Assembly (NCBI GenBank): GCA_965649765.1
Contig: OZ287756.1
Coordinates: 50,344,001 to 50,408,000, forward strand
Reading direction: 5' to 3'
Length of the DNA: 64,000 bases
Source: Bispira polyomma
Taxonomy: Eukaryota
Of the stretch, positions 1 through 64,000 are shown piece by piece. How positions within the stretch are numbered: position 1 is the stretch's first letter; each line of letters opens with the position of its first letter. The position numbers and the translations under genes were made by a program. The notes below the pieces were generated by a model. The model made no database searches, was not told where the DNA came from, and was given only the letters and a program-made list of their open reading frames with translations.

Positions 1-372
1 AACAATGACAGGTCCGTATGAGCCAGATACCGAGAACAAGTAAGTTTATTCTACATCACGGTATATTTAATCATTTTTCTTAAAGTTACTAATGACGGTG
101 TATTACGAGTTTAAAAACAACAAAACAAACCATACTAAGTGTGTTAAAATTGCATTTTGAATCTGATAATTCCTAAATACCTATTTTTTTTTTTAAATTT
201 CTTGTGTAATTAGTGGACTATAATGTTTTTTCTTGTTTTTTATTTTCTCTATCAGATTTTATGAAAAACCATTGTCACTATTTAAGTTGTGAGAGGACCA
301 GTGGACCTTTGATTGACACAACTTTTGGATCGTTGTAGAGTGTTTCAGATTAGGTATGGGTTATTGTCGAAT

Positions 373-625
373 TTGAATTTGGATATTTTTATCGTCCAAT
401 CTAGTACCTTTTAGTAGGTTATATTGGGACGGGTAGTTGGAAACGCTGGAGGAAACACTGCATACAGTCGGTCAAGGTTCTGCACTGAAACCAGCGGCCC
501 ACAGTAAGGAACTACCACCTTTCCCACATAGGCATCGACGGGATTCGAACTCACGCCGCCCAGAGGTGAGAGACCAGTGATTGTGAAGTGCAGTGCTTGC
601 TAACCACTAGGCCACCATGGCTCCA
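373..625 (-). mobile_element. tRNA-derived SINE (full-length copy)
   Basis: Reverse complement of the SINE at 49281-49531 (A box TGGCCTAGTGG, B box GTTCGAATCC); 14-bp TSD GGTTATTGTCGAAT at 359-372 and 626-639. Confidence 0.85.
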
Positions 626-1199
626 GGTTATTGTCGAATAGAGGTATATTCATATTTAGGCTTCAGTATGCAAGTATTATTAAATCACTATATTCCGTCT
701 TAATTGCTGTTTCAAAATTGTTTAACTTGGTTTCGTACGGTAATGCGTGTTTTAGAGGACACCCGTTTTCGGTAATTGATCCCCCAGTTGTTTACCTGTA
801 GTTATTAACTGAAAGGCATGCTTGTTTATGATTTAACAGTGTGTTTCCTTGTATTGTGCCTTGCATCTTACAGTAAAGCTAATTACTCATATCGAGTCAT
901 AAAAGGAGCAAAATTGTACTGCTCTGGAATGAATAATAAAGACATTCATGATTTCAAAAGTGACACTGTGCAAAATTTCATATTGTACAACAGTGACATT
1001 AGTTTGATTAATGTTTTCACCTTGGGTATACAGCTACCAAGCTTACATTCTTTATTGATACAAAGTAGACTGCAATGAGTGTATATTCCACTTAAAAGAG
1101 TGCAAGTAAAGGGATGTGACTTAATTCAACCTGGTATATAACATAGTTGAAATGTAGTTAATGTGGTTTCGTGTTCTAGTTGTATAGAGCTTTGTTTTA

Positions 1200-1920
1200 T
1201 GTTGGTGGTGGTAGAGGCGATGATATGACATTTCTGGTTACACATACCTATCGGTGTGTACACGTACCTATTGGTATGTAATATGAATTGTTAAGTAATG
1301 ATCTCAAATCTCTCAATGTCTTTCATTGCTGGAAGACTTGCTAAGGTTGGTTCATGCTAGGGTTGGTTGAGTGTGGTGGTATGCCATTTCAGGTTAGACA
1401 TAGCAATTGGTATGTGATATGACATTTCAGGCTGCACACAGCAACGGATATGTAGAGATTACAAATCTCTCTTAGTGGCTTCCATTGGTAGAAGACTTGC
1501 TAAGGTTGGTTTATGCTAGGGTTGGTCGAGTGGTGGTGATATGTCATTTCAGGTTAGACATAGCAATTGGTATGTGATGTCATTTGAAGCTGCACACACC
1601 AACTGATATGTCGAGATTACAAATCTCTCAGTGGCTTTCAGTGGTAGAAGACTTGCTAAGGTTGGTCAAGTGGTGGTGGTATGCCATTTCAGGTTAGACA
1701 TAGCAATTAGTATGTGATATGTCATTTCAGACTGCACACATCAAGTGATATGTAGAGATTACAAATCTCTCGGTGGCTTCCATTGGTAGAAGACTTGCTA
1801 AAGTTGGTTCATGCTAGGGTTGGTCGAGTGGTGGTGGTATGCCATTTCAGGTTAGACATAGCAATTGGTATGTGATATGTCATTTGAGACTGCACACAGC
1901 AACTGATATATAGAGATTAC
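1200..1920. repeat. Tandem repeat, ~165-180 bp unit, ~4 copies
   Basis: Recurring AGAAGACTTGCTAAGGTTGG...CATTTCAGGTTAGACATAGCAATTGGTATGTGAT...GAGATTACAAATCTCTC blocks. Confidence 0.85.
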
Positions 1921-2254
1921 GATAGTGACAAGATTAAAAACAATAAGAACTAGCATTTTATATATAAATTATATTTATTTACAATATATTTTTTACAATT
2001 GTATTTTACTCATTTTTAGTTTATTACAAAAATTAACAGTTTAAGACATGCTTTCTACATGTTAATATAGTTCTTCATCTGAACTGCTTATCCATTCGCT
2101 TTCTGAAGAGGAGTTCAGATATTCTACTTTTTCATCTTCCAAGCCAACCTGTACCTCCATGCTGCAATCGAGCCACTTCACTTGCTAAAAAAAAAGAGAA
2201 GAGGGGAAAAATAACTTGGTTCAATAGCATTTCTCCTAAAAAATTGTTTTATTA

Positions 2255-2847
2255 TGCCGCTACTGTTACTGCAGATGATGTAAACAAACTAAAACTGAGA
2301 GGATAAATCCAGTGCTCAGTTTGGAAAACTTAAATTATGAGGTATTACCACTAGTCTCAGTTAATTCCAATGACGAGTTAGATAGAGTTGCTAGTGATGA
2401 GATCAGAACTCATTCGGATTTAACAGATGTTAAAAAAACTTTGCCAATCTAAGTATGAGAGCTTCAATGTTTTGATTCATAATTTAGAAATGGTCAAACA
2501 GCAGCTGCGTTATATGTACAATGATTGTGAGGTTAACTACAGTCAACATTTGGGTCATAAGATCTTTGTAACTGTGTGCAGTCCGTATCACGTCGTGAGT
2601 GTGAGAGTTTGGTACTTGAGATACAGATGTGTTTCGTCCAACCAAAAAAGGCTTGACCTTAAAGTATAGAAATCTCTGTGCTCTGGGTATAGCTTATAGT
2701 CGTATTTATGATGCCTTGCCAACAGTGACAAATGAGATTTCTTGTTTGCAGAGTAAATGTCATTCAGATCTGTTAGAAAATTGTTATGTGGTGAATGTCT
2801 ACCTGGTGATGACACCATGCTTGGGCTTGCTGTTGTACCAGTTATAG
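2255..2847 (+). pseudogene. Frameshifted PC4-like (ssDNA-binding fold) gene relic
   Basis: HLGHKIFVTVCSPYHVVSVRVWY (2427 ORF) continues in another frame as FRPTKKGLTL, resembling the PC4 'VDIRxxY...PgKKGIsL' pattern; AATAAA at ~3085. Confidence 0.45.
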
Positions 2848-3554
2848 AAATCTAAGATAACATTTTCCTAATGACACTATTCTTAAATTTAAAGTATATT
2901 ATATGTAATTACAAATCTTTTTTCGCTATTTGTAGATCTTCATTTTGTGATATATTTCAGCAAAGATTTTTTTAGTTCTTAAGTTTGATTCTTTTATATT
3001 TTTGCAATGTGTTGTATAACAATAATTATGTGTTGTTCTTTTTAATTGTTATTCTTGTTGTTTATAGTACTACTTCTTTGTGTAAATAAAAGTTTGTTGC
3101 TTTGTATTTGTGAGTTGTTTTTCATGTTCAAGAAAAAACAAATTTAAAAAAATTCATTTTGTCAGCCATTTTGAATCCGCCATTATGTTTTTAGCCGGTT
3201 TATAGCGGCGATAACACAACATATACAACATGCCTGGTCTAAAAATACCTGAACTAAAGATGTCTGGTGAAGATTGTGGCTACTGTATTTAAAGGGAATA
3301 CTGTGAGTTGACAAAGGATAAAGACACTGCAAAGGCTGATTATTACTTCAAGTCACAGTTGGATATCGCAGCACTGTGCACTGCTATGCCAGGTGAGAGA
3401 CTTAAAATAATAACATATACTATTGAATCTCACATACCCAATGCCGATAAAGTGATAGGTGTGGATGGATAAATTGGGGAGCATTTTACAGTTCAATTAT
3501 GTGTGATAGATTTTAATTTTAGGCGCAAACACAAATGGTCACAAGTTTGCCTCC

Positions 3555-3700
3555 CATCGATGTCTGTGGGAAAGGTGGTAGTTACTTACTGTATGCCGCT
3601 GGTTTCAGTGCAGAACCTTGATCAACTGTATGCAATATTTCCTTTAGCGTCCCAACTATGCATGATGACAAGCTAGTATATCCTGTGCCAATATAAAGCC
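3555..3700 (+). mobile_element. SINE fragment (same family as 49281)
   Basis: TGTGGGAAAGGTGGTAGTT...GCTGGTTTCAGTGCAGAACCTTGATCAACTGTATGCA matches the SINE body. Confidence 0.75.
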
Positions 3701-4279
3701 GAAAATAATTAAATGTACAGAGATAAATTTATGTTTGGGTTAAAGACAGATTAATTAGAACTGAACTAATGAAGTTTCATCCGAAGTCAGATACTAAAAC
3801 AAAAAAGTCTATGAATGATAAAATTAATTAACACTGCAAAGAAAGCAAAAGATGAACAGGTAAACTGGACAACTGCTGAATTTGTTACAAACGAACCACA
3901 AACACACAAACTGCATGTAAAGCTAGAATGTTAAGGTCTGAATCACGCTCCAATCGAAAAATAAAAAGAAAAGGTACGATGTACAGCTAATCGGCTAATA
4001 AAAAAGAATAGCAAGGGTAAACAGCCCAAACGTCAAAAATTGCATTATTCCACAAAAATGCTATAATTTGCTCTTCCCTAGTTTGAAGTGACACCAATTT
4101 ATGAATTCCATCACTAACTTAATAATTTTTTCAATTAATATATGCAGTTGCATTTTAAGTATGACTTTTTAAATTTTTTCAGATTTGGTGTTCTACAACG
4201 AATCTGTCAACTTCAGCGTTTGCTTTGTAGGCTATTTCTTTACATAACATGAAACGCATCTTTATGTAAATGCCACTTT

Positions 4280-4608
4280 ATGGCTTTATCTCCTAGTAAA
4301 CAAACTTACACTAGTGCATCTCAAGATCCGATGAGGCCTAGTGGATTTAGACTTACAGGATTCAAGACAGCTCAGGAACACAGCAGTTACTATAGGGCAT
4401 ACAATCATAGGATTGACAGTTACACAGACTGGCCTAAACCCATCCGGTTTGAGGCAAAAGTCTAGCCAGGGCAGGATTTTACTACAGCGGTCAAGGAGAC
4501 AGTTGGGTTTGTGCTTGGTGCAAGATTGCACTGCACAACTGGGAGTTTTTTTGTTTTTTTGGGGAGCTATTTGACAAACCTTTTGAAGAACACAAGCGTA
4601 TCCAATGA
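4280..4608 (+). pseudogene. Single-BIR inhibitor-of-apoptosis relic
   Basis: YNHRIDSYTDWP, then after frameshifts LARAGFYYSGQGDSWVCAWCKIALHNWEF and DKPFEEHK, which is the BIR pattern. Confidence 0.7.
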
Positions 4609-5160
4609 CAGGTTTTGTCCGTATATGTCTTACTCATATCCATTTGGATGGTATGTTTTACACTATTGATGCGCAAAAACGTAAAGTGGTAAAGGTCAGA
4701 AGACATTACTATGTTGCAGCAATCCTACTTAGATCTCGTAAAGGTGAACTGTATTTAGGTGAGGCACATTACAAGTTATTAAAAGAACACCACAAACTTC
4801 TAACAAAACACGTACTTGATACTTGTCAAGCTATTTGATAACATATATGTTTATGTGGAGTCACCATATCAGTGTATCCAAATATGTGACTTTGAAGACT
4901 TGAATGGTGTTGACTGTCCAACAAGCAGGGAAATATTCGTGAAGAAGGCTCAGTGGTTCAAGTTGCAAGACATTTTCGTGGATATCGATGATAGACATGC
5001 TGAGGTCAGAGTGAAGATTTCTTTTTTCTACAAACATCCTAACCAAGACTACTTTGAGTGTCCACATTGTTGGCCAGATGGTGTTGATAATGCTGGCTTG
5101 GTTGATTTTTTAAAAACCAGGAAAGTGGCCGAAACCAGCCGTACCTACCCCGAAGTGTGA
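4605..5160 (+). pseudogene. Second PC4-like/virus-type small gene relic (frameshift near 4830)
   Basis: HLDGMFYTIDAQKRKVVKVRRHYY and DNIYVYVESPYQCIQI repeat the pattern of the 2427 ORF (VTVCSPYHVV); C-terminal CPHC; (AT)n and AATAAA after the stop. Confidence 0.35.
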
Positions 5161-5484
5161 GTGACTGGTGGTGTTGTTGCATATCACCAGAGACAATATT
5201 CTAAACCATATGTATATTGTACTGATTATGTATGTAACCGATATATATATATATATATATTGGGCTATAATAAACAAATGCATATGTTAAGTGTCTGTTT
5301 TTGTTTTGTTTGTTAAAGTCAAAGTTCAGGGTTTTACGTCTCGTTGACTAGCCAGGGTCATATTGGGACAGGCCCACAGCAATGCTTTCTAAGTTATCTT
5401 GTACAATGTATATTTAACAGAATTTGATGCATTTTATCTTGTTATTACTTTAAAAAAACATTTTCTTTTTTTTTTCATTTTCAG

Positions 5485-7265
5485 AAGGGGGGTGATGCTT
5501 TCTGGAATAAGCAAATTTTAAATTTATTAACACCACCAACAGTGCTGAGACCAAACATAAGGACTTACTACACTCTTGCCTGGCTCAGTATTCAAACTTT
5601 ACAACTGAGAGACTTATTACATCCATTGTCACAAAACTTATTCCCGATGTTAAAGTCAGGTGAGAATTTCTTTATTTAACTAATCAATTCATGCTAATCT
5701 CATTTATAGTCAATTTATTCACTTGAAAGTACTGTCAGTACACCAATTGTATTCATAACTGTTTTGATACATTATCGCATATTTGTATGTTTATGACTAT
5801 ATATCTGTCTTTTCCAGTTATTTAACTATTAACAAAAATTTACCAATTAAATATCTGAAGGTACTTTCATTATTTTTCCAACTTTCAAAAACAAGAATTG
5901 TATACAACTCAAGCCAAACATTTAAAACTATATTTGCTAATTTGCAGAACTTTCAGGAAATGCCCTACCTATATTTCAATTGCTTACACTGCATTTTTTT
6001 TAAAGAAAAATAAGGAAAATATTAACATGGCATCTTTTTGTTAAATAAAAGCGAGCTACCGCTGCTTGACATTTCATAGTGAGTTGACATGCAAAGACTT
6101 ATCACCACAATATCTTGTTTACTTGTTTTTTTGCTACTGAGTTAACTATATTTTATCTGTCATGATTTCTCCGGATGAAGTGACAGTTTCACTATAGATG
6201 GAACTTTAGCCTGATAGACAACTACATTCATACATGTTCTGGTGCTAAGTGGAAAGGTGATAATTGATTCAAAAGTTTTTGGCTTCAGAAGTTTGTTGCT
6301 TTCCATTGCAGAATCTTGACCAACTACTGTTTGCTTTCCCTAACCCATAAAGCTAAATGTTGTTATTTGATGTACCTGTTACAATATTTTAGACTGTGTC
6401 ATTGCATTAATTGCATTATTGTGTAAGAAAGACTGTTATCTTAGGTATCAAAGAACAAACAAGAAGAGTTTTTCTCTGTACAGGGAATTTTCATACATGT
6501 ACCATTCTTTTTGAAAGACAAGCCAAGGCCATTTCTTGAACACTGTCTTAAGCGGCCCCCTCCAATAAATTTATCAGTGTGGAGTTAACAAATGTGTTGG
6601 CTCTAGTCAGTATCAGGTGTCCAGTGAGAATGACGATAGCTTCTATGCTGTAGATTTTGAAAGAGCCTTTCTGTAGCTGCTCATCATGGAAAAAAAAGCA
6701 TGTCACGCAAGCACATCCTGACAATATTGACCCAGATAGAGATGAATTGGCAACCTTTTTTCAACCTTGATCTGCTATTATGCAGTGATGAGTTAAGCAC
6801 CCGAAAGGGATGACATGGAGGATACAGTGTCAGTTAAAACATTGTTAGATAAAATTATCACACCATCAGCTAAGAAAAACTGAAATGGGCACTGACTTAC
6901 ATAATTTGACCGAGGATGAGTTCACCAATGGACAGGATGACATGGAGGATACAATCTCAGTTGAAACGTTGTTAGATTAAATAGTCAAACCCTCAGCTGA
7001 GAAAACTGACATGGTAACTGAGTTACATAATGTGACTGAGGCTGGGGATTTAACTCCCAGCACATTATCAAAAAGTGCCCAATCAACACGTAGTGCTTGC
7101 AATCAGCTTGAGAAACACTTAGAAAATGTTATCCTTGTGATGTCTGACATTGATATACTTACATTTATAAGAAGGGATCTTCACAAATGTTTCAGTGTTA
7201 TAACTGAAGCACTTCCCAACTATAAAGGCTTACCCCCTCCCCAATACACCAAACCATATAATTAG
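5485..7265 (+). pseudogene. Decayed MULE/SWIM-type transposase-like gene fragments
   Basis: AG/GT-bounded piece 5485-5659 reads NTTNSAETKHKDLLHSCL (TNNxxE-like); ~6640-6720 gives YAVDF...CSCSSWKKKH..xKHIL (SWIM-like, frameshifted). Confidence 0.4.
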
Positions 7266-8089
7266 AGGATATGCTCAGTCATTTCCAGAGAATATCTAAT
7301 GCCTTTGATAATTTAAATTTTGTCCATTATATTTTAATAAAAGTACTTCTGGTTCCCTGTTTTGTTCATTTGCGATGTGTGTTTGCATCAATTTAGCCAT
7401 ATAGGGATTGCACGATGTTAGCCTTAGGAGCCTTGGTCAATCCTTTTGGCTCAATGCCAGTCTGCATTCATTAAATACTCTACTTAAGGGTATTTAATGA
7501 CTGTTAATTTGTAAAAGAGAAAGTTTATATTTTCCTTGCATTTTATTGGTATATTTCCCCCCAAAATGGTGCTAACACACTCTTGCCTCATATCTCTTAT
7601 AAGTATATGTATGTAGCCATGCAATAAATAACATGTACTCTTTTTCAGTTCTATTCAGGGTACAGTAACATGTTTGGTCACTGTAAGTAAGAAATTCGGT
7701 ACACAACATCATAACAATGAATTTTGAAACTAAATATTTCCTTAAAAAGACACTTGTTTGGTTTATATATGTTTTTTACTCCTGCTTATCAGCCTTTTTA
7801 TTTCTTGGCATAAGTACACCCACATTATTTCTTAGCATTAATATTAAAGAGCTTCAAAAATGAATAATTGTATACTAAATGTCACTGTTCCAACACCTGG
7901 ACTTTCAAGAAATGATTACCTCGAATATTTTTTCTATAATTATTAAATTACTTTTAGTCTCAAGTTGCTAATTTGAAATTGTATGATTGTTGTTCAAAAT
8001 GTCCCCAAGGTTGCACTAGTCCTAGTACTGTAGTTTTACTATTAATTTAAAACTTTCTATTTATGTTTGACAATCCAAGATTCCATATT

Positions 8090-10060
8090 CAAATTGATTG
8101 CAAGATAGGTAAGTGATTTGTTGTGATATTTACCAGACTTAATAAGTGGGTCTCTGGCCTTTTCCCAGCAATCAGGGATTATACTTGTCTGATGTCACAA
8201 CAGAGACCAGTCTGGAGATGTATAGACTGCAAGATAGGTAATAGGCAAGTGATTTATTGTAATATTTACCAGATTTTGGAATACGTAGATCTGTTACCCG
8301 GTGTCACGACAGAAAATGGAGATGTATCCAATGCAAGATAGGGAAGTGATTTATCGTAGATAAATATGTAGATCTGTGGCTTCTTTCTAGCAATCAGGGA
8401 TTATACTTGTTGTCTGGTGTCACAACAGAGACCAGTTTGGAGATGTATAGACTGCAAGATAGGTAATAGGTAAGTGATTTATTGTGATATTTACAGATTT
8501 AGAAATAGTAGATCTGTTACTTTTTTCCAGCATTCAGGGATTACACATTATCTGGTGTCACAGCAGAGACCAGCTGGAAGTGTCATGATTGCCGAAAACA
8601 GGCAAGTTATTTATTGTGATTTTTACCAGGTTTTGGAATTATTCTCTTGTCTTTTTTTAATATCAGAGATGTACATGTGTAGAATAAATTTAAGCTGTAT
8701 AGTTAATTAGCAAGATAGGTAACAAAGTGATTTATTGTAGATAAAAAGTGAGATCTGTGGCTTATTTCTAGCAATAAGGGATTACACCTGTTGCACAGTA
8801 TCTGAACAGAGTCTGGAGATGTATCCAGTGTAAGATTTGTAAGTTAGTGATTTATTGTGATCATTACCAGGTTTTGGAATAGGTAGATCTGTGGCTTCCT
8901 TCAAGCAATAAGGGATTACACCTCTTGCCATGTGACCCTACAGAGAGATGCATGGATTGTATGAAACAGGTGATTTATTGTGATTTTACCAGGTTCAGAA
9001 ATACATAAATCTCTCGCTTCTTTGTAGCAATCAGGGATTATACGTTTCCGGGTGTCACAACAGATACCAGTCTGGAAATGTATAGACTGCAAAATAATAG
9101 GTAAATAAATTATTGTGATCTTTACCAAGTTCAGGAATAGGTAGATTGGTGGTTTCTTTCCAGCAATCAGCAATTACAACTGTTTCCTGGCAAGTGCCTT
9201 ATTGTGATCTTTAATAGGTTTAGGCATAGGTAGATATGTGGCTTCTTTCTAGCAATCAGGGATTAAATGTTTCCTGGTGTCACAACAGATACTAATCTGG
9301 AAATGTATAGACTGCAAGATTGGTAATGGGTTAGTAAGTTATTGTGATCTTTACAGGTTGAGGAATATGTAGATTGGGGACTTCTTTCCAGCAATCAGTG
9401 ATCACAACTGTTTCCTGGCAAGTGCTTTATTGTGATCTTTACCAGGTTTAGGTGTAGGTAGATATGTGGCTTCTTTCTAGCAATCAGGAATTACACCTGT
9501 TGTCTAGTGTCACCACAGAGAGATGCCCGGATTGTAGGAAACAGGCTACTGATTTATTGTGATCTTTAACAGGTTTAGGAATAGGTAGATATGTGGCTTC
9601 TTTCTAGCAATCAGGGATTACACCTGTTGTCAGATGTCACAACAGAGACCAGTCTGGAAATGTGTAGACTGCAAGATAGGTAATAGGCAAGTGATTTATT
9701 GCGATATTTACCAGATTTATGAATAAATAGATCTGTTACTTCTTTCCATCAATCAGGGAATACACATTTCCTGATGTGACAGCAGAGACCAGCTGGAAGT
9801 GTCATGATTGTCTAAAACAGGTAAGTTTTTTATTGTGATATTTACCAGGTTTAGGAATTATTGTCTTGTTGTCTTTTTTAATATTAGAGATGTACATGTG
9901 TGGAATAATTATAAGCTATATAGTTAATTTGCAAGATAGTTAAGCAAGTGATTTATTGTAGATAAAAAGGGAGATCTGTGGCTTCTTTCTGACAATCAAT
10001 TGTCACATATAATTAAGTTGTGGCTTCTTTCTGACAATCAGTTGTCACATATAGTTAAGT
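8090..10060. repeat. Complex satellite, ~100-135 bp subunits with a ~1.2 kb higher-order duplication
   Basis: Repeated GTGATTTATTGTGAT(A/C)TTTACCAG...AGATCTGTGGCTTCTTTCTAGCAATCAGGGATTACAC...CAGAGACCAGTCTGGAGATGTATAGACTGCAAGATAGG. Confidence 0.9.
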
Positions 10061-10289
10061 AAGTGTCAAAATTATATATATATATTAAAATAGGCTTCTT
10101 CACAGAGCTTGAGAGAAATTTAAGAGAAACAGAAGAGAATAATGAATGGCAGTAGTTCCTGAAGAAAGAGATTAACAAGGCAGGTGGCCTAGACAGTATT
10201 CAGCTGCAATGTCCATTTTCAATAAACATTTTCAAAGCCCTTTGCGCTGATACGTCACTGGGTGGAAGTCAATGAAAAAGAAGTGATTT

Positions 10290-10750
10290 TGTTTGAATGT
10301 GAATCCTGCATAATAGTCTTTAAACGGACGGCTGACATCAAGAGACATGCGAATCAAGGCCATTCCCTCAAAGCTTAAGAACCGCTTCTATGTTAATCCT
10401 GGGGTCAAATGTCCATCGGATGGATACCGCAGGAGTAAAGTAAATGTCCCCGAAACAAAAAGCCAGCGAGCCCTTGCCCACAAAGGTCTGTCTAAATCAA
10501 GACACATTCTGTTAAAACATGTTCTAAGAGCGGAGGCCAGAGTCAAAGTCTGGATGGATAAGAGGGAGAAGGCTCCATCGTTTTGATAGGGAAAAGGCTG
10601 AGGCAGCATGAAGGAATTGAGACAAAAGTTACAGGAAGACCATGAACTAAAAAAAAAAAAGAGTCATAGGCTAAGATGAGACGGTCACAGGAAATGTCAA
10701 AGATCGAACAGCAGCAACAGTTTTTGGACTATGTAGAGTACGAGTATAAA
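10290..10750 (+). pseudogene. C2H2 zinc-finger gene relic
   Basis: 10290-10365 translates FECESCIIVFKRTADIKRHANQGH (Cx2Cx12Hx4H); frameshifted downstream. Confidence 0.45.
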
Positions 10751-11423
10751 TAAGTTTCTTTTAAAATGACTTGGTTGCAGGTGTAGTATGTTAAATGTGA
10801 TTTATCAGGTCATTATCTTTAGTCCAGGTAATGTCGAGTCTGCTATAGGCAACTGTTAGTGCTATAATTTATGTTCTATTGTATAGACGAATACATCTTG
10901 ATATTACAGTATGTTTCTGTAACAAACTAATTTTAAATTATTTTGTACAATGTTCGCCATTTTACAGATATGAATTTAGTTGCGGTTTATGTTGCTTTCA
11001 ACAGCTTGGTTCTCATTACAATGGCCGGATTTGATGGTTAGAGTAACCAGTTTCAAAATACTGTAAAACACCAACCAATGCCAGGTGCCTTACAGGGTTT
11101 CTCAGATGAGGGAGTGAACAAGATTTAAACCAACATTGGTGAGAGACCAATGATTAATGGCACGCGCTTCTAACCACACCTGCCAAAATAATTTTTTTAG
11201 TGCATATAACATGCGTTGGAGGCATGTTATGAAGACATAACATTTGCAAGGGGGGGGGGGGGGGGGGAAATAGAAAAACAACCTTCCAGGGAAAGACTCT
11301 TTCCATTCCTTTATTTTACTGCTGTCAGTTCTTGCAGTGGTTTCTCCGCCCACCGCTTGAATATGTAATATATAAATAATTACAAAAAGACATACCCGTG
11401 TATATATAATATCTTTTTTTATT

Positions 11424-12722
11424 ATGTGCCGTCACCAATTTTTTGACTTGCAAAATACCGTTTACAAGCAAGCCGCTTTTGCATTAGACCACGATGAAAG
11501 AGAAGGAAGTAACAGTTCTCACCCGGCCACCAGAGGAACTATTTTACATAAGTATAACGGTGACATTTTAAATGAAAATGCGGTAGGTATGTACAACCCC
11601 CCAAAACTGAAAAGTATTAACCCCGGCAGAGTTTTTGCACCACGCGCACCATATTTTAGCTGTCGACCCGATGGGGTTATGGTGCTCGATTCCATGTATG
11701 CGGAAGAAGATTTTGCAAGTTATGCTCTGGATAAGATGAGTAAGTTAGGCCACGTCACAAATAACCAACATGGGGAAGAACAATTTATCCACGATTGTTC
11801 TGTAAACCAATATACACCGGGGGTACCATACTTTATAAATGAAATTAAATCTGCACAAACCGATCAGGCTGTATTATGTCGCGATCTTCAAGCAGAGATT
11901 ATGGTCTCCCTAGATGACACATTGGTCGAGTACGCGTCGGAAGCAACCGATCATAGAGATGTGTCTTGCGTTATATTTGATGGGGATGAAAATCCAGCGA
12001 CGCGTAAAATACTATTATCTTATCTTGACAAGGCTTTTAGTCGGGCCAACTGGTGGGGAAACAAAAAAAATAAAGACGGTTCTATTAATATAGAACGAAC
12101 CAAAAGAATGACTATTAATGGAACGGTTCATTCGAAAGAAGAGTACAGCAGGTTTTTTATTCAGGCCTGTAAGATTGCGCCCACTGAGGTAATGGAAGAC
12201 GCACTAAAGACGATCCCTATGAAGAAGGAGTTGTGGAAGAAAGGCTCTTCTATGTTTAGAGAGGGGGATACAATTTGGGAAAACATGGATACCTTAAGAT
12301 CCACACTCGGAGGGAAGTGTTGCATCACTTTGTATGACCCCAAGAATAGGTATAAAAATATACCCCGTTATAAAATGAAGCTAGCGGCCTCCCCCTATAC
12401 ATTGGGTTTAAATTCTCTATTCAGAAGCACCACCCTTCTACAGGCCCTCTGTTACCGACATTTAAACCACAGCATGAGATATTTGTTTACGGCCGTTTTT
12501 TGTTTAAAAAATGTAAACCCAAAAAAGCAGGACCACGCCATGGCTTTTCAAGTGACTTGGGATCTGTGTTACAACGATCAATTGTTGGACAATGTTCTCA
12601 TAAACAACGCCGAGAAAATCAAGCTTATATCTGCGAGGAATATTGCACCGATTTTGGTAGACAAGAAGTCTTTATGTATAAGGAGCGGGGTGAATTTGCG
12701 GTGTCCTCCAAAACAAAGATAA
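11424..12722 (+). CDS. PD-(D/E)xK nuclease of the YqaJ/lambda-exonuclease/viral alkaline nuclease type, 432 aa (possibly 5'-truncated)
   Basis: HPATRG, PGRVF..PYFSCRPDG and NEIKS motifs in the expected order; late Q..CY motif (LLQALCY). Confidence 0.6.
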   Translation: MCRHQFFDLQNTVYKQAAFALDHDEREGSNSSHPATRGTILHKYNGDILNENAVGMYNPPKLKSINPGRVFAPRAPYFSCRPDGVMVLDSMYAEEDFASYALDKMSKLGHVTNNQHGEEQFIHDCSVNQYTPGVPYFINEIKSAQTDQAVLCRDLQAEIMVSLDDTLVEYASEATDHRDVSCVIFDGDENPATRKILLSYLDKAFSRANWWGNKKNKDGSINIERTKRMTINGTVHSKEEYSRFFIQACKIAPTEVMEDALKTIPMKKELWKKGSSMFREGDTIWENMDTLRSTLGGKCCITLYDPKNRYKNIPRYKMKLAASPYTLGLNSLFRSTTLLQALCYRHLNHSMRYLFTAVFCLKNVNPKKQDHAMAFQVTWDLCYNDQLLDNVLINNAEKIKLISARNIAPILVDKKSLCIRSGVNLRCPPKQR

Positions 12723-13395
12723 TACAAAAAACCTCAATGTGTGTTCCAGAAAGACTCAAACCTAAAACGAAGAGAAATATAACAAACATTTGTTTTTTTT
12801 TAAAGATGTACATAGCCGTGTTTTTTTGTTGTGAACAAAAAAAAAGTACTATATATATGTGTGTGTGTATAAAAAAAAAATACCATTCATTCATATAACC
12901 GAGTCTTCTTTTATGTTAACCAATGGAGACATTATTAATTTGTGTGAGAGCTCAAATAAAATCTTTGCTTCCTCATATTCTTGTTTGTTTGCTACCAATC
13001 CAAAAAAATTGGCCCCATAACATCACTCATCTTTAAAAGAAAGAATAAATAAAGTCTTTTTTTCGTTTTTTTGGCTCTTTTTTAATTTGAGATAAAAGGA
13101 GCTATTAAACAGCTGCTGAGAGCTCTTGGTTAGACAAAAAATGTATAGTGGTGCTGCTTTGTGGTGAAATCACTCGTTTTTTTGGGGGGATCATCCACAA
13201 TAAAGCCCTTTTTTTGTGTTAGTGATGAGCTATAATGTTCGTTCTCAATTGTTTTAAGAAGAAAACCGGGTCTGACCACCTGTTAAGGTTTTCGACTTCA
13301 GTTCTAATAGACACATGTCCTATTTTAGGTTCGAGACCTTTTTTGTTAAAAAAAAAATGGAATTTGTTCTTTTAAAAAAAGTTGTATGACGGGTA

Positions 13396-13480
13396 TTGTA
13401 AATGAACCCGTAGCCAAAAACCAAAATAAGGGTCTACACATTATATGGTGTGTCTTGGTGTCTTGATTGTCTTGATTTTC

Positions 13481-13529
<49 letters not shown>

Positions 13530-13625
13530 TCTAGAAAAAAAACAAGACATTCAGGACACCAAGACACCACACATAATGTGTGGAACCTTATTTTGCTTTT
13601 TGGCTACGGGTTAATTTTTACAACC
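13396..13625. repeat. Imperfect palindrome (~90-bp arms) centred on (AT)~20
   Basis: ACCCGTAGCCAAAAACCAAAATAAGGGTCTACACATTAT...TCTTGGTGTCTTGATTGTCTTG at 13406-13474 is inverted at ~13540-13611. Confidence 0.9.
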
Positions 13626-14045
13626 GCACACAAAACACCTAACGGATCAATTAAGGTACTTGAAGAATTATAGTTTTTTTGGGGGTAACCGTACTCTTAC
13701 TTCTGTTTGTTTCATTAAGGGGTAGTCGATTTATACCATAAGATTTCTTTTGTAGTAGAATTTGTGGTTTTAATATATAACCGAGCAACATATGAATAAA
13801 AAAAATGTTATACTCATAAATTTGTTTTTGTTCAATGCTATTATTCCCCATAAAGGATGAAGGTTAAAAAACAAAACAATTCGAATGCATGCCTCGAGTA
13901 GGCAAAAATAAAAACAGTAATAAAATAATTATATTAAAATCCGTAAGATTTACATTTATTGAGTCACAAAAAATTGTACAAACATTAATATCTGTATGAA
14001 AACCGTGGCTATTAAATGTTTTTTTTGTAACCTAAAAAAAGAATA

Positions 14046-14906
14046 TTAAAAGGGTCCTTCTTTAAGATTCTGGATGTTTTTAACGAGCGCATCACACTTT
14101 TGTTTGAATGTCTGATCTGGTTTGAAATGAAGACACCTAAGTTTCATCATCCACATGTTTTGCCGCATCAAGCTATCAACCCCGCTGTTTACTGTCCCAT
14201 CCTTGTTTGGTGTACACCACTTCCAAGTTCTCTTACATATTACTGTAGAACGTTGAAGCGTTTCCTCTTCTTCATCCTCTGAATCATCGGGTAGTCCGTC
14301 CACATAATCTTGATCCACTATACTGATTACAGAAAGTCCGTGGTGTATTCCATAGGTGTTTAGTAGATGGTCAAAATGAGTGCTTTCTTTTGGGTAGGCT
14401 GATTTTAGATTACGAAGGTGAAATATGTCAATGGGTACCACGATGTAGAGGGCCCAGGGATGTTTGCGGTGCATCAATTCCGCTTTGACTTTAATCTCAA
14501 AAGATGTGATCATCCTCTCAAACAATTGTTCAAAGTTCCTCGGTTCAATAGGGTTATCGTCGTACTCGGACAGATGCATATAAACGTTATCCAATTCACT
14601 ATTTATGTTTAAACTATATTGTAAAGCCGGTAATGCTCGCGATGTTGTAAGCTCGCTGTAGCCATTTAGAATAACAACTCTTGTGGGAATTACTGCTAAG
14701 TTTTGTATTTTTAGTTGCGCCTCTGGTGCTTGCACGTCAGTACTTGGATGCGGTCTTTTAACACGCAGCAGCAATTTTGGAGTCCCCGGCGGATAAGGAC
14801 CAGTGGTTGCTGGTATTCTTGTTTGCACACCTAAACTGTGTGCCTTCATTGGTTTTAAAGTCATCAACACCTTTGGGTAATGTGGGTTTTTTCCACCCAA
14901 ATCCAT
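14046..14906 (-). CDS. Hypothetical virus-like protein, 286 aa (paralogue of 18190-18866)
   Basis: Intact ATG-to-TAA ORF with downstream AATAAA; aligns by eye with the 18190 ORF. Confidence 0.75.
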   Translation of the reverse strand: MDLGGKNPHYPKVLMTLKPMKAHSLGVQTRIPATTGPYPPGTPKLLLRVKRPHPSTDVQAPEAQLKIQNLAVIPTRVVILNGYSELTTSRALPALQYSLNINSELDNVYMHLSEYDDNPIEPRNFEQLFERMITSFEIKVKAELMHRKHPWALYIVVPIDIFHLRNLKSAYPKESTHFDHLLNTYGIHHGLSVISIVDQDYVDGLPDDSEDEEEETLQRSTVICKRTWKWCTPNKDGTVNSGVDSLMRQNMWMMKLRCLHFKPDQTFKQKCDALVKNIQNLKEGPF

Positions 14907-14945
14907 GTTTTTTTTTTAAAAAAAATATGTCACGTTCACTTTTTT

Positions 14946-15209
14946 ACATATAATGTGTAGACCCTTATTTTGGTTTTCGGCTACGGTTTCATCCTATAAC
15001 CACGACAGAAGGTCAATAAAATTCTTTGACGAGCACCATAAATAGAACCGAAGATATAAAATAATAGATTCCTTCGGCTCTTTCGATATACCACGATGGT
15101 AGGTAACTTAAGTTCTATTACGGGTTCTCTAAGGAAACCGTAGCCGAAAACCAAAATAGGGGTCTACACATTATATGTGGTGTCTTGGTGTCTTGATTGT
15201 CTTGTTTTT
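14946..15209. repeat. Inverted pair of the same motif around a ~145-bp spacer (MITE-like or hr-like)
   Basis: ACATATAATGTGTAGACCCTTATTTTGGTTTTCGGCTACGGTTTC (14946-14990) is inverted at 15134-15178 and extends as GGTGTCTTGGTGTCTTGATTGTCTTGTTTTTC to ~15210. Confidence 0.9.
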
Positions 15210-18187
15210 CATAATTTTTTCTCAACACCTATTTTGGTAGACTCTGCCATCATCATAAGACCTAATTTTTTTGTAGCTTTAAACCCGCCTCCAAAAACTG
15301 CAGACCAGTCACTTTTTGGCAGGCTGTAACTGGGAACCGTGGTGCATATGATGGTGTCGTCTAACATCAACACCGACACACCCTTGCTCCATAACTCTTT
15401 TTGGTTTTTTTTAAGAGACCAGTTAATATAATCGTTATTTTGAATAGCCACCCCCGAGTAAGCTTTAAACATCTCTTCCATATGTGCATTCACAAAAGGT
15501 CCATTACCGCCTTTATTAAAACCCATTCTCTGTAACATTTTGGTCACTATAGTATGATTATTTCCACCCAGCAAGGCGATCTTTTGTACGGCCGGTTTAA
15601 ATTGAGAATACTTGGCTTCTCTTTCAATGGTGTATTTAAACAAGTCATAGTACCAACAATCATAAAATATAATCTCTAATGATTTGGTACTAAATAGATT
15701 TTTATCTATTTCCAATATCAAATTGTTTAACTGAACCATTAACACACTCAAGGTTAATCTTATTTCACCTCCTTCCAGAGTACTACACGTTATGAAGGGA
15801 TCCGACTTATTTTCACCCCATTCAAGCTTCTTTTTTGTTGGGTCGTAGGAGATGTAAGCCGACAAATTCTTATGGATATCTAAATATCTCTTTAAAAAAA
15901 AAGCTCGTTTAAAATTTGGGGAATCCGATCTCACATCTATGTATTTGTTTCTAAAGACTCGTGCTATGTCTTGAACGAAAGACATACCGTCTTCGGCCGT
16001 TTTATACATCTGAGGGTCTTTTAGTGTTTGCTCGGTTTTGACCAATCCAAAGGCGAAGTAATTTAAAAATTCTAAATAAATCAAATTTTTAGCACCCACT
16101 GGAAAAGCACCCATCGAAAAGATGTTATTGGCGAGGAGTGTCTTAAAATTGTATTTGATTTCTAAAAAACACGGTTTTTCCCAAGCTCGTTTCGCGGTTT
16201 TGGAACCACAGTTTAATGTTTTTGATTTGTTGGTGTAATCCGCTAAGATATGTTGTATCAATTCGTGTAAGTTCATTTTTTTCGTTTTTCCTTTCCAATA
16301 ATAAAAGGACAGTCTCGATAATGGCCCATACCCCTTACCGTCCCCTTTGTCTTTAGGACGCAGTCTTATATTTTGGTCTAGGGGTGCCATTGAATCGGTA
16401 TCCGCCATACATATTTGGCCAGCCACCCTCGATTGGGTAAACCATTCACAAGCTAGCCTATTTTGTTCTCGGGCTATATGAGTAATGGTACCCCCGACTA
16501 CTTTGGATAGGCAAGAGTATACCCCAAAGATACTGTTATTGTTTTTTTTCATGGCTTGCTGTAAGGCGTCGTACAGAGCATAAGTGGGACTTGATTTGTT
16601 CGATCCCATTTGTTTTTTAAAAGCAGTTCTTCTGTCGCTCCACAAAGCACACATTTGATTCGCCACGGCTTTAAAATAACTTTCTCTCATGTAATAGGCC
16701 CTGTAGAATATTTTGTGGTATTTTAGCATCCAGTCTCTAAAATTTAAATGATTTTTTTGAGAATGTTCTGCTCCTTTATAGCATACATCCGGCCGAGTAT
16801 TTGGGACATCCACCACATAATACTGGTCTGGTTTTAACTGGGTGAGGGCAAATTCTTCACTCACCAGACTAGTCAGACATATATTCATGGCTTGCATAAG
16901 AGAGGGATACTGCGCATTAAAATCATCCAATCCGCTAGTAAAATCAGAGTACAAACCTTCTACGTTACTAATAGTTCTACCGGCTCTAGATTGTAAAGCA
17001 TTAAAATAATCGTTTTGTAAATCACCCTTACTATTGGAATAGAAATTGGTATTTTTGTTTTTCTCTTCTAGATCTAGATCACTCGTACCCGTAACGTCTT
17101 CTTCTAACATCTTATAAAATTGTTCTTTTTCATAAGGGGTAGCAATTTCTTCTAAGGTAAAAACTTTTGTTTTCTTTTTCTACTCTGATCCTTTCTTCCG
17201 GTGTTTGGGCGTCTCTCAGAGCGATTCTAATATCCGTGCAACATTCCCCATAGGCACAACAACCCGACACGTCTTCCGGATTGTATTTAGTTCCCGGGAC
17301 ATAAGCTCCCTCGTACCATACATTGTTGGCTGGAACCGAACAAATGTTTCTTCTTCACATAAAAGCATACATCAGATTTAACGTCATTTTCATCCCGTCT
17401 CCCCCAATAGCTTTGCGCACGGGAGCAAATTGAGAATCCGCATCCATTATACAACTGAGGGGGCACATTTGTTGTAAATCTAATAGGGCGGTGATAATAG
17501 TATCCGCCACGTTGTAGGCCACGAATTTATGGATACAGCCCGTTCTCCATGTTGCCGTCAAATTAGCATAATCCACGTCTTGGTCGTGTATTTTTCTGAC
17601 ACCCAGGTGCAATCGAGCACTGCAATCTAACGTCTTATTTCTCGGTTCTGGATCGTTAAGTAGCTGCTGGGGAATAGGTACTTTATCCATAACGTCTCTA
17701 TTTCCCATAAAATTAAACAAGTATGTCTCTACTTCTCTAGATCCTTCTAGGGGTTTGATAACCAAGGTACGGGTATCTAGTTCTTCTTCTTCTTCAGCAT
17801 TGTATAGATCTTCGTTGGTTTTCATCTGATCCAGGCTTTTGATATATTTTTCCTGCCAGCCAGTTTTTGGTCCGCAACGGTATTTCCTTTTTTCCGAGAA
17901 TATTTAATAACGCACGCGTCCGGTCTATATCCAAACTGTAGAGAAAGCTTCGTCCTACGCCTGTCTCTAAACCACGAGGGGTCATTCTCTTTACTTTTTA
18001 CACTCGCTCCTTTGGCTCCCGTGGTTTCTAAACCATGATTTAACATGAGTAAATCGAACTTGGTACCGTTGTAATGGGTTAAAAATTCTGCACCCGTTAA
18101 AGCAAAATAATCCATAAAGCTTTCTATCATTTTTTTTTGGTCCGTAAATTGAAGTAACCTATATCTCTCTTCAAAAGGAGAGGCCAC
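15209..18187 (-). pseudogene. polB: Family-B DNA polymerase of a large DNA virus; frameshifted and 5'-truncated
   Basis: ExoII THYNGTKFD (17822-18187), ExoIII AYNVADT (17355-17825), then DFNAQYPS, KKNNNSIFG and MADTDS (15209-17110) in canonical order. Confidence 0.85.
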
Positions 18188-18189
18188 CT

Positions 18190-18866
18190 TTGGAATATCC
18201 TAAACTAGAAGAAATAACAATCAACTGTACCAGACCACAGCAGACCACTATCATTCATGGTCTTAGTGAATTAACCCAACGAGAGTCTTTACCTCATTTA
18301 AAGAAAGCACTCTGTCAGGATGGAAAAAGAGATACGGTCGGATACTTCATCCATATAACAGGAGCTCGCAACGGGGATCTAGAGCAAGTTTTTGAAAGGT
18401 TGAAGGGAGCTTTTGAAAGAAAAACTGAAACTCATTTCAAGCGCTTCCAACTCCAGTGGGAGCTATTCTTTGTGGTACCCGTTGACATATTCTGGATAAA
18501 CCCAAAAGAATATCGGTGTCCAAGTAAGAAGATTGAAGAATTCGTTGGTGCATTAGAAAAAGGTGGAATAGATACCGTGTCAATGATTAACGTGCTAGAC
18601 CCCAACTACCACAAGATGAGTACGCGCATGAAATAGCTGGGCTAAAACGACAGGAAAGCATAAAAAGGTGTCTGGGTTCTCAGCCGTACCACCGTAGAGA
18701 AGATAGTACTAGAACAGGGTGTGCGAGAGCGGACAAGCTTTTTACTGACCACAGCTTCATAAGCAGCTTGAGGTGTTGCCACTTGTCAAAGATAGGAGTC
18801 GAAAGCGCGTCGAGGAAACTGGTGAAGGTCATCAACGCCCTTGAGCCCCAAACCGACGAGATGTAA
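18190..18866 (+). pseudogene. Paralogue of the 286-aa protein; 5'-truncated, one frameshift near 18620
   Basis: IIHGLSELT..SLP/LEQVFER/WELFFVVPVDIF versus ILNGYSELT..ALP/FEQLFER/WALYIVVPIDIF; the shifted frame gives SLRCCHL...KLVKVINAL versus KLRCLHF...ALVKNIQNL. Confidence 0.75.
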
Positions 18867-18883
18867 AAAAAAGATGGTGTCAT

Positions 18884-19216
18884 TTGACTGACTTAAAAAT
18901 GTTCTACTATGAACTAATTGAATGTATAATTAAAGTGTTGGTAAATTTTTCAAAAGACTTAAAAAAATTGAGCGTTAATATACTGAACGAGACTCATGTG
19001 TACGCCTCTAAAGCCGATGAACTATTAGCAAAGGCAACCGACTTCAAAGATTTGCAGCTAGCAGACATTAATGGTTTGGCGGATAGCCTTGGTTCTTTAA
19101 GTTTCTTAACCGATACACCGGCAGAGCTCGGTATAGCGGGTGTATCAATTTTTATGATTGTAGCAGGCGTCAATTTTGGATTGGTTTTATATACTTGTAT
19201 TAGATCAAGAACTTAA
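18884..19216 (+). CDS. Small or partial protein with a C-terminal transmembrane helix (possible envelope-protein tail)
   Basis: Helical segment, then LGIAGVSIFMIVAGVNFGLVLYTCI and a short basic tail RSRT. Confidence 0.4.
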   Translation: MTDLKMFYYELIECIIKVLVNFSKDLKKLSVNILNETHVYASKADELLAKATDFKDLQLADINGLADSLGSLSFLTDTPAELGIAGVSIFMIVAGVNFGLVLYTCIRSRT

Positions 19217-19550
19217 GAAAAATCTGACTGTATAAAATCTAGTAAAAAAAGAAAAACGATGTCTATATCATACTTAATATTGTTGTAATATCTTGTACCA
19301 TAACAGGTTTTAAAAGACTGATTTTTTTTGTAATCTTTTTATGCATGTTAATCATCTCGTGTTCATTTTAGTTGGGTTGTCACTCTTTTTTTAAAAAAAA
19401 AAACAAAAACTAGCTAGAAATCTGTTCGGGTCAAGAGGGTTTTTTTTCAAAAAAAGAGTTCTGGTCCTTTTGTTGCCCAAAATAGCCCGCAATAGCATTT
19501 TGGTAACTAGCTAGTGAAGCGGGTGTATATATATATATATACATGTAGAA

Positions 19551-19623
19551 AAATGAAAAACAAGACAATCAAGACACCAAGACACTACATATAATGTGTA
19601 GACCCTCATTTTGGTTTTGGTTC
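19551..19623. repeat. Fifth copy of the dispersed viral-block motif, next to (AT)8
   Basis: AAAATGAAAAACAAGACAATCAAGACACCAAGACACTACATATAATGTGTAGACCCTCATTTTGGTTTTGG. Confidence 0.9.
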
Positions 19624-21715
19624 ATAAGAAAGACCCGATAGGATCGAGCCTCACTGGAAGCGGGTAGTTTTAAAGTAAAACATGATTTATTGTCATCTTA
19701 AAGATTACGGGAACCACTGTAACTGCTAAAAAAAATAAGAGGGTTTTTGGCAGGAGGGAGTGGCTTAGAGTGTGTCTAGTATAACTGGTAAACAAAAAGT
19801 ACAGGAAATATATACTGGAGGGGGGGGGGGGAGGGGTCAACAAACTATGGGTTGGTGGAGCCTGTATCAATGCACTGGCACTTTTTGAGACCACCATTTA
19901 GTAAATTGAATGCCATCCCAGTACTAGCTAGTTTGATGGGCTTAGTTGTTTTTTCTGTTCAATATTTGGTTAAATGCTGCATTAGAACTATTTACCTATT
20001 ATTGAGTTTTTAAATAAAAGAAGATATATTTTAACTCTACAATAAGGTCTTTAAATCTTTGAATTGAGTGTTCAGAAATACAGCCAAGTGTCCATTTCAT
20101 ACCAAGCATGACCGTAAAAGGCTCTTGCAAAACTATGAGGACTTTAGTTGTGATCTCTATACAATGAACAGCTACATCAGTCAAACATTTGAATATAGGT
20201 GTCTCTATTTTAAACTTGATGGTATAACGAAGGTCACCACAGAAAAATTCTTATCTGACACTTATAGGACAACAAAGCAAGGATGCAAGTATATTTGACA
20301 ATACCATCATAAGCAATTTCAAAACCGTCTTCGAAATGTGGTAAAATACTCTCAAGAGGAAAAGTGGTTCAGGTAGACCTCACAGAATGTTTTTTCAGTG
20401 AAAAAAATTGCAGCCTGGAGAAACAAGTGTCACCATTTTACCTGCATTTTGCAAGAAACATTACTTAGAAAGCAGGGGGATTTGGGAATATAGTATAACC
20501 TCTGTTATTTAAAGAGATTTCTAATGTAATTTATTCACACAATAAATTTTGCATCTATCGAAGAAATATTTGGTTTGTAAAAATGACCAAATATCCTGGT
20601 ATAATTCTTTATCCCCTGCCAAAGATGTTGAAGGGATACAGGAATTGTCATGGTCCATAAGTCTGCTGTACCATAATTTGCTAATTACAAATGATAAGTC
20701 TATATTTGGGTAAATTATGACTATATGAAGTAGCAACTTAATGGGTTGTGTGCATCAGTCTTTTTTATTCAGGGAAGATTGCCAGGATACGCAGTGGTAA
20801 GCCCTAAAAGACTACATTTTGGTTTCCACAAGTGGCAGTGATTACATATGTGGCATATGTTTTTAGATCTTACACAGTGTCAGATTTGTTCTTGATTATT
20901 GATGTATAGCATAAAAACGATTGGTAGGGTAGTTGTTTTTTTTGTTTGAAACTCACTTACATTAAGCAGGTGATAACAAATATGTGAATTTGCTTGTTTG
21001 TTTGGATGCCTTTGTTTTGTGTAGTTGGCAAACATGGGATATATAGGGCATCTTGTTAATTCTTCCTAACATTAAATATGTGGAAAACAGAAGCTAGATA
21101 ATATAGCTTGTGTTAAGACGATTTTGTTGAAAATACAATGATGTACTATTATCCTTTAAAATATCTTGCCAATATTTTGTATTGATACATGAACATATGA
21201 TTCCATCCAACTTTCTGCAAGTTTCTGTATTCACAGATTTGCATTTGGTACAGTTAAGTAAATCAGTATCTAATTAAAAGAAGATTTTTGAATCAAACTT
21301 TCATATCAGATTAAGAAGGGAGGGTATAAATAGACTCCAGAGGGTGTAGAGGGCCTTACAAACTGCCGACAAAATGACACAACACTACAGTGGATGATAT
21401 GCAACTTAACGACAGTGATATACACAACAAACAGAACACCACACTACATAATCCACATAAAGAATACATCACCACGGCAAAGAGGGGGGAAGTATAAGAC
21501 AATAGAAGAATTAATCAATCTAGGCGATGACACAATGTGTTGTAGAGATCTCTCCAAGTTAAATTGCATTGTCGTGTAGTGGAGTGTCATGCAGGGAACA
21601 CTTGGGGATACAGATCTGGCTAACCTTTATACATCATCTTGTTTTTATTTTAATGTAGTGTTGTGTCATGTAGTTAGCAGTCTATAAGGCCCATAAATGA
21701 TGTTCTCTCAAATTT

Positions 21716-21867
21716 ATCACAACAGATACCAGTCTGGAAATGTATAGACTGCAAGATAATAGGCAAGTTATTGTGATCTTTACCAGGTTCAGGTATAGCT
21801 AGATTGGTGGGTTTTTTTCCAGCAATCAGCGATTACAAATGTTTCCTCGCAAATGCTTTACTGTGAT
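21716..21867. repeat. Satellite (same family as 8090-10060), left part of a tract interrupted by the LINE
   Basis: TCACAACAGATACCAGTCTGGAAATGTATAGACTGCAAG matches ~9055-9200; continues collinearly at 45381. Confidence 0.85.
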
Positions 21868-22150
21868 TTAAGTTAAGTTAAAATTTTTGTGCAAAAACAC
21901 CTTAGTGTCATACTGCACTATTAAAATTAATAAATACATTAACTAAATATATACAAACAACATTAACATTAAACACACGAAACAATGACTAGATCAGAGA
22001 ATAAAATGCCAAAAATATAAAATATAACAAATAAATACAAAATATAAAGATAACAATACTACAAACAAGACTAGATTATAAAAAACAAAGAAATCACAGA
22101 AAACACAATAAATTAACTCCTATTAACAGAATAAATTATTTAACTATATC

Positions 22151-22202
22151 TTAAAACTTATAAAACAAACCTATTTCCTTTAAATAATTAAAAATAATAT
22201 AT
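22151..22202 (-). pseudogene. Displaced last codons of LINE ORF2 (IIFNYLKEIGLFYKF*)
   Basis: In frame with ...LKELLHTNVY at ~39970 once the piggyBac and one ATAT are removed. Confidence 0.85.
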
Positions 22203-25083
22203 CCTTTAGAGTGCCAAAATGTAATTTGCCGTGTTTTTTTTTCGATTGCCGTAATGCGGAAGACCTAACTCTGTTGGACTGCCGAACCGTAATTTGCGTA
22301 TAAAATTCCAGCTTTAGACAACGCCACATGTTTATTCTGCAGGAGTGCCAAACCGTAATTTGCGGATGTTTTTTCAGTTATTTGAAGCGCGGTATGTAAG
22401 TACAGGCCAAGAGCCGTTTTAGTTTTTTTGTAGCTATTTATTTATGATAAAACAAAGTGAGAAACATTCCTGTGCTACATATTTTAAAGGGTGGCAAGTA
22501 TTGATTATTTTTTGTCTGCCATCTCGTAATATTATGTTCATTTAACACAGAAAAGGACCTTTAGAAAAGGCCCATATTATCGCCCACTGTGTAGGCACCA
22601 TATAAACATCTTGTTAGACATGAATGTATACATTCTTTCGTCAAATTAAACATGTTATCTGTTACTAAAATAGTATGTAAGTATCTTTCTTAAATCCAAT
22701 AAAAATAAAATTTAAATGCTGCTGAGATTTTACGTAAGAAATACATCCACTAAATTACACATTGGCGCTGACAGGTTCCTACATTTCCAATGTTGTCTCC
22801 ATGTGTCGATTAGGGCCGTTATTCTAAAAATAATTGCCGATTATTCACTCATAACTCAGAAATTACTGAAGTTAAAAATAACATGAAAATATTCCGAGAA
22901 AGCTTACTTTATTGCGATTAGTTTGGTTTTTGTTGTATCAAAATCTGTCGAGAAATGGCCGAGATATTTAAGTTTAAATACAGGTACCCATTTGCAGATA
23001 AATAGTTGAATACGTCAAAATAACCTTGAAATAAAAGACAAGCCCATTAGTTTATTAATATTCTATTTCCATCATTTATTCTACTGTTCTATAAGACAAA
23101 TCCTTCTTAAATATTGTCTTAATAAACTTATTTGTCTCAGCCATTTGTTAATGGATTTTTATTAACATTGCCTTTGAAATAATATACTTCGATTTTTTTC
23201 TTCATTGATTGTCAGGGACCAATTTACATATATTTATTTCTATATACTTGGAGCCAAATCCCTGTGGAGTAAAACCTCTTGCAAGATACCCTACCTATTT
23301 TATCACTGTGTACCAATTATCGCTACCCAAATTGTAACTTTTTTATGTGATTAGATTCCTGAAAAGAAATTTATCAGACAAAAATGTTTACTGCCCTGCT
23401 TCCTATTATCGACAGGTATCAATTATCGCCAGCCTAAATTTTAAACCAAATTCTTTGTTGCCAAAACAGCCCTGTTTTCATTGATGTGTGGCTGTTAGCG
23501 ACAGAGTGGTTAACATAAACCATACTTCACAAATCTGAAAACGGCACATGTAACATACAAAAAGAACCTTCCAAAGTTGTTTGCGGTTATATTGGTAATA
23601 AATAACAGCCGTATACAGTGTTATAACTTGTGGCCAAGCTAAAAGCAATTGTTTAAAAATATATCATCATTTAAAAATATTTCTGTATCTCGCTTTGTAT
23701 ACATAATTGTAAATTGTCGTGTCAGATTTGTTAACTTCTGTCCCTCGCCATGCATATCAACAGTAAAAATCAAAGCATCGTCAAGGACAGACAAATTGCT
23801 CTATATAAATTTAAACTATTATAAAATGGCAAATAGTATCTCCTAAGTCTGAAAAAATTTGGCGTAGCTTTTGCTGTGTATTGTAAAAGATCAGCTACAA
23901 TTAAATGGGAGTGATTGAATTGGTACATGGTGATAGGTGGTACATGGCAGTAAATAGTATACATTATAATAATTTACATTCATATAGTTTAACAGATTGG
24001 TTCATTAATAAGTTCATTCTGGGTAACAAAATTCTCCAGTGGGTTAGACCGGTTTTCTGTCCCATCACAGGATGATTTTATTTTACTGATAGTAAGCATC
24101 ATGAGTGACAGAATTGTTAACTAGCGAATCCTTGTTAATGTGTAAGAACAATAAAAATGCCAGAAATAACACCCTAAAATCAAGAATTGGTTAGTAGAAA
24201 CTACATGTACATGGAATTGAAGATAAATGAAAATAAATGACAATATCAAAATTTTTGTGAACCATTTTAGTCCATATTTGTAAGTATCAAAAATGAATGC
24301 AATTATTATACACATCTTGAATGAAAATGTAAAAGTGTATGTTTCAGACAGTTAATGCTTGGAAAAGAACTGGTGTGGATCTGTGGCCAGATGAGGCGAT
24401 TTGTCTGGATAACGCACCATTTACTGACTGAACACTACTGCCCATCAGCATTGACTACTGATTATTGCAACCCCAAATTTAAATCATTACATTAAATGTG
24501 AGTAGCTTCTGAACATTTTATTTCTGAGTGTCGGTAATTGGTAGCCAACAATAATTTGTAGCATGGAAGTACCAGGAAAGTTTTTTCACTCAATTAAATA
24601 AACTAAAAACAAGTTTGCCAGAGTTAATAAGTTACGGCGGATTTACAGCATGGTCCATGTGTTGTACATTATATTCCAGGAATTATTCTAGATTACGATT
24701 GTCTGTATCCAAACAATTATGGGGCAATATGATGAGCCAACTAATTTTATGAAAAGTAACTTTTATGTATTTACGTATTGTGAATGAAATATATTCATTG
24801 GTAGGAAACTGTCAACTTATTATTTATTACTAAAATTAGTTGTATTTTCCCTGAGTGAAAATATTAGTGTATCATTTATACGCAGAAATGTGAAAAACAG
24901 TTACACACACTATGTTGATCTAACACGTACTACTTTGTATATGTACAAATCTCAATCCAGGTCCACAGATTAACCAGCTTGACAGAAAAGATTTGATTGG
25001 TCACAAGTTCTAATGGATTGTCACTTCAAATAATTGGACTACCAATTAAGGTAACATTTTGAATGTGTGTGCAACTAATGAAG

Positions 25084-25240
25084 CAGGGGCCATATTCACA
25101 AACAGTCTTAGTCTTAAGCTTAACATTTATGTCTAAAATATTTGATGGATTTGTGTTAAGAGCAATGTTTATGCAAACCAAAGACCTGTTCTTACTGTCC
25201 CTATACTTAAGACTAAGACCGTTTGTTAATACGGCCCCTG
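25084..25240. mobile_element. MITE (PIF/Harbinger-like TIR)
   Basis: CAGGGGCCATATTCACAAACAGTCTTAGTCTTAAG ... CTTAAGACTAAGACCGTTTGTTAATACGGCCCCTG. Confidence 0.8.
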
Positions 25241-25324
25241 CTTCATTAGTTAATAATAACATAACATACTTGAACCTAATCATTTGTATTGTTGTCAGTA
25301 CAGTTTACATTCAAAACTATCTAT

Positions 25325-25832
25325 GTAGAGTCATTTTTCGTTTGGGAATCCGTACTGATGTCACACCATACCTTAAGAAACTTCTCTGGCTTCCTATTCA
25401 CCATCGAATCCTGTTTAAAATGCATGTAACCATTTTTAAAGCTGTTGTCTCTCAACAGCCTCACTACCTCACTACTAAGCTTTCCTTCAGCAGCCTTCCA
25501 AGGGGAAAAAGACTCTGTTTTCTTTAAAACACCCACCAAGAGGGTTGGATTTAAAGCCTTCTTGGTCGCCGCCCCTATGTTATGGAACAGTCTTCCAGTT
25601 GAACTCAGACTGCTCGATACACTTTCTGGTTTTAGGAAAAGGCTTAAAACCTATCTCTTCAGCCTCGCCTATCCGCCGTAGTCCTCTTCCTGGGCGCTGA
25701 CGCATCCATCCTTACGACCTGGCTATGTTTTTCATTATTCTTTTGGCTGATTGATTCTGATATTGCGCCTTAGAAGATGCCTAGCAACAATAACGCGCAT
25801 TAAAAATATACAATACAATACAAAAAATACAA
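25325..25832 (+). mobile_element. 5'-truncated L2/CR1-group LINE 3' end
   Basis: VTPYLKKLLWLPIHHRILFK and AFLVAAPMLWNSLPVELR...FRKRLKTYLF; (CAATA)n tail at ~25808-25832. Confidence 0.85.
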
Positions 25833-27246
25833 TGTATGGTAGATATTTTGACAATCAAATTGTGATGCAAATTTTTAAGTTCTGGGTTTATTAATCTGTA
25901 TTTTATAAATTTCCTCATTTGTTTTAAAAGTTATTTTTAAAATGTATAGCCAATGGTTTAGAACAAGATATCATCAAGACTGTGCTCTATTTATGGCAAT
26001 TTTCACTTTAATATGGCACTTGCCATTCGTAATACATGCACTATCAGCCGACACTAAAATATGTGTTATATTTTTAAGGATGAGAGTCCCAAAAATTAAA
26101 AACAGTTTAGCCATTGACCTGGATAGGTAAGAATTGGTATTGTATTTTGTTTAATATTTTTACACTCTTTATTTGTGAGAGGTATCTTCTAAAACCACAA
26201 CAACTAAATCAATAAACCAATCATGTGTCCTACAATATAGCCTGGGTCGTCACCAGTTAGCAATGATGTTTACATCTTGCCCAAGCATGTTATATCCCAC
26301 CAATGAACCTAGTGACATTAGCAGGATTAAAACTAGGGATCTTTCAATCATCAGATAAACTCCTTTAATCTAGAATCGAACCGGGGACCTTCCGATCACT
26401 AGACCAATTCCCTAACCAGTAATCTACTGTGCACCAATTTATGCATAAGTTTTAACAGATCATGCTTCACTGTCTGTTGTTAGTCCAGATTAATTTTATC
26501 AATTCCATTGACAATGTACTGTTGTCATGAATAATGAAAAAGTTATATTGTATAAATTGTTGTTGCACTGCATTTTATTCTAACAATATGATACTACAGA
26601 AAAAGTCTATTTATCTGAACGATGCTAAAGACATCAATTTTGGTCTGACAAACGGAATGTTTGTATGTTATTTTTGCTATCGGCAGTTTGACCCGGTTCC
26701 TAGAATCTTCCATTGTCGCCCCAGCCTCTTACAGCATGATAACAATATTCCATCCCAAAATACATTCAAACCTACCTTATACAAGTGGCGAGTGGCTGGT
26801 GTTTTACTATAATCCTTTCATTCAACAATTGGCCATTGTTTTGGTGGAAAAGACTGACAGCCTCTTGATGAATAGGTTGATTAAAATTCGCTTTTGTAAC
26901 ACAAATAAATGCTTTTAAATTAAAAAATATATATATACTTACATAGAAAATGATACTTGTTTTCTAGTGCTTTGTGTTATGAAATTTAACCCTCTGATAG
27001 AATATTGAATAAAATCCCTGATTATTGCCCACAGAACCGTTTTTATGAGACAAATGTTTTAAAAGTTGGGGGACATCGGTTTGGTTAAACTAGATTTACG
27101 GATGAATGGAGGTTGTATAAACAAGATTCTTCTGTACTCTTATTTAAGCTACTTAAGTTACTTTAAAATCCACAGCATAGGGTGAATAAGGTTGTTTAGA
27201 CTGATTATTTTATGATTGATGCCAAACTATAATGTTAATATTTCAG

Positions 27247-30200
27247 GACTGCATGCTTTTCTAATGAAAAACTTGATTCAGTGGCACAAAGTTTATTACC
27301 AGAGGAATATGGTCATCTGATTCCAGTTAAATGTACTGGCGATGGAAACTGTCTGTACAATGCCATGTCCATATTAATTTCTGGTAAATTAATAGTTAAG
27401 TAATTTTTTATGTTAGCTAGTGTGATGTTTAATGTCAGTATTGTTGCTGCCTTTATTAATTCTGCCATATGTTATTGTTTGGACTTGCCTGTATTTGTGT
27501 GTAGCAGAAAAACTGATTTTTTTTTCATGTGGAACAATTATATCAATATTCTATTATCAAACATAACAACGTTTCTGCTGTTGACAGGTGTCTCGCTTGT
27601 CTCATAGCATCCATTTCTGTTGCCCAAATATTTATCAAACATTTTAATCAAGGTCTGTAACTACAAAATTTAATATACTTGTACATTATTACTTATGTCA
27701 CAGCCATTCATGGCTATCCGTCAATCAGATGATGCATTTTTCTTGCCTGAGACTGAACCTCTGGAAATACACATAGATTTAGCCACTGTGGCCTAGTGGT
27801 TAACATACTCATTTAGGAACACAGAGGAGCTGGGTTTGATCCTAGTATGGGTTGACCAGATACACAAAGATACATAGTGGCTCAGATGACCACTCAAATG
27901 ACAGTCCTCTGTCATTAGGGCCTATCCCCAGTGGCAGGCTACAGATCCTTTTAGATGTTGATAAATTGTCACCCCAAGCCTCACACTTCAGGTAGGCGAA
28001 TGGTAGTTAACTGATGCTGGTTGGCTGTTTGCAGTCAAAAATAGGTTAATTAGTGCTTTGACTACCAGATAAAAGCATATAACTGTACTGAGTATCAATT
28101 TGAATAGAATAAAATATTTGCATTAGGAGCTTCTATCCTATAAGGCATACTACAGTATTCATATTTTGAAGTGTGAGTGTAAAGATTTACCACACATAAT
28201 TTGACTTCCTTTGGCCTTGAAGAAATTGCATGTTCATACACAGTACCTAACTCTATGTTTGGCATATTAACGGCTATTATATTAAGATTGAAAAAGGTTT
28301 TGTGAAATAATATTTACATATGGGAATAATTTGAGATGCTTTGGAGCTAAAATTTGAGTTTAGTTTCATTGTAAGTTTGGTATTTTGTCTTTACCTAAAG
28401 TCTATATATGGGCTATAGGTATTTTTTTCCCCGTACAACCAGATAGGCGGCCATCCAGGCAGCGTATGCTTATGTTTGTTTGGGCTAGTTCTTAGAAACC
28501 GAAGTAAGTTTATATTTAGTACAAGTATTTTTAGGGGGTTGTAGTTATGCAATGTCATGGTCTGATTTCACCCAAAGGCTGGGGGTTTGACATCCTTACG
28601 CTATTTTTTTTTTACAAAATTCAATATTCTTTATCATAACATAATTGTGTCATTTAAAATCATGTACTAATTGCCTGACTGGTAATCTGTCTTAGGTGAT
28701 GAATCCCTCAGTGACTACCTTCGCAAAGAGAGTTCAAAAGAACTGCAAACAAACTCAGAGCATTATGCAAAATACATAAAATATCATATTGAGTGTAACA
28801 ACCAAAATGGTGTTTTTGATGATGAAACATTGTTTCATTCAATGCTTTCGGAAGACACAGTAAAGATATATGAAAATGTGAAGAAAGACAAAATAAAACT
28901 GCTACAAATTGAAGTTGATCTATCCATAGTTTCTGGAAGGTGGAGTACGTTTATCAACTTATTCCCCTTGAGCACAGTTTCCAGAAGGAATTTATGTTCA
29001 GTTTACCCAACCAAAAATCCACCATTAAGATCGGTCTACAATTCTACCATAACCTCAAGGTGCAAGACTACACAACCTGATGCCCATATATTGTGGTCCA
29101 GAGATGGCATGTTAGAGAAGGGAATGTACACACCAAATCATTTTGTGCCTTTATTACCACTAACTCTACCAACAGTTTTAGATTTAGATGATAGTTTTGA
29201 TGAAATATTGTCTCAACTAGATTTGGCAAATGTGACAATGGATTCCTCAATCAGCCTGCTTACACCTGACATAAGTGTAAGTAACACTGATTTAGCCCAA
29301 CAGGACATGACCAACATTCATGAGGAAAATAACAAAATACAAAAACCTAATGAGGATCAAACTGTTCAACATGAACGCATCAATACTGGAGATGAGAGCT
29401 CTACAGAGGATCAAACTGTTCAACATGAACGCATTAAGACCCAAAATGAAAACTCTACTGAGGATCAACCTGTTCAACATGAACACATTAATACTGAAGA
29501 TGAAAGCTCTACTGAGGATCCAACTGTTCAACATGAACGCATTAATACTGAAGATGAAAGCTCTACTGAGGATCCAACTGTTCAACATGAACGCATTAAT
29601 ACTGAAGATGGTAGCTCTACTGAGCATCAAACTGTTCAACATGAACGCATCAGTACTGAAGATGAAAGCTCGAATGAGCATCAAACTGTTCAACATGAAC
29701 GCATCAATACTGAAGATGAAAACTCTACTGAGCATCAAACTGTTCAACATGAAAACATTATTACTCAAGATGAAGGCTCTACTGATGATCAAACTGTTCA
29801 ACATGAACACATCAATACTGAAGATGGTAGCTCTACTGAGGATGAACCTGTTCAACATAAACGCATTAATACACAAGATGCAAGTTCTACTGAGGATCAA
29901 AATGTTCAACATGAACGCATCAGTACCCAAAATGAAAACTCTACTGAGGATCCAACTGTTCAACTTGAACACATTAATGCTGAAGATGAAAGCTCGAATG
30001 AGCATCAAACTGTCCAGCATGAACGCATCAATACTCAAGATGAAAATTCTACTGAGCATCAAACTGTTCAACATGAACGCATTAATACTGAAGATGAAAG
30101 CTCTACTAAGGATCAAACTGTTCAACATGAACGCATCAGTACCCAAAATGAAAACTCTACTGAGCATCAAACTGTTCAACATGAAAACATTAATACTCAA

Positions 30201-33200
30201 GATGAAGGTTCTACTGATGATCAAACTGTTCAACATGAACACATCAATACTGAAGATGGTAACTCTACTGAGGATCAACCTGTTCAACATAAACGCATTA
30301 ATACACAAGATGCAAGTTCTACTGAGGATCAAAATGTTCAACATGAACCCATCAGTACCCAAAATGAAAACTCTACTGAGGATCCAACTGTTCAACATGA
30401 ACACATTAATACTGAAGATGAAAGCTCGAATGAGCATCAAACTGTTCAACATGAACGCATCAATACTGAAGATGAAAGTTCTACTGAGCATCAAACTGTT
30501 CAACATGAACGCATTAATACTGAAGATGAAAGTTCTACTGAGCATCAAACTGTTCAAGTTGAACGCATTAATATCCAAGATGAAAGTTCTACTGATGATC
30601 AAACTGTTCAACATAGATGCATTAATACCCAAGATGGAAGCTCTACTGATGATCAAACTGTTCAACATGAATGCATTAATACCCAAGATGAAAGCTATTC
30701 AGAGGATCAAACTATTCAACATGAACCCATTAATAACCAACATGAAAGTTCTACGGAAGATCCAATTGTTCAACTTAAACGCATTAATATCCAAGATGAA
30801 AGTTCTACTGATGATCAAACTGTTCAACATGAATGCAATAATACCCAAGATGAAAGCTCTACTGAGGATCAAACTGTTCAACGTGAACGCAATAATACCA
30901 AAGATGAAAGTTCTACTGGTGATCCAACTGTTCAACATAAACGCTTTAATACCCAAGATGAAAGCTGTACTCGTTATCTAACTGTTCAACTGGAACGCAT
31001 TAATACTGTAGATGAATGCTCTACTGATGATCAAACTCTTCAAGATGGATGCATCAATGCCCAAAATGAAAACTTTACTGAGGTTAAACGGCTCAAAAAG
31101 AAAAGGATCAGTATCCAAGATACTAAAACCAAGAAAAAGCTGTTTAAAAGTGTTACAAAATCAGTAAGAAATAATTGTAACACAAAGGTTAAAGAAAATA
31201 AATATATCAATGTTGCAAGTGTTTTTAAGAAAGGCCAAAAAAGACAAATATCTGAAAATGATTGTAGTTTAGATATATTGGCAAAGGCATTAAAGAGGAA
31301 AAAAACTATATTAAATGACACAAGAAATGGTCTAGAATCATCTGACAATGACTCAGACATTAGCTTGGACTCTGATATTGAATGTGTTCAATCAGATGAT
31401 GATGATGATCCAGCTGAAACATTTACAGACAGCCTGACATGGAAAAGTAAATGTTTTCCAATGAAAAAGCCCAAATTTGCTGGTCCGGCTCCAGGAGTGA
31501 GCAAAGATTTTGTTTTGGATAAGGATGCAAAAGAATTAGACTTTTTTTTCAGTTTTTTTCCAGAAGCAATGCTTTCTGAAATGGCCAAAAATGCAAATAA
31601 GTATGTACCAATCTACAGTACATTGCATTCCAAATTATCAGATGACCCATACATTGACAAGGACTTCAAACCTATAACAGAAAGTGATATCAGAGCTTTC
31701 TTTACCTGCAGGATGGTGATGGGGGTAACAAAACTACCTCATACTGATGATTATTGGTCCACAGATCCAGCCATGAGGAATAATTATATCAGCAGAATAT
31801 TGTCACGAAGCAAGTATAGGCAAGTAAACCGCTACTTCCACATTAATGATCCTACAAAAGACCCTGCACGGTTAACCAACAGAAAGGCCAAAACTGAAGG
31901 TATGGCCAATGATCCACTGTATAAAATTCGCCCATTGCTTGACAGCATCAGAGCACAATGTTTGAAGTTATATAATCTGAATCAGGAAATATCAGTTGAT
32001 GAGGCAATGATTAAGTTCCATGGTCAACATTTTGGCACTATCGGAGCACCACATAAACCCGCCAAACGAGGGTTTTGCATCTTTGCATTAGCTGATGGGC
32101 ACAATGGTTACTTTTCCAACTTTGAGGTATACCTTAGAAAAAAAGAAAAAGAAGTGGGTCTCACTACTCGTGTTGTAGAAGACCTGGCAAGACCATTCTA
32201 CAACAGGCAACATATAATTTTTGTGGACAAATTCTATACGTCAACGAATTTAGCATTGTCATTATTAAATAAAGGGACCCAGTTAAATGGATCATTTAAC
32301 AAAGCCCGTAAAAATTGGCCAGAGGATTTGAAGCCAAACTGCAGTGTCCGAAAGAAGGTTGATCCTGTCAGAACATTGGAAAGAGGGCAGTGCATATACA
32401 GACAGACAGAAAACGGAAAGCTAGTAGCATGCATATGGAAAGATTCTTCCTTGGTCTACAACCTAAACACATGCTACAATATCAATGTGAAGATCACAAA
32501 TGTTAAAAGAAAGACCAGGTTAAATGGAGCATGGATTGTGGATGATCTCCCCTGTCCTGAACCCATCAAAGAGTTTAACAGATTTATGGGGGGAGTAGAC
32601 CAACATGACCACCTGAGAAGTAGTTACACTGTTCAAAGAAAAGCAAAAAAGTGGTGGCATTATTTTGCCTGGTTTGCGATTGACATATCGTTGATCAATG
32701 CATATATACTATGGAAGCTGACCCACAAAGGGACTCACAAAACTTTCAGTTAGAGGTGATTTTGAAATATAAGTTGAATTTTGTTTATCTGTTTGACTTC
32801 TTTGCTTGTTACACTGTCTTGCAGGAAATTTTGAAATTTATTTATTTTTGGTTTATTATTTTTGTTTCTGTTTTTACAATTTCAAACATGCATAGCCAAA
32901 TACAGTTTACAAGTTATTTTGTCATCTTTTTCTTCAGAAATGGTGTCTTATAAAGATTGCAGAGCTGGGGCCATATTCGCAAAAGGGATCAGTGAAAGTG
33001 AAAAATTTGAAAACAAAAATTGGCTGAGCAAAAGATGAGCGAACAATAAGCTCAAATGTTTAGATCAGATCAAATTTGGTATTCACTTTAAAGTTGAGTT
33101 GATTTTTCACTCATCTTACAATACTAAATATTGCTTGAAATTTGTTATATAAGCTATTATATGTCTTTATAATCGTTTGTCCAGCCAAAATAAAGCCTAG

Positions 33201-34765
33201 TACTTCCAAGTTTAGTTTTCTGCCAGGTGATCAAAATTATGGCTATATCAAGATTATGGTCACTGACGATACAATTTAAATGGAAAGGAATTCATATAAC
33301 AGCTGTTTAATATGTACAAAAAACTTAAAAATTGTGTTTTAGTTGTTAAAACTGATATAATTTTTGGCTTAGCTGATCCTTGCTTTGTGAATACCAATTT
33401 GATCGAAAGCTCAGCTAAGCCTTTTTGAAAGCTGATCTTGAGCTGATTTTTCGCTCAACTTGATCCATGTTTGTAAACATGGCCCCTTGCAGTTTAATAT
33501 TAGTTCAAAAGCTTGGATTGTTTTGGCCAGTTTATTAATTTGGATGAATAGCTATTTATAATAATATTTGGTGGTGGTTTTGTTATTTTACAAAGGATGC
33601 ATAACTTTTAGATAATTTACAGCTGCCAAATTTCAACCTGTTATTGATTGTAATACTTACATAGGTTGCTAAGCAGCTGTCAGGACAAAATTTTATATGT
33701 TAAAGTTTTAGTGCAGGTCGATTATGTTGAATGTTTGGCATGATATTTGGTGGTGGTTTTATTAATTTACACAGGATGCACAAGTACAGCCAATTTATAG
33801 CCGACAAATTTTAACCTGTTATTACTTGATTTTTTTTAGGTTGCTAAGCAGCTCTCAGGAGAGTTCACACGGACAAATCGCCAAAACCAAGAAAGAGACA
33901 TTGGGCCTCAAGCCGAAGGACATACTAGAACCGTATTCAAAGGGCGACCGAGAATCTGTCTGCAATGCAAACGGGAGGGAAAGAAGACACAACGTGGGCG
34001 GTGTCCAGAGACACCACTGGGTTGTCTCGACTGTGGTGTCCATGTTCACAAGTAATTTTTTATTTCATATGGATGTATTCATAATTAAGTTATTGTCAGC
34101 ACTACAACACCTGTTCTCCACTGTATACACCAGTAACTGCAATTCCCTAACTAGGCCGCAATAGCAGTTAGGTGCATTACCAATATACTATCAGTCATGT
34201 TTTAACTTGGTTAAAGTATGTTTATATTATATTTTGGATATTGACTTTCCACAAACTTGTCTTTTTTTTGTTGAGTAAATTTTTTAAGGAAAAGATATGA
34301 AAGATATGTTTTTTGATAAATATGTGCAGTGAACAGTTTATGTTACTTAAATAATATGATTCTGTTATTTTACGTGCATAAATGTGAAATGGGGTTGATT
34401 GGTATTTTAGAATGTTTCCCTTCAAATACAATGCAATTTAATGCCATCGTATTATTAGTTGCATGAAAACGTTTGTATTAAATGATATCTATGTGTATTA
34501 TTACAGACAATGCTTCATTGCATTTCACAAGGGTGAATGTTACAGATCAAAGTCAAAAATTATTAATTTTGACAAATCCACACAGTGCCCAGAAGAAAAG
34601 CATGACCAGGAAAGTTTTGATCAAATTCATACAGACTTCCCTGTGGAGAAGAAAGACCATGTAAATGATAAACATCAACGCTCAAAGCGTGTGCATACAG
34701 ATGCAGCACTCGAACCAAATGAGAGACAGAAGCGTTCAAAACGTGGGCGTAAGAAAAAGTTGTAA
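27247..34765 (+). CDS. Spliced OTU/vertnin-like protease - 18-aa repeat - piggyBac DDD transposase - Cys-rich domain fusion; exons 27247-27383, 28696-32755, 33840-34051, 34507-34765 (upstream exons not identified; 1-nt frameshift near 32740)
   Basis: GT-AG introns with matching phases; CTGDGNCLYNAMS...SVYP...ILWS...PNHFVPL (OTU/vertnin); SVDEAM, VDKFYTS and MGGVDQHD (piggyBac DDD); CLQC...CLDCGVHVHKQCFIAFH (CRD). Confidence 0.85.
27781..28000 (+). mobile_element. Degenerate tRNA-headed SINE within an intron
   Basis: A-box-like TGGCCTAGTGGTTAA and B-box-like GGGTTTGATCC. Confidence 0.5.
29350..31082 (+). repeat. In-frame 54-bp coding minisatellite (EDQTVQHERINTEDESST, ~32 units)
   Basis: Visible directly in the DNA and in the 1307-aa ORF. 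Confidence 0.95.
32965..33486. mobile_element. MITE (PIF/Harbinger-like) in a transposase intron
   Basis: GGGGCCATATTCGCAAAAGGGATCA ... TGATCCATGTTTGTAAACATGGCCCC. Confidence 0.75.
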
Positions 34766-35090
34766 GTTAAATAAAATGCCAGAACATGAAATAATAATTG
34801 GGCCTTAGTTGTAAAGTTAAAAATTTTAAAAATGTATTTCGGCTGTTTAGTATGTTTAAGTGATGTTATCAACGAGTTTTGCCTTAGAAAGGTAGGTGAA
34901 ACTCGTTAATGTAGTGGTTTTTGATCGGTAGGACAGTATTGTTACCTAATTTGTTTTCATTTTTGGAGCTGATTTCGGTCTAATATACATCTTTTAGGGC
35001 AAAAATAATGCACCTGTTTAGATATTTGCAAAATGTACTTTATTTTTCTTTAATAATTGAAGGTTTACCAGTGTGACCTACCTGGATAAC

Positions 35091-35699
35091 CCTGGGGCCG
35101 TATTCACAAAAGGGATCAGCTCAAATCTGAAAAAAAGATTAACTTTTACTCAACTTTTGGCTCAGCTCCAACTTGGTATTCACAAAAAAAATTAGCTGAT
35201 ATTTGGCTCAACGTTTTGCTCAACTTTAATCCCTGCAGGTAGCTGGTTTAAATTTGGATCAGTGTGTATCAAATATGGCGGAATTCAGTTGTGTGAAAGA
35301 ACTAGTTTATTTTTCATCAAGGAGTCTCCACCGCCAGCGTATTTTCCGTGACCGTATGAACCCACTTCATTACCTAAGTGATGAAAATTATATTCAAAGT
35401 ATAGGTTTAGCAGAATGGAATATTGTTTTTAATAGAAGTTTTACAGAATCAACTAAGTCGGCCCACCAATCGATCACACTCTGTTCCTATCCATCTGCAT
35501 ATTCTGGCTTCCGTGTATTATTTGGCAAGTGGCAGCCATAATTGCAGACGATAATGTATTGGAAGTATGAAGTTTGTTTACATCTCACATTTTCACGCGT
35601 GATCTTAGCTTACACCGTATCAAATAGTTGAGCTCTTTGGCTCATATTTGAGCTGATCTTAAGCTGATCTTGAGCCATTTTAGTGAATACGACCCCAGG
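35091..35699 (+). mobile_element. Internally deleted PIF/Harbinger transposon
   Basis: TIR CCTGGGGCCGTATTCAC / GTGAATACGACCCCAGG; internal RQRIFRDRMNPLHYLSDE resembles the Harbinger transposase N-terminus. Confidence 0.75.
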
Positions 35700-35879
35700 A
35701 ACCAGTAATTAATGCTTGTTCCTGTTGTTTATTACCATTTACGTGCATGCGCACAGGTCACGAAAGCACATCTCGTTTGTTATGTTTGGTATTATCGCCT
35801 GCATTCTCGCCAACATTGCTCATGTCAAAAAAACAAATTTCATAATATTTAACATAAACTTATTTTTAAGCCTGAAACT

Positions 35880-36296
35880 ATTATGTTGATGGTTGTATAT
35901 TCCTTAATGTACACAAGGGCTTCTATTGGGCCAGAGGTTAATAATGTTGATGATTGTATATTCCTTGATGTACACAATGGCTTCTGTTGGGCCAGAGGTT
36001 GTTGATAGTTTTATATTCGTTACTGTACACGAGGCTTCTATTGGGCCAGAGGTTAATAATGTTGATGATTTTATCACCCTTAATATACACAAGGGCTTCT
36101 ATTGGGCCAGATGTTAATAATGTTGATGATTGTATATTCCTTAATATACACAAGGGCTTCTATTGGGCCAGATGTTAATAATGTTGATGATTGTATATTC
36201 CTTAATATACACTAGGGCTTCTATTGGGCCAGAGGTTAATAATGTTGATGGTTGTATATTCCTTAATATTCATTAGGGCTTCTATTGGGCCAGATG
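35880..36296. repeat. ~61-bp tandem repeat, ~7 copies
   Basis: GGGCTTCTATTGGGCCAGAGGTTAATAATGTTGATGATTGTATATTCCTTAATATACACAA. Confidence 0.9.
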
Positions 36297-37193
36297 TATG
36301 GCTATAATGAAATTTCTTGATTTTTTCTTGATGCACTTGACTTACACTTGTAATTATTTTTATATGCAATTTAAGTGATTTTAACTAGTGGGTATTTTGT
36401 TCATATTTTGTAAATAACTTGTTTATATTTTGTTTGGTTTGGTACTTGACTTTTTTTAGTTGTAGTAGAAGCTTTTCACTAGAACAAAATTGTCTTTGAT
36501 AAACATATATTTGTGTTTACCGGATTTTACTTGGTTTTTATAATTTTGTAGTTTTAACTTTTATTGTATCTTTTGGTGGTAATAATTCTTGAGATTTAGT
36601 AAATTATCTGTTCAAAGTTAAAAAAAAAAATAACCTTTTTACGGACATTTTTAGTATAAACTCAGTTAAACTTCAAATTTTTATAAAGGACTTAATCCTG
36701 CTAGGATATTTAGTAGTTTAAAATGATCATATTGTATTCTGTGTACATGGAATTGTCCACTAAAACAAGCGATTGTATCTATATTTACAACCTGTGAGGG
36801 ATATCTTCCATGGTGAAAAAAATAAAATATGCTCTTTTTATGCATTTTTGTTTTACTGTGGTTTTGACAATTAGTACATAAAGTATTGTCTTTGCAGAGT
36901 TTTAGGTATGACTATATATTAAATCAAGGCCATAATGTTAAAATGTACAGTCTAACCCTGTTATTTCGAATTTAAAGGAACCACCCGACTTACTTCGACA
37001 TAAGCAGAACTCGAGTCCATGGGCGATAATGAAAGATTTTAACCAAATACATTTTATATGCATTTTGAATTAAAATCGTTGAAGTGAATGATAAATAAAG
37101 ACATATAATTTAATGCAACTGTTTATCCTTTTTTATGCAACAAAACAATAAAATTCTTAACAAAGGTTGATTTTTATGAGGATAACTTTCGTG

Positions 37194-39648
37194 ACATTGG
37201 CCAATAACAGATTTTGTCACAAGTATCTTTACCTTAACACAACAAACATACAAAATTACACATTGGCTAATAACCGATTTTGTCAAACGTATGTTCACCG
37301 TAACACAGCAAACATACAAAATTACACATTGGCCAATAACAGATTTTGTCAAATGTATCGTTACCTTAACACAACAAACATACAAAATTACACATTGGCT
37401 AATAACCGATTTTGTCAAATGTATGTTCACCTTAACACAGCAAACATACAAAATTACACATTGGCCAATAACAGATTTTGTCAAAGGTATCTTTACCTTA
37501 ACACAACAAACATACAAAATTACACATTGGCTAATAACCGATTTTGTCAAATGTATGTTCGTTCACCTTAACACAGCAAACATACAAAATTACACATTGG
37601 CCAATAACAGATTTTGTCAAATGTATCTTTACCTTAACACAACAAACATACAAAATTACACATTGGCTAATAACAGATTTTGTCAAATGTATGTTCACCT
37701 TAACACAGCAAACATACAAAATTACACATTGGCCAATAACAGATTTTGTCAAATGTATCTTTACCTTAACACAACAAACATACAAAATTACACATTGGCT
37801 AATAACAGATTTTGTCAAATGTATGTTTGCTAATAACAGATTTTGCCGCATGTATCTTTACCTTAACACAACAAACATACAAAATTACATATTGGCCAAT
37901 AACAGATTTTGTCACACTTAGGTTCACCTAAACACAGCAAACATACAAAATTACACATTGGCCAATAACAGATTTTGTAACACTTAGGTTCACCTAAACA
38001 CAACAAACATACAAAATTACACATTGGCTAATAACAGATTTTGTCACAAGTATCTCTGCCTTAACACAACAAACATACAAAATTACACATTGGCCAATAA
38101 CAGATTTTGTCACATGTGTCTTTACCTTAACACAGCAAACATACAAAATTACACATTGGCCAATAACAGATTTGGTCAAATGTATGTTCACCTTAACACA
38201 GCAAACATACAAAATTACACATTGGCCAATAACAGATTTTGTCAAATGTATCTTTACCTTAACACAGCAAACATAGAAAATTACACATTGGCCAATAACA
38301 GATTTTGTCACACTTAGGTTCACCTAAACACAACAAACATACAAAATTACACATTGGCCAATAACAGATTTTGTCACAAGTATCGTTACCTTAACACAGC
38401 AAACATACAAAATTACACATTGGCTAATAACAGATTTTGTCAAATGTATCTTTACCTTAACACAACAAACATACAAAATTACACATTGGCCAATAACAGA
38501 TTTTGTCACATGTATCTTTACCTTAACACAGCAAACATACAAAATTACACATTGGCCAATAACAGATTTTGTCAAATGTATGTTCACCTTAACACAGCAA
38601 ACATACAAAATTACACATTGGTCAATAACAGATTTTGTCAAATGTATCTTTACCTTAACACAACAAACATACAAAATTACACATTGGCTAATAACCGATT
38701 TTGTCAAATGTATGTTCACCTTAACACAGCAAATATACAAAATTACACATTGGCCAATAACAGATTTTGTCAAATGTATCTTTACCTTTACACAACAAAC
38801 ATACAAAATTACACATTGGCTAATAACAGATTTTGTCAAATGTATGTTTGCTAATAACAGATTTTGCCGCATGTATCTTTACCTTAACACAACAAACATA
38901 CAAAATTACATATTGGCCAATAACAGATTTTGTCACACTTAGGTTCACCTAAACACAGCAAACATACAAAATTACACATTGGCCAATAACAGATTTTGTA
39001 ACACTTAGGTTCACCTAAACACAACAAACATACAAAATTACACATTGGCCAATAACAGATTTTGTCACGTATCTTTACCTTAACACAGCAAACATACAAA
39101 ATTACACATTGGCCAATAACAGATTTGGTCAAATGTATGTTCACCTTAACACAGCAAACATACAAAATTACACATTGGCCAATAACAGATTTTGTCAAAT
39201 GTATCTTTACCTTAACACAGCAAACATACAAAATTACACATTGGCCAATAACAGATTTTGTCACACTTAGGTTCACCTAAACACAACAAACATACAAAAT
39301 TACACATTGGCCAATAACAGATTTTGTCACAAGTATCTTTACCTTAACACAACAAACATACAAAATTACACATTGGCTAATAACAGATTTTGTCACAAGT
39401 ATCGTTACCTTAACACAGCAAACATACAAAATTACACATTGGCCAATAACAGATTTTGTCAAATGTATCTTTACCTTAACACAACAAACATACAAAATTA
39501 CACATTGGCCAATAACAGATTTTGTCACATGTATCTTTACCTTAACACAGCAAACATACAAAATTACACATTGGCCAATAACAGATTTTGTCAAATGTAT
39601 GTTCACCTTAACACAGCAAACATACAAAATTACACATTGGCCAATAAA
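37194..39648. repeat. 66-bp satellite, ~37 copies, inside the right end of the piggyBac
   Basis: Unit AAATTACACATTGGCCAATAACAGATTTTGTCAAATGTATCTTTACCTTAACACAACAAACATACA. Confidence 0.95.
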
Positions 39649-39967
39649 ACAGTCAATGATAAAATTGCCGCATTACTTATCTTTTATATGCCAATGTGTA
39701 ATTTTGCTATGTTGCCAGTGCATTTTTTTTTTAAATGTGCTAAATTACACATGGCCAATGCAGCACTCAAATTTTTATACAGCCAATTACACATTGGCAC
39801 TCCTGCAGACTTATATATGAAGCACTATCAAAAATCACTTTAATGACGCTAAATTACGGTTTGGCACTCCAGCAGCATTTCATATATGGTTTTTGTAAAT
39901 TTGACTACAAACATGGCAAATTACGGTTTGGCACTCCGACAGAGATAGGTCACTGGCAGTGTAAAGG

Positions 39968-42900
39968 ATATACGTTTGTATGTAACAATTCTTTCAAATT
40001 ATTACTATTAAAATGTTTTATTTGAACGTCATGTAGGTCGATACAGTCTAATAATATATGCCTGACTGTATCGGGACAATGACATGGAATGCACCAGGGC
40101 TTATCCTCACCTTTCAACAGATAACTATGTGTAAAATAGGTGTGTCCTATACGGGCTCGAGTAATAACTATTTCTTCCCTACGAGATAAACCCGTCCAAA
40201 AATTAAAAGCTCCAACTGTAGGGTTTATTTGAAATAGTTTGTTATCAGGACACGCATTCCATTGGGCTTGCCACTTTTGTTTAAAAACACTATTTACATT
40301 AACTTTGAAGTCTGTATAGGGGACTTTCAAGTCTAAAATGTTAAAATTCAATGCTTGTTTAGCAAGCTTGTCTGCCACTTCATTGCCCTTAATACCTACA
40401 TGACTAGGAACCCATGCTAAAATTACTTTTTTGTTCACTGACAAACACGGATTAAAAACCTTTAAAATATCCTGTAAATAGGGATGATCACAGTTATTGC
40501 CATCAATGGCTTTCAGACTAGATAGAGAGTCAGTGAATATAATAAACTTTAACCCCTCACAATGTCTAATAATGTTAAATGCCATTTTCAGAGCCTGCAA
40601 TTCAGCTGTGAATATGCTAGCATTGCCAGGTAACTTGGGCACTGAGGCCATTTGATGTTGCTGCTGCAGCTACTTTGTTTTTATCTTTAGAACCATCAGT
40701 ATATATTGCCCTGTGATCAGAATAACAATTGATCAACTGGCTAAAGAGACTTTGAAATAAATAATCGTCTCCTATACATTTTTTATTTTGTGCCAAGTAG
40801 TAATCAATGTGTGGTTTTTGTATAGTCCAGGGTGGGTCTTCTGGCAATGACACAGTCTGAATTAAATCCAACCGAGGACAACAGCAGCTAAGTCTGCCTT
40901 AATACGATGCCCAAATGATCTTATAGCTGATGGTTTATTTTCATACTTATCAATGTACTGGGGGTTATATACTACTTCATAGGTTGGATTTTGAGGGTTA
41001 CTTTTCAACTTTATTGCATACTGAACACACAGTTTATGAAATCTCAGGTATAATGGTGGTTCATTAGCTTCTACATATAAGCTTTGCATTGGAGAAGTCC
41101 TGAAGGCTCCTAGGCATATTCTTAAGCCCTGGTTTTGAATGGGTTCCAATTTTCTCAAATAAGACTTACGGGCAGAGCTAAAAACTGCACAACCATATTC
41201 CATCCTTGATCTAACAAAAGATCGATACATCCTTAGTAGTACACTTCTGTCTGCACCCCAATCCATTTTTGAGACTACTTTTAATAAATTCATTGCTTTG
41301 TCACATTTCTTACGCACATAGTCAATATGTGCTTTAAAATTAAACTTGTTATCAAGTATAATGCCAAGAAACTTTGTTTGTGTTACTACAGGTATCTGAG
41401 TGCCATATAATGTCAATGTAGGATCTAGATGGAGTTTTCTTTTGTTACAGAAGTGCATGCATACTGTTAGTTTTAGAAAATTTAAAACCATTTTCATCAG
41501 CCCATTTTTCAATTTTATTCAGGCATAGCTGTAATTGTCTCTCTATAGAGGCCATATTATTTGAGCTATATGTTATTGAGAGGTCATCAACAAAGAGAGA
41601 CTTTTCAAAGTTGGATGGAATAATATCACTTATGCTATTGATTTTTAAAATAAACAAAGTAACAGCAAGGATACTTCCTTGAGGAACACCCATTTCTTGA
41701 TTGTGCATATCTGAATAAACTGATCCTAGACGAACTTTGAAAACTCTATTGGATAAAAAATTCTGAATAAAAACAGGCATTCTACCACGAAGCCCTGCCT
41801 TATACAAATCTCTGGCAACACCATATTTCCAAACAGTATCATATGCTTTTTCTAGATCAAAAAATACTGAAACTACATGGTTGCCTTTTAAAAATGAATC
41901 TCTAATTAAAGATTCAAGTCGAACTAATTGGTCTGTTGTCGTTCGACCTTTTCTAAAACCACTTTGATGTACACTTAAAATGTTGTTTTTTTCAAGAAAC
42001 CAAACCAATCTTGCATTCATCATTCTTTCCATGGTTTTGCACAAGCAGCTCGTCAAAGATATGGGACGGTAATTGGACGGGTTTTGTGGGTCTTTACCAG
42101 GCTTAGAAATGGGTACAATAGTTGCTTCTTTCCAGCATTCAGGGATTTCACCAGTTATCCATATTTCATTAAATATGTCTAATAGTACCACAAGTGAATC
42201 CCTTGGCAAATGTTTAAGTAATTGATAATGTACTTCATCAGGCCCTGTGGCTGTATCATGAGACTTTTTTAATGCATCTATCAATTCTGATATATTGAAC
42301 TCCATGTTATAATTTTCTTGGTTTCTTGATGCAAAATTAAGCTTTTCTTTTTCAGCCTTTTCCTGATATTTCTGAAACTTAACAGAGTAATTTTTACTGC
42401 TGGAATTTTTGCTTATTTCTTCTGCCAACATATTTGCTATATCTCCTCTTTCTGTTATTTTACTTCCATCAGTATTTACTAGATGTCTTACTGTTGTATT
42501 ATTTTGCCTCCCATTTATTTTCCTAAGCATTTCCCATACCTTTTTGGCTGAAGTATTTGTATTTAGTTTTGATATATATTCCTTCCAGGAGTTTCTTTTA
42601 GCTGCTTTAATTACACTCCGAGCCTTAGCCCTTCAGTTTCTATATTCATTTATATTTGCCGATGTTGGATTTATTCGGCATTTATCTAGGGCTTTCTGAC
42701 GAGCTTTTTGGACCCTTTTACATTCATCATTAAACCATGGTTTAAAACTACCAGTGGACTGTCCTGAGGATTTAGGTATACTTTTTGTGGCTGTGTCATT
42801 CAATTTACTCATAAAAACAGGAAACTTGTCACTCAAATTTTGAAATGTATGTCTATTAATTTCAAGTGAGCAATGTAGCTGATATTTTACCCAATCAGCC

Positions 42901-43610
42901 TTTTTAATGTTCCAACGGGGTACATTGTCTCTTGGTATATTTTTAACTATATCGATTAGAATTGGGAAATGATCACTACCACATTGGTCACTGTGAACTT
43001 GCCAAGTAAAGTCAAGGAATGTTGAACTGGAACATAATGATAAATCTATTGCAGTTAAAGATCCTGTAGCTGGATGTAGATATGTAGGAGAATAGTCATT
43101 GAGTAAACAAACACCAGATAAGTCTAATATATGCTCAATCTTTTCTCCTCTACTATCACAGTGATTTGAACCCCACAAATCATTATGGGCATTAAAGTCA
43201 CCTATTAATAAAAATGGTTGTGGCAGTTCATTGACTAGATTATCTAAGTTTTTCTGTGTAACTGTACAACTTGGTGGAATATATATACAACATATAGTTA
43301 TGGTTTTGTGTAGGGATACATTAACTGCTACGGCTTGTAACTGTCTGGTTAAGGAGATTACTTCATGTGGCACACCTTTTTTAACAAATAATGAGCAACC
43401 TCCAAATACTCTTCCATTAACTTCTGAAACACTAGTTTTGTAATAGTGATCAAAGCCTCTCAATTTGTAATTATCATTGTCTTTAAAATATGTTTCCTGC
43501 AAAGCTAAAATGTATGGACTAAAATCAGAAATTAAATGTTTAATTTCTTCAAAATTTGGCTTATAGCCACGACAGTTCCACTGGATAATGTGTTTTTGGT
43601 TTGGTTTCAT
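39968..43610 (-). pseudogene. LINE ORF2: APE endonuclease - reverse transcriptase - RNase H (several frameshifts)
   Basis: QWNCRG, LQET, GDFNAH, SDHFP; NYRPISL, QSGFR, DLEKAYD, GVPQGS, FVDD; YTDGS, AELQA, TDSLS, WVPSHVGIKGNEVAD. Confidence 0.95.
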
Positions 43611-43619
43611 TATTTAATT

Positions 43620-44853
43620 TTATTTACAATTTTGACTCCGAGGTCTTCCTCTATTATTTTGTGGTGGTAGATCAACCATCATTTCATTATCATCCTCACC
43701 ATCTGAGTAAAGAGTATCTTGTTTATTATATTGTTTAATAAGATCATTTGACCCTTTTGAATTTCTATTTCTATTGAGAATTACCTTACTCTGGTTATTT
43801 GTCACTTTGACTGATTCATTTTGTGATTTGGTTGCTTCAGTTTGACATGAAGATGTAACTTTGGTTAAAACTACTTTTGAATCCTTTTCATTTGTTGCTT
43901 GTGGTAATTTTTTGGGACTTTTTAATGTTTCTGGCCAAGTCATATCTGTCTGAGTTTCTTTGGAGCAAAGTGTCACAGATTTTGTTACTTTGGCATATGA
44001 AGTTTTTACATTATTAAATATTGATATTTGTTTCTTGGCTTCTGTATAAGATATACCTCTTTCAGTTTTGATTTTTTGGATTTCTTTTTCTTCTTTCCAT
44101 TTTGGGCAAGTTTTGTCGGTAGCTGAATGATTTCCCTCACAATTAATACACTTGGCATCATTTTCGCATTCATGTATATCTGTATGATTCTCACTACCAC
44201 ATTTTGGGCACACTTCTTTTCTTCTGCATGTAAATTTTGTATGACCAAATTTTTGGCATCTGAAGCACCTCATTGGATTTGGAACAAACACTGACACAGG
44301 CACTCGCAAATAACCCACCCTAATGTATTTTGGTAGAACTTGGCATGCAAAAGTCAATATGAAAGTCCCAGTACGCCTTCTTTCGCCCTCTCGAAAAATC
44401 GTTATTCGGTCCAACTTTACAACACCCTCAGATTGTAAACCTTCTAATATTTCATCATCTGCACATTCTTTAATATCTGGACATCTTATCACTCCTTTCT
44501 TTGTATTCAAAGTATTGTGAGGGGTTACGCTTATTGGTATAGAGTAGTCCATTGTCAAGTCCAATTTTGTTGTTTTCAAAAGTTTGTCACTTTGCTTTTC
44601 TTTATCAACCTCAACTAAAATATTTCCTGATCTTAGTTTTTTTTATGTTGATAGGTTCAGTGCCCAAAACAGATAAAATGGCCTTATTAACAGCGAAAGG
44701 TGAGAGTTTCAGTAGGGAATTTTCTGTTTCAGAACCTTGCAAAAGTAAAAATCGAGGCCAAGAACAAGCAATACCAGTTTCCAAAGTCATAAATCCTGGG
44801 TCATTCGTGGGTCGAGTCCTTTTCCTTCCATCCGTTTGATTTTGTGATGCCAT
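43620..44853 (-). pseudogene. LINE ORF1 (gag-like, three zinc knuckles); frameshift near 44620
   Basis: KLSPFAV, PHNTLN..KGVI, PNPMRCFRCQKFGH, CPKCG..H, CINCEGNH...C. Confidence 0.9.
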
Positions 44854-45380
44854 GGTTAAATAGTTAATATTCACTGCCAATGCTCTCCACCCACCCTTCG
44901 AGCCCAACAAGGGGATACCGAATTGTGTGGGGCTATGCCCAGCACACAGGTACCAGAGATACATTGGCAGTATACTCAAAGCCCACTAAAAGTGAACCTC
45001 AATTGACCTGTTAAGCAGCCGCCTTCTAGATACTCCAAACAAAAGCACAAACCAGATACCAGCAGAATAAAACTAACAAAACAACAATATAAACATTCAC
45101 CAACAATGAACCATCACTTAATTTGGAGCACTAGGGCTTGGCACTACCAGCCGATTGGTTAAGCCAGGCCATCTTAACCATCCGTCTAAGTGAAATTGAG
45201 GCCAAAGCTGTGTATTGCCTCCTCAATGCCGCAGCAAGGTATCGGCTCAACAACCAGGACCCTCTCTTCCACTGACACGGACCGCAACCCACGGCAAACA
45301 GGTTGCCCCCAATTAGTCGCCTCTTACGACACGCTGAAGGGTACGTTGGGCCTATTCTACTTCCCCGGACCCACAGGGGG

Positions 45381-45985
45381 ATGCTTTACTGTGATCTTTA
45401 CTAGGTTTAGGCATAGGTAGATATGTGGCTTCTATCTAGCAATCAGGGATAACATGTTTTCTGGTGTCACAACAGATACTAGTCTGGAAATGTATAGACT
45501 GCAAGGTAGGTAATAGGTAAGTTATTGTCACCTTTACCAGGTTGAGGCATACTTAGATTGGTTACTTCTTTCCAGCAATCAGTGATTACACCTGTTTCCT
45601 AGCAGGTACGTAATTGTGATCTTTACCAGGTTTAGGCGTAGGTAGATATGTGACTTCTTTTTAGCAATCAGGGATTACACCTGTTGTTTGGTGTCAAAAC
45701 AGACACCAGTCTGGAGATATGTAGACTGCAAGATAGGTAATAGGTAAGTGATTTATTGTGATATTTACCAGATTGAGGAATAGGTAGATCTGCTACTTCT
45801 TTCCATCAATCAGGGATTACACATTTCCTGGTGTCACATCAGAGACCAGATGGAAGTGCCATGATTGCCGAAAACAGGTAAGTTATTCATTGTCATCTTT
45901 ACCAGGTTTAGGAATTATTCTCTTGTTTTTTTTTTAATATTAGAGATGTACATGTGTACAATAATTTTAAGCTGTATAGTTAACT
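45381..45985. repeat. Satellite (continuation of 21716-21867; collinear with ~9195-9925)
   Basis: Same subunits and order, including the terminal TTAGAGATGTACATGTG...TAAGCTGTATAGTTAA block. Confidence 0.9.
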
Positions 45986-48289
45986 TCAGATTTCTTGAAA
46001 GCTTTTAATTATGTCAAACTACTACCATAAGTTATGGAAAATTGTACCAATTGAAAACTTTCTGCAACTACTAAAGTGTTGCAATTGACACATACTATAT
46101 CATTTTGATATCAATTTAGTTGCCTCTATCATTCTGATGTATTGTTTTAAGGTCATAGAAAGTTTTAGTAATTTTCTAAGGTATTTTGGGTGTATTTTAC
46201 CCCCACATGAAGCTGAGGTACCAGAACAAAAAGTATAAGAATATATCAAGCCTTCCAAATAGACGTTGAGCAGTTCATCACTCTAGTATTTGAAATCCTG
46301 ACCAAACAATATTTTGACCTACATGTCACACCCCAAAGCATGTCTTTATCAATGGCATCAGAGATGATCGAACCAACAGACACCTCTCACGTAGAAACCC
46401 TCAAAAAATCTAGAAGCAGTATTGTGTGTAGCTGGGAGGAACAAAACACACCATAACATGTTAAGGTGCATCAAAAGCAAGATGATCTAATGGAAGTTGA
46501 CATGATCAGTCACCAGTTTGTTGCAAAATAACAGCACTGTATGGCAGACTAAGAGGGCAGGCCAGAGTTTAGATGGCCTCAAGGCACTCAAAAAAAAGCA
46601 AAGACAAACAGACAGTTTCTAATTATGTAAGAGTATAATATATGAAGGACAGTATGGCTTAAAAAAAAAGATTTAGTTTAGTTGGGGTTTAAAGTCACTT
46701 TTCAACACACTTGCGTCATATCGCGACAAACATGTGAAAAAAATAAATAAAACAAAACAAACAAATTTGGAAAAGAGCCATCAAACACAAAAATACAACA
46801 GAAATAAATACCTTACATACTATTTATTGGCATAATGGCCAACATATTATGAATAACAAAGCAGTAAAAAAAAAATAATGAAACAAAGTAAACAAAGCAC
46901 AGCACAAAAAATATAAATTACTTTTTTAAAAACAAATTTCTTCCAGACAGTTAATCTTTAATATTATTAACTGTGTGTCCTAGTGTGTCTTCTCAAAACG
47001 TTTTCTTCCCGATATGAAAATTTCCAACAGTAGAACTGATCAATTGGCTTAAGAAGAAGAGTCATTTTCGAGAGAGCTGGTTCATATCAGTGATATTAGT
47101 CCTGCCTATCTTCTGAAACTGCAGCCTCTCAAGATTTTCACCATAGCCAGAGCTATTCATGTGCTCTATCTCGGGAAAGAGTTCTATATAGCAGAAAAAG
47201 AGTTCCAACATAAAAATACATGTACTGGTTCACATCAGCGATACTAGACCGGTCCACCCAGTGAAACAGCTAGATTTTCACCCAAAAGAGCTTATCATCT
47301 GCTCTATATTTAGAAATAAATTTATAAAGAAAAAAGTCTTGACTTTAAACACTTGGGAGAGTACTTGTTCACATTAGTGATACTGGTGACATTCTTAGTT
47401 TTGAAAGTTTTCACCAAGAAAGAGCTAATAAGTTGTTCTAACTCAAAAAATAGCTTACAATCTACCAACTGTTGTAATAGCTTCTGATGGAAAAAACAAC
47501 AAACATTTTAAGATGTCCAGTCAGTTTTGAAAAAATGTTAAATTTAAATGTATATCACTTAGAAATGGACAATTGGTTACTTCATTGCAAGAAATATGAT
47601 ATTAAATTACTGATTTTTTTTATCTTTATGTAACAATATTAATTTTAATTTTTAATGGTTAAAAAAAAATGTCTTCTGTACTATCCAATTTACCTTAAAT
47701 TTAAGTATCAACTAAAGCAATATTATTTATAATAATTTATTTAGGTTTAACCATATTTGTAGTTGGTCATGTACTTCTTTGAATGCAGGATTTACTGTAT
47801 TAAATGTTATTAAAATGTTTGTGAATTCACTGTTAATTATAAATCTGAAATATGGAAGTACCATACATATACACCAAAAAAAACACCAAAAGCATATGCA
47901 GGTACCTAAAAAACGAGGGGCAGATATAAAAGAAAAGTTAAGTATATATATAGCATTTGGGTATTAATCTTACATGGTATAGTACTACTGGTAGGGCCTA
48001 CAGAAAGATAGATATACTGCCAATTAATCACAAAAATAAGGTTACAGTTTAACGTAGCTGTCAAAATGCTTGTCACATTGCGACAAACAGATTTACTTAT
48101 ACAATGAAATAAACATTAAAAGTGTGCCGTGGTCCTGTCATGCTGGGCATACTAAATGCCAGATCCATAAGGAACTAAGGTCCACTTCTTGATGATATTG
48201 TAACTTTACATGACCTTGACTTCCTCTGTGGCACTGAGACCTATGTCCGTTTTTCTGATACTTGTGGAATAGTGCCATAAGATTGCCAC

Positions 48290-48995
48290 AAATCCTTAAT
48301 CATTAAGATTCTGAGGTTTACCATTGATATACTTATACAATGTAACAAACGTATACAAAAGTTTATAGTTACTACAAAAAAGGAGCAGAAAACACAAGGT
48401 AAGTATATATTTAGCCTTTGGGTATTAAACTCACATGGTATATTTTCTTTTGACTCCTGATGACATTTTGTGGTAAATACCCTTATAAATGATATGTGTA
48501 ACAACAATGTACTTGTATTGTTTATTCGTATATACTATCAAAGTATTAATGGAAATATAAGTATATTTAAGTTTAAAAAATCATATATAACAGTCACCCA
48601 TTTTAAAGGCAAACCATAAGATTTCCACCAATCCTTATAGATTTTTAGGTTTGCCATTTGTATGCTTAAACAATGAAACAAATGTATACAAAAGTGTATA
48701 CAGTTACTTCAAAAAAGAGGCAAGTTTTTATTCAGCCTTTGATTATTGATCTCACATATAATAGTTTCTCTCGACTATTGATGACATTTTGTGGTAAATA
48801 ACCTTATAAATGATATGTGTAACAGAACAATATATTTGTATTATTTATTTATATATATACTATATAAAAGTATTAATGGAAATATAAGTATATAGTTAAG
48901 TTTAAAAATCATGTATAACAGGTTACTCAGTTTAAAAGCAAACCATAAGATTTTTACAAATCCTTAATCATTCGGATATTTAGGTTTGCCATTTG
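48290..48995. repeat. Imperfect ~300-340 bp tandem duplication
   Basis: GATGACATTTTGTGGTAAATA.CCTTATAAATGATATGTGTAACA at ~48459 and ~48780. Confidence 0.75.
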
Positions 48996-49280
48996 CGGCA
49001 GTTTGCGCATTGTGGTTGAAGTTTTGGGCAATGTGTTTTTCTAAGTATCTCTTAGTGTCAAAGTGTCAACATGAATCACCTACAATTTTATTTCAATCTG
49101 AAATTTGTAACCTTTTTGGCCTTATATTGACAGCTTCTCTTAATCACTAATTTTTTTATATGTTATCAAAAGCAAAGATGCTTAATCATTCTATAATTTA
49201 TCAAAAATATTTATGCCTCATCATTAAAACAGGAATGCATTCCATAATTGGTCCCAATATACAGCCTTCAATAGCAAGAG

Positions 49281-49531
49281 GGGGCCGCGGTGGCCTAGTG
49301 GTTAGCAAGCATTGCGCTTCACAATCACTGGTCTCTCACCTCTGGGCGGCGTGAGTTCGAATCCCGTCGATGCCTATGTGGGAAAGGTGGTAGTTCCTTA
49401 CTGTGGGCCGCTGGTTTCTCTGCAGAACCTTGACCAACTGTATGCAGTGTTTCCTCCAGCATTTCCAACTACCCGTCCCAATATAACCTACTAAAAGGTA
49501 CTAGAGTGGATGTTAAATATTCAAATTCAAA
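49281..49531 (+). mobile_element. tRNA-derived SINE (full-length copy)
   Basis: A/B boxes, (ATTCAA)n tail, 13-bp TSD TCAATAGCAAGAG at 49268-49280 and 49532-49544. Confidence 0.88.
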
Positions 49532-50039
49532 TCAATAGCAAGAGCATACACAATTGACATACTTTGTCTGGATGCATTTACTTATGTCTCTAACTGAAAT
49601 GTTACATACTGTGACTGTACTTAACATGTAAATTTCAGTGATACACTTAATATACCAGTAAAATATTTTACACATTGAAAATATTATTACAGGAATTAGC
49701 ATAAAAATTTAAAAACTTATTTTCGAGTTTGTAGGAGTTAAGATAATACTGTACTAATGTAAGCAACTAACTTTTGTAAAAATCAACATGTTTAGATAAT
49801 AGAGCTCTGTTGTATTGAACTAACTTTGTAATAATCAACATGGTCAGATAATAACATGTTCAGATAATAGGGTTTTAATGTAATCAACTAACTTTTGTAA
49901 TAATCAACATGTTTAGATAATAGGGTTCTAATGTATTCAACTAATTTTTTGAACAAATTATTTAGGGAAACCTCCCTCCTTGATGAGGACATGAGGTTGG
50001 TGCACTGTACCGAGCGAGGTGAAGTGGTATACCCCCCCG

Positions 50040-51640
50040 AGACCACCAGGAAGACCGCCCCCCCAAGACAGCCCCCAAGAGAAGGATAGTTCCCAAGAGA
50101 AGGACAGCCCCCAAGAGAAGGATAGTCCCCAAGAGAAGGACCGACCCCAAGAGGAGGATAGCCCCTAAGGGGAGGATAGCCCACAAGAGAAAGACCACCT
50201 CCAAGAGAAGGACCGACCCCAAGAGGAGGAGGATAGCCCCCAAAAGAAGGACTGGCCCCAAGAGGAGGATAGCCCACGAGAGGATAGCCTCCAAGAGAAG
50301 GACAGCCCCCAAGAGAAGGACAGCTCCCAAGAGGAGGACAATCCCTAAGAGAGGGACAGCTCCCAAAAGGAGGAAAGCCCCCAACAGGACAGCCCCCAAC
50401 AGAAGGACCGACCCCAAGGGGAGGATAGTCTCCAAAAGAAGGATAGTCCCCAAGAGAAGGACAGCCCCCAAGAGAAGGATAGTCCCCAAGAGAAGGACCG
50501 ACCCCAAGAGGAGGATAGCCCCTAAGGGGAGGATAGCCCACAAGAGAAAGACCACCTCCAAGAGAAGGACCGACCCCAAGAGGAGGAGGATAGCCCCCAA
50601 AAGAAGGACTGGCCCCAAGAGGAGGATAGCCCACGAGAGGATAGCCTCCAAGAGAAGGACAGCCCCCAAGAGAAGGACAGCTCCCAAGAGGAGGACAATC
50701 CCTAAGAGAGGGACAGCTCCCAAAAGGAGGAAAGCCCCCAACAGGACAGCCCCCAACAGAAGGACCGACCCCAAGGGGAGGATAGTCTCCAAAAGAAGGA
50801 TAGTCCCCAAGAGAAGGACAGCCCCCAAGAGAAGGATAGTCCCCAAGAGAAGGACCGACCCCAAGAGGAGGATAGCCCCTAAGGGGAGGATAGCCCACAA
50901 GAGAAAGACCACCTCCAAGAGAAGGACCGACCCCAAGAGGAGGAGGATAGCCCCCAAAAGAAGGACTGGCCCCAAGAGGAGGATAGCCCACGAGAGGATA
51001 GCCTCCAAGAGAAGGACAGCCCCCAAGAGAAGGACAGCTCCCAAGAGGAGGACAATCCCTAAGAGAGGGACAGCTCCCAAAAGGAGGAAAGCCCCCAACA
51101 GGACAGCCCCCAACAGAAGGACCGACCCCAAGGGGAGGATAGTCTCCAAAAGAAGGATAGCCCCCAAAAGAAGGACAGCTCCCAAGAAGACAGCCTCTAA
51201 GAGGGCACCCCCCAAAAGGACAGCCCCTAAGAGCAGGATAGCCCCCAACAAAAGGACAGCTCCCAAGAGGACAGCCCCCAAGAAAAGGACAGCTCTCAAG
51301 AGGAGAATAGCCCCCAAAAGGACATTCCCCAAGAGGATAGCCCCCAAGAGAAAGAACCCCCCCCCCCAAGAGAAGGACAGTCCCAAGTGAAGGAGAAACC
51401 CCAAGAGGAGGATAGCCCCCATAAGGAGGACCTAACCCAAGAGGAGGACTGACCCAAAGAGGACTCCGGGGAGGACCGACTCCAACAGGAGGACCAACCC
51501 CAAAAGAAGGACGTCCCCCAAGAGGAAGACCGCCCCATGGAGGACTGACCCCAAGAGGAGGACTCCGAGGAGGACTTCCCCCAGGAGGAGGAAGAAACCC
51601 AAGAGGACCACCACAACCAAGAGGAAAGGATAACCCCAGA
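50040..51640. repeat. Purine-rich 18-bp minisatellite (AGAAGGACAGCCCCCAAG-like) with a 360-bp higher-order unit x3
   Basis: Near-identical blocks at a 360-bp period (e.g. GCCCCTAAGGGGAGG at 50161, 50518, 50875); degenerate units to ~51640. Confidence 0.92.
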
Positions 51641-51939
51641 AAATGACTACCTGGGACTTAATCAACCAAGACCGGAACTGGAATAAGGCTCAGGAGGACA
51701 GTGTCATCCAGGACTTGCTTAACTGTGACCTCAACCCCCCAAACGAGGCCAAAGCCAAAAGGTACAATGTAATTAAAAAACAATTTTTACAACCCCAGGG
51801 TCCCAAAGAGTCAACCACAATGACTCATTCGAGGATAACAGGTTCTGTAAGCAAAAATTTTCAGATACAATTTAATCTAAGCACCATGAACTGTATTTCT
51901 GTCAGTACATCTAAAGGAAAACAAACATGATAACCAAAC

Positions 51940-51975
<36 letters not shown>

Positions 51976-53449
51976 CTACTTCTACTAACTCTTACTAAGA
52001 CTCTTCCCAAGACAATTGGTTATAAGCTTACATTTTTATACTCAAATTAATTTAATCAGTATAGTGTTGTTTGCTAGTACTGGTAAATTAATACATAACA
52101 TTTGTTGTACGTTTCCTATGGTTTTTCATTATAACTATGGCTATATACATCATTACTGGAGATACATTTTTATTGCTTATTTTCAGTATCAACAAACTTG
52201 GAAATACTAAGGATGATTTCGCAGGAAGACGTCTACCCGCGATGTCCGCCCAACAATATTCTCCTCGGGTGAATACCCTTTAAAATAATACTAAGAATAA
52301 CGGGAAAAATATTTAACTGAAGGTTTATTGTTATCATTCCCATTATTATTATATGAAAACAATGGGATTGTTAGACGATAACAATAGGAACAAACACATT
52401 TAGCAATTTTACCCTCAAGAAACTATTAATTCAATTAAATATTAGTCAGAATAATGATCAACATGTAAAACATACACTGTCATAACCATTAAATTGAATA
52501 TGAACGAGTCATGAAATTTGATCTACTAACCATTAATTTATCTAATCATGGTTCTACCTAAAGGGGTTTGATATTTTGCAACCAGGATACCAGAGGACCT
52601 CCTTGCTGTGAAATATCACCCCTACAGAATTGTTTTATCCGGACAGACTAGAAACCAGCGACTGGCTCGAAACTTTGACGTATTAAGATGTTTCCGTCTT
52701 CTATGGTGATATCATAGAATGAATGATCAGGTGCGAAATGAGTGTCTTAACGGAGTTAAGGATGTGGTTGGGGTGCAAGATTTTTGTTACCCTGGATAAA
52801 AACCGTCCAAATGGTTATATAAGGGTCACAAAGGACATTTATCCAACTTATCTAGGCTGCACCATCGAATCTATCGATTTTAATGTAGCAATGAGATGTT
52901 TCAAGCAGTATTTGTTTGAAGCTTCAATACTAACGTCTGTTGTGTATGAGTGACTTGAATTTTGAGTAGGTTGAAAAATATTTAACTCAAACTATCTATC
53001 TGATGAGAGTGATCTACCTTGTTTGTTTGAGGTAGTTAGTAATAACTTCAAGAAATGTTTATTTCTTTCTTAATTATGGGACATCTTTCTCCTCAGTCAT
53101 CTTTTGTATAAGTATGTCTTAGTTATTAAATAAGTCTAATGATATACTATAGTTGGTAATTCATCTGGAAAAAAATTAGTTTTTAGTCTGTACTGTTCAT
53201 CAGCTTTGGGTGAAAGATCGATCAATAGGAAGCTATAATGTTTTGTAATGGCATCTTGAATAACCTCTTTTAATTTTTACCCATTTCAATTTGTCTATCT
53301 AATAAAGAGACCTCTTGAATATTTGCTGGGAGTTTTCAGTAAATCTGTATACATTGTGTTTAATTTTAAGGTTCATGTGCATTTTCTTTGGTAATACAAG
53401 TTTTGGGTAACATAAATTACAGTCAAGTTATAGTGATGACTAGCTAGAA

Positions 53450-54790
53450 AGCTAGACTTGACTTACAAAAACTATCGACCTGTATCAAATCTTAGTTTTC
53501 TCTCAATGCTAAGTGAAAGGGCAGTGTTCAAGTCAATAGTCATATAGTCAGAAACAATCTACTTGATCCTCTTCAGTGTGCATACCATGCTCACCATAGC
53601 ACTGAATCTGCCTCAATTAAGATATTCAATGATCTCCTTACAAACATTGACAATGAAAAAGTTGTGTTATTATCTCTATTGGATTTGCCAGCAGCCTTTG
53701 ACACTGTCGACCATGAAATATTGCTAAAAAGACTTGAAGATGTTTTTGGTATATCAGGAAACTGCTGGAAATGGTTTACATCTTATCTAGCAGTGAGATC
53801 ACAATATATAAGTGTCAAGGATGTCAAATCAACTAGTTGTAGGTTGGATTGTGTTCCACAGGGATCTGTCCTAGGCTTATCACTATATTCTAGGTACACA
53901 AGACTGATTGGCGACATTCTAATATTCTATTCCATCTATTTGATAACAGCCAGCTGTACCTACCTGTCAATCTCAATTGTATTGATGATTAAACAACAGC
54001 CTTCAAGCAAACTGAAACCTGCATTAGTAAGCTATTTGAGTGGATGTCCCAAAAAATGTTGAAGCTCAATGATGATAAGAATCTTTAGTTATCGGATCCG
54101 GATCCAATTTCCAAAAGTCAAATGTTATTAACGATTTAATAACAGTCGGTGGATATTACACAAAGAGTGTAAATCTTGCGAAGAATATAGGTGTCTGGAT
54201 TGAATGACATTTGTCAATGTCATATCAGAATCAACAGGTCTGCAGGTCCGCTCACTACCAGATTCACAGCATATATAAAATACGCTCTTGTCTCACAAAG
54301 GAAGCAACACAGAATTTGGTGCAGGCTCCGCTAATTTCCAGGCTAGATTACGCCAATGCAATCTACTCTGGTTTACCACAAACCCTCATCGAGAAATTAC
54401 AATATGCACAAAATTGTGCTGCACGTTTCATTTGCCAAGTAAAGAAATACGACCATGTAAAATATGTTCTCAACTCACTTTATTGGCTTCCTATTAGGCA
54501 GCATAATGATTACAAGGTTAATCTTATGTGCACTTGCACCCGACTACATCACCAGCCTCATTCTGCCTTAATATTCACCTCACTCACTGCGATCTAACTC
54601 ACAGATGCTATTATCTATTCCACGGACCAAGTTTAAGACTTTTGGAGATTGTGCCTTTTGTTCAGCAGCACCAAAGTTGTGAAACAGTTTGCCCCTTACA
54701 CCTAGAAATTGCAACTGCATCCCAGTTTTTAGAAAAACATTCAAAAAGGACACAATTTCAGCTTGGCTGAGTCTTCTTTTTTTTCATCAA
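53450..54790 (+). mobile_element. Decayed L2/CR1-group LINE RT fragment
   Basis: KNYRPVSNL, HSTESAL, LLDLPAAFDTVDHEILLKRL, VPQGSVLG, ISRLDYANA, LYWLPI; many indels. Confidence 0.9.
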
Positions 54791-55678
54791 TCTCAGTACA
54801 AATTGATACCAATTAGAACCACTGCTTGTACTTCAAAGATATTCTAGTTGGTGAAGGAGTCCTAAAAGGATTTTTCCAAAGGCAAGTCAATTTCACCTGT
54901 CTTGTGTTTTAAATGTAAAGATCATAATAGTAGTAGTTGATGTAAGAGAAGAGCCTGGGTAATTTCGCTCATTAGTTTCGCTCCCTGTACAAGTAGATGG
55001 GGGGAAAGTTTCGCTCTTTTATCGCTCCCAGCAATATGAGGCCGTTTTATGGACTTGTGTATGCGGACGTTGTTACCTTCAAATTTGAAACTTTTACAAA
55101 GCGCTGATATAGGTGATGGAAAGGAAATTTAAAAAAGCGACTTCTATTCGAATATAAGGAAAGCATCAAGTGATCTCTAATAGGTAAACGAATATCTAAT
55201 AGGTAAACGAATATTATATGAGATGTTTTACCTATTCTACCCCAATTAATCTAATAGGTTAACCAATAAATATGAGATGATTGAACTCGTCAGTCCATTA
55301 TCACTCCCACAACTTTATATGGACCTGTGTATGCGGACGTTGTTACTACCAAATTTGAAAACTTTGACAAAATTGACATTATTGGAAATAAACAACAACT
55401 CAATTATAATCTAGTCTAATTTTATTAACAATATTTACATCAAATATACAAAACTTTATCTGTATATATACACATATATATATATTTTACAAAAAAAAAA
55501 CAAAAAAAACTAAAATCTATCTAGATCACACATGCAATAACACCAATTTGACATATAATATATACAACTATATATAATAAAAATTTTTTTTTTTTTTTGT
55601 TATAATAATATATTTTTTTTTTCATAAATCAAAATATAATTAATTTACACTCATAATGTCTCAAAAAAATGTCTGAAC

Positions 55679-56368
55679 TTATTCATCATGCAGAATCATT
55701 TTCAAATAGCCACAGTCTTTAGAATTTTTCTTGTGTTCATCCAGAGGTTCGTCTAAATAATCCCAGGAATGTAATATGACAGAACACCACAAACACTGAC
55801 ATCTATCGCCTAACCCTGTATACATGAACCCGGCTCTAGCTAATCTCTCTGGTCTAACTATGTTGCTGACTTTCCAACCTCTGAAGCTTTCCAGTCGGTT
55901 TTGGTACAGCTTGTAATTTCCCCTTTCTATATACTTATTTCTACTAGGAGACACCGTTTGTACATACTCACAACTGGGGTTCTGTTTGGCATGTAGTTTA
56001 AGCGGTTCATCGAAATAGTTCCAGTTCTTGAGCTGCATATGACACCAAGGACAGATGCAGTTGTCTCCATACCCGCTGTACCTGAATCCTCCTCTGGCTA
56101 GTTCTTTAGGTGTGATACCAATCCCTCTGGGCCAACCCTTGAAACTATCCAGCCTATTGTAGTAGAGTTTGTAGTCCAGCCAATCTCGACACATGCATAA
56201 GGATTCTTCAGTATACTGGAAATTTTGGAACTTATTACTAAGATCCTCCATTTTATCTATATCGTCCCCCCTCCTTCTAAAACTTGAAGATGATGCTGCC
56301 ACCACACAATCAGACTCATCTTGTCCTGTCCTTCTGCCATTTTTACTAGTTGTAGTTGTAGTAGCCAT
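55679..56368 (-). CDS. iap: Inhibitor of apoptosis with two BIR domains and no RING, 229 aa
   Basis: Two RLxSFxxW...LARxGF.Y.G.GD...CxxCx16Hx6C repeats. Confidence 0.92.
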   Translation of the reverse strand: MATTTTTSKNGRRTGQDESDCVVAASSSSFRRRGDDIDKMEDLSNKFQNFQYTEESLCMCRDWLDYKLYYNRLDSFKGWPRGIGITPKELARGGFRYSGYGDNCICPWCHMQLKNWNYFDEPLKLHAKQNPSCEYVQTVSPSRNKYIERGNYKLYQNRLESFRGWKVSNIVRPERLARAGFMYTGLGDRCQCLWCSVILHSWDYLDEPLDEHKKNSKDCGYLKMILHDE

Positions 56369-56831
56369 TCTAATCAGTCAGTTGAATCTATACCCTCAGT
56401 CATTCTCACCCCTCAATATATACACTTTTTTCCCTCCTAGAAATCTAATTATAGCTCATTACCTAACCTTTTATTATTTATAATATCATTATCTCATTAC
56501 CTGAATTACATCACCAATATCTGTTTCATAAGAACTCACCCTTCCCCACCTTTTTACATTATGTCATAGATTAACATTTACATTATGTAAATAGTAGAAC
56601 CTTTTGTCTCTTTACTCCATTTACATCCCCACTATAAATCTTTGTCATCAAATAAACTTTACACTAAATGATGTCATTTTGATATCAGACTAAAACTCTC
56701 CCTCACACAAAGAAAACTATTTGTCAGCAATTTTAACATAGTCTGAATGACATAATTTCTATATCAGTCTGAAACCCTTTGTAACACAAAGAAAACTACA
56801 TGATAGCATCTGTCCCATAGACTGACTCATA

Positions 56832-57278
56832 TTAACCAAATTTAGTATCATAAAAGGTGGTTATTTTTTTGTCATTAATATTATAATTATCACTGAAATC
56901 TTTTAATATATCCACATAGCTCTTACCCCTACATCTATGATAGGCATAATACAAACAATATTCACCACATAACATAGACCTATAACTTTGTACCCTTGTA
57001 GTATTTTTGGTATAATTATCTTGATGTCTCAAAAGGAAATTTTCAAAACTTTTTGGAATAAAACCAGCCAAGGAATCGAAATATTCTACTCGATTTTTAT
57101 CTACATACATGACTATCCAATGCTCACCCTGATGTGGATAAGGTTTGGTATTAACAATTATAATTTTAGGTAAATTTTTTAATTTTAAGGGCAATTCATT
57201 TGCTGCATATACCCCACCGTAATATTGACTGATATAATTATCAGTCAACATTTTAACTCTTAATTGAGAGGTATTCAT
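56832..57278 (-). CDS. Adenain-like cysteine protease (Polinton PRO)
   Basis: IVNT....GEHW, EYFDSL, VQ...S.LCGEYC. Confidence 0.92.
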   Translation of the reverse strand: MNTSQLRVKMLTDNYISQYYGGVYAANELPLKLKNLPKIIIVNTKPYPHQGEHWIVMYVDKNRVEYFDSLAGFIPKSFENFLLRHQDNYTKNTTRVQSYRSMLCGEYCLYYAYHRCRGKSYVDILKDFSDNYNINDKKITTFYDTKFG

Positions 57279-58576
57279 TGATCTATCGCTCTAGACTCAT
57301 CAATACTGATCATAGCCGGAAAACGAGCATATAATATAGCTGTAACACTTTCGGGTAAAGCCTTTCCAAAATTAACCGTTATCCTTGTATGTCCCTTTTT
57401 ACGTTCCGACTTTAGTGGACCGCTCACATTACTATCTATATTGAATACGTACATACAATAGCCGTTAGGATAATCGGTATATTTAATCAGATTGTTTTCA
57501 TTTTCACCATATTTACCATAAAATAGGCTATTATACGATTTGGCATAATGCCCGGTTGTATATGTGGGTCTTGCACTGATACTACCCTCTACATAACTAG
57601 GTCTAAATGGGCGACATGGAACGGGTAAACCATCAACGCTAAACTCTAAGTAATTTAAATAGTAGTGATGAAATTTAAAGGGGTTTTTTGTATAACTACT
57701 GCTATAACCTTCTCCAGGGACAAAACCTACAATTAGTTTGCTTGGCACCTGTCCATGAAAAGTTCCATCATCACTCCACATCATATTTCCTTTAGGTATG
57801 GTGAACGTTTTAAAATCACTTTGCCAATAAGGGTATAATGCAGGGCCTAATTTTAACGCCTTGGCATGGGCTAAAACTAGTTCAGGATTTAATTTTACCT
57901 GACATACTTGTAAAGCAGCATTAACCATCTCTACCTTATATTCTTGGGCATTATCACCCAACATTAATCTAAAAGTATCAGCACTGGGATATAATTTTAC
58001 ATTTATTTGCACACCATTTAATATTAGTCTTTCCTGATCTGCTAAATCATGATGTAAAGGACCATATAAATCCACCACTGTACTCAATGCACATCTATCT
58101 TGTCTCCCACCAAAACCAGTATTAGTATCACCACTTGTATCATCGTGATAAGTAGCAGTATCATTTGCAAATAGTTCATTTTCTAACTGACCCAGTTCAC
58201 CCACAAAACTATTATGTAACCAAATATCTAATAAGCTTTTATAAGGATAGTTAATTCCCACACCGGGTGAAATGTTGACTTGCTGTAGAGACAAGTCCAC
58301 CTGTCTGAAGAGGGAATGTAGGGTTAAATTTACTGGAGCCACCTTAGCTGCAGCCACTAGATTAGTTCCATCCTTATTTACAACTTTCATTGTTATATGC
58401 AACCTGCTTCTTTTTAAATCTATATAATCTGCTCCATCACCGCTTATATTAATCTCAATTACATTTCCACTTTTAATTTGTCCAGAAGGTCTGTATTCTA
58501 CCCAATCAATATGATGTATGGAGGGGTCTATTAATGGTTTTTGGAACAGAGCCACCTTTTCCTGAAAGACATTCAT
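57275..58576 (-). CDS. Polinton major capsid protein (PY-like), 433 aa
   Basis: LFQKP, IEINISGDGADYIDL, NLTLHSLFRQVDL, YPYKS, KNPFKFHHY; 4-nt overlap with the PRO gene. Confidence 0.88.
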   Translation of the reverse strand: MNVFQEKVALFQKPLIDPSIHHIDWVEYRPSGQIKSGNVIEINISGDGADYIDLKRSRLHITMKVVNKDGTNLVAAAKVAPVNLTLHSLFRQVDLSLQQVNISPGVGINYPYKSLLDIWLHNSFVGELGQLENELFANDTATYHDDTSGDTNTGFGGRQDRCALSTVVDLYGPLHHDLADQERLILNGVQINVKLYPSADTFRLMLGDNAQEYKVEMVNAALQVCQVKLNPELVLAHAKALKLGPALYPYWQSDFKTFTIPKGNMMWSDDGTFHGQVPSKLIVGFVPGEGYSSSYTKNPFKFHHYYLNYLEFSVDGLPVPCRPFRPSYVEGSISARPTYTTGHYAKSYNSLFYGKYGENENNLIKYTDYPNGYCMYVFNIDSNVSGPLKSERKKGHTRITVNFGKALPESVTAILYARFPAMISIDESRAIDQ

Positions 58577-58696
58577 CTTGTTATTTATGTTTTATCCTTT
58601 ATTTTTTTTTTTTTTTACTCGACTACAACTCGCATAACAACCGATGAATAAACTCTTCACTCAGTAACTCTCCCTATATATATACTTTTAGACGAG

Positions 58697-58993
58697 CTAT
58701 TTTTTCCCTTTCCCCCTTTTTTTCTTGTGCACCTTTTTAGTCTTTTTAGTCTTTTTAATCTTGTTGACCTTTTTACTCAATTTTTTTCTATTTTTAACAA
58801 CCTTTCCTTTTTTAGTTTTATTTTTTAATTCTGACCTAGCCATATCCACCTGTTGCTCAGTAGGTGAAATTATTGTTACCAGATCGTTCCCATTTGTGCC
58901 CCCTCCTGTCTGCTCTCCTATTATATATAGGTTTCTTTCCATTGCTAACTTCCCGTCTCTCATACTCTCACAAACTTTATTCCAATTAACCAT
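58697..58993 (-). CDS. Small Lys-rich core-like protein, 98 aa
   Basis: QTGG/G adenain-type cleavage motif, ISPTEQQVDMARSEL, very basic tail. Confidence 0.7.
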   Translation of the reverse strand: MVNWNKVCESMRDGKLAMERNLYIIGEQTGGGTNGNDLVTIISPTEQQVDMARSELKNKTKKGKVVKNRKKLSKKVNKIKKTKKTKKVHKKKRGKGKK

Positions 58994-59390
58994 TTTGACC
59001 TCTTTGTTTTATCAGTGACAATACCACAAAGGTTGGAGTATTACTAATAGTAACCTTTTTTAAATCTTTACCTCTTATATATACTCTAATTCTGGCTAAA
59101 TCTTGTCTAACCACCCTTTTATAATAAATGTGATTAAAAACTGTGGGTGAATTAACTACTCTTAAAATAGGTCTAAAATGATCTTCTATAAAACTCTCAT
59201 CTACAATATCACAATATACGTATAGCTCTTCTTTAATTTCATCACCGTAACTAATTTCAGCCAATCCACATTTCCACACTCCATCTAACTCTAACACATC
59301 GTTTAATTCGATAATAAATTCCCACGAATTATTTTGTGGGTGATATTTAGCAGAATCCGTAGAATGTATGTAGAAGTATAAATGATTCAT
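58986..59390 (-). CDS. Polinton minor capsid/penton-like protein (PX-like), 134 aa
   Basis: S.DS..YHPQN...F.IEL...L.L.G.W.CGL.EI and LYVYCDIV....PILR motifs. Confidence 0.8.
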   Translation of the reverse strand: MNHLYFYIHSTDSAKYHPQNNSWEFIIELNDVLELDGVWKCGLAEISYGDEIKEELYVYCDIVDESFIEDHFRPILRVVNSPTVFNHIYYKRVVRQDLARIRVYIRGKDLKKVTISNTPTFVVLSLIKQRGQNG

Positions 59391-59414
59391 TGTGATACTT
59401 AATGCAATAACCTA

Positions 59415-60551
59415 TTATATATCTTTAATATCTTCTTCAGTCACCCAACTGTCAAACATTGGAGAATAATTTTCCCACCTCACCAAATATTCCTTTTTGC
59501 CCCCTCTAGTTCGATTTTTAAGTATTTTTTCTATTCGATATGTAGTTTCATTATCTACATATACCTTCTGCAATTCGTTGTTAAAAAAATTACCACCGAT
59601 CAGTTTATTATTGAGATCTTTAATCTTATATTGCGCTTTACCCTGATTTGTATGTCTGTCAGCAATGGTAAAATTTTCCCCTGAATATTTTTCGTCGTAT
59701 TCTCTTTCAAAGGTTCTAGATAAATAGGCTACCTTTACCATATCTCCCACCCTATATTTATATGGTAATTTTTGTGGTGAGGGCCCAGTCTTCTTTTTTC
59801 TTCATATGTTTTTTGCTCCTTGCATTATAACCAATACTGTACTGATTTGACCACAAATCGTAATCATCCATATTTCTTGCTTTGGACGGAGTTGTTTTAA
59901 TAATTCTGTGATAAGAATTATTGTAAGCCTCAGTCAGGCTAGATAATCCATCATACCATATAAAATTGTTTTGAGCAGTCATTCGTCTAATCAACCTTAA
60001 TTTAATAGTTTTTATCACTCTCTCAGCCAAAGCTACCTTAGTCTCATTAGTACTCATAAAATGTTGTACACCTTGTCCTTTAACATAATTATGAAATATT
60101 TTGCTCTTGTACTCACTCCCATTATCTGAGATTAAAAAAATGGGGTTTGTGGGCTCCCAGTAATTGTTTAAATCCCTCCTTCATTTCTAATCCTGTGAGA
60201 TCATGCATTGGAAAGGTCCACAGATATCTGGTTAAGCTATCTATCACCACACAAAAATGTTGGTAGCTCTTATTGTATTTCTTAAATTTGATCATATTGG
60301 CTGTGTCTGTATTCCACTGTTGATCCTTTTTAACTGCTATGGTAACAGGTCTCTTAAATTTTCTTATAACTGGACGGTGTAATACAAAGGCCTCTTGTTT
60401 ACCCATCCATTCTCTTATATCTTTCTTAGTAAAAGGATATTTATTATCCTTTTTAACAAAAGTGTAGAATTTATTGAAACCGCTGAATGAGGTTGAATTT
60501 TTAGAATTGTAATATAGGTCGTGTAATTAATCGGTCTTATTTTTTTCCATT
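59415..60551 (-). pseudogene. Integrase, left-arm copy (premature TAA and two frameshifts)
   Basis: Mirror of 60979-62109 with TAT>TAA near 60527, +1 A near 60135 and +4 nt near 59795. Confidence 0.92.
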
Positions 60552-60978
60552 ATTACTCCCTTACGATTTTAAAATACAGCCTTTTTTTAAGTTCAACAGT
60601 CTTCAATATATTAAATTTGATCAGTCTTATATATTAATACCTCTCCCATTTTTTCACCCAGACAGTGTAGGCACCCCTCCTAGTGGTCTTTAACTTTAAT
60701 TTACCCGATTTATCTGGCAAACCTGTAAAAAAACACAAGCTTAAAACTATTATAAAAACCCCTCAGATTGGAAAGGGAGTAGATAATATTAAACTACCAC
60801 CACCAGGTTTGCCAGATAAATCGGGTAAATTAAAGTTAAAGACCACTAGGAGGGGTGCCTACACTGTCTGGGTTAAAAAATGGGAGAGGTATTAATATAT
60901 AAGACTGATCAAATTTAATATATTGAAGACTGTTGAACTTAAAAAAAGGCTGTATTTTAAAATCGTAAGGGAGTAATA

Positions 60979-62109
60979 ATGGAAAAAAATAAGACCGATT
61001 ATTTACACGACCTATATTACAATTCTAAAAATTCAACCTCATTCAGCGGTTTCAATAAATTTTACACTTTTGTTAAAAAGGATAATAAATATCCTTTTAC
61101 TAAGAAAGATATAAGAGAATGGATGGGTAAACAAGAGGCCTTTGTATTACACCGTCCAGTTATAAGAAAATTTAAGAGACCTGTTACCATAGCAGTTAAA
61201 AAGGATCAACAGTGGAATACAGACACAGCCAATATGATCAAATTTAAGAAATACAATAAGAGCTACCAACATTTTTGTGTGGTGATAGATAGCTTAACCA
61301 GATATCTGTGGACCTTTCCAATGCATGATCTCACAGGATTAGAAATGAAGGAGGGATTTAAACAATTACTGGGAGCCCACAAACCCCATTTTTTAATCTC
61401 AGATAATGGGAGTGAGTACAAGAGCAAAATATTTCATAATTATGTTAAAGGACAAGGTGTACAACATTTTATGAGTACTAATGAGACTAAGATAGCTTTG
61501 GCTGAGAGAGTGATAAAAACTATTAAATTAAGGTTGATTAGACGAATGACTGCTCAAAACAATTTTATATGGTATGATGGATTATCTAGCCTGACTGAGG
61601 CTTACAATAATTCTTATCACAGAATTATTAAAACAACTCCGTCCAAAGCAAGAAATATGGATGATTACGATTTGTGGTCAAATCAGTACAGTATTGGTTA
61701 TAATGCAAGGAGCAAAAAACATATGAAGAAGAAGACTGGGCCCTCACCACAAAAATTACCATATAAATATAGGGTGGGAGATATGGTAAAGGTAGCCTAT
61801 TTATCTAGAACCTTTGAAAGAGAATACGACGAAAAATATTCAGGGGAAAATTTTACCATTGCTGACAGACATACAAATCAGGGTAAAGCGCAATATAAGA
61901 TTAAAGATCTCAATAATAAACTGATCGGTGGTAATTTTTTTAACAACGAATTGCAGAAGGTATATGTAGATAATGAAACTACATATCGAATAGAAAAAAT
62001 ACTTAAAAATCGAACTAGAGGGGGCAAAAAGGAATATTTGGTGAGGTGGGAAAATTATTCTCCAATGTTTGACAGTTGGGTGACTGAAGAAGATATTAAA
62101 GATATATAA
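60979..62109 (+). CDS. Polinton rve integrase with C-terminal chromodomain, 376 aa
   Basis: QWNTD, VVIDSLTRY, SDNGSEY, ALAERVIKTIK, YNNSYHR; IEKIL..R.....EYLVRW..Y...FDSWV. Confidence 0.95.
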   Translation: MEKNKTDYLHDLYYNSKNSTSFSGFNKFYTFVKKDNKYPFTKKDIREWMGKQEAFVLHRPVIRKFKRPVTIAVKKDQQWNTDTANMIKFKKYNKSYQHFCVVIDSLTRYLWTFPMHDLTGLEMKEGFKQLLGAHKPHFLISDNGSEYKSKIFHNYVKGQGVQHFMSTNETKIALAERVIKTIKLRLIRRMTAQNNFIWYDGLSSLTEAYNNSYHRIIKTTPSKARNMDDYDLWSNQYSIGYNARSKKHMKKKTGPSPQKLPYKYRVGDMVKVAYLSRTFEREYDEKYSGENFTIADRHTNQGKAQYKIKDLNNKLIGGNFFNNELQKVYVDNETTYRIEKILKNRTRGGKKEYLVRWENYSPMFDSWVTEEDIKDI

Positions 62110-62133
62110 TAGGTTATTGCATTAAGTATCACA

Positions 62134-62538
62134 ATGAATCATTTATACTTCTACATACATTCTACGGATTCTGCTAAATATCACCCACAAAATAATTCGT
62201 GGGAATTTATTATCGAATTAAACGATGTGTTAGAGTTAGATGGAGTGTGGAAATGTGGATTGGCTGAAATTAGTTACGGTGATGAAATTAAAGAAGAGCT
62301 ATACGTATATTGTGATATTGTAGATGAGAGTTTTATAGAAGATCATTGTAGACCTATTTTAAGAGTAGTTAATTCACCCACAGTTTTTAATCACATTTAT
62401 TATAAAAGGGTGGTTAGACAAGATTTAGCCAGAATTAGAGTATATATAAGAGGTAAAGATTTAAAAAAGGTTACTATTAGTAATACTCCAACCTTTGTGG
62501 TATTGTCACTGATAAAACAAAGAGGTCAAAATGGTTAA
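62134..62538 (+). CDS. Penton-like protein, right-arm copy
   Basis: Same as 58986-59390 except DHF/DHC. Confidence 0.8.
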   Translation: MNHLYFYIHSTDSAKYHPQNNSWEFIIELNDVLELDGVWKCGLAEISYGDEIKEELYVYCDIVDESFIEDHCRPILRVVNSPTVFNHIYYKRVVRQDLARIRVYIRGKDLKKVTISNTPTFVVLSLIKQRGQNG

Positions 62539-62828
62539 TTGGAATAAAGTTTGTGAGAGTATGAGAGACGGGAAGTTAGCAATGGAAAGAAACCTATATA
62601 TAATAGGAGAGCAGACAGGAGGGGGCACAAATGGGAACGATCTGGTAACAATAATTTCACCTACTGAGCAACAGGTGGATATGGCTAGGTCAGAATTAAA
62701 AAATAAAACTAAAAAAGGAAAGGTTGTTAAAAATAGAAAAAAAATTGAGTAAAAAGGTCAACAAGATTAAAAAGACTAAAAAGACTAAAAAGGTGCACAA
62801 GAAAAAAAGGGGGAAAGGGAAAAAATAG
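62531..62828 (+). pseudogene. Core-like protein, right-arm copy with +1 A frameshift
   Basis: A8 versus A7 run near 62740 truncates the ORF at 73 aa. Confidence 0.7.
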
Positions 62829-62948
62829 CTCGTCTAAAAGTATATATATAGGGAGAGTTACTGAGTGAAGAGTTTATTCATCGGTTGTTATGCGAGTTGT
62901 AGTCGAGTAAAAAAAAAAAAAAATAAAGGATAAAACATAAATAACAAG

Positions 62949-64000
62949 ATGAATGTCTTTCAGGAAAAGGTGGCTCTGTTCCAAAAACCATTAATAGACC
63001 CCTCCATACATCATATTGATTGGGTAGAATACAGACCTTCTGGACAAATTAAAAGTGGAAATGTAATTGAGATTAATATAAGCGGTGATGGAGCAGATTA
63101 TATAGATTTAAAAAGAAGCAGGTTGCATATAACAATGAAAGTTGTAAATAAGGATGGAACTAATCTAGTGGCTGCAGCTAAGGTGGCTCCAGTAAATTTA
63201 ACCCTACATTCCCTCTTCAGACAGGTGGACTTGTCTCTACAGCAAGTCAACATTTCACCCGGTGTGGGAATTAACTATCCTTATAAAAGCTTATTAGATA
63301 TTTGGTTACATAATAGTTTTGTGGGTGAACTGGGTCAGTTAGAAAATGAACTATTTGCAAATGATACTGCTACTTATCACGATGATACAAGTGGTGATAC
63401 TAATACTGGTTTTGGTGGGAGACAAGATAGATGTGCATTGAGTACAGTGGTGGATTTATATGGTCCTTTACATCATGATTTAGCAGATCAGGAAAGACTA
63501 ATATTAAATGGTGTGCAAATAAATGTAAAATTATATCCCAGTGCTGATACTTTTAGATTAATGTTGGGTGATAATGCCCAAGAATATAAGGTAGAGATGG
63601 TTAATGCTGCTTTACAAGTATGTCAGGTAAAATTAAATCCTGAACTAGTTTTAGCCCATGCCAAGGCGTTAAAATTAGGCCCTGCATTATACCCTTATTG
63701 GCAAAGTGATTTTAAAACGTTCACCATACCTAAAGGAAATATGATGTGGAGTGATGATGGAACTTTTCATGGACAGGTGCCAAGCAAACTAATTGTAGGT
63801 TTTGTCCCTGGAGAAGGTTATAGCAGTAGTTATACAAAAAACCCCTTTAAATTTCATCACTACTATTTAAATTACTTAGAGTTTAGCGTTGATGGTTTAC
63901 CCGTTCCATGTCGCCCATTTAGACCTAGTTATGTAGAGGGTAGTATCAGTGCAAGACCCACATATACAACCGGGCATTATGCCGAATCGTATAATAGCCT
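62949..64000 (+). CDS. Major capsid protein, right-arm copy (continues beyond the window)
   Basis: ATGAATGTCTTTCAGG at 62949 mirrors 58576; open to the window end. Confidence 0.88.
   Translation, partial: MNVFQEKVALFQKPLIDPSIHHIDWVEYRPSGQIKSGNVIEINISGDGADYIDLKRSRLHITMKVVNKDGTNLVAAAKVAPVNLTLHSLFRQVDLSLQQVNISPGVGINYPYKSLLDIWLHNSFVGELGQLENELFANDTATYHDDTSGDTNTGFGGRQDRCALSTVVDLYGPLHHDLADQERLILNGVQINVKLYPSADTFRLMLGDNAQEYKVEMVNAALQVCQVKLNPELVLAHAKALKLGPALYPYWQSDFKTFTIPKGNMMWSDDGTFHGQVPSKLIVGFVPGEGYSSSYTKNPFKFHHYYLNYLEFSVDGLPVPCRPFRPSYVEGSISARPTYTTGHYAESYNS

Follow-up and report, generated by a model that had tools for sequence, protein, structure and literature searches.

How an 8.3-kb block of virus-like genes came to lie in a chromosome of Bispira polyomma, and from what kind of virus it derives, are the questions raised by this locus. 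The window analyzed here is a stretch of 64,000 nucleotides in which a preliminary description had recognized about 8 kb of endogenized fragments of a large DNA virus, and every part named there is present, namely an intronless nuclease, a DNA polymerase (PolB), a two-member gene family, and a piece bearing a transmembrane (TM) segment (Table 1). The bounds proposed at the time (11330..19660) enclose a real viral block but require adjustment, since 11302-11375 is host repeat and not viral; the block starts at about 11374-11383 and ends at about 19667-19680. The relic is viral, as had been proposed, but it is a mosaic of broken viral genes in rearranged order rather than a contiguous piece of one viral genome. 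Its composition, described as distinct, is so with regard to CpG, for which the observed/expected ratio is 0.88 in the block compared with 0.38 and 0.45 in the flanks and does not exceed 0.51 in any sliding 8.3-kb window clear of the block, whereas GC content differs little (0.377 versus 0.357 and 0.337).

The block splits a single copy of an interspersed host repeat, the halves of which resume in order on either side. Positions 11276-11374 are matched by all 8 host copies fetched, and 19708-19819 and 19841-20121 match positions 981-1098 and 1176-1499 of the host copy L085, with a short match present at the point where the repeat resumes. No host repeat was detected inside the 8.3-kb block and no terminal repeats were seen around it. 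Direct resumption of the interrupted repeat, the lack of host repeats within, and the intact CpG content together fit a single insertion of DNA whose parts had been joined beforehand.

Table 1. Features of the viral block and of the host repeat that it interrupts (positions in the window).
Feature	Position	Strand	Remarks
Host interspersed repeat, left part, cut at insertion point	10968..11375	+	76% identity to host copy L085:380-771
Viral non-coding scrap	11374..11444	+	97% identity to C13 locus, 95% to C9:59.5 Mb locus; just downstream of another viral gene at the other loci
Herpesvirus alkaline-nuclease-like gene (OsHV-1 ORF76 family)	11376..12722	+	Open frame; N-terminal part apparently missing
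Imperfect palindrome, 256 bp, (TA)n centre	13381..13636	.	TGTCTTG units repeated in each arm; candidate viral origin
Viral gene family member 1	14046..14915	-	87% DNA identity to copy at C9:59.52 Mb
Two truncated palindrome arms and spacer	14946..15232	.	86% identity to stretch between two tandem C13 palindromes
314 codons of unknown origin	15209..16153	-	In-frame fusion to PolB piece
Internal fragment of malacoherpesvirus-type DNA polymerase	16154..18208	-	Three frame segments, in-frame stop, both ends missing
Viral gene family member 2, lacking its 5' part	18202..18866	+	ORF at 18148-18636 (+)
Glycoprotein-like C-terminal end and membrane anchor	18920..19216	+	tblastn E 3.6e-13 to 7e-11, four loci
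Single palindrome arm starting at (TA)n centre	19524..19625	-	
Right part of same host repeat, order kept after block	19680..20121	+	Matches L085 copy

Read data support an endogenous viral element that is continuous with host DNA, the left junction being marginal. Depth over the block equals that of the host flanks in all three runs (in the X1 run, about 30-33 in unique block bins versus 33-43 in the flanks), and read contigs bridge both junctions, the right one firmly and the left one by only 30-39 letters on the viral side. Both depth and junctions were judged with short-read contigs, and the three runs belong to one study and may represent one individual. The block is present in two samples of that study, which may likewise be one animal because their variants match both of the two assembled arms. 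These arms are those of a giant inverted repeat of the block region, each longer than 80 kb and separated by a spacer of 78 nt (60,726-60,803); the mirror copy differs from the block by 26 substitutions in 8.3 kb (about 0.3%), and among 29 read variants 22 correspond to alleles of the mirror copy. A supposed empty allele, in which a joint skips 11267-19815, was rejected, as the joint rests on 19-22 letters of poly-G. A misassembled contaminant, in which DNA of an infecting virus was mis-joined into the chromosome, is very improbable. The inverted duplication could be a haplotype-joining error, free herpesvirus has been co-assembled in a mollusc assembly (PMC11092209), and the junctions are backed by short-read contigs only, but such an artefact is at odds with the host-level depth, the junction-crossing contigs, and the host repeat split in order; moreover, contigs spanning the frame breaks in the polymerase show no frame-changing difference, and a truncated polymerase is not expected in a replicating virus.

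All three unusual PolB motifs previously singled out (DFNAQYPS, KKNNNSIFG, and MADTDS) are present on the minus strand at 18208-16154, in a fragment that corresponds to roughly residues 540-1245 of a relative 1910 aa long, and the OsHV-1 polymerase shares them as DFNxQYP, KxNxNSIFG, and an identical MADTDS. Among 124 pattern matches in viral_contigs one was confirmed as a relative, an OsHV-1-type record of 207,439 bp (E 8e-46), and the core is 33% identical to that of OsHV-1. In a tree of the uninterrupted core, compiled without alloherpesvirus, orthoherpesvirus, nimavirus, nudivirus, mirusvirus, or named giant-virus polymerases, the fragment groups with OsHV-1 and a Capitella element at 100/100, and this split sets them apart from the host's Pol delta/alpha/zeta-like rows as well as from two outgroups. 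The nearest polymerases, P0001 and P0015 (support 94/92, not starred; identity 34-38%), are full length and intact, in contrast to the broken copy in the block. A cellular Pol alpha, delta, or zeta origin, already doubted for alpha and delta in the preliminary description, was rejected on the basis of this tree, of the host genes being split into exons (on C1, C5, C7, and C10), and of motifs that are not DFxSLYPS/YGDTDS. The doubt extended to a Polinton/Maverick origin, which was likewise rejected, given that Pfam gives only DNA_pol_B and its exonuclease, with no DNA_pol_B_2, and that no integrase lies in the block. The core is at most 38% identical to any relative and its end branch is 1.19; an AU test did not reject placement of the window PolB with outgroup polymerases (p 0.059), and its exact position is therefore loose, so that it may represent the deepest branch of the OsHV-1 group. 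Of the 656 codons of the ORF, the final 314 do not belong to the polymerase: with each relative, similarity gives out at 16154 or no more than about 120 nt away, the junction is internal to contigs of all three runs, and the tail has no relative in Pfam, NCBIfam, Atlas (best 0.85), or the compared viral loci.

The intronless nuclease points in the same direction. In a library of predicted viral structures its best fold match is OsHV-1 ORF76 (E 3.2e-18), the top 7 rows of a PDB fold search are KSHV SOX and EBV alkaline nuclease, and the PDG..ExK motif is aligned in 9 of 9 rows; an Atlas search gave only a YqaJ lead at 0.90. The gene shares its fold and a PD-(D/E)xK-type motif with the alkaline nucleases of herpesviruses (HSV UL12, KSHV SOX, EBV BGLF5, and SalHV-1 ORF45) but differs in a shortened N-terminus and a sequence identity of roughly 10% (model pLDDT 65). 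OsHV-1 ORF76 is listed as uncharacterized and was previously tied to nucleoporins; the modeled fold suggests that it corresponds, in malacoherpesviruses, to the herpesvirus alkaline nuclease, an assignment that a limited literature search did not retrieve and that may already be known. A structural homologue has recently been shown in alloherpesviruses (PMC13030845).

The two family members form a pair as originally described (31% identity over 131 aa, E 9e-16), and a weakly similar C-terminal part of member 2 continues in another frame (E 0.003). Member 1, with a dN/dS of 0.69 relative to its C9 copy, has no match in Pfam, NCBIfam, or PDB, and the family structure model (pLDDT 45) gives only generic alpha/beta matches, the best (Z 9.4) being tied among unrelated folds. 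A likeness to degenerate P-loop kinases seen by eye was unsupported. The TM-bearing piece at 18845-19216 is the tail of a glycoprotein-like protein, the full relative of which is a protein of about 700 aa encoded near PolB in related metagenome contigs.

Related pieces occur at two further loci (B and C), C9:59.5 Mb and C13, giving four clusters in all, each of 8-15 kb and composed of gene scraps and palindromes. DNA searches with the other clusters returned no further loci, although in one of them a host repeat filled much of the candidate list, of which 39 out of 3127 were scored. The suggested search for linked capsid and terminase genes yielded a major-capsid-like gene at C13, found by local tblastn only, and no terminase match. 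This gene lies outside the window, is tied to the block by the shared palindrome and shared scraps, and matches OsHV-1 ORF104 with 25% identity (E 2e-12 and 6e-10). Assembly searches with OsHV-1 capsid and terminase proteins, the latter an 874-aa ORF which we take to be terminase-like, were empty, and the same type of query missed the C13 capsid gene. ORF104 is the major capsid protein of OsHV-1 (PMC11565193).

Thus the family, which had been held beyond assignment by eye, can be assigned, and the early guess of a malacoherpesvirus relationship holds in the polymerase match, its tree group, and the ORF76 fold of the nuclease. The source was very probably a divergent and as yet undescribed virus belonging to the malacoherpesvirus group (order Herpesvirales), of which about 8.3 kb was inserted into the germ line at an AT-rich point of a host repeat and is inert as a virus, because the polymerase is truncated and broken and the other genes are partial. 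Convergent similarity in another group of large DNA viruses (a separate herpes-like family, nimavirus, nudivirus, or mirusvirus) is unlikely: the low PolB core identity, the long end branch, the AU result, and the lack of a relative for most other ORFs would fit it, but three independent genes (PolB, nuclease, and capsid) match OsHV-1 proteins, and the ORF76 match is better than the next row by 13 orders of magnitude.

Palindromes were not mentioned in the first reading of the block. The arms of the complete copy are 128 nt long and 80% complementary (hairpin z = -19.6), and all four clusters carry this roughly 250-bp (TA)n-centred palindrome or its arms, that of the second C13 cluster being diverged. 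In a genome search that skips common words and scores best candidates only, 18 of 18 matches fell within viral loci, by virtue of which a host miniature transposon was rejected; arm matches number 19 in the four clusters and 0 in seven related-virus loci, and gene-based searches revealed no viral locus lacking a palindrome. This enrichment is biased because the palindrome itself had partly led to loci B and C, and it may reflect no more than a source virus rich in palindromes. Patterns run against viral_contigs hit 2 and 20 stretches, 4 of these 22 matching the arm profile (12 of 13 rows, one misaligned row being removed) weakly (E 0.0015-0.008), which was taken as chance. Of the solo arms, at least three stop at the TA run or immediately ahead of it. 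In its architecture the palindrome resembles a viral replication origin and is a candidate for one. For OsHV-1 one palindrome is described, the large ORF49/ORF50 palindrome suspected to be its origin (PMC3623871, PMC9836095), in contrast to the many copies found here.

Because genes shared between loci have dN/dS values of 0.34-0.69 with open frames, and because the second C13 palindrome has diverged, at least two related viruses or strains probably supplied the four clusters. As to how they entered, we lean slightly towards capture of viral DNA that was already rearranged and origin-rich, as replication by-products or defective genomes might be; the (TA)n palindrome, which forms a hairpin, would be where this DNA broke and was rejoined, and host end-joining would have patched it into a chromosome break through short microhomology, with no integrase involved. 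Repeated capture of palindrome-bearing mosaics is a testable idea for endogenization without an integrase. More tentative is the broader proposal that what the germ line preserves in all four clusters is defective genomes enriched in origins, derived from two or more viruses of a deep, undescribed invertebrate herpesvirus branch. If true, the clusters would record the genome entry of a non-integrating herpesvirus, with hairpin origins as sites of breakage and capture, and would show how an invertebrate herpesvirus origin is built, with repeated 7-bp units flanking a TA run.

A less probable route, though one to be taken seriously, is that integration of entire or larger viral genomes came first and that trimming and shuffling within the host chromosome followed, the palindromes being fragile sites or dispersed viral repeats. 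It would suit the first C13 cluster, in which about 8.5 kb of closely packed genes survives with host elements inserted beside it, the near-complete integrated genome reported in a lancelet (PMC12373286), and the subsequent inverted duplication of the block region; the block itself, with no host repeat detected inside and CpG not eroded, argues against later shuffling. Carriage by a Teratorn-like element, in which a piggyBac transposon fused to a herpesvirus would have moved the DNA into the genome, is improbable. Such fusions are reported in fish (PMC5822658), and a 510-bp scrap fused straight to locus B shares 97% identity with a piggyBac-like gene 9 kb to the right of the block, but the CpG of that gene is low, as in the host, and host repeats lie between it and the block. 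There is, moreover, no transposase inside the block, no terminal repeats were seen around it, and the C13 region has no match to the piggyBac-like gene.

Members of the Malacoherpesviridae, as defined by the ICTV, have a TRL-UL-IRL-X-IRS-US-TRS genome of about 190-212 kb, a herpes virion, and a mollusc host. The lineage described here shares an OsHV-1-type polymerase group, an ORF104-type capsid gene (at C13), an ORF76 family member, and a glycoprotein of about 700 aa but is known from genome fragments alone. It resembles OsHV-1 in its PolB motifs, nuclease, capsid gene, and large palindrome, and differs in that the block is integrated, fragmentary, scrambled, and of low identity, with most other ORFs lacking a match in the 35 kb of OsHV-1 compared. 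Herpesvirus DNA is known inside invertebrate assemblies (PMC5552708; PMC12373286; bioRxiv 10.1101/2025.04.19.649669), and the presence of herpes-like endogenous elements in invertebrates is no novelty as such; the polymerase of the Capitella element falls in the same tree group as that of the block. BelcheriHV-1 is about 150 kb and near-complete, in contrast to the four short mosaics of gene scraps described here, which bear palindromes and seem to stem from more than one donor. Because complete genomes exist for only three malacoherpesviruses (PMC12096621), a lineage so distant in its polymerase core extends the malacoherpesvirus group and ties it to the host germ line.

The host assembly comprises 1.035 Gb in 75 contigs, of which G000:C9:50,344,001-50,408,000 is the window; the genome is of animal type, its own polymerase genes being split into exons and its CpG depleted. 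A search for haemocyanin gave no match, an outcome that says nothing about the phylum. Two separate Pol delta-like genes are present in the host, at G000:C5:75.26 Mb and C7:10.15 Mb. The viral block, placed at 11330..19660 in the preliminary description, does lie there, with true ends at approximately 11,374-11,383 and 19,667-19,680, and the open reading frames (ORFs), polymerase motifs and paralogue pair reported for it are present as stated. The distinct composition claimed for the block holds for CpG (0.88, versus 0.38 and 0.45 in the flanks) but not for GC, which hardly differs. The original observation is confirmed, and its interpretation is supported and sharpened.

Features of the viral loci, with positions in the window or on host contigs
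Feature	Position	Remark	Basis
PolB frame segment 1	~18,208-17,830		sequence match to family-B polymerases
PolB frame segment 2	~17,831-17,226	contains in-frame stop	sequence match to family-B polymerases
PolB frame segment 3	~17,149-16,154		sequence match to family-B polymerases
Locus B	C9:59.52-59.53 Mb	~10 kb	DNA search match to block
C13 locus	C13:34.55-34.58 Mb	two clusters, ~14.5 kb each	DNA search match to block

The three segments of the family-B DNA polymerase fragment (PolB) match family-B polymerases of 1,726-1,910 aa, the best at 34-38%, and solved cellular polymerases score 21 bits at most against it. A pattern search of viral_contigs with PolB gave 124 matches, the only one confirmed being a 207,439-bp record (E 8e-46) in which a 1,878-aa polymerase is followed by ORFs of 209, 762, 423 and ~1,203 aa. 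This record is taken as ostreid herpesvirus 1 (OsHV-1; Malacoherpesviridae) because the sizes of ORF100-102 fit the table in PMC5994699. The motifs formerly called unusual are typical of a group that includes OsHV-1 (DFNSQYPG, KVNANSIFG, MADTDS) and an endogenous herpes-like polymerase from Capitella, which likewise has MADTDS. The uninterrupted core of 301 aa was used for a tree of 22 rows and 410 columns, made up of 16 rows of the OsHV-1 group (the window's PolB, OsHV-1, the Capitella element and further sequences), four host polymerases and two outgroups. In this tree, where the OsHV-1 group alone stands for the large viruses, PolB groups with OsHV-1 and the Capitella element (100/100), apart from host polymerases and outgroups, bearing out the earlier guess of a malacoherpesvirus relationship. 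It is sister to the full-length polymerases P0001 and P0015 (94/92). Against this placement, forcing it with the outgroups costs just 8.4 log-likelihood units (p-AU 0.059), and it may therefore be the deepest branch of the group.

For the nuclease of the block, ten relatives were found with E values no higher than 0.001, and its model (pLDDT 65) best matches OsHV-1 ORF76 (E 3e-18), followed by an abalone herpesvirus protein and herpesvirus UL12-type nucleases; against the PDB, the top seven rows are KSHV SOX and EBV alkaline nuclease. OsHV-1 ORF76 (Q6R7F3) is an uncharacterised, highly expressed protein. Judged by the fold matches, it and its relatives look like the counterpart of the herpesvirus alkaline nuclease; ORF76 or the present lineage may already be treated in Mushegian 2018 or Rosani 2023. 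The TM piece (18920..19216) is the tail of a ~700-aa glycoprotein-like protein whose gene lies near the polymerase at four out of the seven related loci from metagenomes; one of these loci also weakly matches a herpes primase. Seven JGI metagenome contigs of 7-69 kb (L052-L058) have polymerases of malacoherpes type next to genes for glycoprotein-like proteins and are a further branch of such viruses. For the first member of the two-member family and for the 314-codon tail that follows PolB, Pfam and NCBIfam gave no match.

The block is inserted in host DNA. Its left flank matches a host repeat copy (L085:380-771) and its right flank resumes in the same order at L085:981-1499, with a short match where the repeat resumes; some 10 nt of AT-rich sequence are common to host and viral sides of the left junction, and no target-site duplication was seen at the block junctions. 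Integration was also to be checked by depth and junction reads: in three runs from two samples of a single study, the block has the depth of its flanks, and the right junction is bridged in all three and the left in two, by just 30-39 letters. The window lies within one arm of an inverted duplication (arms >80 kb, ~99% identity) that extends past both window ends from a centre at 60726-60803 with a 78-nt spacer, and which could represent either a genuine giant palindrome or the head-to-head joining of two haplotypes. Both allele sets of the arms occur in the reads. The mirror copy of the block is 26 substitutions apart, and 22 of 29 read variants in the block are the mirror's alleles; the other seven cluster in the gene of the two-member family and probably stem from a paralogue. 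As either origin of the arms entails inheritance, we infer that the block is inherited and not a single somatic event.

Several other elements share the window. A Polinton-like gene set (55679-62538), with two BIR domains, a weak adenovirus-type protease match, a chromodomain-bearing integrase and a 438-aa ORF that is capsid-like by eye, is cut by the duplication centre; one arm has the integrase as an open frame, the other has it split. At 28686-32753 lies a 1355-aa piggyBac-like transposase ORF that contains a long internal repeat; directly joined to the viral stretch of locus B is a 510-bp scrap (G000:C9:59533233-59533742) that shares 97% identity with this ORF. A LINE-like element in pieces (39950-44985) has gag-like, endonuclease-like, reverse transcriptase (Pfam RVT_1) and RNase H-like ORFs.

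A broken major-capsid-like gene is present on C13 (E 2e-12 versus OsHV-1 ORF104, the MCP of that virus in PMC11565193). C13 also has an ORF with a P-loop that weakly matches deoxynucleoside kinases, and locus B a small polymerase scrap from directly upstream of the portion present in the window. Genes common to the loci have 64-93% protein identity, dN/dS of 0.34-0.69 and open frames, pointing to divergence in living viruses and therefore to more than one donor, although viral paralogy could contribute too. A tandem repeat of ~140-150 bp (L038:5450-6145; C13:34560450-34561145) adjoins the C13 palindromes, and locus B has a unit related to it; it is a possible terminal or packaging-type repeat of the virus. 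In the second C13 cluster (L040:8361-10000, L041:1-122), some 23 kb short of the contig end, a truncated 18S rRNA gene is joined directly to a viral ORF of glycoprotein type, beyond which a CpG-free satellite runs to the contig end.

The block is a mosaic of truncated pieces. PolB is short of about 530 N-terminal and 650 C-terminal residues; its similarity stops at ~16,154, where the frame continues into an unrelated 314-codon tail. The scrap 5' of the nuclease lies after a different gene at other loci, and 5' parts are missing from the glycoprotein piece and the second family member. Assembly error as the source of the PolB breaks and junction is ruled out, since the polymerase/tail junction is spanned by contigs from each of the three runs, and contigs over the frame breaks carry no frame-changing difference.

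A 256-bp imperfect palindrome with a central TA run and repeated TGTCTTG units (folding z = -19.6) recurs in these loci. An arm profile built from 12 arms gives 19 arms, of which the four clusters have 5, 3, 6 and 5 in turn (those of the last cluster lying outside the profile), and none in the seven related-virus loci; at least three solo arms end at the TA run or just before. All 18 genome matches of the palindrome are inside viral loci, an enrichment partly biased by the way loci B and C were found; assembly searches without the palindrome core added no palindrome-free viral locus. Alphaherpesvirus origins are AT-centred palindromes with initiator sites on their flanks. In OsHV-1, ORF49 and ORF50 are separated by a large palindrome that is a suspected origin, according to PMC3623871 and PMC9836095.

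The likeliest course is that viral DNA, while replicating in a germ-line nucleus, broke and was rejoined into short mosaics, in many cases at the palindrome with its hairpin-forming arms, and that host end-joining patched one of these into a break within an AT-rich host repeat. Beyond the viral affinity, insertion and mosaic structure, which are demonstrated, we lean slightly towards the palindrome being an origin, with rearrangement before insertion and end-joining; the main rival is that a longer provirus inserted first and was eroded afterwards. Rearrangement and an abundance of origins mark the genomes of defective herpesviruses, and the clusters might, rather doubtfully, be such genomes.

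None of the top matches of a literature search describes mosaic, palindrome-rich insertions of herpesviruses in invertebrate genomes. When 209 mollusc assemblies were screened at E 1e-50 in PMC11092209, a single one yielded a sizeable share of viral ORFs, and there a free virus had been co-assembled; matches as weak as the present ones would probably escape such a cut-off. The block is a divergent newcomer in an already known type of element.

Follow-up and report, generated by a model that had tools for sequence, protein, structure and literature searches.

The locus discussed here raises the question of why one motif recurs among herpesvirus-like genes in the genome of Bispira polyomma. In the window, the whole 64,000-nt stretch that was analysed, the first-pass annotation had located five copies of a ~75-bp motif, and had offered three explanations: an origin-type element of the virus, the termini of gene-sized viral segments, or the TIRs of a transposon. 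The first is the best-supported reading, with all full-length matches of the motif lying within herpes-like patches. On balance, the motif is likely to be part of a palindrome that represents the virus's own oriS-type origin, probably located at the long/short genome junctions, and occurring within malacoherpesvirus-like DNA only.

The motif copies lie in a jumbled patch of malacoherpesvirus-like DNA with approximate limits at 11374..19645, and host repeats start on both sides. The patch is a jumbled EVE, in which viral fragments were reordered, truncated, joined in host DNA and inherited (two samples from one study). Its leftmost 70 nt match, at 97% identity, the 3' flank of one of the viral genes in another patch, C13. 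A presumed viral ORF of 432 aa (11424..12722, + strand) takes its first residues from another fragment, with the junction at 11444; no Pfam, homolog or PDB match was obtained for it, and its PDG and EIK motifs would fit a putative PD-(D/E)xK nuclease. A 286-aa ORF (14046..14906, − strand), for which no Pfam match was found, belongs to a small viral paralog family, with 87% nucleotide identity to a copy in the patch at C9:59.52 Mb and 28-32% identity to two paralogs.

The long ORF that had been read as a family B DNA polymerase (PolB), ended by a TGA from the fourth motif copy, is a chimera of scrambled pieces. The stop (15209-15211, − strand) is indeed supplied by copy 4, but only the first ~341 of the 656 residues are PolB. 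The homology ends near 16157, inside the ORF, and the second half (15209..16156, − strand), presumably another viral gene, scores -6 bits against the PolB profile, on which left-out relatives score 329 and 398. No usable Atlas match was obtained for this half, nor for an ORF at C13. The PolB part (16157..18200, − strand) is an internal fragment in three frames which covers only profile positions 480-1079 of 1738, and both of its ends were lost at breaks without the motif. More PolB crumbs were identified in the patch at C9:59.5 Mb, to which a piggyBac fragment is joined with 2-nt microhomology. Caution is thus required with long ORFs in such patches, since they can be chimeras. The gene cassettes thought to be bracketed by inverted pairs of the motif dissolved into scrambled pieces as well, and the two that had been proposed would need opposite arm orientations.

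The polymerase is closest to malacoherpes-type long PolBs, with Capitella ELT95180, Branchiostoma and Malaco herpesvirus 1/2/4 as named relatives, and a quick tree joined this polymerase to the rows of Capitella and MalacoHV1 with an SH-aLRT of 94, which is below the tool's star threshold. One C13 fragment gave a weak, consistent match to the herpes-type major capsid PF03122 (E 7.8e-6, 24.2 bits against a cut-off of 25). The terminase ATPase PF02499 was not matched, but the controls were silent too. No free genome of the source virus was found: PolB queries returned no related contig in viral_contigs, and the motif patterns had no match there or in metagenome_contigs. For this reason, we infer the native copy number and position of the palindrome. 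The same virus group is integrated in an invertebrate-type genome in the case of BelcheriHV-1, which is a near-complete provirus of ~150 kb, whereas ~51 kb of scrambled pieces are present here.

The whole window lies within one arm of an at least 140-kb, ~99% inverted duplication centred near 60765, and because of this duplication five further genomic motif matches represent only its mirror. Such a duplication could be a mis-joined haplotype, and the three sequencing runs share one study and may be the source of the assembly. However, short-read contigs from two samples cross internal joins (one spans 15183-19582) and both host borders (11024-11413, and 19556-20038 or 17077-19829), and the viral genes in the patches bear stops and frameshifts. 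An assembly artefact or a contaminating virus is therefore an extremely improbable explanation of the patch.

All five motif copies were recovered, with pairwise identities of 82-96% and BLAST E values of 1e-10 to 1e-29. Also confirmed were the threefold GTCTTG-type internal repeat, the (TA)20 run between the first two copies (13486-13526), and the absence of the motif from the rest of the window, where the next-best match is 23 nt long (E 0.014). Each copy is an arm of ~100-110 bp, longer than the ~75 bp first given by ~20 nt outward and by the inward extent to (TA)n, of a 216-237-bp imperfect, asymmetric palindrome centred on (TA)n. The outer end of each arm begins with a small spaced inverted repeat, here called the mini-repeat (13390, 13626, 15003 and 15121); a covarying hairpin at this place gained no support, with no covariation detected beyond shuffles. 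Rfam families were not found in the window.

The window's one complete palindrome consists of arm 1 (13390..13485, + strand) with a Y-type inner end, the (TA)20 centre (13486..13526) and arm 2 (13527..13626, − strand) with an X-type inner end, made up of a T tract, CTAGA and an A tract. Arm 3 (14946..15003, − strand) is broken in mid-core and stands back to back with arm 4 (15121..15222, + strand), separated from it by spacer B (15004..15120); arm 4, which carries the stop described above, is Y-type and broken ~5 nt before (TA)n. A (TA)8 run plus the Y-type arm 5 occupy 19526..19640 (− strand), with the partner arm missing and the break inside (TA)n. Arm 5 is not simply cut at 19623, but appears to continue to ~19640 after a 7-8-nt deletion, as judged by eye. 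The fold of 13381-13636 reached a z of -19 against 40 shuffles. Inverted arms around an AT-rich centre were present in 6/6 complete palindromes (fold z -16 to -22), and in each of them two unlike inner ends, X and Y, are joined; X-X or Y-Y joins were not found among the six. These unlike ends favour the palindrome as the unit over a TIR-bracketed cassette. Seven arms are solo, and five of these are broken within ~20 nt of (TA)n (p between 0.006 and 0.05, according to the null chosen), at positions spread over ~25 nt and not at one base.

At least 19 independent arms were identified in the 1.035-Gb genome, all of them in 51 kb of DNA in three malacoherpesvirus-like patches, with the mirror copy of the window set aside; these counts are lower bounds, since the genome searches score best candidates only. 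In the genome-wide BLASTN search, which had been suggested as a check, every full-length match fell in the three herpes-like patches, and all 18 matches were within these patches plus the mirror. Exact 16-mers were in viral patches in 7/8 cases (control 3) and pattern matches in 13/15 (control 0), while the three matches outside extend over 19-37 nt only; two diverged motif queries matched the same places only. By these searches, the motif is not a high-copy MITE end without a link to viral ORFs, which had been named as the outcome that would speak against a viral element.

This distribution bears on the proposal that the arms are TIRs of a (TA)n-targeting host transposon with captured viral genes. 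The arms do abut (TA)n, there is a piggyBac element 2.5 kb away from the window patch, and the junction at C9:59.5 Mb involves a piggyBac fragment. However, no arm occurs outside viral DNA, other long (TA)n runs of the window have no arm, five further copies of this piggyBac (20 kb examined for each) are without arm or viral ORF, and the divergence of the motif is in step with that of the viral genes. The scoring of TSDs revealed 1-3 nt in 6/6 cases, compared to 2.2 nt on average for 30 mismatched pairs, and thus none above control; a 2-nt TA/AT duplication is still compatible with this. Over 45 arm pairs, mean identity is 89% in the core, 60% in the mini-repeat zone and 38% in the outer flank, so that the outermost conservation typical of transposons is absent, and counting the (TA)n side as the outer end instead yields two end types. 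The transposon is largely refuted and highly improbable. Herpes genes near piggyBac recall Teratorn, the piggyBac-herpesvirus fusions. A Teratorn-like element was rejected, as the piggyBac here is self-contained (~16-18 kb) and 0/5 other loci have viral ORFs or arms.

The anatomy of the motif is conserved in three diverged families. A second family, at C13, is ~50-60% identical in the core to the first, with its arms matching one another at 84-97%, and it keeps the outer mini-repeat, the A tract, the iterated repeats and (TA)n. It sits 5' of genes for 234 and 353 aa, and their paralogs of 228 and 326 aa (61% and 71%, respectively) lie beside a first-family palindrome; a search with the 326-aa ORF found no homologs. 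A second family with the same anatomy beside paralogous viral genes indicates that the motif belongs to the virus. The arm sequence is held under constraint relative to its flanks: between window and C13, one arm is 99% and spacer B 80% identical, the other adjoining arm being 91% identical.

A viral element could also be a dispersed repeat of the viral genome, either hr-like, with origin and enhancer roles as in baculoviruses, or selfish and MITE-like as in pithoviruses, which would have spread by recombination or transposition inside the virus. This is suggested by at least six unrelated outer flanks in the first family, by the density of arms, by the tandem palindromes with adjoining paralogous gene families, and by a degenerate arm that stands alone between two divergent genes of C13. 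Baculovirus hrs and pithovirus M1/M2 are likewise multi-copy, imperfect intergenic palindromes in tandem clusters beside rearranged genes, as outlined in the relevant sections (PMC6669502, PMC10664404). However, the element described here is longer (~230 bp, against 30 bp for the AcMNPV hr palindromes in PMC6669502), (TA)n-centred and polar, and it is known from patches and not from an intact genome. The lack of TSDs above control, the low conservation of the outer ends and the presence of multi-gene viral blocks of 7-8 kb without the motif also speak against a dispersed repeat, which we regard as distinctly unlikely.

The layout at C13, with core genes, palindrome, spacer B, palindrome, a 5-kb cassette, and again palindrome and B, is relevant for the idea that each arm is the end of a viral segment with its own replication or packaging, or of a capture system, the segments being linked to one another at (TA)n. 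Here, spacer B separates two complete palindromes, and the patch can be parsed between (TA)n runs into a unit of 330 bp bounded by Y ends on both sides and one of 5.1 kb that holds two genes and is bounded by X ends. However, the parse is not constant, since the second family yields units with unlike ends, and the six palindromes lack the X-X or Y-Y joins. The PolB gene was cut on both sides at motif-free sites, and contig depth over the patch equals that of the host flank, with no amplified circles seen in two samples (depth being a weak measure). The segments are therefore very improbable, and as termini of gene-sized segments the motif is unsupported, with genes broken at motif-free sites and whole blocks free of it. 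There is no evidence here of a new capture system. In a broader version, the genome of this herpes-like lineage would be divided among several components, each with inverted arms of ~110 bp as caps; cutting and re-fusion would take place at (TA)n, and these ends would also drive host germ-line integration and gene shuffling. This version is improbable; if true, it would be a segment-and-junction system that was not found described for Herpesvirales in the literature searched. Telomeric arrays were not found near the C13 patch.

The motif may serve as a terminus or junction of herpes type. The main rival is a cleavage/packaging junction like the HSV 'a' sequence, where concatemers would be cleaved into unit genomes within or close to (TA)n. 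X and Y arms would be the two genome ends and complete palindromes their fusions, and the enrichment in integrated patches would follow from the ends being free. A head-to-tail fusion predicts hetero-armed palindromes, as found in all six, and the five solo arms ending near (TA)n and the C13 layout, like IRL-X-IRS with a repeated X, also point in this direction. However, the ~25-nt variation of the breaks does not reveal a precise cut, and a flank common to C13 and C9:59.5 Mb adjoins an X end at one locus but a Y end at the other. In VZV, moreover, a variable (TA)n belongs to the origin, and motifs like pac1/pac2 were not recognised here. The break pattern near (TA)n fits programmed cleavage as well as fragility, and on the whole a packaging junction appears unlikely.

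For an oriS-type origin, the comparison is with other herpesviruses, where the HSV origin boxes are much shorter than the arms seen here. As described in the cited sections, OriS of HSV-1 and VZV have inverted arms, an AT-rich or (TA)n centre, asymmetry and more than one copy per genome (PMC12543377, PMC4249134), features shared by the palindrome, which differs by arms of 100-110 bp, three iterated repeats, the outer mini-repeat and tandem double palindromes. The iterated repeats of both inverted arms would be the binding sites of an initiator, which would melt the (TA)n centre; a gene for a viral initiator or origin-binding protein was not identified. The viral DNA would have reached the germ line in fragments, which end joining then linked, and the palindrome would be over-represented because it was multi-copy in the virus and easily broken at (TA)n, being now a passive passenger in the host genome. 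Among first-family copies, six different gene-side flanks were counted; a genome with two junctions explains 4/6 of them, and the other two must be patchwork joins just outside the arm, or more viral sites.

Little is known so far about the signals that act in cis in the replication and packaging of invertebrate herpesviruses. For OsHV-1, one suspected stem-loop has been offered as such a signal, suspected to be an origin, in a genome with the layout TRL-UL-IRL-X-IRS-US-TRS, in the parts of the reports dealing with it (PMC9836095, bioRxiv 2024.08.13.607701, PMC12096621). By PolB, OsHV-1 belongs to the same virus group, and the C13 layout resembles, by the description in one of these sources, this arrangement with its duplicable X (bioRxiv 2024.08.13.607701), a short piece between inverted repeats beside a short component of 3.5-5 kb. 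However, the OsHV-1 repeats comprise 7.5-9.7 kb and the stem-loop is described as single, whereas ~110-bp arms recur here. Among the papers retrieved by the literature searches, none dealt with a repeated palindrome of this kind in malacoherpesviruses, though other publications may do so. With the fossil, a candidate element is available in three versions that have diverged, which allows conserved positions to be identified and searched for in other malacoherpes-like contigs.

A jumbled EVE has also been described for IHHNV in Penaeus monodon, where 9 kb of viral fragments are reordered, inverted and repeated, and where, in the portion of the report concerned, inverted-repeat units of the genome's terminal region are multiplied (PMC8982415). 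While IHHNV is a ~4-kb ssDNA virus with host flanking repeats, the source here was a large dsDNA virus, whose remains occupy three loci and include three or more motif families. The pattern of a jumbled EVE with multiplied inverted repeats, seen in a shrimp parvovirus, is thereby extended to large dsDNA viruses by one case.

The five motif copies that the first-pass annotation had placed among the viral genes of the window were found there by sequence comparison, and no further copy was identified in the window by BLAST, where the next-best match had an E value of 0.014. However, their extent had been drawn too narrowly, since an alignment of 19 arms, as the copies in their corrected extent (~100-110 bp) are termed here, placed the arm start ~20 nt outside the reported limits. 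In the same alignment, each arm opens on the outside with a small inverted repeat interrupted by a spacer; an A tract, a short core complementary to itself and a threefold iterated GTC(T/C)TG-type repeat follow, and a T-rich end abuts (TA)n on the inside. Two inverted arms and the (TA)n centre form palindromes of 216-237 bp, predicted to fold as a single long stem (z -16 to -22, with 40 dinucleotide shuffles per palindrome as reference). The inner arm ends are of two types, X and Y, and all six complete palindromes, from both families of the motif, pair one X end with one Y end, which corresponds to 1 in 64 under random independent joins, the joins not being fully independent.

It had been proposed that a high-copy motif lying away from viral ORFs would contradict a viral association. 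In the genome (1.035 Gb, 75 contigs), which is that of an animal judging from its repeats and 18S gene, BLAST instead gave 18 matches, all in viral patches and the mirror: five in the window, six at C13:34.56 Mb, two at C9:59.53 Mb and five in the mirror, the last group being a consequence of an inverted duplication, at least 140 kb in size, of which the window forms one arm. All counts from the BLAST, pattern, diverged-motif, profile and protein searches are lower bounds, since only the best candidates were scored. In two exact-pattern searches of the genome, 7 of 8 and 13 of 15 matches lay inside the patches or mirror, and similarity at the three matches elsewhere extends over only 19-37 nt. 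Among the best candidates, queries from two diverged motif versions matched only at the same loci, as did five viral protein queries, which provides a partial control for the loci having been found via the motif. A profile search of 272 kb revealed 24 strong arms; the 19 that remain once the mirror is set aside fall in ~51 kb of viral patches, the limits of which were drawn on the basis of ORFs and homology. If a ~200-kb viral genome carried eight arms, the expectation for 51 kb would be about two, compared with the 19 observed; either the patches are about ninefold enriched in the element, or the virus carries many more copies. A dispersed hr-like or MITE-like viral repeat is considered improbable.

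At C13, a second family was identified, with a core about 50-60% identical to the first, represented by a tandem pair of palindromes and one solitary arm. Its arms are 84-97% identical to each other, showing that the palindromic structure was preserved as the sequence diverged. The family is located 5' of a 234-aa and a 353-aa gene, which share 61% and 71% identity, respectively, with genes of 228 and 326 aa adjoining a first-family palindrome. Within the first family (45 pairs), mean identity is 89% in the core, 60% in the outer mini-repeat zone and 38% in the flank; between the window and C13, the same arm is 99% identical and the adjacent spacer 80%. From these comparisons, the motif is taken to belong to the virus. 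A tandem repeat of ~140-bp period beside one arm (L022:450-1150 and L026:7920-8070) is shared by the C13 and C9:59.5 Mb patches at 74-87% conservation.

For the polymerase fragment of the window, 54 relatives were identified, and among the 30 looked up, the clusters that bear the name of an organism or virus are Capitella ELT95180, Branchiostoma BRAFLDRAFT_105365 and Malaco herpesvirus 1, 2 and 4. The Capitella and lancelet sequences are treated as malacoherpes-like in PMC5552708. A quick polymerase tree agrees with this placement with moderate support, and the C13 patch contains a weak Herpes_MCP match. It is highly probable that the motif belongs to a virus and that the patch represents a jumbled endogenous viral element (EVE). 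Insertions of malacoherpes-like DNA and jumbled EVEs have been described before; a palindrome that is repeated, polar, centred on (TA)n and conserved across diverged malacoherpes-like sequences was not found in the openly accessible main texts searched.

The palindrome shares inverted arms, iterated sites and an AT-rich centre with HSV OriS; for VZV OriS, variable TA repeats and two copies are described (PMC12543377, PMC4249134), and a stem-loop of OsHV-1 is suspected as origin (PMC9836095, bioRxiv 2024.08.13.607701, PMC12096621). Because of these likenesses, a candidate oriS-type replication origin is the favoured reading, held with slightly better than even confidence. Against it count the six gene-side flanks, where a two-junction genome gives four, and the breakage of five of seven solo arms no more than ~20 nt from the (TA)n tract (p 0.006-0.05 across nulls). 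Such breaks would fit a viral cleavage junction and a fragile cruciform tip equally well, and the junction is a less likely but serious alternative; origin and junction roles are not mutually exclusive.

Read as terminal inverted repeats, the arms delimit units that have two X ends, two Y ends or one of each, varying by locus. The two inverted-repeat cassettes suggested before fail as units, as they require opposite arm orientations, and the proposed check for target site duplications yielded outer-end direct repeats of 1-3 nt, equal to 30 mismatched control pairs. A host element of this type is very improbable, and ends of true viral segments are unlikely. At C13, the core genes are followed by two palindromes with a 118-bp spacer between them, then by a 5-kb two-gene block, a third palindrome and a second start of the spacer, an arrangement that in miniature resembles the malacoherpes layout IRL-X-IRS-US-TRS with duplicable X (bioRxiv 2024.08.13.607701).

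Nor are the cassettes intact genes bracketed by the motif, since the genes are scrambled and broken at motif-free joins. In the 656-aa ORF annotated as PolB, the assignment holds for residues ~35-363, where alone all 54 relatives match; residues 346-656 scored -6 bits against the PolB profile, compared with 329 and 398 for the C-terminal parts of two left-out relatives. Of the 1738 profile positions, 480-1079 are represented in the window, and crumbs at C9:59.5 Mb match positions 131-181 and 391-439. At 11444, a motif-free join connects 70 nt from the flank of a C13 gene with a 432-aa ORF. The C9:59.5 Mb patch contains several duplicated and inverted pieces with motif-free joins, and a piggyBac fragment is joined to it, also motif-free, with 2-nt microhomology. 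A single short-read contig covers 15183-19582, others cross the host borders, and depth over the patch is similar to that of the host flank (two samples, one study, the runs of which may be the source of the assembly). Since contigs span joins and borders at host-like depth, the scrambling is a property of the DNA itself, and there is no sign of an amplified form; an artefact is scarcely credible. Among known cases, the jumbled IHHNV EVE, with multiplied terminal inverted-repeat units, comes nearest (PMC8982415). ORFs of 300-700 aa are still open, which suggests that the 6-13% divergence among arms is older than the integration.

The largest patch, about 33 kb (G000:C13:34550900-34585100, stretches L021-L024), lies ~25 kb from the contig end and contains a capsid gene split into six pieces, two further ORFs, one P-loop/dNK-like and one glycoprotein-like, and host repeats mid-patch; an 18S rRNA fragment directly adjoins it. 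A 264-aa ORF on the minus strand, 9 kb away (L020:1420-2211), gave no Pfam or Atlas match and is possibly, as a guess, an unrelated viral insert.

The inverted duplication (G000:C9:50334001-50474761, ~99% identity, window 1-64000 being one arm) is centred on a 78-nt spacer at window 60726-60803. Alleles of both arms are present in short-read contigs of two samples; it is either a true duplication or a mis-joined haplotype. At its centre, window 55679-62538 contains Polinton/Maverick-like genes: a BIR-domain IAP, a weak adenain-like protease, an rve integrase carrying a chromodomain and an ORF of 433 aa that resembles a capsid protein but has no Pfam match.

A piggyBac element of ~16-18 kb (window 22198-39972) encodes a 1303-aa transposase ORF containing a 54-bp tandem array, and the piece searched has about seven copies in the genome. 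One copy begins 2.5 kb from the window viral patch, and the fragment joined to the C9:59.53 Mb patch is internal and 500 bp long; piggyBac beside two viral patches would seldom arise by chance, which is suggestive of shared sink loci. Window 39950-44964 contains a broken LINE-type retroelement with ORFs which, from their translations, we take to be endonuclease, RT and RNase H-like.

What the first reader, a model, noticed from the sequence alone, without database searches (positions are those of the whole stretch)
22199..39971. 17.8 kb piggyBac-like element uses ATAT rather than TTAA, shown by restoring the host LINE reading frame
Seen: imperfect TIRs CCTTTA(G/C)A(G/C)TGCCA flanked by ATAT on both sides. 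Removing 22203-39967 plus one ATAT rejoins LINE ORF2 as ...ELLHTNVYIIFNYLKEIGLFYKF*, a typical I-group C-terminus; the alternative TATA reading breaks that frame. Established: canonical piggyBacs are ~2.5 kb and duplicate TTAA. Inference: a giant, intron-rich lineage with altered target specificity that moved after the LINE inserted.
Basis: partly seen in the sequence, partly recalled or inferred. Interest (0 to 1): 0.75.

Follow-up and report, generated by a model that had tools for sequence, protein, structure and literature searches.

The report
Giant piggyBac transposon that targets ATAT
This is a young family of unusually large (16-18 kb) piggyBac-type jumping genes that inserts at the four-letter site ATAT rather than at TTAA, the site taken as the hallmark of this transposon superfamily, and its enzyme differs at residues known to hold the target DNA.

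Summary
Window 22203-39967 (17,765 bp) is a piggyBac-superfamily DNA transposon. It has a full DDE_Tnp_1_7 domain (E 7.9e-70), an intact DDD triad, 14-bp CCTT...AAGG terminal inverted repeats and asymmetric 19-bp subterminal repeats.

It sits in the ORF2 tail of a young LINE. All 28 uninterrupted paralogous LINE copies examined carry a single 4-mer at that site (ATAT in 8, ATTT in 20), so the insertion duplicated ATAT.

The genome holds five independent giant copies (15.8-18 kb, one 28 kb) plus short non-autonomous relatives. Of 25 independent flanks, 21 are ATAT and none is TTAA. Genome-wide, terminus+ATAT gives 21 and 30 hits. Terminus+TTAA gives 0 and 2, and those 2 are one TTAT locus present twice.

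Related transposases from other sources that keep Tyr at both target-contact positions have TTAA duplications. This family belongs to a well-supported, probably molluscan clade in which those residues (T. ni Y283, Y439) are Gly and Phe. A causal role is inferred, not tested.

"Intron-rich" is only partly right: three introns are predicted and no RNA data exist. The window copy is probably non-autonomous. An OTU-like N-terminal module, noted earlier by this scan on the same stretch, stays unproven. I found no description of an ATAT-specific piggyBac lineage.

The parts
22199..22202 (.). Left target-site duplication, ATAT
   Evidence: The empty site in 28 paralogous LINE copies holds a single 4-mer.
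22203..22216 (+). Left terminal inverted repeat CCTTTAGAGTGCCA, with the CC[C/T]T tip typical of piggyBac
   Evidence: The first 16 nt recur exactly at 12 genomic places.
22211..22363 (+). Three direct copies of the 19-bp subterminal motif GTGCCAAACCGTAATTTGC (22211, 22279, 22345; about 67 bp apart). The first copy overlaps the terminal repeat.
   Evidence: 5 matches in the window against 0.02 expected by chance.
25308..25829 (.). Nested high-copy interspersed repeat of about 520 bp, not part of the ancestral element
   Evidence: 23,115 first-look candidates; scored hits are 91-93% identical to element positions 3106-3627.
27247..27383 (+). Predicted exon A, encoding ...CTGDGNCLYNAMSILISG (an OTU-type catalytic-Cys motif). 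It has AG/GT boundaries and no in-frame ATG, so a start exon should lie upstream.
   Evidence: Pfam Peptidase_C65 E 0.079, below the family threshold.
28696..32755 (+). Predicted main exon: rest of the OTU-like module (..ILWSRDG..NHFVPLL), the 18-aa acidic repeats, and the complete piggyBac DDE domain. In this copy the frame stops at TAG 32751-32753.
   Evidence: The 1307-aa ORF 28830-32753. Three-frame translation. This exon is present in one open frame in all 7 copies.
29347..31083 (+). In-frame tandem repeat, 54 bp x 32 (18-aa acidic unit). Copy number varies between family members.
   Evidence: Open frames of 1355-1550 aa among copies.
31536..32705 (+). DDE_Tnp_1_7 (PF13843) catalytic domain. 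The DDD residues are D175/D251/D375 of the 425-aa query that starts at 31476.
   Evidence: E 7.9e-70, profile positions 3-349 of 349. (piggyBat 9c0f, piggyBac 6x67)..
32739..32742 (+). A-run of 4 in this copy against 5 in four other copies. It shifts the frame to ...THKTFS* instead of ...THKNFQLE|gt, so the C-terminal Cys-rich exons are out of frame.
33840..34051 (+). Predicted exon C: linker and first half of the Cys-rich domain (..ICLQCKRE..CLDCGVHVHK)
   Evidence: tblastn with P0016 (which carries PF13842) hits 33918-34046, E 2.8e-4. Pfam on the exon alone gives no hit.
34507..34765 (+). Predicted exon D: second half of the Cys-rich domain (QCFIAFHKGECY..), a basic tail and the stop codon
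   Evidence: Pfam on the exon alone gives no hit.
35883..36294 (.). 61-bp tandem repeat, 6.9 copies
37194..39647 (.). 66-bp satellite, about 37 units. Each unit carries a degenerate copy of the subterminal motif (AAATTAC..TTGGC), and the period equals the spacing of the subterminal motifs.
39849..39934 (-). Two inverted copies of the 19-bp subterminal motif (39849-39867, 39916-39934). A 19-bp spacer separates the inner motif from the terminal repeat, so the two ends are asymmetric.
39954..39967 (-). Right terminal inverted repeat TGGCAGTGTAAAGG
   Evidence: The terminal 17 nt recur exactly at 15 genomic places.
39968..39971 (.). Right target-site duplication, ATAT
39968..42530 (-). Host LINE, upstream part (RT and RNase H of ORF2), interrupted by the element. 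Its last 16 codons and 3' UTR continue to the left of 22202.
   Evidence: RVT_1 E 4.3e-29, RNase_H E 1.1e-9..

Best explanation
Window 22203-39967 is one copy of a young, very large piggyBac-superfamily cut-and-paste transposon family. Its transposase chooses the palindromic tetranucleotide ATAT as target, with a weak preference for a purine just outside it, and duplicates it by the 4-bp staggered strand transfer typical of piggyBac.

Shown:
- Superfamily membership of the enzyme.
- The terminal anatomy.
- The single-ATAT empty site.
- The family-wide ATAT flanks with no TTAA.
- The shared giant architecture of all full-length copies.

Inferred:
- Because ATAT, like TTAA, is self-complementary and keeps the central TA, the piggyBac chemistry can work unchanged. 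That chemistry is a 4-nt hairpin on the excised ends, complementary 4-nt overhangs on the donor, and seamless repair.
- The switch of the two outer positions is due to the remodelled omega loop and neighbouring residue of this clade. In T. ni numbering these are R275 to H, Y283 to G and Y439 to F, with K290, N440 and DDD kept. In the cryo-EM structures these are the residues that hold the unpaired tetranucleotide.

The window copy itself has a frameshift before the Cys-rich DNA-binding exons. It probably depends on intact copies elsewhere, as do the short (about 1 kb and 97 bp) relatives.
For: Enzyme:
- PF13843 at E 7.9e-70 over the whole profile.
- Hits to the solved piggyBat and piggyBac transposases.
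- D/D/D present.
- No other domain in 13 further ORFs of the element.

Termini:
- 14-bp inverted repeats starting CCTT, matching the CC[C/T]T hallmark quoted in PMC2872659 (passages).
- The 19-bp subterminal motif occurs 3 times on the left and 2 times on the right, against 0.02 expected.

Empty site:
- 28 of 28 uninterrupted LINE paralogues have one 4-mer at the site (ATAT 8, ATTT 20).

Family flanks:
- 21 of 25 independent flanks are ATAT; the others are ACAA, ATAC, ATTT and TTAT.
- 7 independent elements have ATAT on both sides.
- Flanks beyond the 4-mer are unrelated between loci.
- Right tip plus ATAT with at most 1 mismatch gives 21 hits; plus TTAA gives 0.
- Left tip gives 30 against 2, and the 2 are one TTAT locus present twice.
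- Contigs of other copies diverge from a laid copy right after ATAT (loose ends at 2596-2602).

Positive control:
- The same terminal-repeat and duplication finder on metagenome relatives recovers TTAA/TTAA around Y/Y-type transposases in 11 loci of at least 2 families.

Size:
- Distances between paired termini are 15.8, 16.3, 17.2, 17.3, 17.8, 18.0 and 28.3 kb, with the transposase at a constant offset.

Clade signature:
- G at the Y283 position and F at the Y439 position co-occur in 7 of 7 rows that have G and both positions filled. One further row reads H/F, and P0022, counted among the 7, is visibly misaligned around the second site.
- Y/Y is found in 153 of 229 rows and F/Y in 24.
- The 11 signature rows form one side of a branch with SH-like support 100 in a 204-row FastTree.

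Roles of these residues are taken from passages of PMC7351741.
Against: - Four of 25 flanks are not ATAT.
- One locus (present twice on C9) has TTAT and an altered right tip.
- No allelic empty site was seen: the one short copy laid on reads is present in all 3 runs, which come from 2 samples of one study.
- There are no RNA data, no excision footprints and no biochemical test.
- The link between the omega-loop changes and ATAT rests on one family in one genome.
- I could not test whether other piggyBac families of this same genome use TTAA.
- The tree is a FastTree with local support only and midpoint rooting.
Confidence: 0.9

Rival explanations
1. The duplication is only 2 bp (TA) and the element tips are TCC...GGA. 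The transposase would still require the context A-TA-T.
For: ATAT is palindromic, so this register gives exactly the same filled and empty sites. Sequence alone cannot exclude it.
Against: All studied piggyBac transposases make a 4-bp stagger fixed by the active-site geometry (PMC7351741, passages). The tip CCTT fits the superfamily's CC[C/T]T hallmark (PMC2872659, passages). The -4 A and +4 T are kept in 25 and 22 of 25 flanks, so the recognised site is ATAT either way.
Confidence: 0.05
2. An ordinary TTAA-specific piggyBac whose flanks mutated, or whose ATAT flanks arise by chance or by landing in (AT)n microsatellites.
For: Sporadic ATAT duplications occur in TTAA-specific families. CsuPLE1 has them at 2 of 21 sites (PMC4273485, passages). 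Bouallegue et al. 2017 report them for single-copy cases (PMC5381638, passages). In 7 of 15 right flanks the ATAT is followed by AT.
Against: No TTAA in 25 flanks, and none among the genome-wide hits that test for it. ATAT and TTAA are equally common in this genome at 1.14% and 1.17%. The LINE empty site holds ATAT, not TTAA. Most flanks are not microsatellite.
Confidence: 0.01
3. The ATAT-flanked terminal repeats belong to another transposon superfamily, and the piggyBac gene is a passenger captured inside it.
For: The element is 17.8 kb and mostly non-coding. The short relatives share only the ends.
Against: No other protein domain was found in 13 other ORFs of at least 65 aa. All 7 transposase copies lie inside such ends at a constant offset. 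The tip, the length of the terminal repeat, the 4-bp duplication and the asymmetric 19-bp subterminal repeats are all piggyBac-like.
Confidence: 0.03

Closest known systems
piggyBac (IFP2) of Trichoplusia ni and piggyBat of Myotis lucifugus (solved transposases 6x67/6x68, 9c0f)
   Same: They share the DDE_Tnp_1_7 fold family, the DDD triad and the conserved K290 and N440 equivalents. They also share a short terminal repeat starting CC, asymmetric ends with 19-bp internal repeats, a disordered acidic N-terminus, a C-terminal Cys-rich region, and a 4-bp palindromic target duplication.
   Different: The target is ATAT, not TTAA. The omega loop reads HGQHFGTIGAPHKPAKRG instead of R..Y..K-type, with Y283 to G and R275 to H, and Y439 is F. 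Identity is only about 25-30%. The element is 16-18 kb against 2.5 kb. The gene is split by introns and carries an OTU-like module and 32 acidic 18-aa repeats.
Unnamed molluscan piggyBac-like proteins (for example 'PGBD2-like' of Mizuhopecten yessoensis P0002, 'PGBD4-like' of Mya arenaria P0019, a Plakobranchus ocellatus protein P0028)
   Same: They are 40-53% identical and have the same VGAPNKPAKRG omega loop. Where that part is present they also have EFN in place of YN. They fall on one branch with support 100, and the predictions end at the same ..HK.FQL. exon boundary.
   Different: Their termini and target sites are not known to me. None is annotated with an OTU domain. However, an OTU-like relative (P0229) and a clade member (P0006) are each listed with a longest contig of 14,812 bp, which may be the same contig; this was not verified.
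Sporadic non-TTAA insertions of TTAA-specific piggyBac-like elements (CsuPLE1; the cases listed by Bouallegue et al. 2017)
   Same: ATAT is among the rare alternative tetranucleotides seen.
   Different: There it is a minority (2 of 21 sites) or a single copy, and is put down to mutation. Here it is the rule for a whole family (21 of 25).

Membership tests
piggyBac superfamily (DNA transposons) | Transposase with the DDE_Tnp_1_7 / piggyBac catalytic domain | tested here: met
   PF13843 E 7.9e-70, 236 bits against a cut-off of 22.4, profile positions 3-349 of 349. PDB piggyBat E 1.5e-27 and piggyBac E 2.4e-17.
piggyBac superfamily (DNA transposons) | Catalytic DDD triad (T. ni D268, D346, D447) | tested here: met
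   D175, D251 and D375 of the query align with them.
piggyBac superfamily (DNA transposons) | Terminal inverted repeats of 12-19 bp beginning CC[C/T]T | tested here: met
   The 14-bp repeat reads CCTTTAGAGTGCCA / CCTTTACACTGCCA on the two ends, 12 of 14 matching. The hallmark is quoted in PMC2872659.
piggyBac superfamily (DNA transposons) | 4-bp target-site duplication | tested here: met
   There is a single 4-mer in 28 of 28 empty paralogous sites and two in the filled site. Seven elements have identical 4-mers on both sides. A 2-bp register cannot be formally excluded.
piggyBac superfamily (DNA transposons) | Target tetranucleotide TTAA | tested here: not met
   0 of 25 flanks are TTAA and 21 of 25 are ATAT. 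Genome-wide, tip+TTAA gives 0 hits for the right end. For the left end it gives 2 hits, and both are one TTAT locus present twice.
piggyBac superfamily (DNA transposons) | C-terminal cysteine-rich DNA-binding domain | tested here: inconclusive
   A Cys/His pattern runs across predicted exons C and D. tblastn to the PF13842-bearing P0016 gives E 2.8e-4. Pfam on each exon alone gives no hit. The joined exons were not searched.
piggyBac superfamily (DNA transposons) | Precise (footprint-free) excision | not testable with these tools
   No empty allele or excision site was seen in the 3 runs available.
OTU-like cysteine proteases (N-terminal module of the transposase) | Catalytic Cys motif (D-G-N-C) and His motif, and the OTU fold | tested here: inconclusive
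   The motifs GDGNCLY (exon A) and NHFVPLL (exon B) can be read. Pfam Peptidase_C65 gives E 0.079, below threshold. The top Atlas feature hits are OTU clusters at 0.90 and 0.89 with low recognition. The AlphaFold model of exon B has pLDDT 46 and is unusable.
   RVT_1 and RNase_H domains are present. The clade was not examined.

The most novel reading that the evidence does not exclude
A whole clade of molluscan piggyBac transposases has naturally switched its tetranucleotide target from TTAA to ATAT while keeping a self-complementary 4-bp site for seamless excision. The clade is marked by a remodelled omega loop (T. ni Y283 to G, R275 to H; motif VGAPNKPAKRG) and Y439 to F. These few residues would then be the determinants of piggyBac target choice. 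That would give a natural template for re-targeting piggyBac vectors, and it would mean that TTAA-based pipelines miss a part of the superfamily.
Probability: 0.35. Interest if true: 0.85.

Novelty: new variant of a known kind. Interest (0 to 1): 0.72.

Why it matters
TTAA targeting is treated as a defining property of the piggyBac superfamily. It is built into annotation pipelines and into the way piggyBac vectors are used, and it is explained structurally by recognition of the unpaired TTAA.

A natural family that uses ATAT as consistently as others use TTAA shows that this specificity can evolve. It also points to a short list of residues (the omega loop and the Tyr next to N440) that a simple swap experiment could test. 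That bears on the long-standing wish to change or narrow piggyBac integration sites.

The family also roughly doubles the largest element size in the 2017 survey of 157 piggyBac-like elements (8,451 bp). It appears to carry an extra N-terminal protease-like module. It has also expanded its own transposase-binding motif into a 2.4-kb satellite.

Tried and rejected
Full-length copies. Instead I inferred the shared architecture from the coordinates of termini and protein matches.

Whole-element DNA search. This was swamped by a nested high-copy repeat and did not show colinearity.

Same-genome TTAA control. Metagenome relatives served as the control instead.

Wider flank census. I replaced it with count-only pattern searches. 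Trailing N in a pattern is trimmed. At 2 mismatches the 17-mer is mostly noise: 177 hits against 98 for the control.

Cross-species test. Three G/F-type metagenome contigs contain no recognisable termini. The scan of viral contigs found nothing. L138/L139 carry a long unrelated inverted repeat and a degenerate Y/Y-type copy flanked by TTAT.

Reads. Only 3 runs hold the stretch, from 2 samples of one study, and none is on record as RNA. The 1.1-kb copy laid on them is present in all three, and no joint skips it. So there is no allelic empty site, and there is no check of splicing or of the A4/A5 difference.

OTU fold. The model of exon B had pLDDT 46 and was not searched. ARAGORN found no tRNA in the element.

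Literature. Searches for an ATAT-specific or non-TTAA piggyBac lineage were. A search for an OTU fusion was. They gave only sporadic cases.
- I read passages, not whole texts, of PMC5381638, PMC2872659, PMC4273485, PMC7351741, PMC10294476, PMC11707139 and PMC12324416.
- Supplement S2 of PMC5381638 lists which elements have ATAT and which two have identical non-TTAA duplications.
- Repbase and Dfam entries could not be searched.

Full report
WHAT IS THERE

ATAT lies at 22199-22202 and is followed by CCTTTAGAGTGCCA. TGGCAGTGTAAAGG ends at 39967 and is followed by ATAT at 39968-39971. The arms match at 12 of 14 positions, and longer imperfect inverted repeats link the subterminal regions. The element proper is 17,765 bp.

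The only recognisable gene in it is on the + strand. A 1307-aa ORF (28830-32753) carries a complete piggyBac catalytic domain: PF13843, E 7.9e-70, profile positions 3-349 of 349. The solved piggyBat and piggyBac transposases are its only structural relatives by sequence, at E 1.5e-27 and 2.4e-17. The three catalytic aspartates are present. Thirteen other ORFs of the element gave no significant Pfam domain.

THE HOST AND THE EMPTY SITE

The element interrupts the last codons of ORF2 of a LINE on the minus strand, which has RVT_1 and RNase_H domains. This LINE is very young and abundant: 343 first-look candidates, and the 40 scored are 97-100% identical.

Of the 30 loci fetched, two are the window copy and its duplicate. 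The other 28 are uninterrupted. All 28 carry exactly one 4-mer between ...AA(T/C)ACT and ACATTTG, namely ATAT in 8 and ATTT in 20.

Natural uninterrupted copies translate to ...KELLHTNVYSIFNYLKEIGLFYKF*. The two window flanks, translated separately, read ...KELLHTNVY and YIIFNYLKEIGLFYKF*.

So the insertion duplicated a pre-existing ATAT, in a LINE subfamily that had ATAT there. I did not build the joined sequence, because the natural paralogues make it unnecessary. The frame argument fixes only the amount to be removed (element plus 4 nt). A 2-bp TA duplication with T...A tips would give the same empty site.

THE FAMILY

Searches of the window's own 1.04-Gb assembly with both ends and with the transposase find seven full-length copies, 98-100% identical in protein. 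By location they are:
- The window copy, plus an inverted duplicate about 40 kb further on. The duplicate shares 1.5 kb of flank on each side at 100% and 99.7%, so it counts as the same insertion event.
- C5:35704144-35721486.
- C1:95715104-95730906.
- C1:9846602-9874947.
- A pair on C9 about 100 kb apart, with identical flanks.

Paired termini are 15.8, 16.3, 17.2, 17.3, 17.8 and 18.0 kb apart. The seventh distance is 28.3 kb, in the copy that carries a 12.5-kb insertion 172 bp from its left end. The transposase sits at a constant offset once repeat-number variation is allowed for. The giant size is therefore a property of the mobile unit and not of this locus. For comparison, a survey of 157 piggyBac-like elements reports 1,721-8,451 bp with a mean of 2,813 bp (PMC5381638, passages).

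Exact searches with the terminal 17 and 16 nt find 15 right and 12 left ends. These include short relatives of about 0.9-1.1 kb and one of 97 bp that share only the ends.

THE TARGET SITE

Reading outward from the tip across 25 independent flanks (15 right, 10 left, duplicates counted once), the base counts are:
- Position 1: A in 25.
- Position 2: T in 24.
- Position 3: A in 24.
- Position 4: T in 22.
- Position 5: a purine in 20.
- Beyond position 5: no clear preference.

Twenty-one flanks are exactly ATAT. The others are ACAA, ATAC, ATTT and TTAT, and none is TTAA. Seven independent elements have ATAT on both sides and unrelated sequence beyond it.

The TTAT case is the duplicated C9 copy, whose right tip is also altered.

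Count-only searches widen the picture:
- Right tip plus ATAT with at most one mismatch gives 21 hits. Twelve are exact, seven have a one-mismatch tip with an exact ATAT, and two are the ATAC and ATTT cases.
- The same right tip plus TTAA gives 0 hits.
- Left tip plus ATAT gives 30 hits.
- Left tip plus TTAA gives 2 hits, and both are the TTAT locus.

ATAT and TTAA are equally common in this genome, at 1.14% and 1.17% of 4-mers in 364 kb.

When a 1.1-kb copy was laid on the contigs of three runs, contigs from other copies left it at positions 2596-2602, that is, right after the ATAT.

As a control of the method, the same terminal-repeat and duplication finder was run on all 57 metagenome loci that encode relatives. 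It recovered CC...GG repeats with TTAA on both sides around the transposase in 11 loci of at least two families, and TTAT in one degenerate element.

WHY ATAT: A LEAD

Passages of the cryo-EM paper on T. ni piggyBac (PMC7351741) say the following:
- TTAA is recognised unpaired, as single strands.
- The omega loop organises the contacts through R275, Y283 and K290.
- Y439 and Y283 hold the backbone.
- N440 reads the third base.
- A pocket takes the methyl of the second base.
- A hydrogen bond links the first T and the last A.

ATAT keeps the central TA and swaps the two outer letters. It is also self-complementary, so the donor overhangs left by excision could still anneal.

HMMER alignments to 6x67 are ungapped around these sites. 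In the window enzyme they give R275 to H, Y283 to G, K290 kept, Y439 to F and N440 kept.

In an alignment of the query with 228 relatives, the positions equivalent to 283 and 439 read:
- Y/Y in 153 rows.
- F/Y in 24 rows.
- G/F in 7 rows.
- G with the second site missing in 17 fragments.

Every G row carries the loop VGAPNKPAKRG. One row (P0163) reads H/F, and one of the seven G/F rows (P0022) is visibly misaligned around the second site.

In a FastTree of the 204 rows that cover at least 60% of the domain, the 11 signature rows form one side of a branch with local support 100. This tree has no bootstrap and is rooted at the midpoint only. I dropped 25 shorter rows before building it.

Named members of the clade are from a scallop, a clam and a sea slug. 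All TTAA-flanked control loci are Y/Y.

The correlation is suggestive, but it rests on one ATAT family. The three G/F contigs from metagenomes do not reach their termini, and no other eukaryotic genome was within reach.

GENE STRUCTURE AND THE REST OF THE 17.8 KB

Relatives end at the conserved ...HK.FQL. followed by GT. Four other copies of this family read ...THKNFQLE|gt there.

The window copy has an A-run one base shorter (4 against 5). It reads ...THKTFS*, so its Cys-rich exons are out of frame. It is probably not autonomous, unless this is an assembly error, which I could not check.

Two further exons encode a Cys/His-rich tail: 33840-34051 and 34507-34765, both with GT-AG boundaries. 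The first is supported by tblastn to a PF13842-bearing relative at E 2.8e-4, but not by Pfam on single exons.

Upstream, an exon at 27247-27383 encodes ...CTGDGNCLYNAMSILISG. It splices in phase into 28696, where the open frame continues through ...ILWSRDG...NHFVPLL. These are the catalytic Cys and His motifs of OTU-type proteases.

My own tests are weak:
- Pfam Peptidase_C65 gives E 0.079.
- The top Atlas hits are OTU clusters at 0.90 and 0.89 with low recognition.
- Two relatives exist without annotation.
- The model is unusable, at pLDDT 46.

The module is in frame with the transposase in all seven copies. I therefore predict three introns, or four if a start exon lies upstream, and none has RNA support.

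Copies on C5 and the C9 pair show one in-frame stop inside the DDE match. The two C1 copies show none.

The remaining length is made up of:
- A nested repeat of about 520 bp with more than 23,000 genomic candidates.
- MITE-like inverted repeats.
- A 54-bp x 32 in-frame acidic repeat whose number varies between copies.
- A 61-bp repeat.
- A 2.45-kb, 66-bp satellite next to the right end.

The 19-bp subterminal motif occurs three times at the left end and twice, inverted, at the right end. Copies are about 67 bp apart, and the spacers to the terminal repeat differ between the two ends. The satellite unit has the same period and a degenerate copy of the motif.

COMPARISON WITH WHAT IS KNOWN, AND VERDICT

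By enzyme, terminal repeats and 4-bp duplication, the family is a member of the piggyBac superfamily. It fails the one textbook feature that is a behaviour rather than an ancestry mark, which is TTAA.

The literature I could search treats non-TTAA duplications as rare events:
- Single copies attributed to mutation (PMC5381638).
- 2 of 21 sites in CsuPLE1 (PMC4273485).
- About 7% divergent tetranucleotides in cell assays (PMC12324416).

Six searches found no lineage with ATAT as its rule. One search found no OTU fusion. Closed supplements and Repbase or Dfam could hold a counter-example.

I rate it a new variant of a known kind. The ATAT targeting of this family is well supported (0.9). The structural cause and its spread across the clade are open (about 0.35).

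Noticed in passing
window 27247-27383 and 28696-29200: The transposase gene appears to start with an OTU-like cysteine-protease module (motifs GDGNCLY and NHFVPLL), in frame with the transposase in all 7 family copies. Statistical support is weak: Pfam E 0.079, Atlas 0.90, model pLDDT 46. Two unannotated relatives exist. One (P0229) is listed with a longest contig of 14,812 bp, the same figure as for the G/F-type piggyBac P0006.
   Followed up: partly
G000:C9:50424548-50442570, outside the window: An inverted duplicate of the LINE-plus-element block lies about 40 kb beyond the window copy. Its flanks are 99.7-100% identical, but its open frame is 54 aa longer (three more 18-aa repeat units). 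This is either a recent inverted segmental duplication or an assembly artefact. A second family copy is duplicated in direct orientation about 100 kb apart at C9:34.53 and 34.63 Mb.
   Followed up: partly
window 39968-42530 and 30 loci L066-L095: The host LINE family is very young and abundant: 343 candidates, with the best 40 at 97-100% identity. It splits into two subfamilies at the insertion site (ATAT against ATTT, Y against N in ORF2). Three 3' ends on C8 (48871073, 48873660, 48876247) are spaced exactly 2,587 bp apart, which suggests a tandem array of truncated copies.
   Followed up: no
window 25308-25829: A roughly 520-bp interspersed repeat with more than 23,000 first-look candidates in the genome is nested in the element's 5' region. 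It was not classified.
   Followed up: no
window 27780-27870: The intron between the OTU-like exon and the main exon holds a stretch that looks tRNA-derived (SINE-like) by eye. ARAGORN called no tRNA there.
   Followed up: partly
G000:C9:42091185-42092375 and G000:C13:1692299-1692604: There is a degenerate relative of the transposase (40% identity, 24 stops) and a degenerate relative of the OTU-like module (57% identity, 3 stops). They may be older members of the lineage. Their termini were not read.
   Followed up: no
L138 3044-3316 and 9149-9419 (metagenome contig): A pair of inverted repeats of about 270 bp, starting ATAATATGTGACC, encloses a 6.3-kb segment. That segment contains a degenerate Y/Y-type piggyBac copy flanked by TTAT. 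The nature of the outer element is unknown.
   Followed up: no

What the first reader, a model, noticed from the sequence alone, without database searches (positions are those of the whole stretch)
27247..34765. piggyBac transposase fused to an OTU/vertnin-like cysteine protease domain
Seen: an exon missed by the ORF track (27247-27383, ...IPVKCTGDGNCLYNAMSILISG) splices in phase to the large exon (DESLSDYLR..EL..N..HY...SVYP...ILWS...PNHFVPL), which runs without a stop into a piggyBac core with all three catalytic Asp. Two further exons supply the C-terminal Cys-rich domain. Established: GDGNC plus a distal HF is the OTU catalytic signature, also found in vertnin-like proteins; typical piggyBac transposases are ~600 aa with no protease. 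Inference: a >1500-aa transposase carrying its own deubiquitinase/protease, with catalytic Cys and His intact, which could counter ubiquitin/SUMO-based control or self-process. It lies inside intact element ends, so it looks mobile rather than domesticated.
Basis: partly seen in the sequence, partly recalled or inferred. Interest (0 to 1): 0.88.

Follow-up and report, generated by a model that had tools for sequence, protein, structure and literature searches.

The report
piggyBac transposase with built-in OTU protease
A recently active 17.8-kb jumping gene of the piggyBac kind inserts at ATAT instead of the usual TTAA, and its transposase carries a probable ubiquitin-removing enzyme at its front end, a design shared by a lineage of relatives in other organisms; the copy in this window is broken by a one-base deletion.

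Summary
The fusion is real; this copy is broken. A 17,765-bp element (22203-39967) has 14-bp TIRs, ATAT target duplications and 7 full-length copies at 5 independent sites, 0.5-1% apart. Exon A (GDGNC) and the start of exon B (PNHF) match abutting halves of one OTU domain (profile positions 5-48 and 51-206). A folded natural homologue is closest to VCPIP1, OTUD3, TRABID, A20 and Cezanne (Z 12.5-13.8). Seven related loci from other samples keep the catalytic Cys and the intron after it. Six with 46-52% identical cores keep the His and the exon B donor; four show ATAT|CCTTT ends. One pair of relatives shows purifying selection on the OTU part (dN/dS 0.08; DDD core 0.06). No RNA data were found and the start exon is unlocated. 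OTU cargo is published for Ginger1 and Helitrons, not for piggyBac in the papers I could search; Repbase piggyBacA is unchecked. An earlier scan note reported the ATAT ends of this same stretch.

The parts
22199..22202 (.). left target-site duplication ATAT
   Evidence: paralogous empty LINE sites carry one such 4-mer
22203..22216 (+). left terminal inverted repeat CCTTTAGAGTGCCA (12/14 match to the right TIR)
   Evidence: end shared by the other copies
22213..22360 (-). three left subterminal motifs AATTACnnnTTGGC, about 67 bp apart (putative transposase-binding sites; inference)
23610..25492 (.). 1.9-kb stretch present only in copies A and B; the junction in the other copies has AGCC microhomology and cuts a common repeat, so probably a deletion in them
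26079..26126 (+). candidate small upstream coding exon (AG|G ATG...MRVPKIKNSLAIDLD AG|GTAAGA), in phase with exon A and present in all copies; unproven
   Evidence: a profile of relatives' N-termini did not pick it out
27247..27383 (+). exon A: N-terminal part of the OTU domain; conserved Asp codon 27275, catalytic Cys codon 27350 (GDGNC)
   Evidence: same donor in 7 related loci
28696..32755 (+). exon B: OTU His half, acidic repeat linker, basic/acidic N-terminal region and piggyBac core
28698..29160 (+). C-terminal part of the OTU domain (W82, SVYP, ILWSR, PNHFVP); catalytic His codon 29139
29347..31083 (+). in-frame 54-nt (18-aa) tandem array, 32 units, 25% Asp/Glu and 24% Ser/Thr; unit number varies among copies without breaking the frame
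31398..32750 (+). piggyBac transposase core; catalytic Asp codons 31998 (SVDE), 32226 (VDKF), 32598 (GVD), plus 32607
   Evidence: PF13843 E 1.2e-70; piggyBat E 1.6e-27 and 6x67 E 3e-17
32739..32753 (+). frameshift in this copy: A4 (A5 in copies C-G) leading to TAG 32751-32753 just before the donor
33840..34051 (+). exon C: end of the DNA-binding region and most of the Cys-rich domain (CxxC...CxxC...H)
34507..34765 (+). exon D: CF..FH end of the Cys-rich domain and a basic tail (possible nuclear localisation signal; inference)
37194..39647 (+). 66-bp tandem array inside the right end; each unit carries the subterminal motif AATTACACATTGGC (36 motif copies)
   Evidence: 46 matches in the window against 2.15 expected
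39785..39932 (+). three right subterminal motifs, 67 bp apart
39954..39967 (-). right terminal inverted repeat (reverse complement CCTTTACACTGCCA)
39968..39971 (.). right target-site duplication ATAT; the element sits in the 3' end of a LINE reverse transcriptase/RNase H ORF

Best explanation
This is a young family of cut-and-paste DNA transposons of the piggyBac group, from a lineage that targets ATAT. One spliced mRNA encodes a transposase of about 1600 aa: an N-terminal OTU cysteine protease of the A20/VCPIP1/Cezanne-like type, a long disordered acidic repeat linker, the DDD core and a C-terminal zinc-binding domain. Shown here: the architecture in DNA, the fold of the domain family, the retained Asp/Cys/His residues, recent mobility, the ATAT target and purifying selection in one pair of relatives. 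Inferred: the core and zinc domain bind the TIRs and subterminal motifs and transpose as in other piggyBacs. The tethered OTU domain is an active deubiquitinase that removes ubiquitin chains from the transposase or from proteins near the transpososome. It most likely spares the transposase from proteasomal or p97-driven removal, and may also trim damage-signalling ubiquitin at the cut site. The window copy is a frameshifted member that would depend on other copies to move.
For: OTU identity: the family profile hits OTUD1 (E 7e-9), VCPIP1, A20 and Cezanne; 27 of 41 members hit PF02338; the model of an unspliced natural homologue (pLDDT 91) matches VCPIP1 at Z 13.8 over 172 aa and A20 at Z 12.6. 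Window exons A and B align to residues 8-51 and 53-205 of that homologue. Cys-His spacing is 159 against 147-167 in 32 unspliced homologues; Cys 32/32, His 39/39, upstream Asp 27/32. Splicing: intron 1 donor at the same codon and phase in 7 of 7 related loci, the exon B donor in 6 of 6, the exon C donor in the 4 examined. Selection: dN/dS 0.08 in the OTU His half, 0.06 in the DDD core, 0.56 in the linker. Mobility: 7 copies at 5 sites on 3 chromosomes, 0.5-1% divergence. ATAT ends in relatives L047, L048, L052 and L055. Precedent: Helitron VTD domains are active K48/K63 DUBs, proposed to block proteasomal loss of transposition proteins (PMC9741609).
Against: There is no RNA or enzyme data; transposon OTU domains were stated to be untested (PMC9741609). 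The window family's His half is more diverged than its relatives (122 against 145-160 bits; long branch), so it may be weakened. dN/dS rests on one pair of sequences, and exon A gave 0.33 on 45 codons. The start codon is not located. The structure was predicted for a homologue; the window exon alone folded poorly (pLDDT 41). Substrate and linkage are pure inference.
Confidence: 0.6

Rival explanations
1. The OTU domain is an active DUB whose main target is host chromatin or repair signalling at the donor or target break (K63 chains, histone ubiquitin), not the transposase itself.
For: Tethering on a flexible linker of about 560 aa suits action on neighbours; the same idea was offered for Ginger1 OTU/Ulp1 (PMC2836005). 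The domain family recurs on hAT, Helitron and piggyBac proteins, which all make DNA breaks.
Against: No direct evidence, and it cannot be separated from self-protection by sequence.
Confidence: 0.17
2. The domain is a non-DUB or self-processing protease that cuts itself and the acidic linker off to release a core transposase of about 600 aa.
For: Some viral papain-like proteases both process polyproteins and deubiquitinate (PMC10318531). The linker is long and not conserved.
Against: The best structural matches are dedicated DUBs. No conserved stretch that could be a cleavage site stands out in the linker.
Confidence: 0.08
3. The domain acts without catalysis in this family, as a ubiquitin- or p97-binding module, or is a decaying passenger.
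For: Faster divergence of this family's His half; inactive OTU homologues such as vertnin exist.
Against: Asp, Cys and His are all kept in the window family and in the relatives; purifying selection in relatives.
Confidence: 0.1
4. Exon A is not joined to exon B; the OTU and transposase parts are separate or the fusion is a modelling artefact.
For: No RNA reads were available.
Against: The His half is in the same open exon as the DDD core. The two OTU halves abut to the residue. The intron is at the same place in 7 diverged loci.
Confidence: 0.03

Closest known systems
Canonical piggyBac-like elements (T. ni piggyBac, piggyBat; PF13843)
   Same: DDD core with a fourth Asp, C-terminal Cys-rich domain, short TIRs starting CC, subterminal repeats, 4-bp target duplication (PMC5381638)
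   Different: ATAT rather than TTAA target; 17.8 kb against 1.2-9.5 kb; at least 3 introns; about 1600 aa against mostly 500-700 aa (up to 1316 aa reported, PMC10813416); N-terminal OTU domain and acidic repeat
Repbase piggyBacA / Dfam PiggyBac-A group
   Same: A named side group of piggyBac exists (PMC7805219 supplement). From memory only, it is defined by ATAT target duplications, which would fit.
Ginger1 transposases with OTU or Ulp1 domains; OTU-bearing Helitrons/Helentrons
   Same: A cysteine protease of the ubiquitin/SUMO system fused to the transposition protein, often intron-containing (PMC2836005, PMC6431247)
   Different: Different transposase superfamily; in Ginger1 the domain is C-terminal, here N-terminal behind a long repeat linker
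Helitron VTD deubiquitinases
   Same: Transposon-encoded DUB with measured K48/K63 activity; the functional model borrowed here (PMC9741609)
   Different: Different DUB class (herpesviral tegument-like, not OTU) and a rolling-circle element
Human A20/Cezanne/TRABID/VCPIP1 OTU subfamily and vertnin
   Same: Long OTU fold, GxGxC and a distal HF/HY motif with a hydrophobic residue at His+2, WS before the His loop
   Different: Only 15-23% identity; host enzymes, not mobile; vertnin lacks catalytic residues (PMC10318531) and was not aligned here

Membership tests
piggyBac superfamily | DDD transposase of PF13843 type | tested here: met
   E 1.2e-70; Asp residues align with piggyBat and are invariant in 9 relatives
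piggyBac superfamily | C-terminal cysteine-rich domain | tested here: met
   CxxC-CxxC-H-CF-H across exons C and D in all copies and 4 relatives; no Pfam hit exon by exon; out of frame in this copy
piggyBac superfamily | 12-19 bp TIRs starting with C | tested here: met
   14 bp, 12/14 match, CCTTT
canonical piggyBac-like elements (PBLE) | TTAA target-site duplication | tested here: not met
   ATAT on both sides at sites A/B, F and G, on the right at E; TTAT on the left with a truncated right end at C/D; empty sites; relatives ATAT
Repbase piggyBacA / Dfam PiggyBac-A | transposase clade membership with the reference elements | not testable with these tools
   no reference sequences or definition available
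Repbase piggyBacA / Dfam PiggyBac-A | ATAT target duplication (recalled from memory as the defining trait) | tested here: inconclusive
   the element has ATAT, but the definition itself is unverified
OTU protease family | OTU fold | tested here: met
   tested on a natural unspliced homologue: Z 13.8 to VCPIP1 and the top 28 hits OTU-type; window exons align to it
OTU protease family | catalytic Cys and His in their motifs at the right spacing | tested here: met
   GDGNC and PNHF, spacing 159
OTU protease family | third catalytic residue | tested here: inconclusive
   no Asp/Asn at His+2; an Asp 25 residues before the Cys is kept in 27/32 homologues, like A20 Asp70 (own knowledge); geometry not checked
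OTU deubiquitinases | cleaves ubiquitin conjugates | not testable with these tools
   needs a bench assay
vertnin-like proteins | direct similarity to vertnin | not tested
   no vertnin sequence among tool results; vertnin classed as an inactive OTU homologue
domesticated PGBD genes | single fixed copy without TIRs | tested here: not met
   7 copies with TIRs and TSDs

The most novel reading that the evidence does not exclude
An undescribed lineage of intron-containing, ATAT-targeting piggyBac elements whose transposase carries a catalytically active A20/VCPIP1-like deubiquitinase needed for efficient transposition. It would give a direct system to test host ubiquitin control of cut-and-paste transposition, and a natural piggyBac with a different target site.
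Probability: 0.35. Interest if true: 0.78.

Novelty: new variant of a known kind. Interest (0 to 1): 0.6.

Why it matters
Ubiquitin/SUMO proteases have been seen on several DNA transposon superfamilies for 15 years, but their role is untested for OTU domains. piggyBac is among the best-studied transposases for cell assays, so a piggyBac with its own OTU makes the question testable with one point mutant. The same OTU family also rides on hAT and Helitron proteins, which suggests a shared need to counter host ubiquitin. The lineage's ATAT target is a natural handle on how piggyBac chooses TTAA. Because the catalytic Cys is on a separate small exon, ORF-based transposon surveys would miss the domain.

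Tried and rejected
The joined spliced protein was not searched or folded, as the operators asked: each exon was searched by reference, and the fold was predicted on a natural unspliced homologue (P0076). RNA evidence: no RNA run was found. The three runs laid are contig sets that cover introns and exons alike with no splice joints; they show only the majority A5 allele, so they neither confirm nor refute A4. TATA as the target duplication was rejected: the copy F flanks and the empty-site length fit ATAT only. An assembly slip as the source of the frameshift is judged unlikely because the separately assembled, slightly diverged copy B shares it while five copies with the same context do not. 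Teratorn-like fusion with the nearby virus-like ORFs was rejected: the element has its own TIRs inside a LINE, and other copies have unrelated flanks. The start exon was not found by profile search. The OTU-domain tree was unresolved and cannot say whether piggyBac and hAT gained the domain once or several times. The transposase tree had only one outgroup family, so it does not place the lineage. The single-sequence fold of exon B was uninformative, and a third homologue search added nothing. Paper searches found no piggyBac-plus-OTU report.
Full report
1. Observation. Exon A (27247-27383) starts with one leftover base, codes 45 residues ending GDGNCLYNAMSILIS, and leaves one G that pairs with GT at 28696 to give Gly, in frame with DESLSDYLR. 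Exon B is open for 1351 codons through SVYP, ILWSR and PNHFVPL, a 54-nt array of 32 units (29347-31083) and a piggyBac core (PF13843, E 1.2e-70; piggyBat E 1.6e-27) with Asp codons at 31998, 32226, 32598 and 32607. One thing was missed. The frame ends at TAG 32751-32753, two bases before the donor. The window has four A at 32739-32742 where five other copies have five and read KNFQLE|V into exon C. Exon A also has no in-frame ATG. A 48-nt candidate exon at 26079-26126 is in phase and present in all copies but is unproven.

2. The element. It spans 22203-39967 with TIRs CCTTTAGAGTGCCA / CCTTTACACTGCCA and ATAT on both sides. It sits in the 3' end of a LINE. Eight paralogous LINE sites match the empty junction, seven with a single ATAT and one with a one-base variant, and the reversed control finds none. 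The genome holds seven full-length copies on three chromosomes. A/B and C/D share flanks, so there are five independent insertions. ATAT is on both sides at A/B, F and G and on the right at E; C/D have TTAT on the left and a truncated right end. Independent copies differ by about 0.5-1% (0.2-1.3% by region), so the burst is recent. Copies E and G are open through all four exons (1574 and 1613 aa from exon A, by arithmetic); E has a large insertion in its left end. C/D and F carry nonsense codons, and A/B the frameshift. The motif AATTACnnnTTGGC occurs three times inside each end at about 67-bp spacing and 36 more times as a 66-bp array in the right end (46 matches in the window against 2.15 expected). 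I infer these are transposase-binding sites.

3. The N-terminal domain is an OTU. The His half finds 164 relatives among cluster representatives. More than thirty are unspliced and contain both G[DN]G[ND]C and NHF; in the 32 aligned the spacing is 147-167 residues, and the window model gives 159. Against a profile of those 32 proteins, exon A covers positions 5-48 (44.7 bits) and exon B 51-206 (121.8 bits), with shuffles below 6 bits. Pairwise, they cover residues 8-51 and 53-205 of one homologue, leaving exactly the junction Gly. The family profile hits OTUD1, VCPIP1, A20, Cezanne and OTUD5. The homologue's model (pLDDT 91) matches VCPIP1 (Z 13.8, 172 aa, 3.2 A), OTUD3, TRABID, A20 and Cezanne. 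Cys is invariant (32/32), His is invariant (39/39), and an Asp 25 residues before the Cys is kept in 27/32. From my own knowledge of A20, that Asp is where this subfamily places its third catalytic residue; I did not check the geometry.

4. It is a lineage, not an accident of one genome. The eight closest transposases (46-57% identical) include seven with the His half at their N-terminus; the eighth begins at a contig edge. A further one came from the domain search (P0071). In all seven loci with DNA, a small upstream exon carries G[DN]G[ND]C and ends G|GT at the same codon. The exon B donor falls after [FY][QH][LI][KEQ] in six of six, and the exon C donor after LH in phase 2 in the four examined. 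Introns and linkers are otherwise unrelated, and several linkers carry their own acidic repeats. Conserved intron position and phase at about 50% protein identity is strong indirect proof of splicing in the absence of RNA. L048 (8.7 kb) and L052 (7.9 kb) are complete elements ending CCTTT...AAAGG|ATAT, and L047 and L055 show one such end. Between L052 and L054, dN/dS is 0.08 in the OTU His half, 0.06 in the DDD core, 0.56 in the linker and 0.33 in the 45-codon Cys exon. Transposon families are selected mainly through transposition (established reasoning), so the domain probably contributes to it. The same OTU family sits on hAT-type, Helitron and DUF7869 proteins; its tree is unresolved.

5. 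How it probably works. The core and Cys-rich domain do ordinary piggyBac cut-and-paste with an ATAT preference (the target is shown; the chemistry is inferred from the family). The OTU domain hangs on a linker that includes about 560 residues of acidic repeat. The most likely role is an active deubiquitinase that keeps the transposase or transpososome from ubiquitin-dependent removal (0.6 for the whole model). Rivals are action on chromatin or repair ubiquitin at the break (0.17), a non-catalytic or decaying module (0.1; this family's His half is somewhat diverged), self-processing (0.08) and no fusion (0.03). SUMO cleavage is unlikely for an OTU fold (established knowledge). The window copy would make a protein lacking the zinc-binding C-terminus, if the mRNA survives nonsense decay, so it is probably non-autonomous (inference).

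6. Known or new. OTU and Ulp1 domains on Ginger1, Mutator and Helitron proteins are published (PMC2836005; PMC6431247). Helitron VTD domains are proven DUBs, while transposon OTUs were stated to be untested (PMC9741609). Two piggyBac surveys describe TTAA targets, treat ATAT as a rare single-copy mutation or do not list it, and mention no protease (PMC5381638; PMC10813416). Full-text searches found no piggyBac-OTU paper. Dfam and Repbase list a PiggyBac-A group, which I recall, unverified, as ATAT-targeting. This lineage may therefore already be catalogued, with or without the OTU noted. It works like a piggyBac and belongs to the piggyBac group, but it fails the TTAA test for canonical elements.

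7. Verdict. A real, conserved, recently mobile OTU-piggyBac fusion, seen here in a frameshifted copy. New variant of a known kind; interest 0.6.

Noticed in passing
window 11424-18636: Cluster of long intronless ORFs that look like an endogenous large DNA virus: family B DNA polymerase pieces (PF00136 E 1.5e-12 at 15209-17110) and an ORF at 11424-12722 with a PD...E.K nuclease-like motif (by eye). Observed only.
   Followed up: partly
window 55679-62538: Polinton/Maverick-like genes: BIR repeats, integrase with chromodomain, and ORFs resembling an adenain protease and a capsid protein (by eye, no profile hit). Observed only.
   Followed up: partly
window 57525-60725 and 60804-64000: Centre of a large inverted duplication (99.6% identical arms, 78-bp spacer); copy B of the piggyBac lies in the other arm. 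It may be real or an uncollapsed haplotype; copies C/D are likewise a duplicate pair about 99 kb apart.
   Followed up: partly
window 39972-44579 (- strand): Nearly full LINE (ORF1, endonuclease, RT, RNase H) with frameshifts; it is the target of the piggyBac insertion.
   Followed up: partly
window 32965-33486, 35092-35696, 25073-25251: Related MITE-like elements with GGGGCC(A/G)TATTC ends inside the transposon's introns and flanking regions; the first is very high-copy in reads.
   Followed up: no
P0002, P0003, P0063, P0104 (hAT-type), P0090 (Helitron), P0092 (DUF7869): The same A20/VCPIP1-like OTU family is fused to other DNA transposon proteins; OTU on hAT transposases did not appear in the papers read.
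   Followed up: partly
G000:C9:42.09 Mb (L008), C13:1.69 Mb (L028), C12:15.56 Mb, C2:44.34 Mb: Older, degraded relatives of the family in the same genome (40% core identity, 57% OTU identity, 91% right-end identity).
   Followed up: no
window 35883-36294: 61-bp tandem array (7 units) in the 3' non-coding part of the element.
   Followed up: no
window 49888-51422: Purine-rich low-complexity tandem array with strong AT skew.
   Followed up: no
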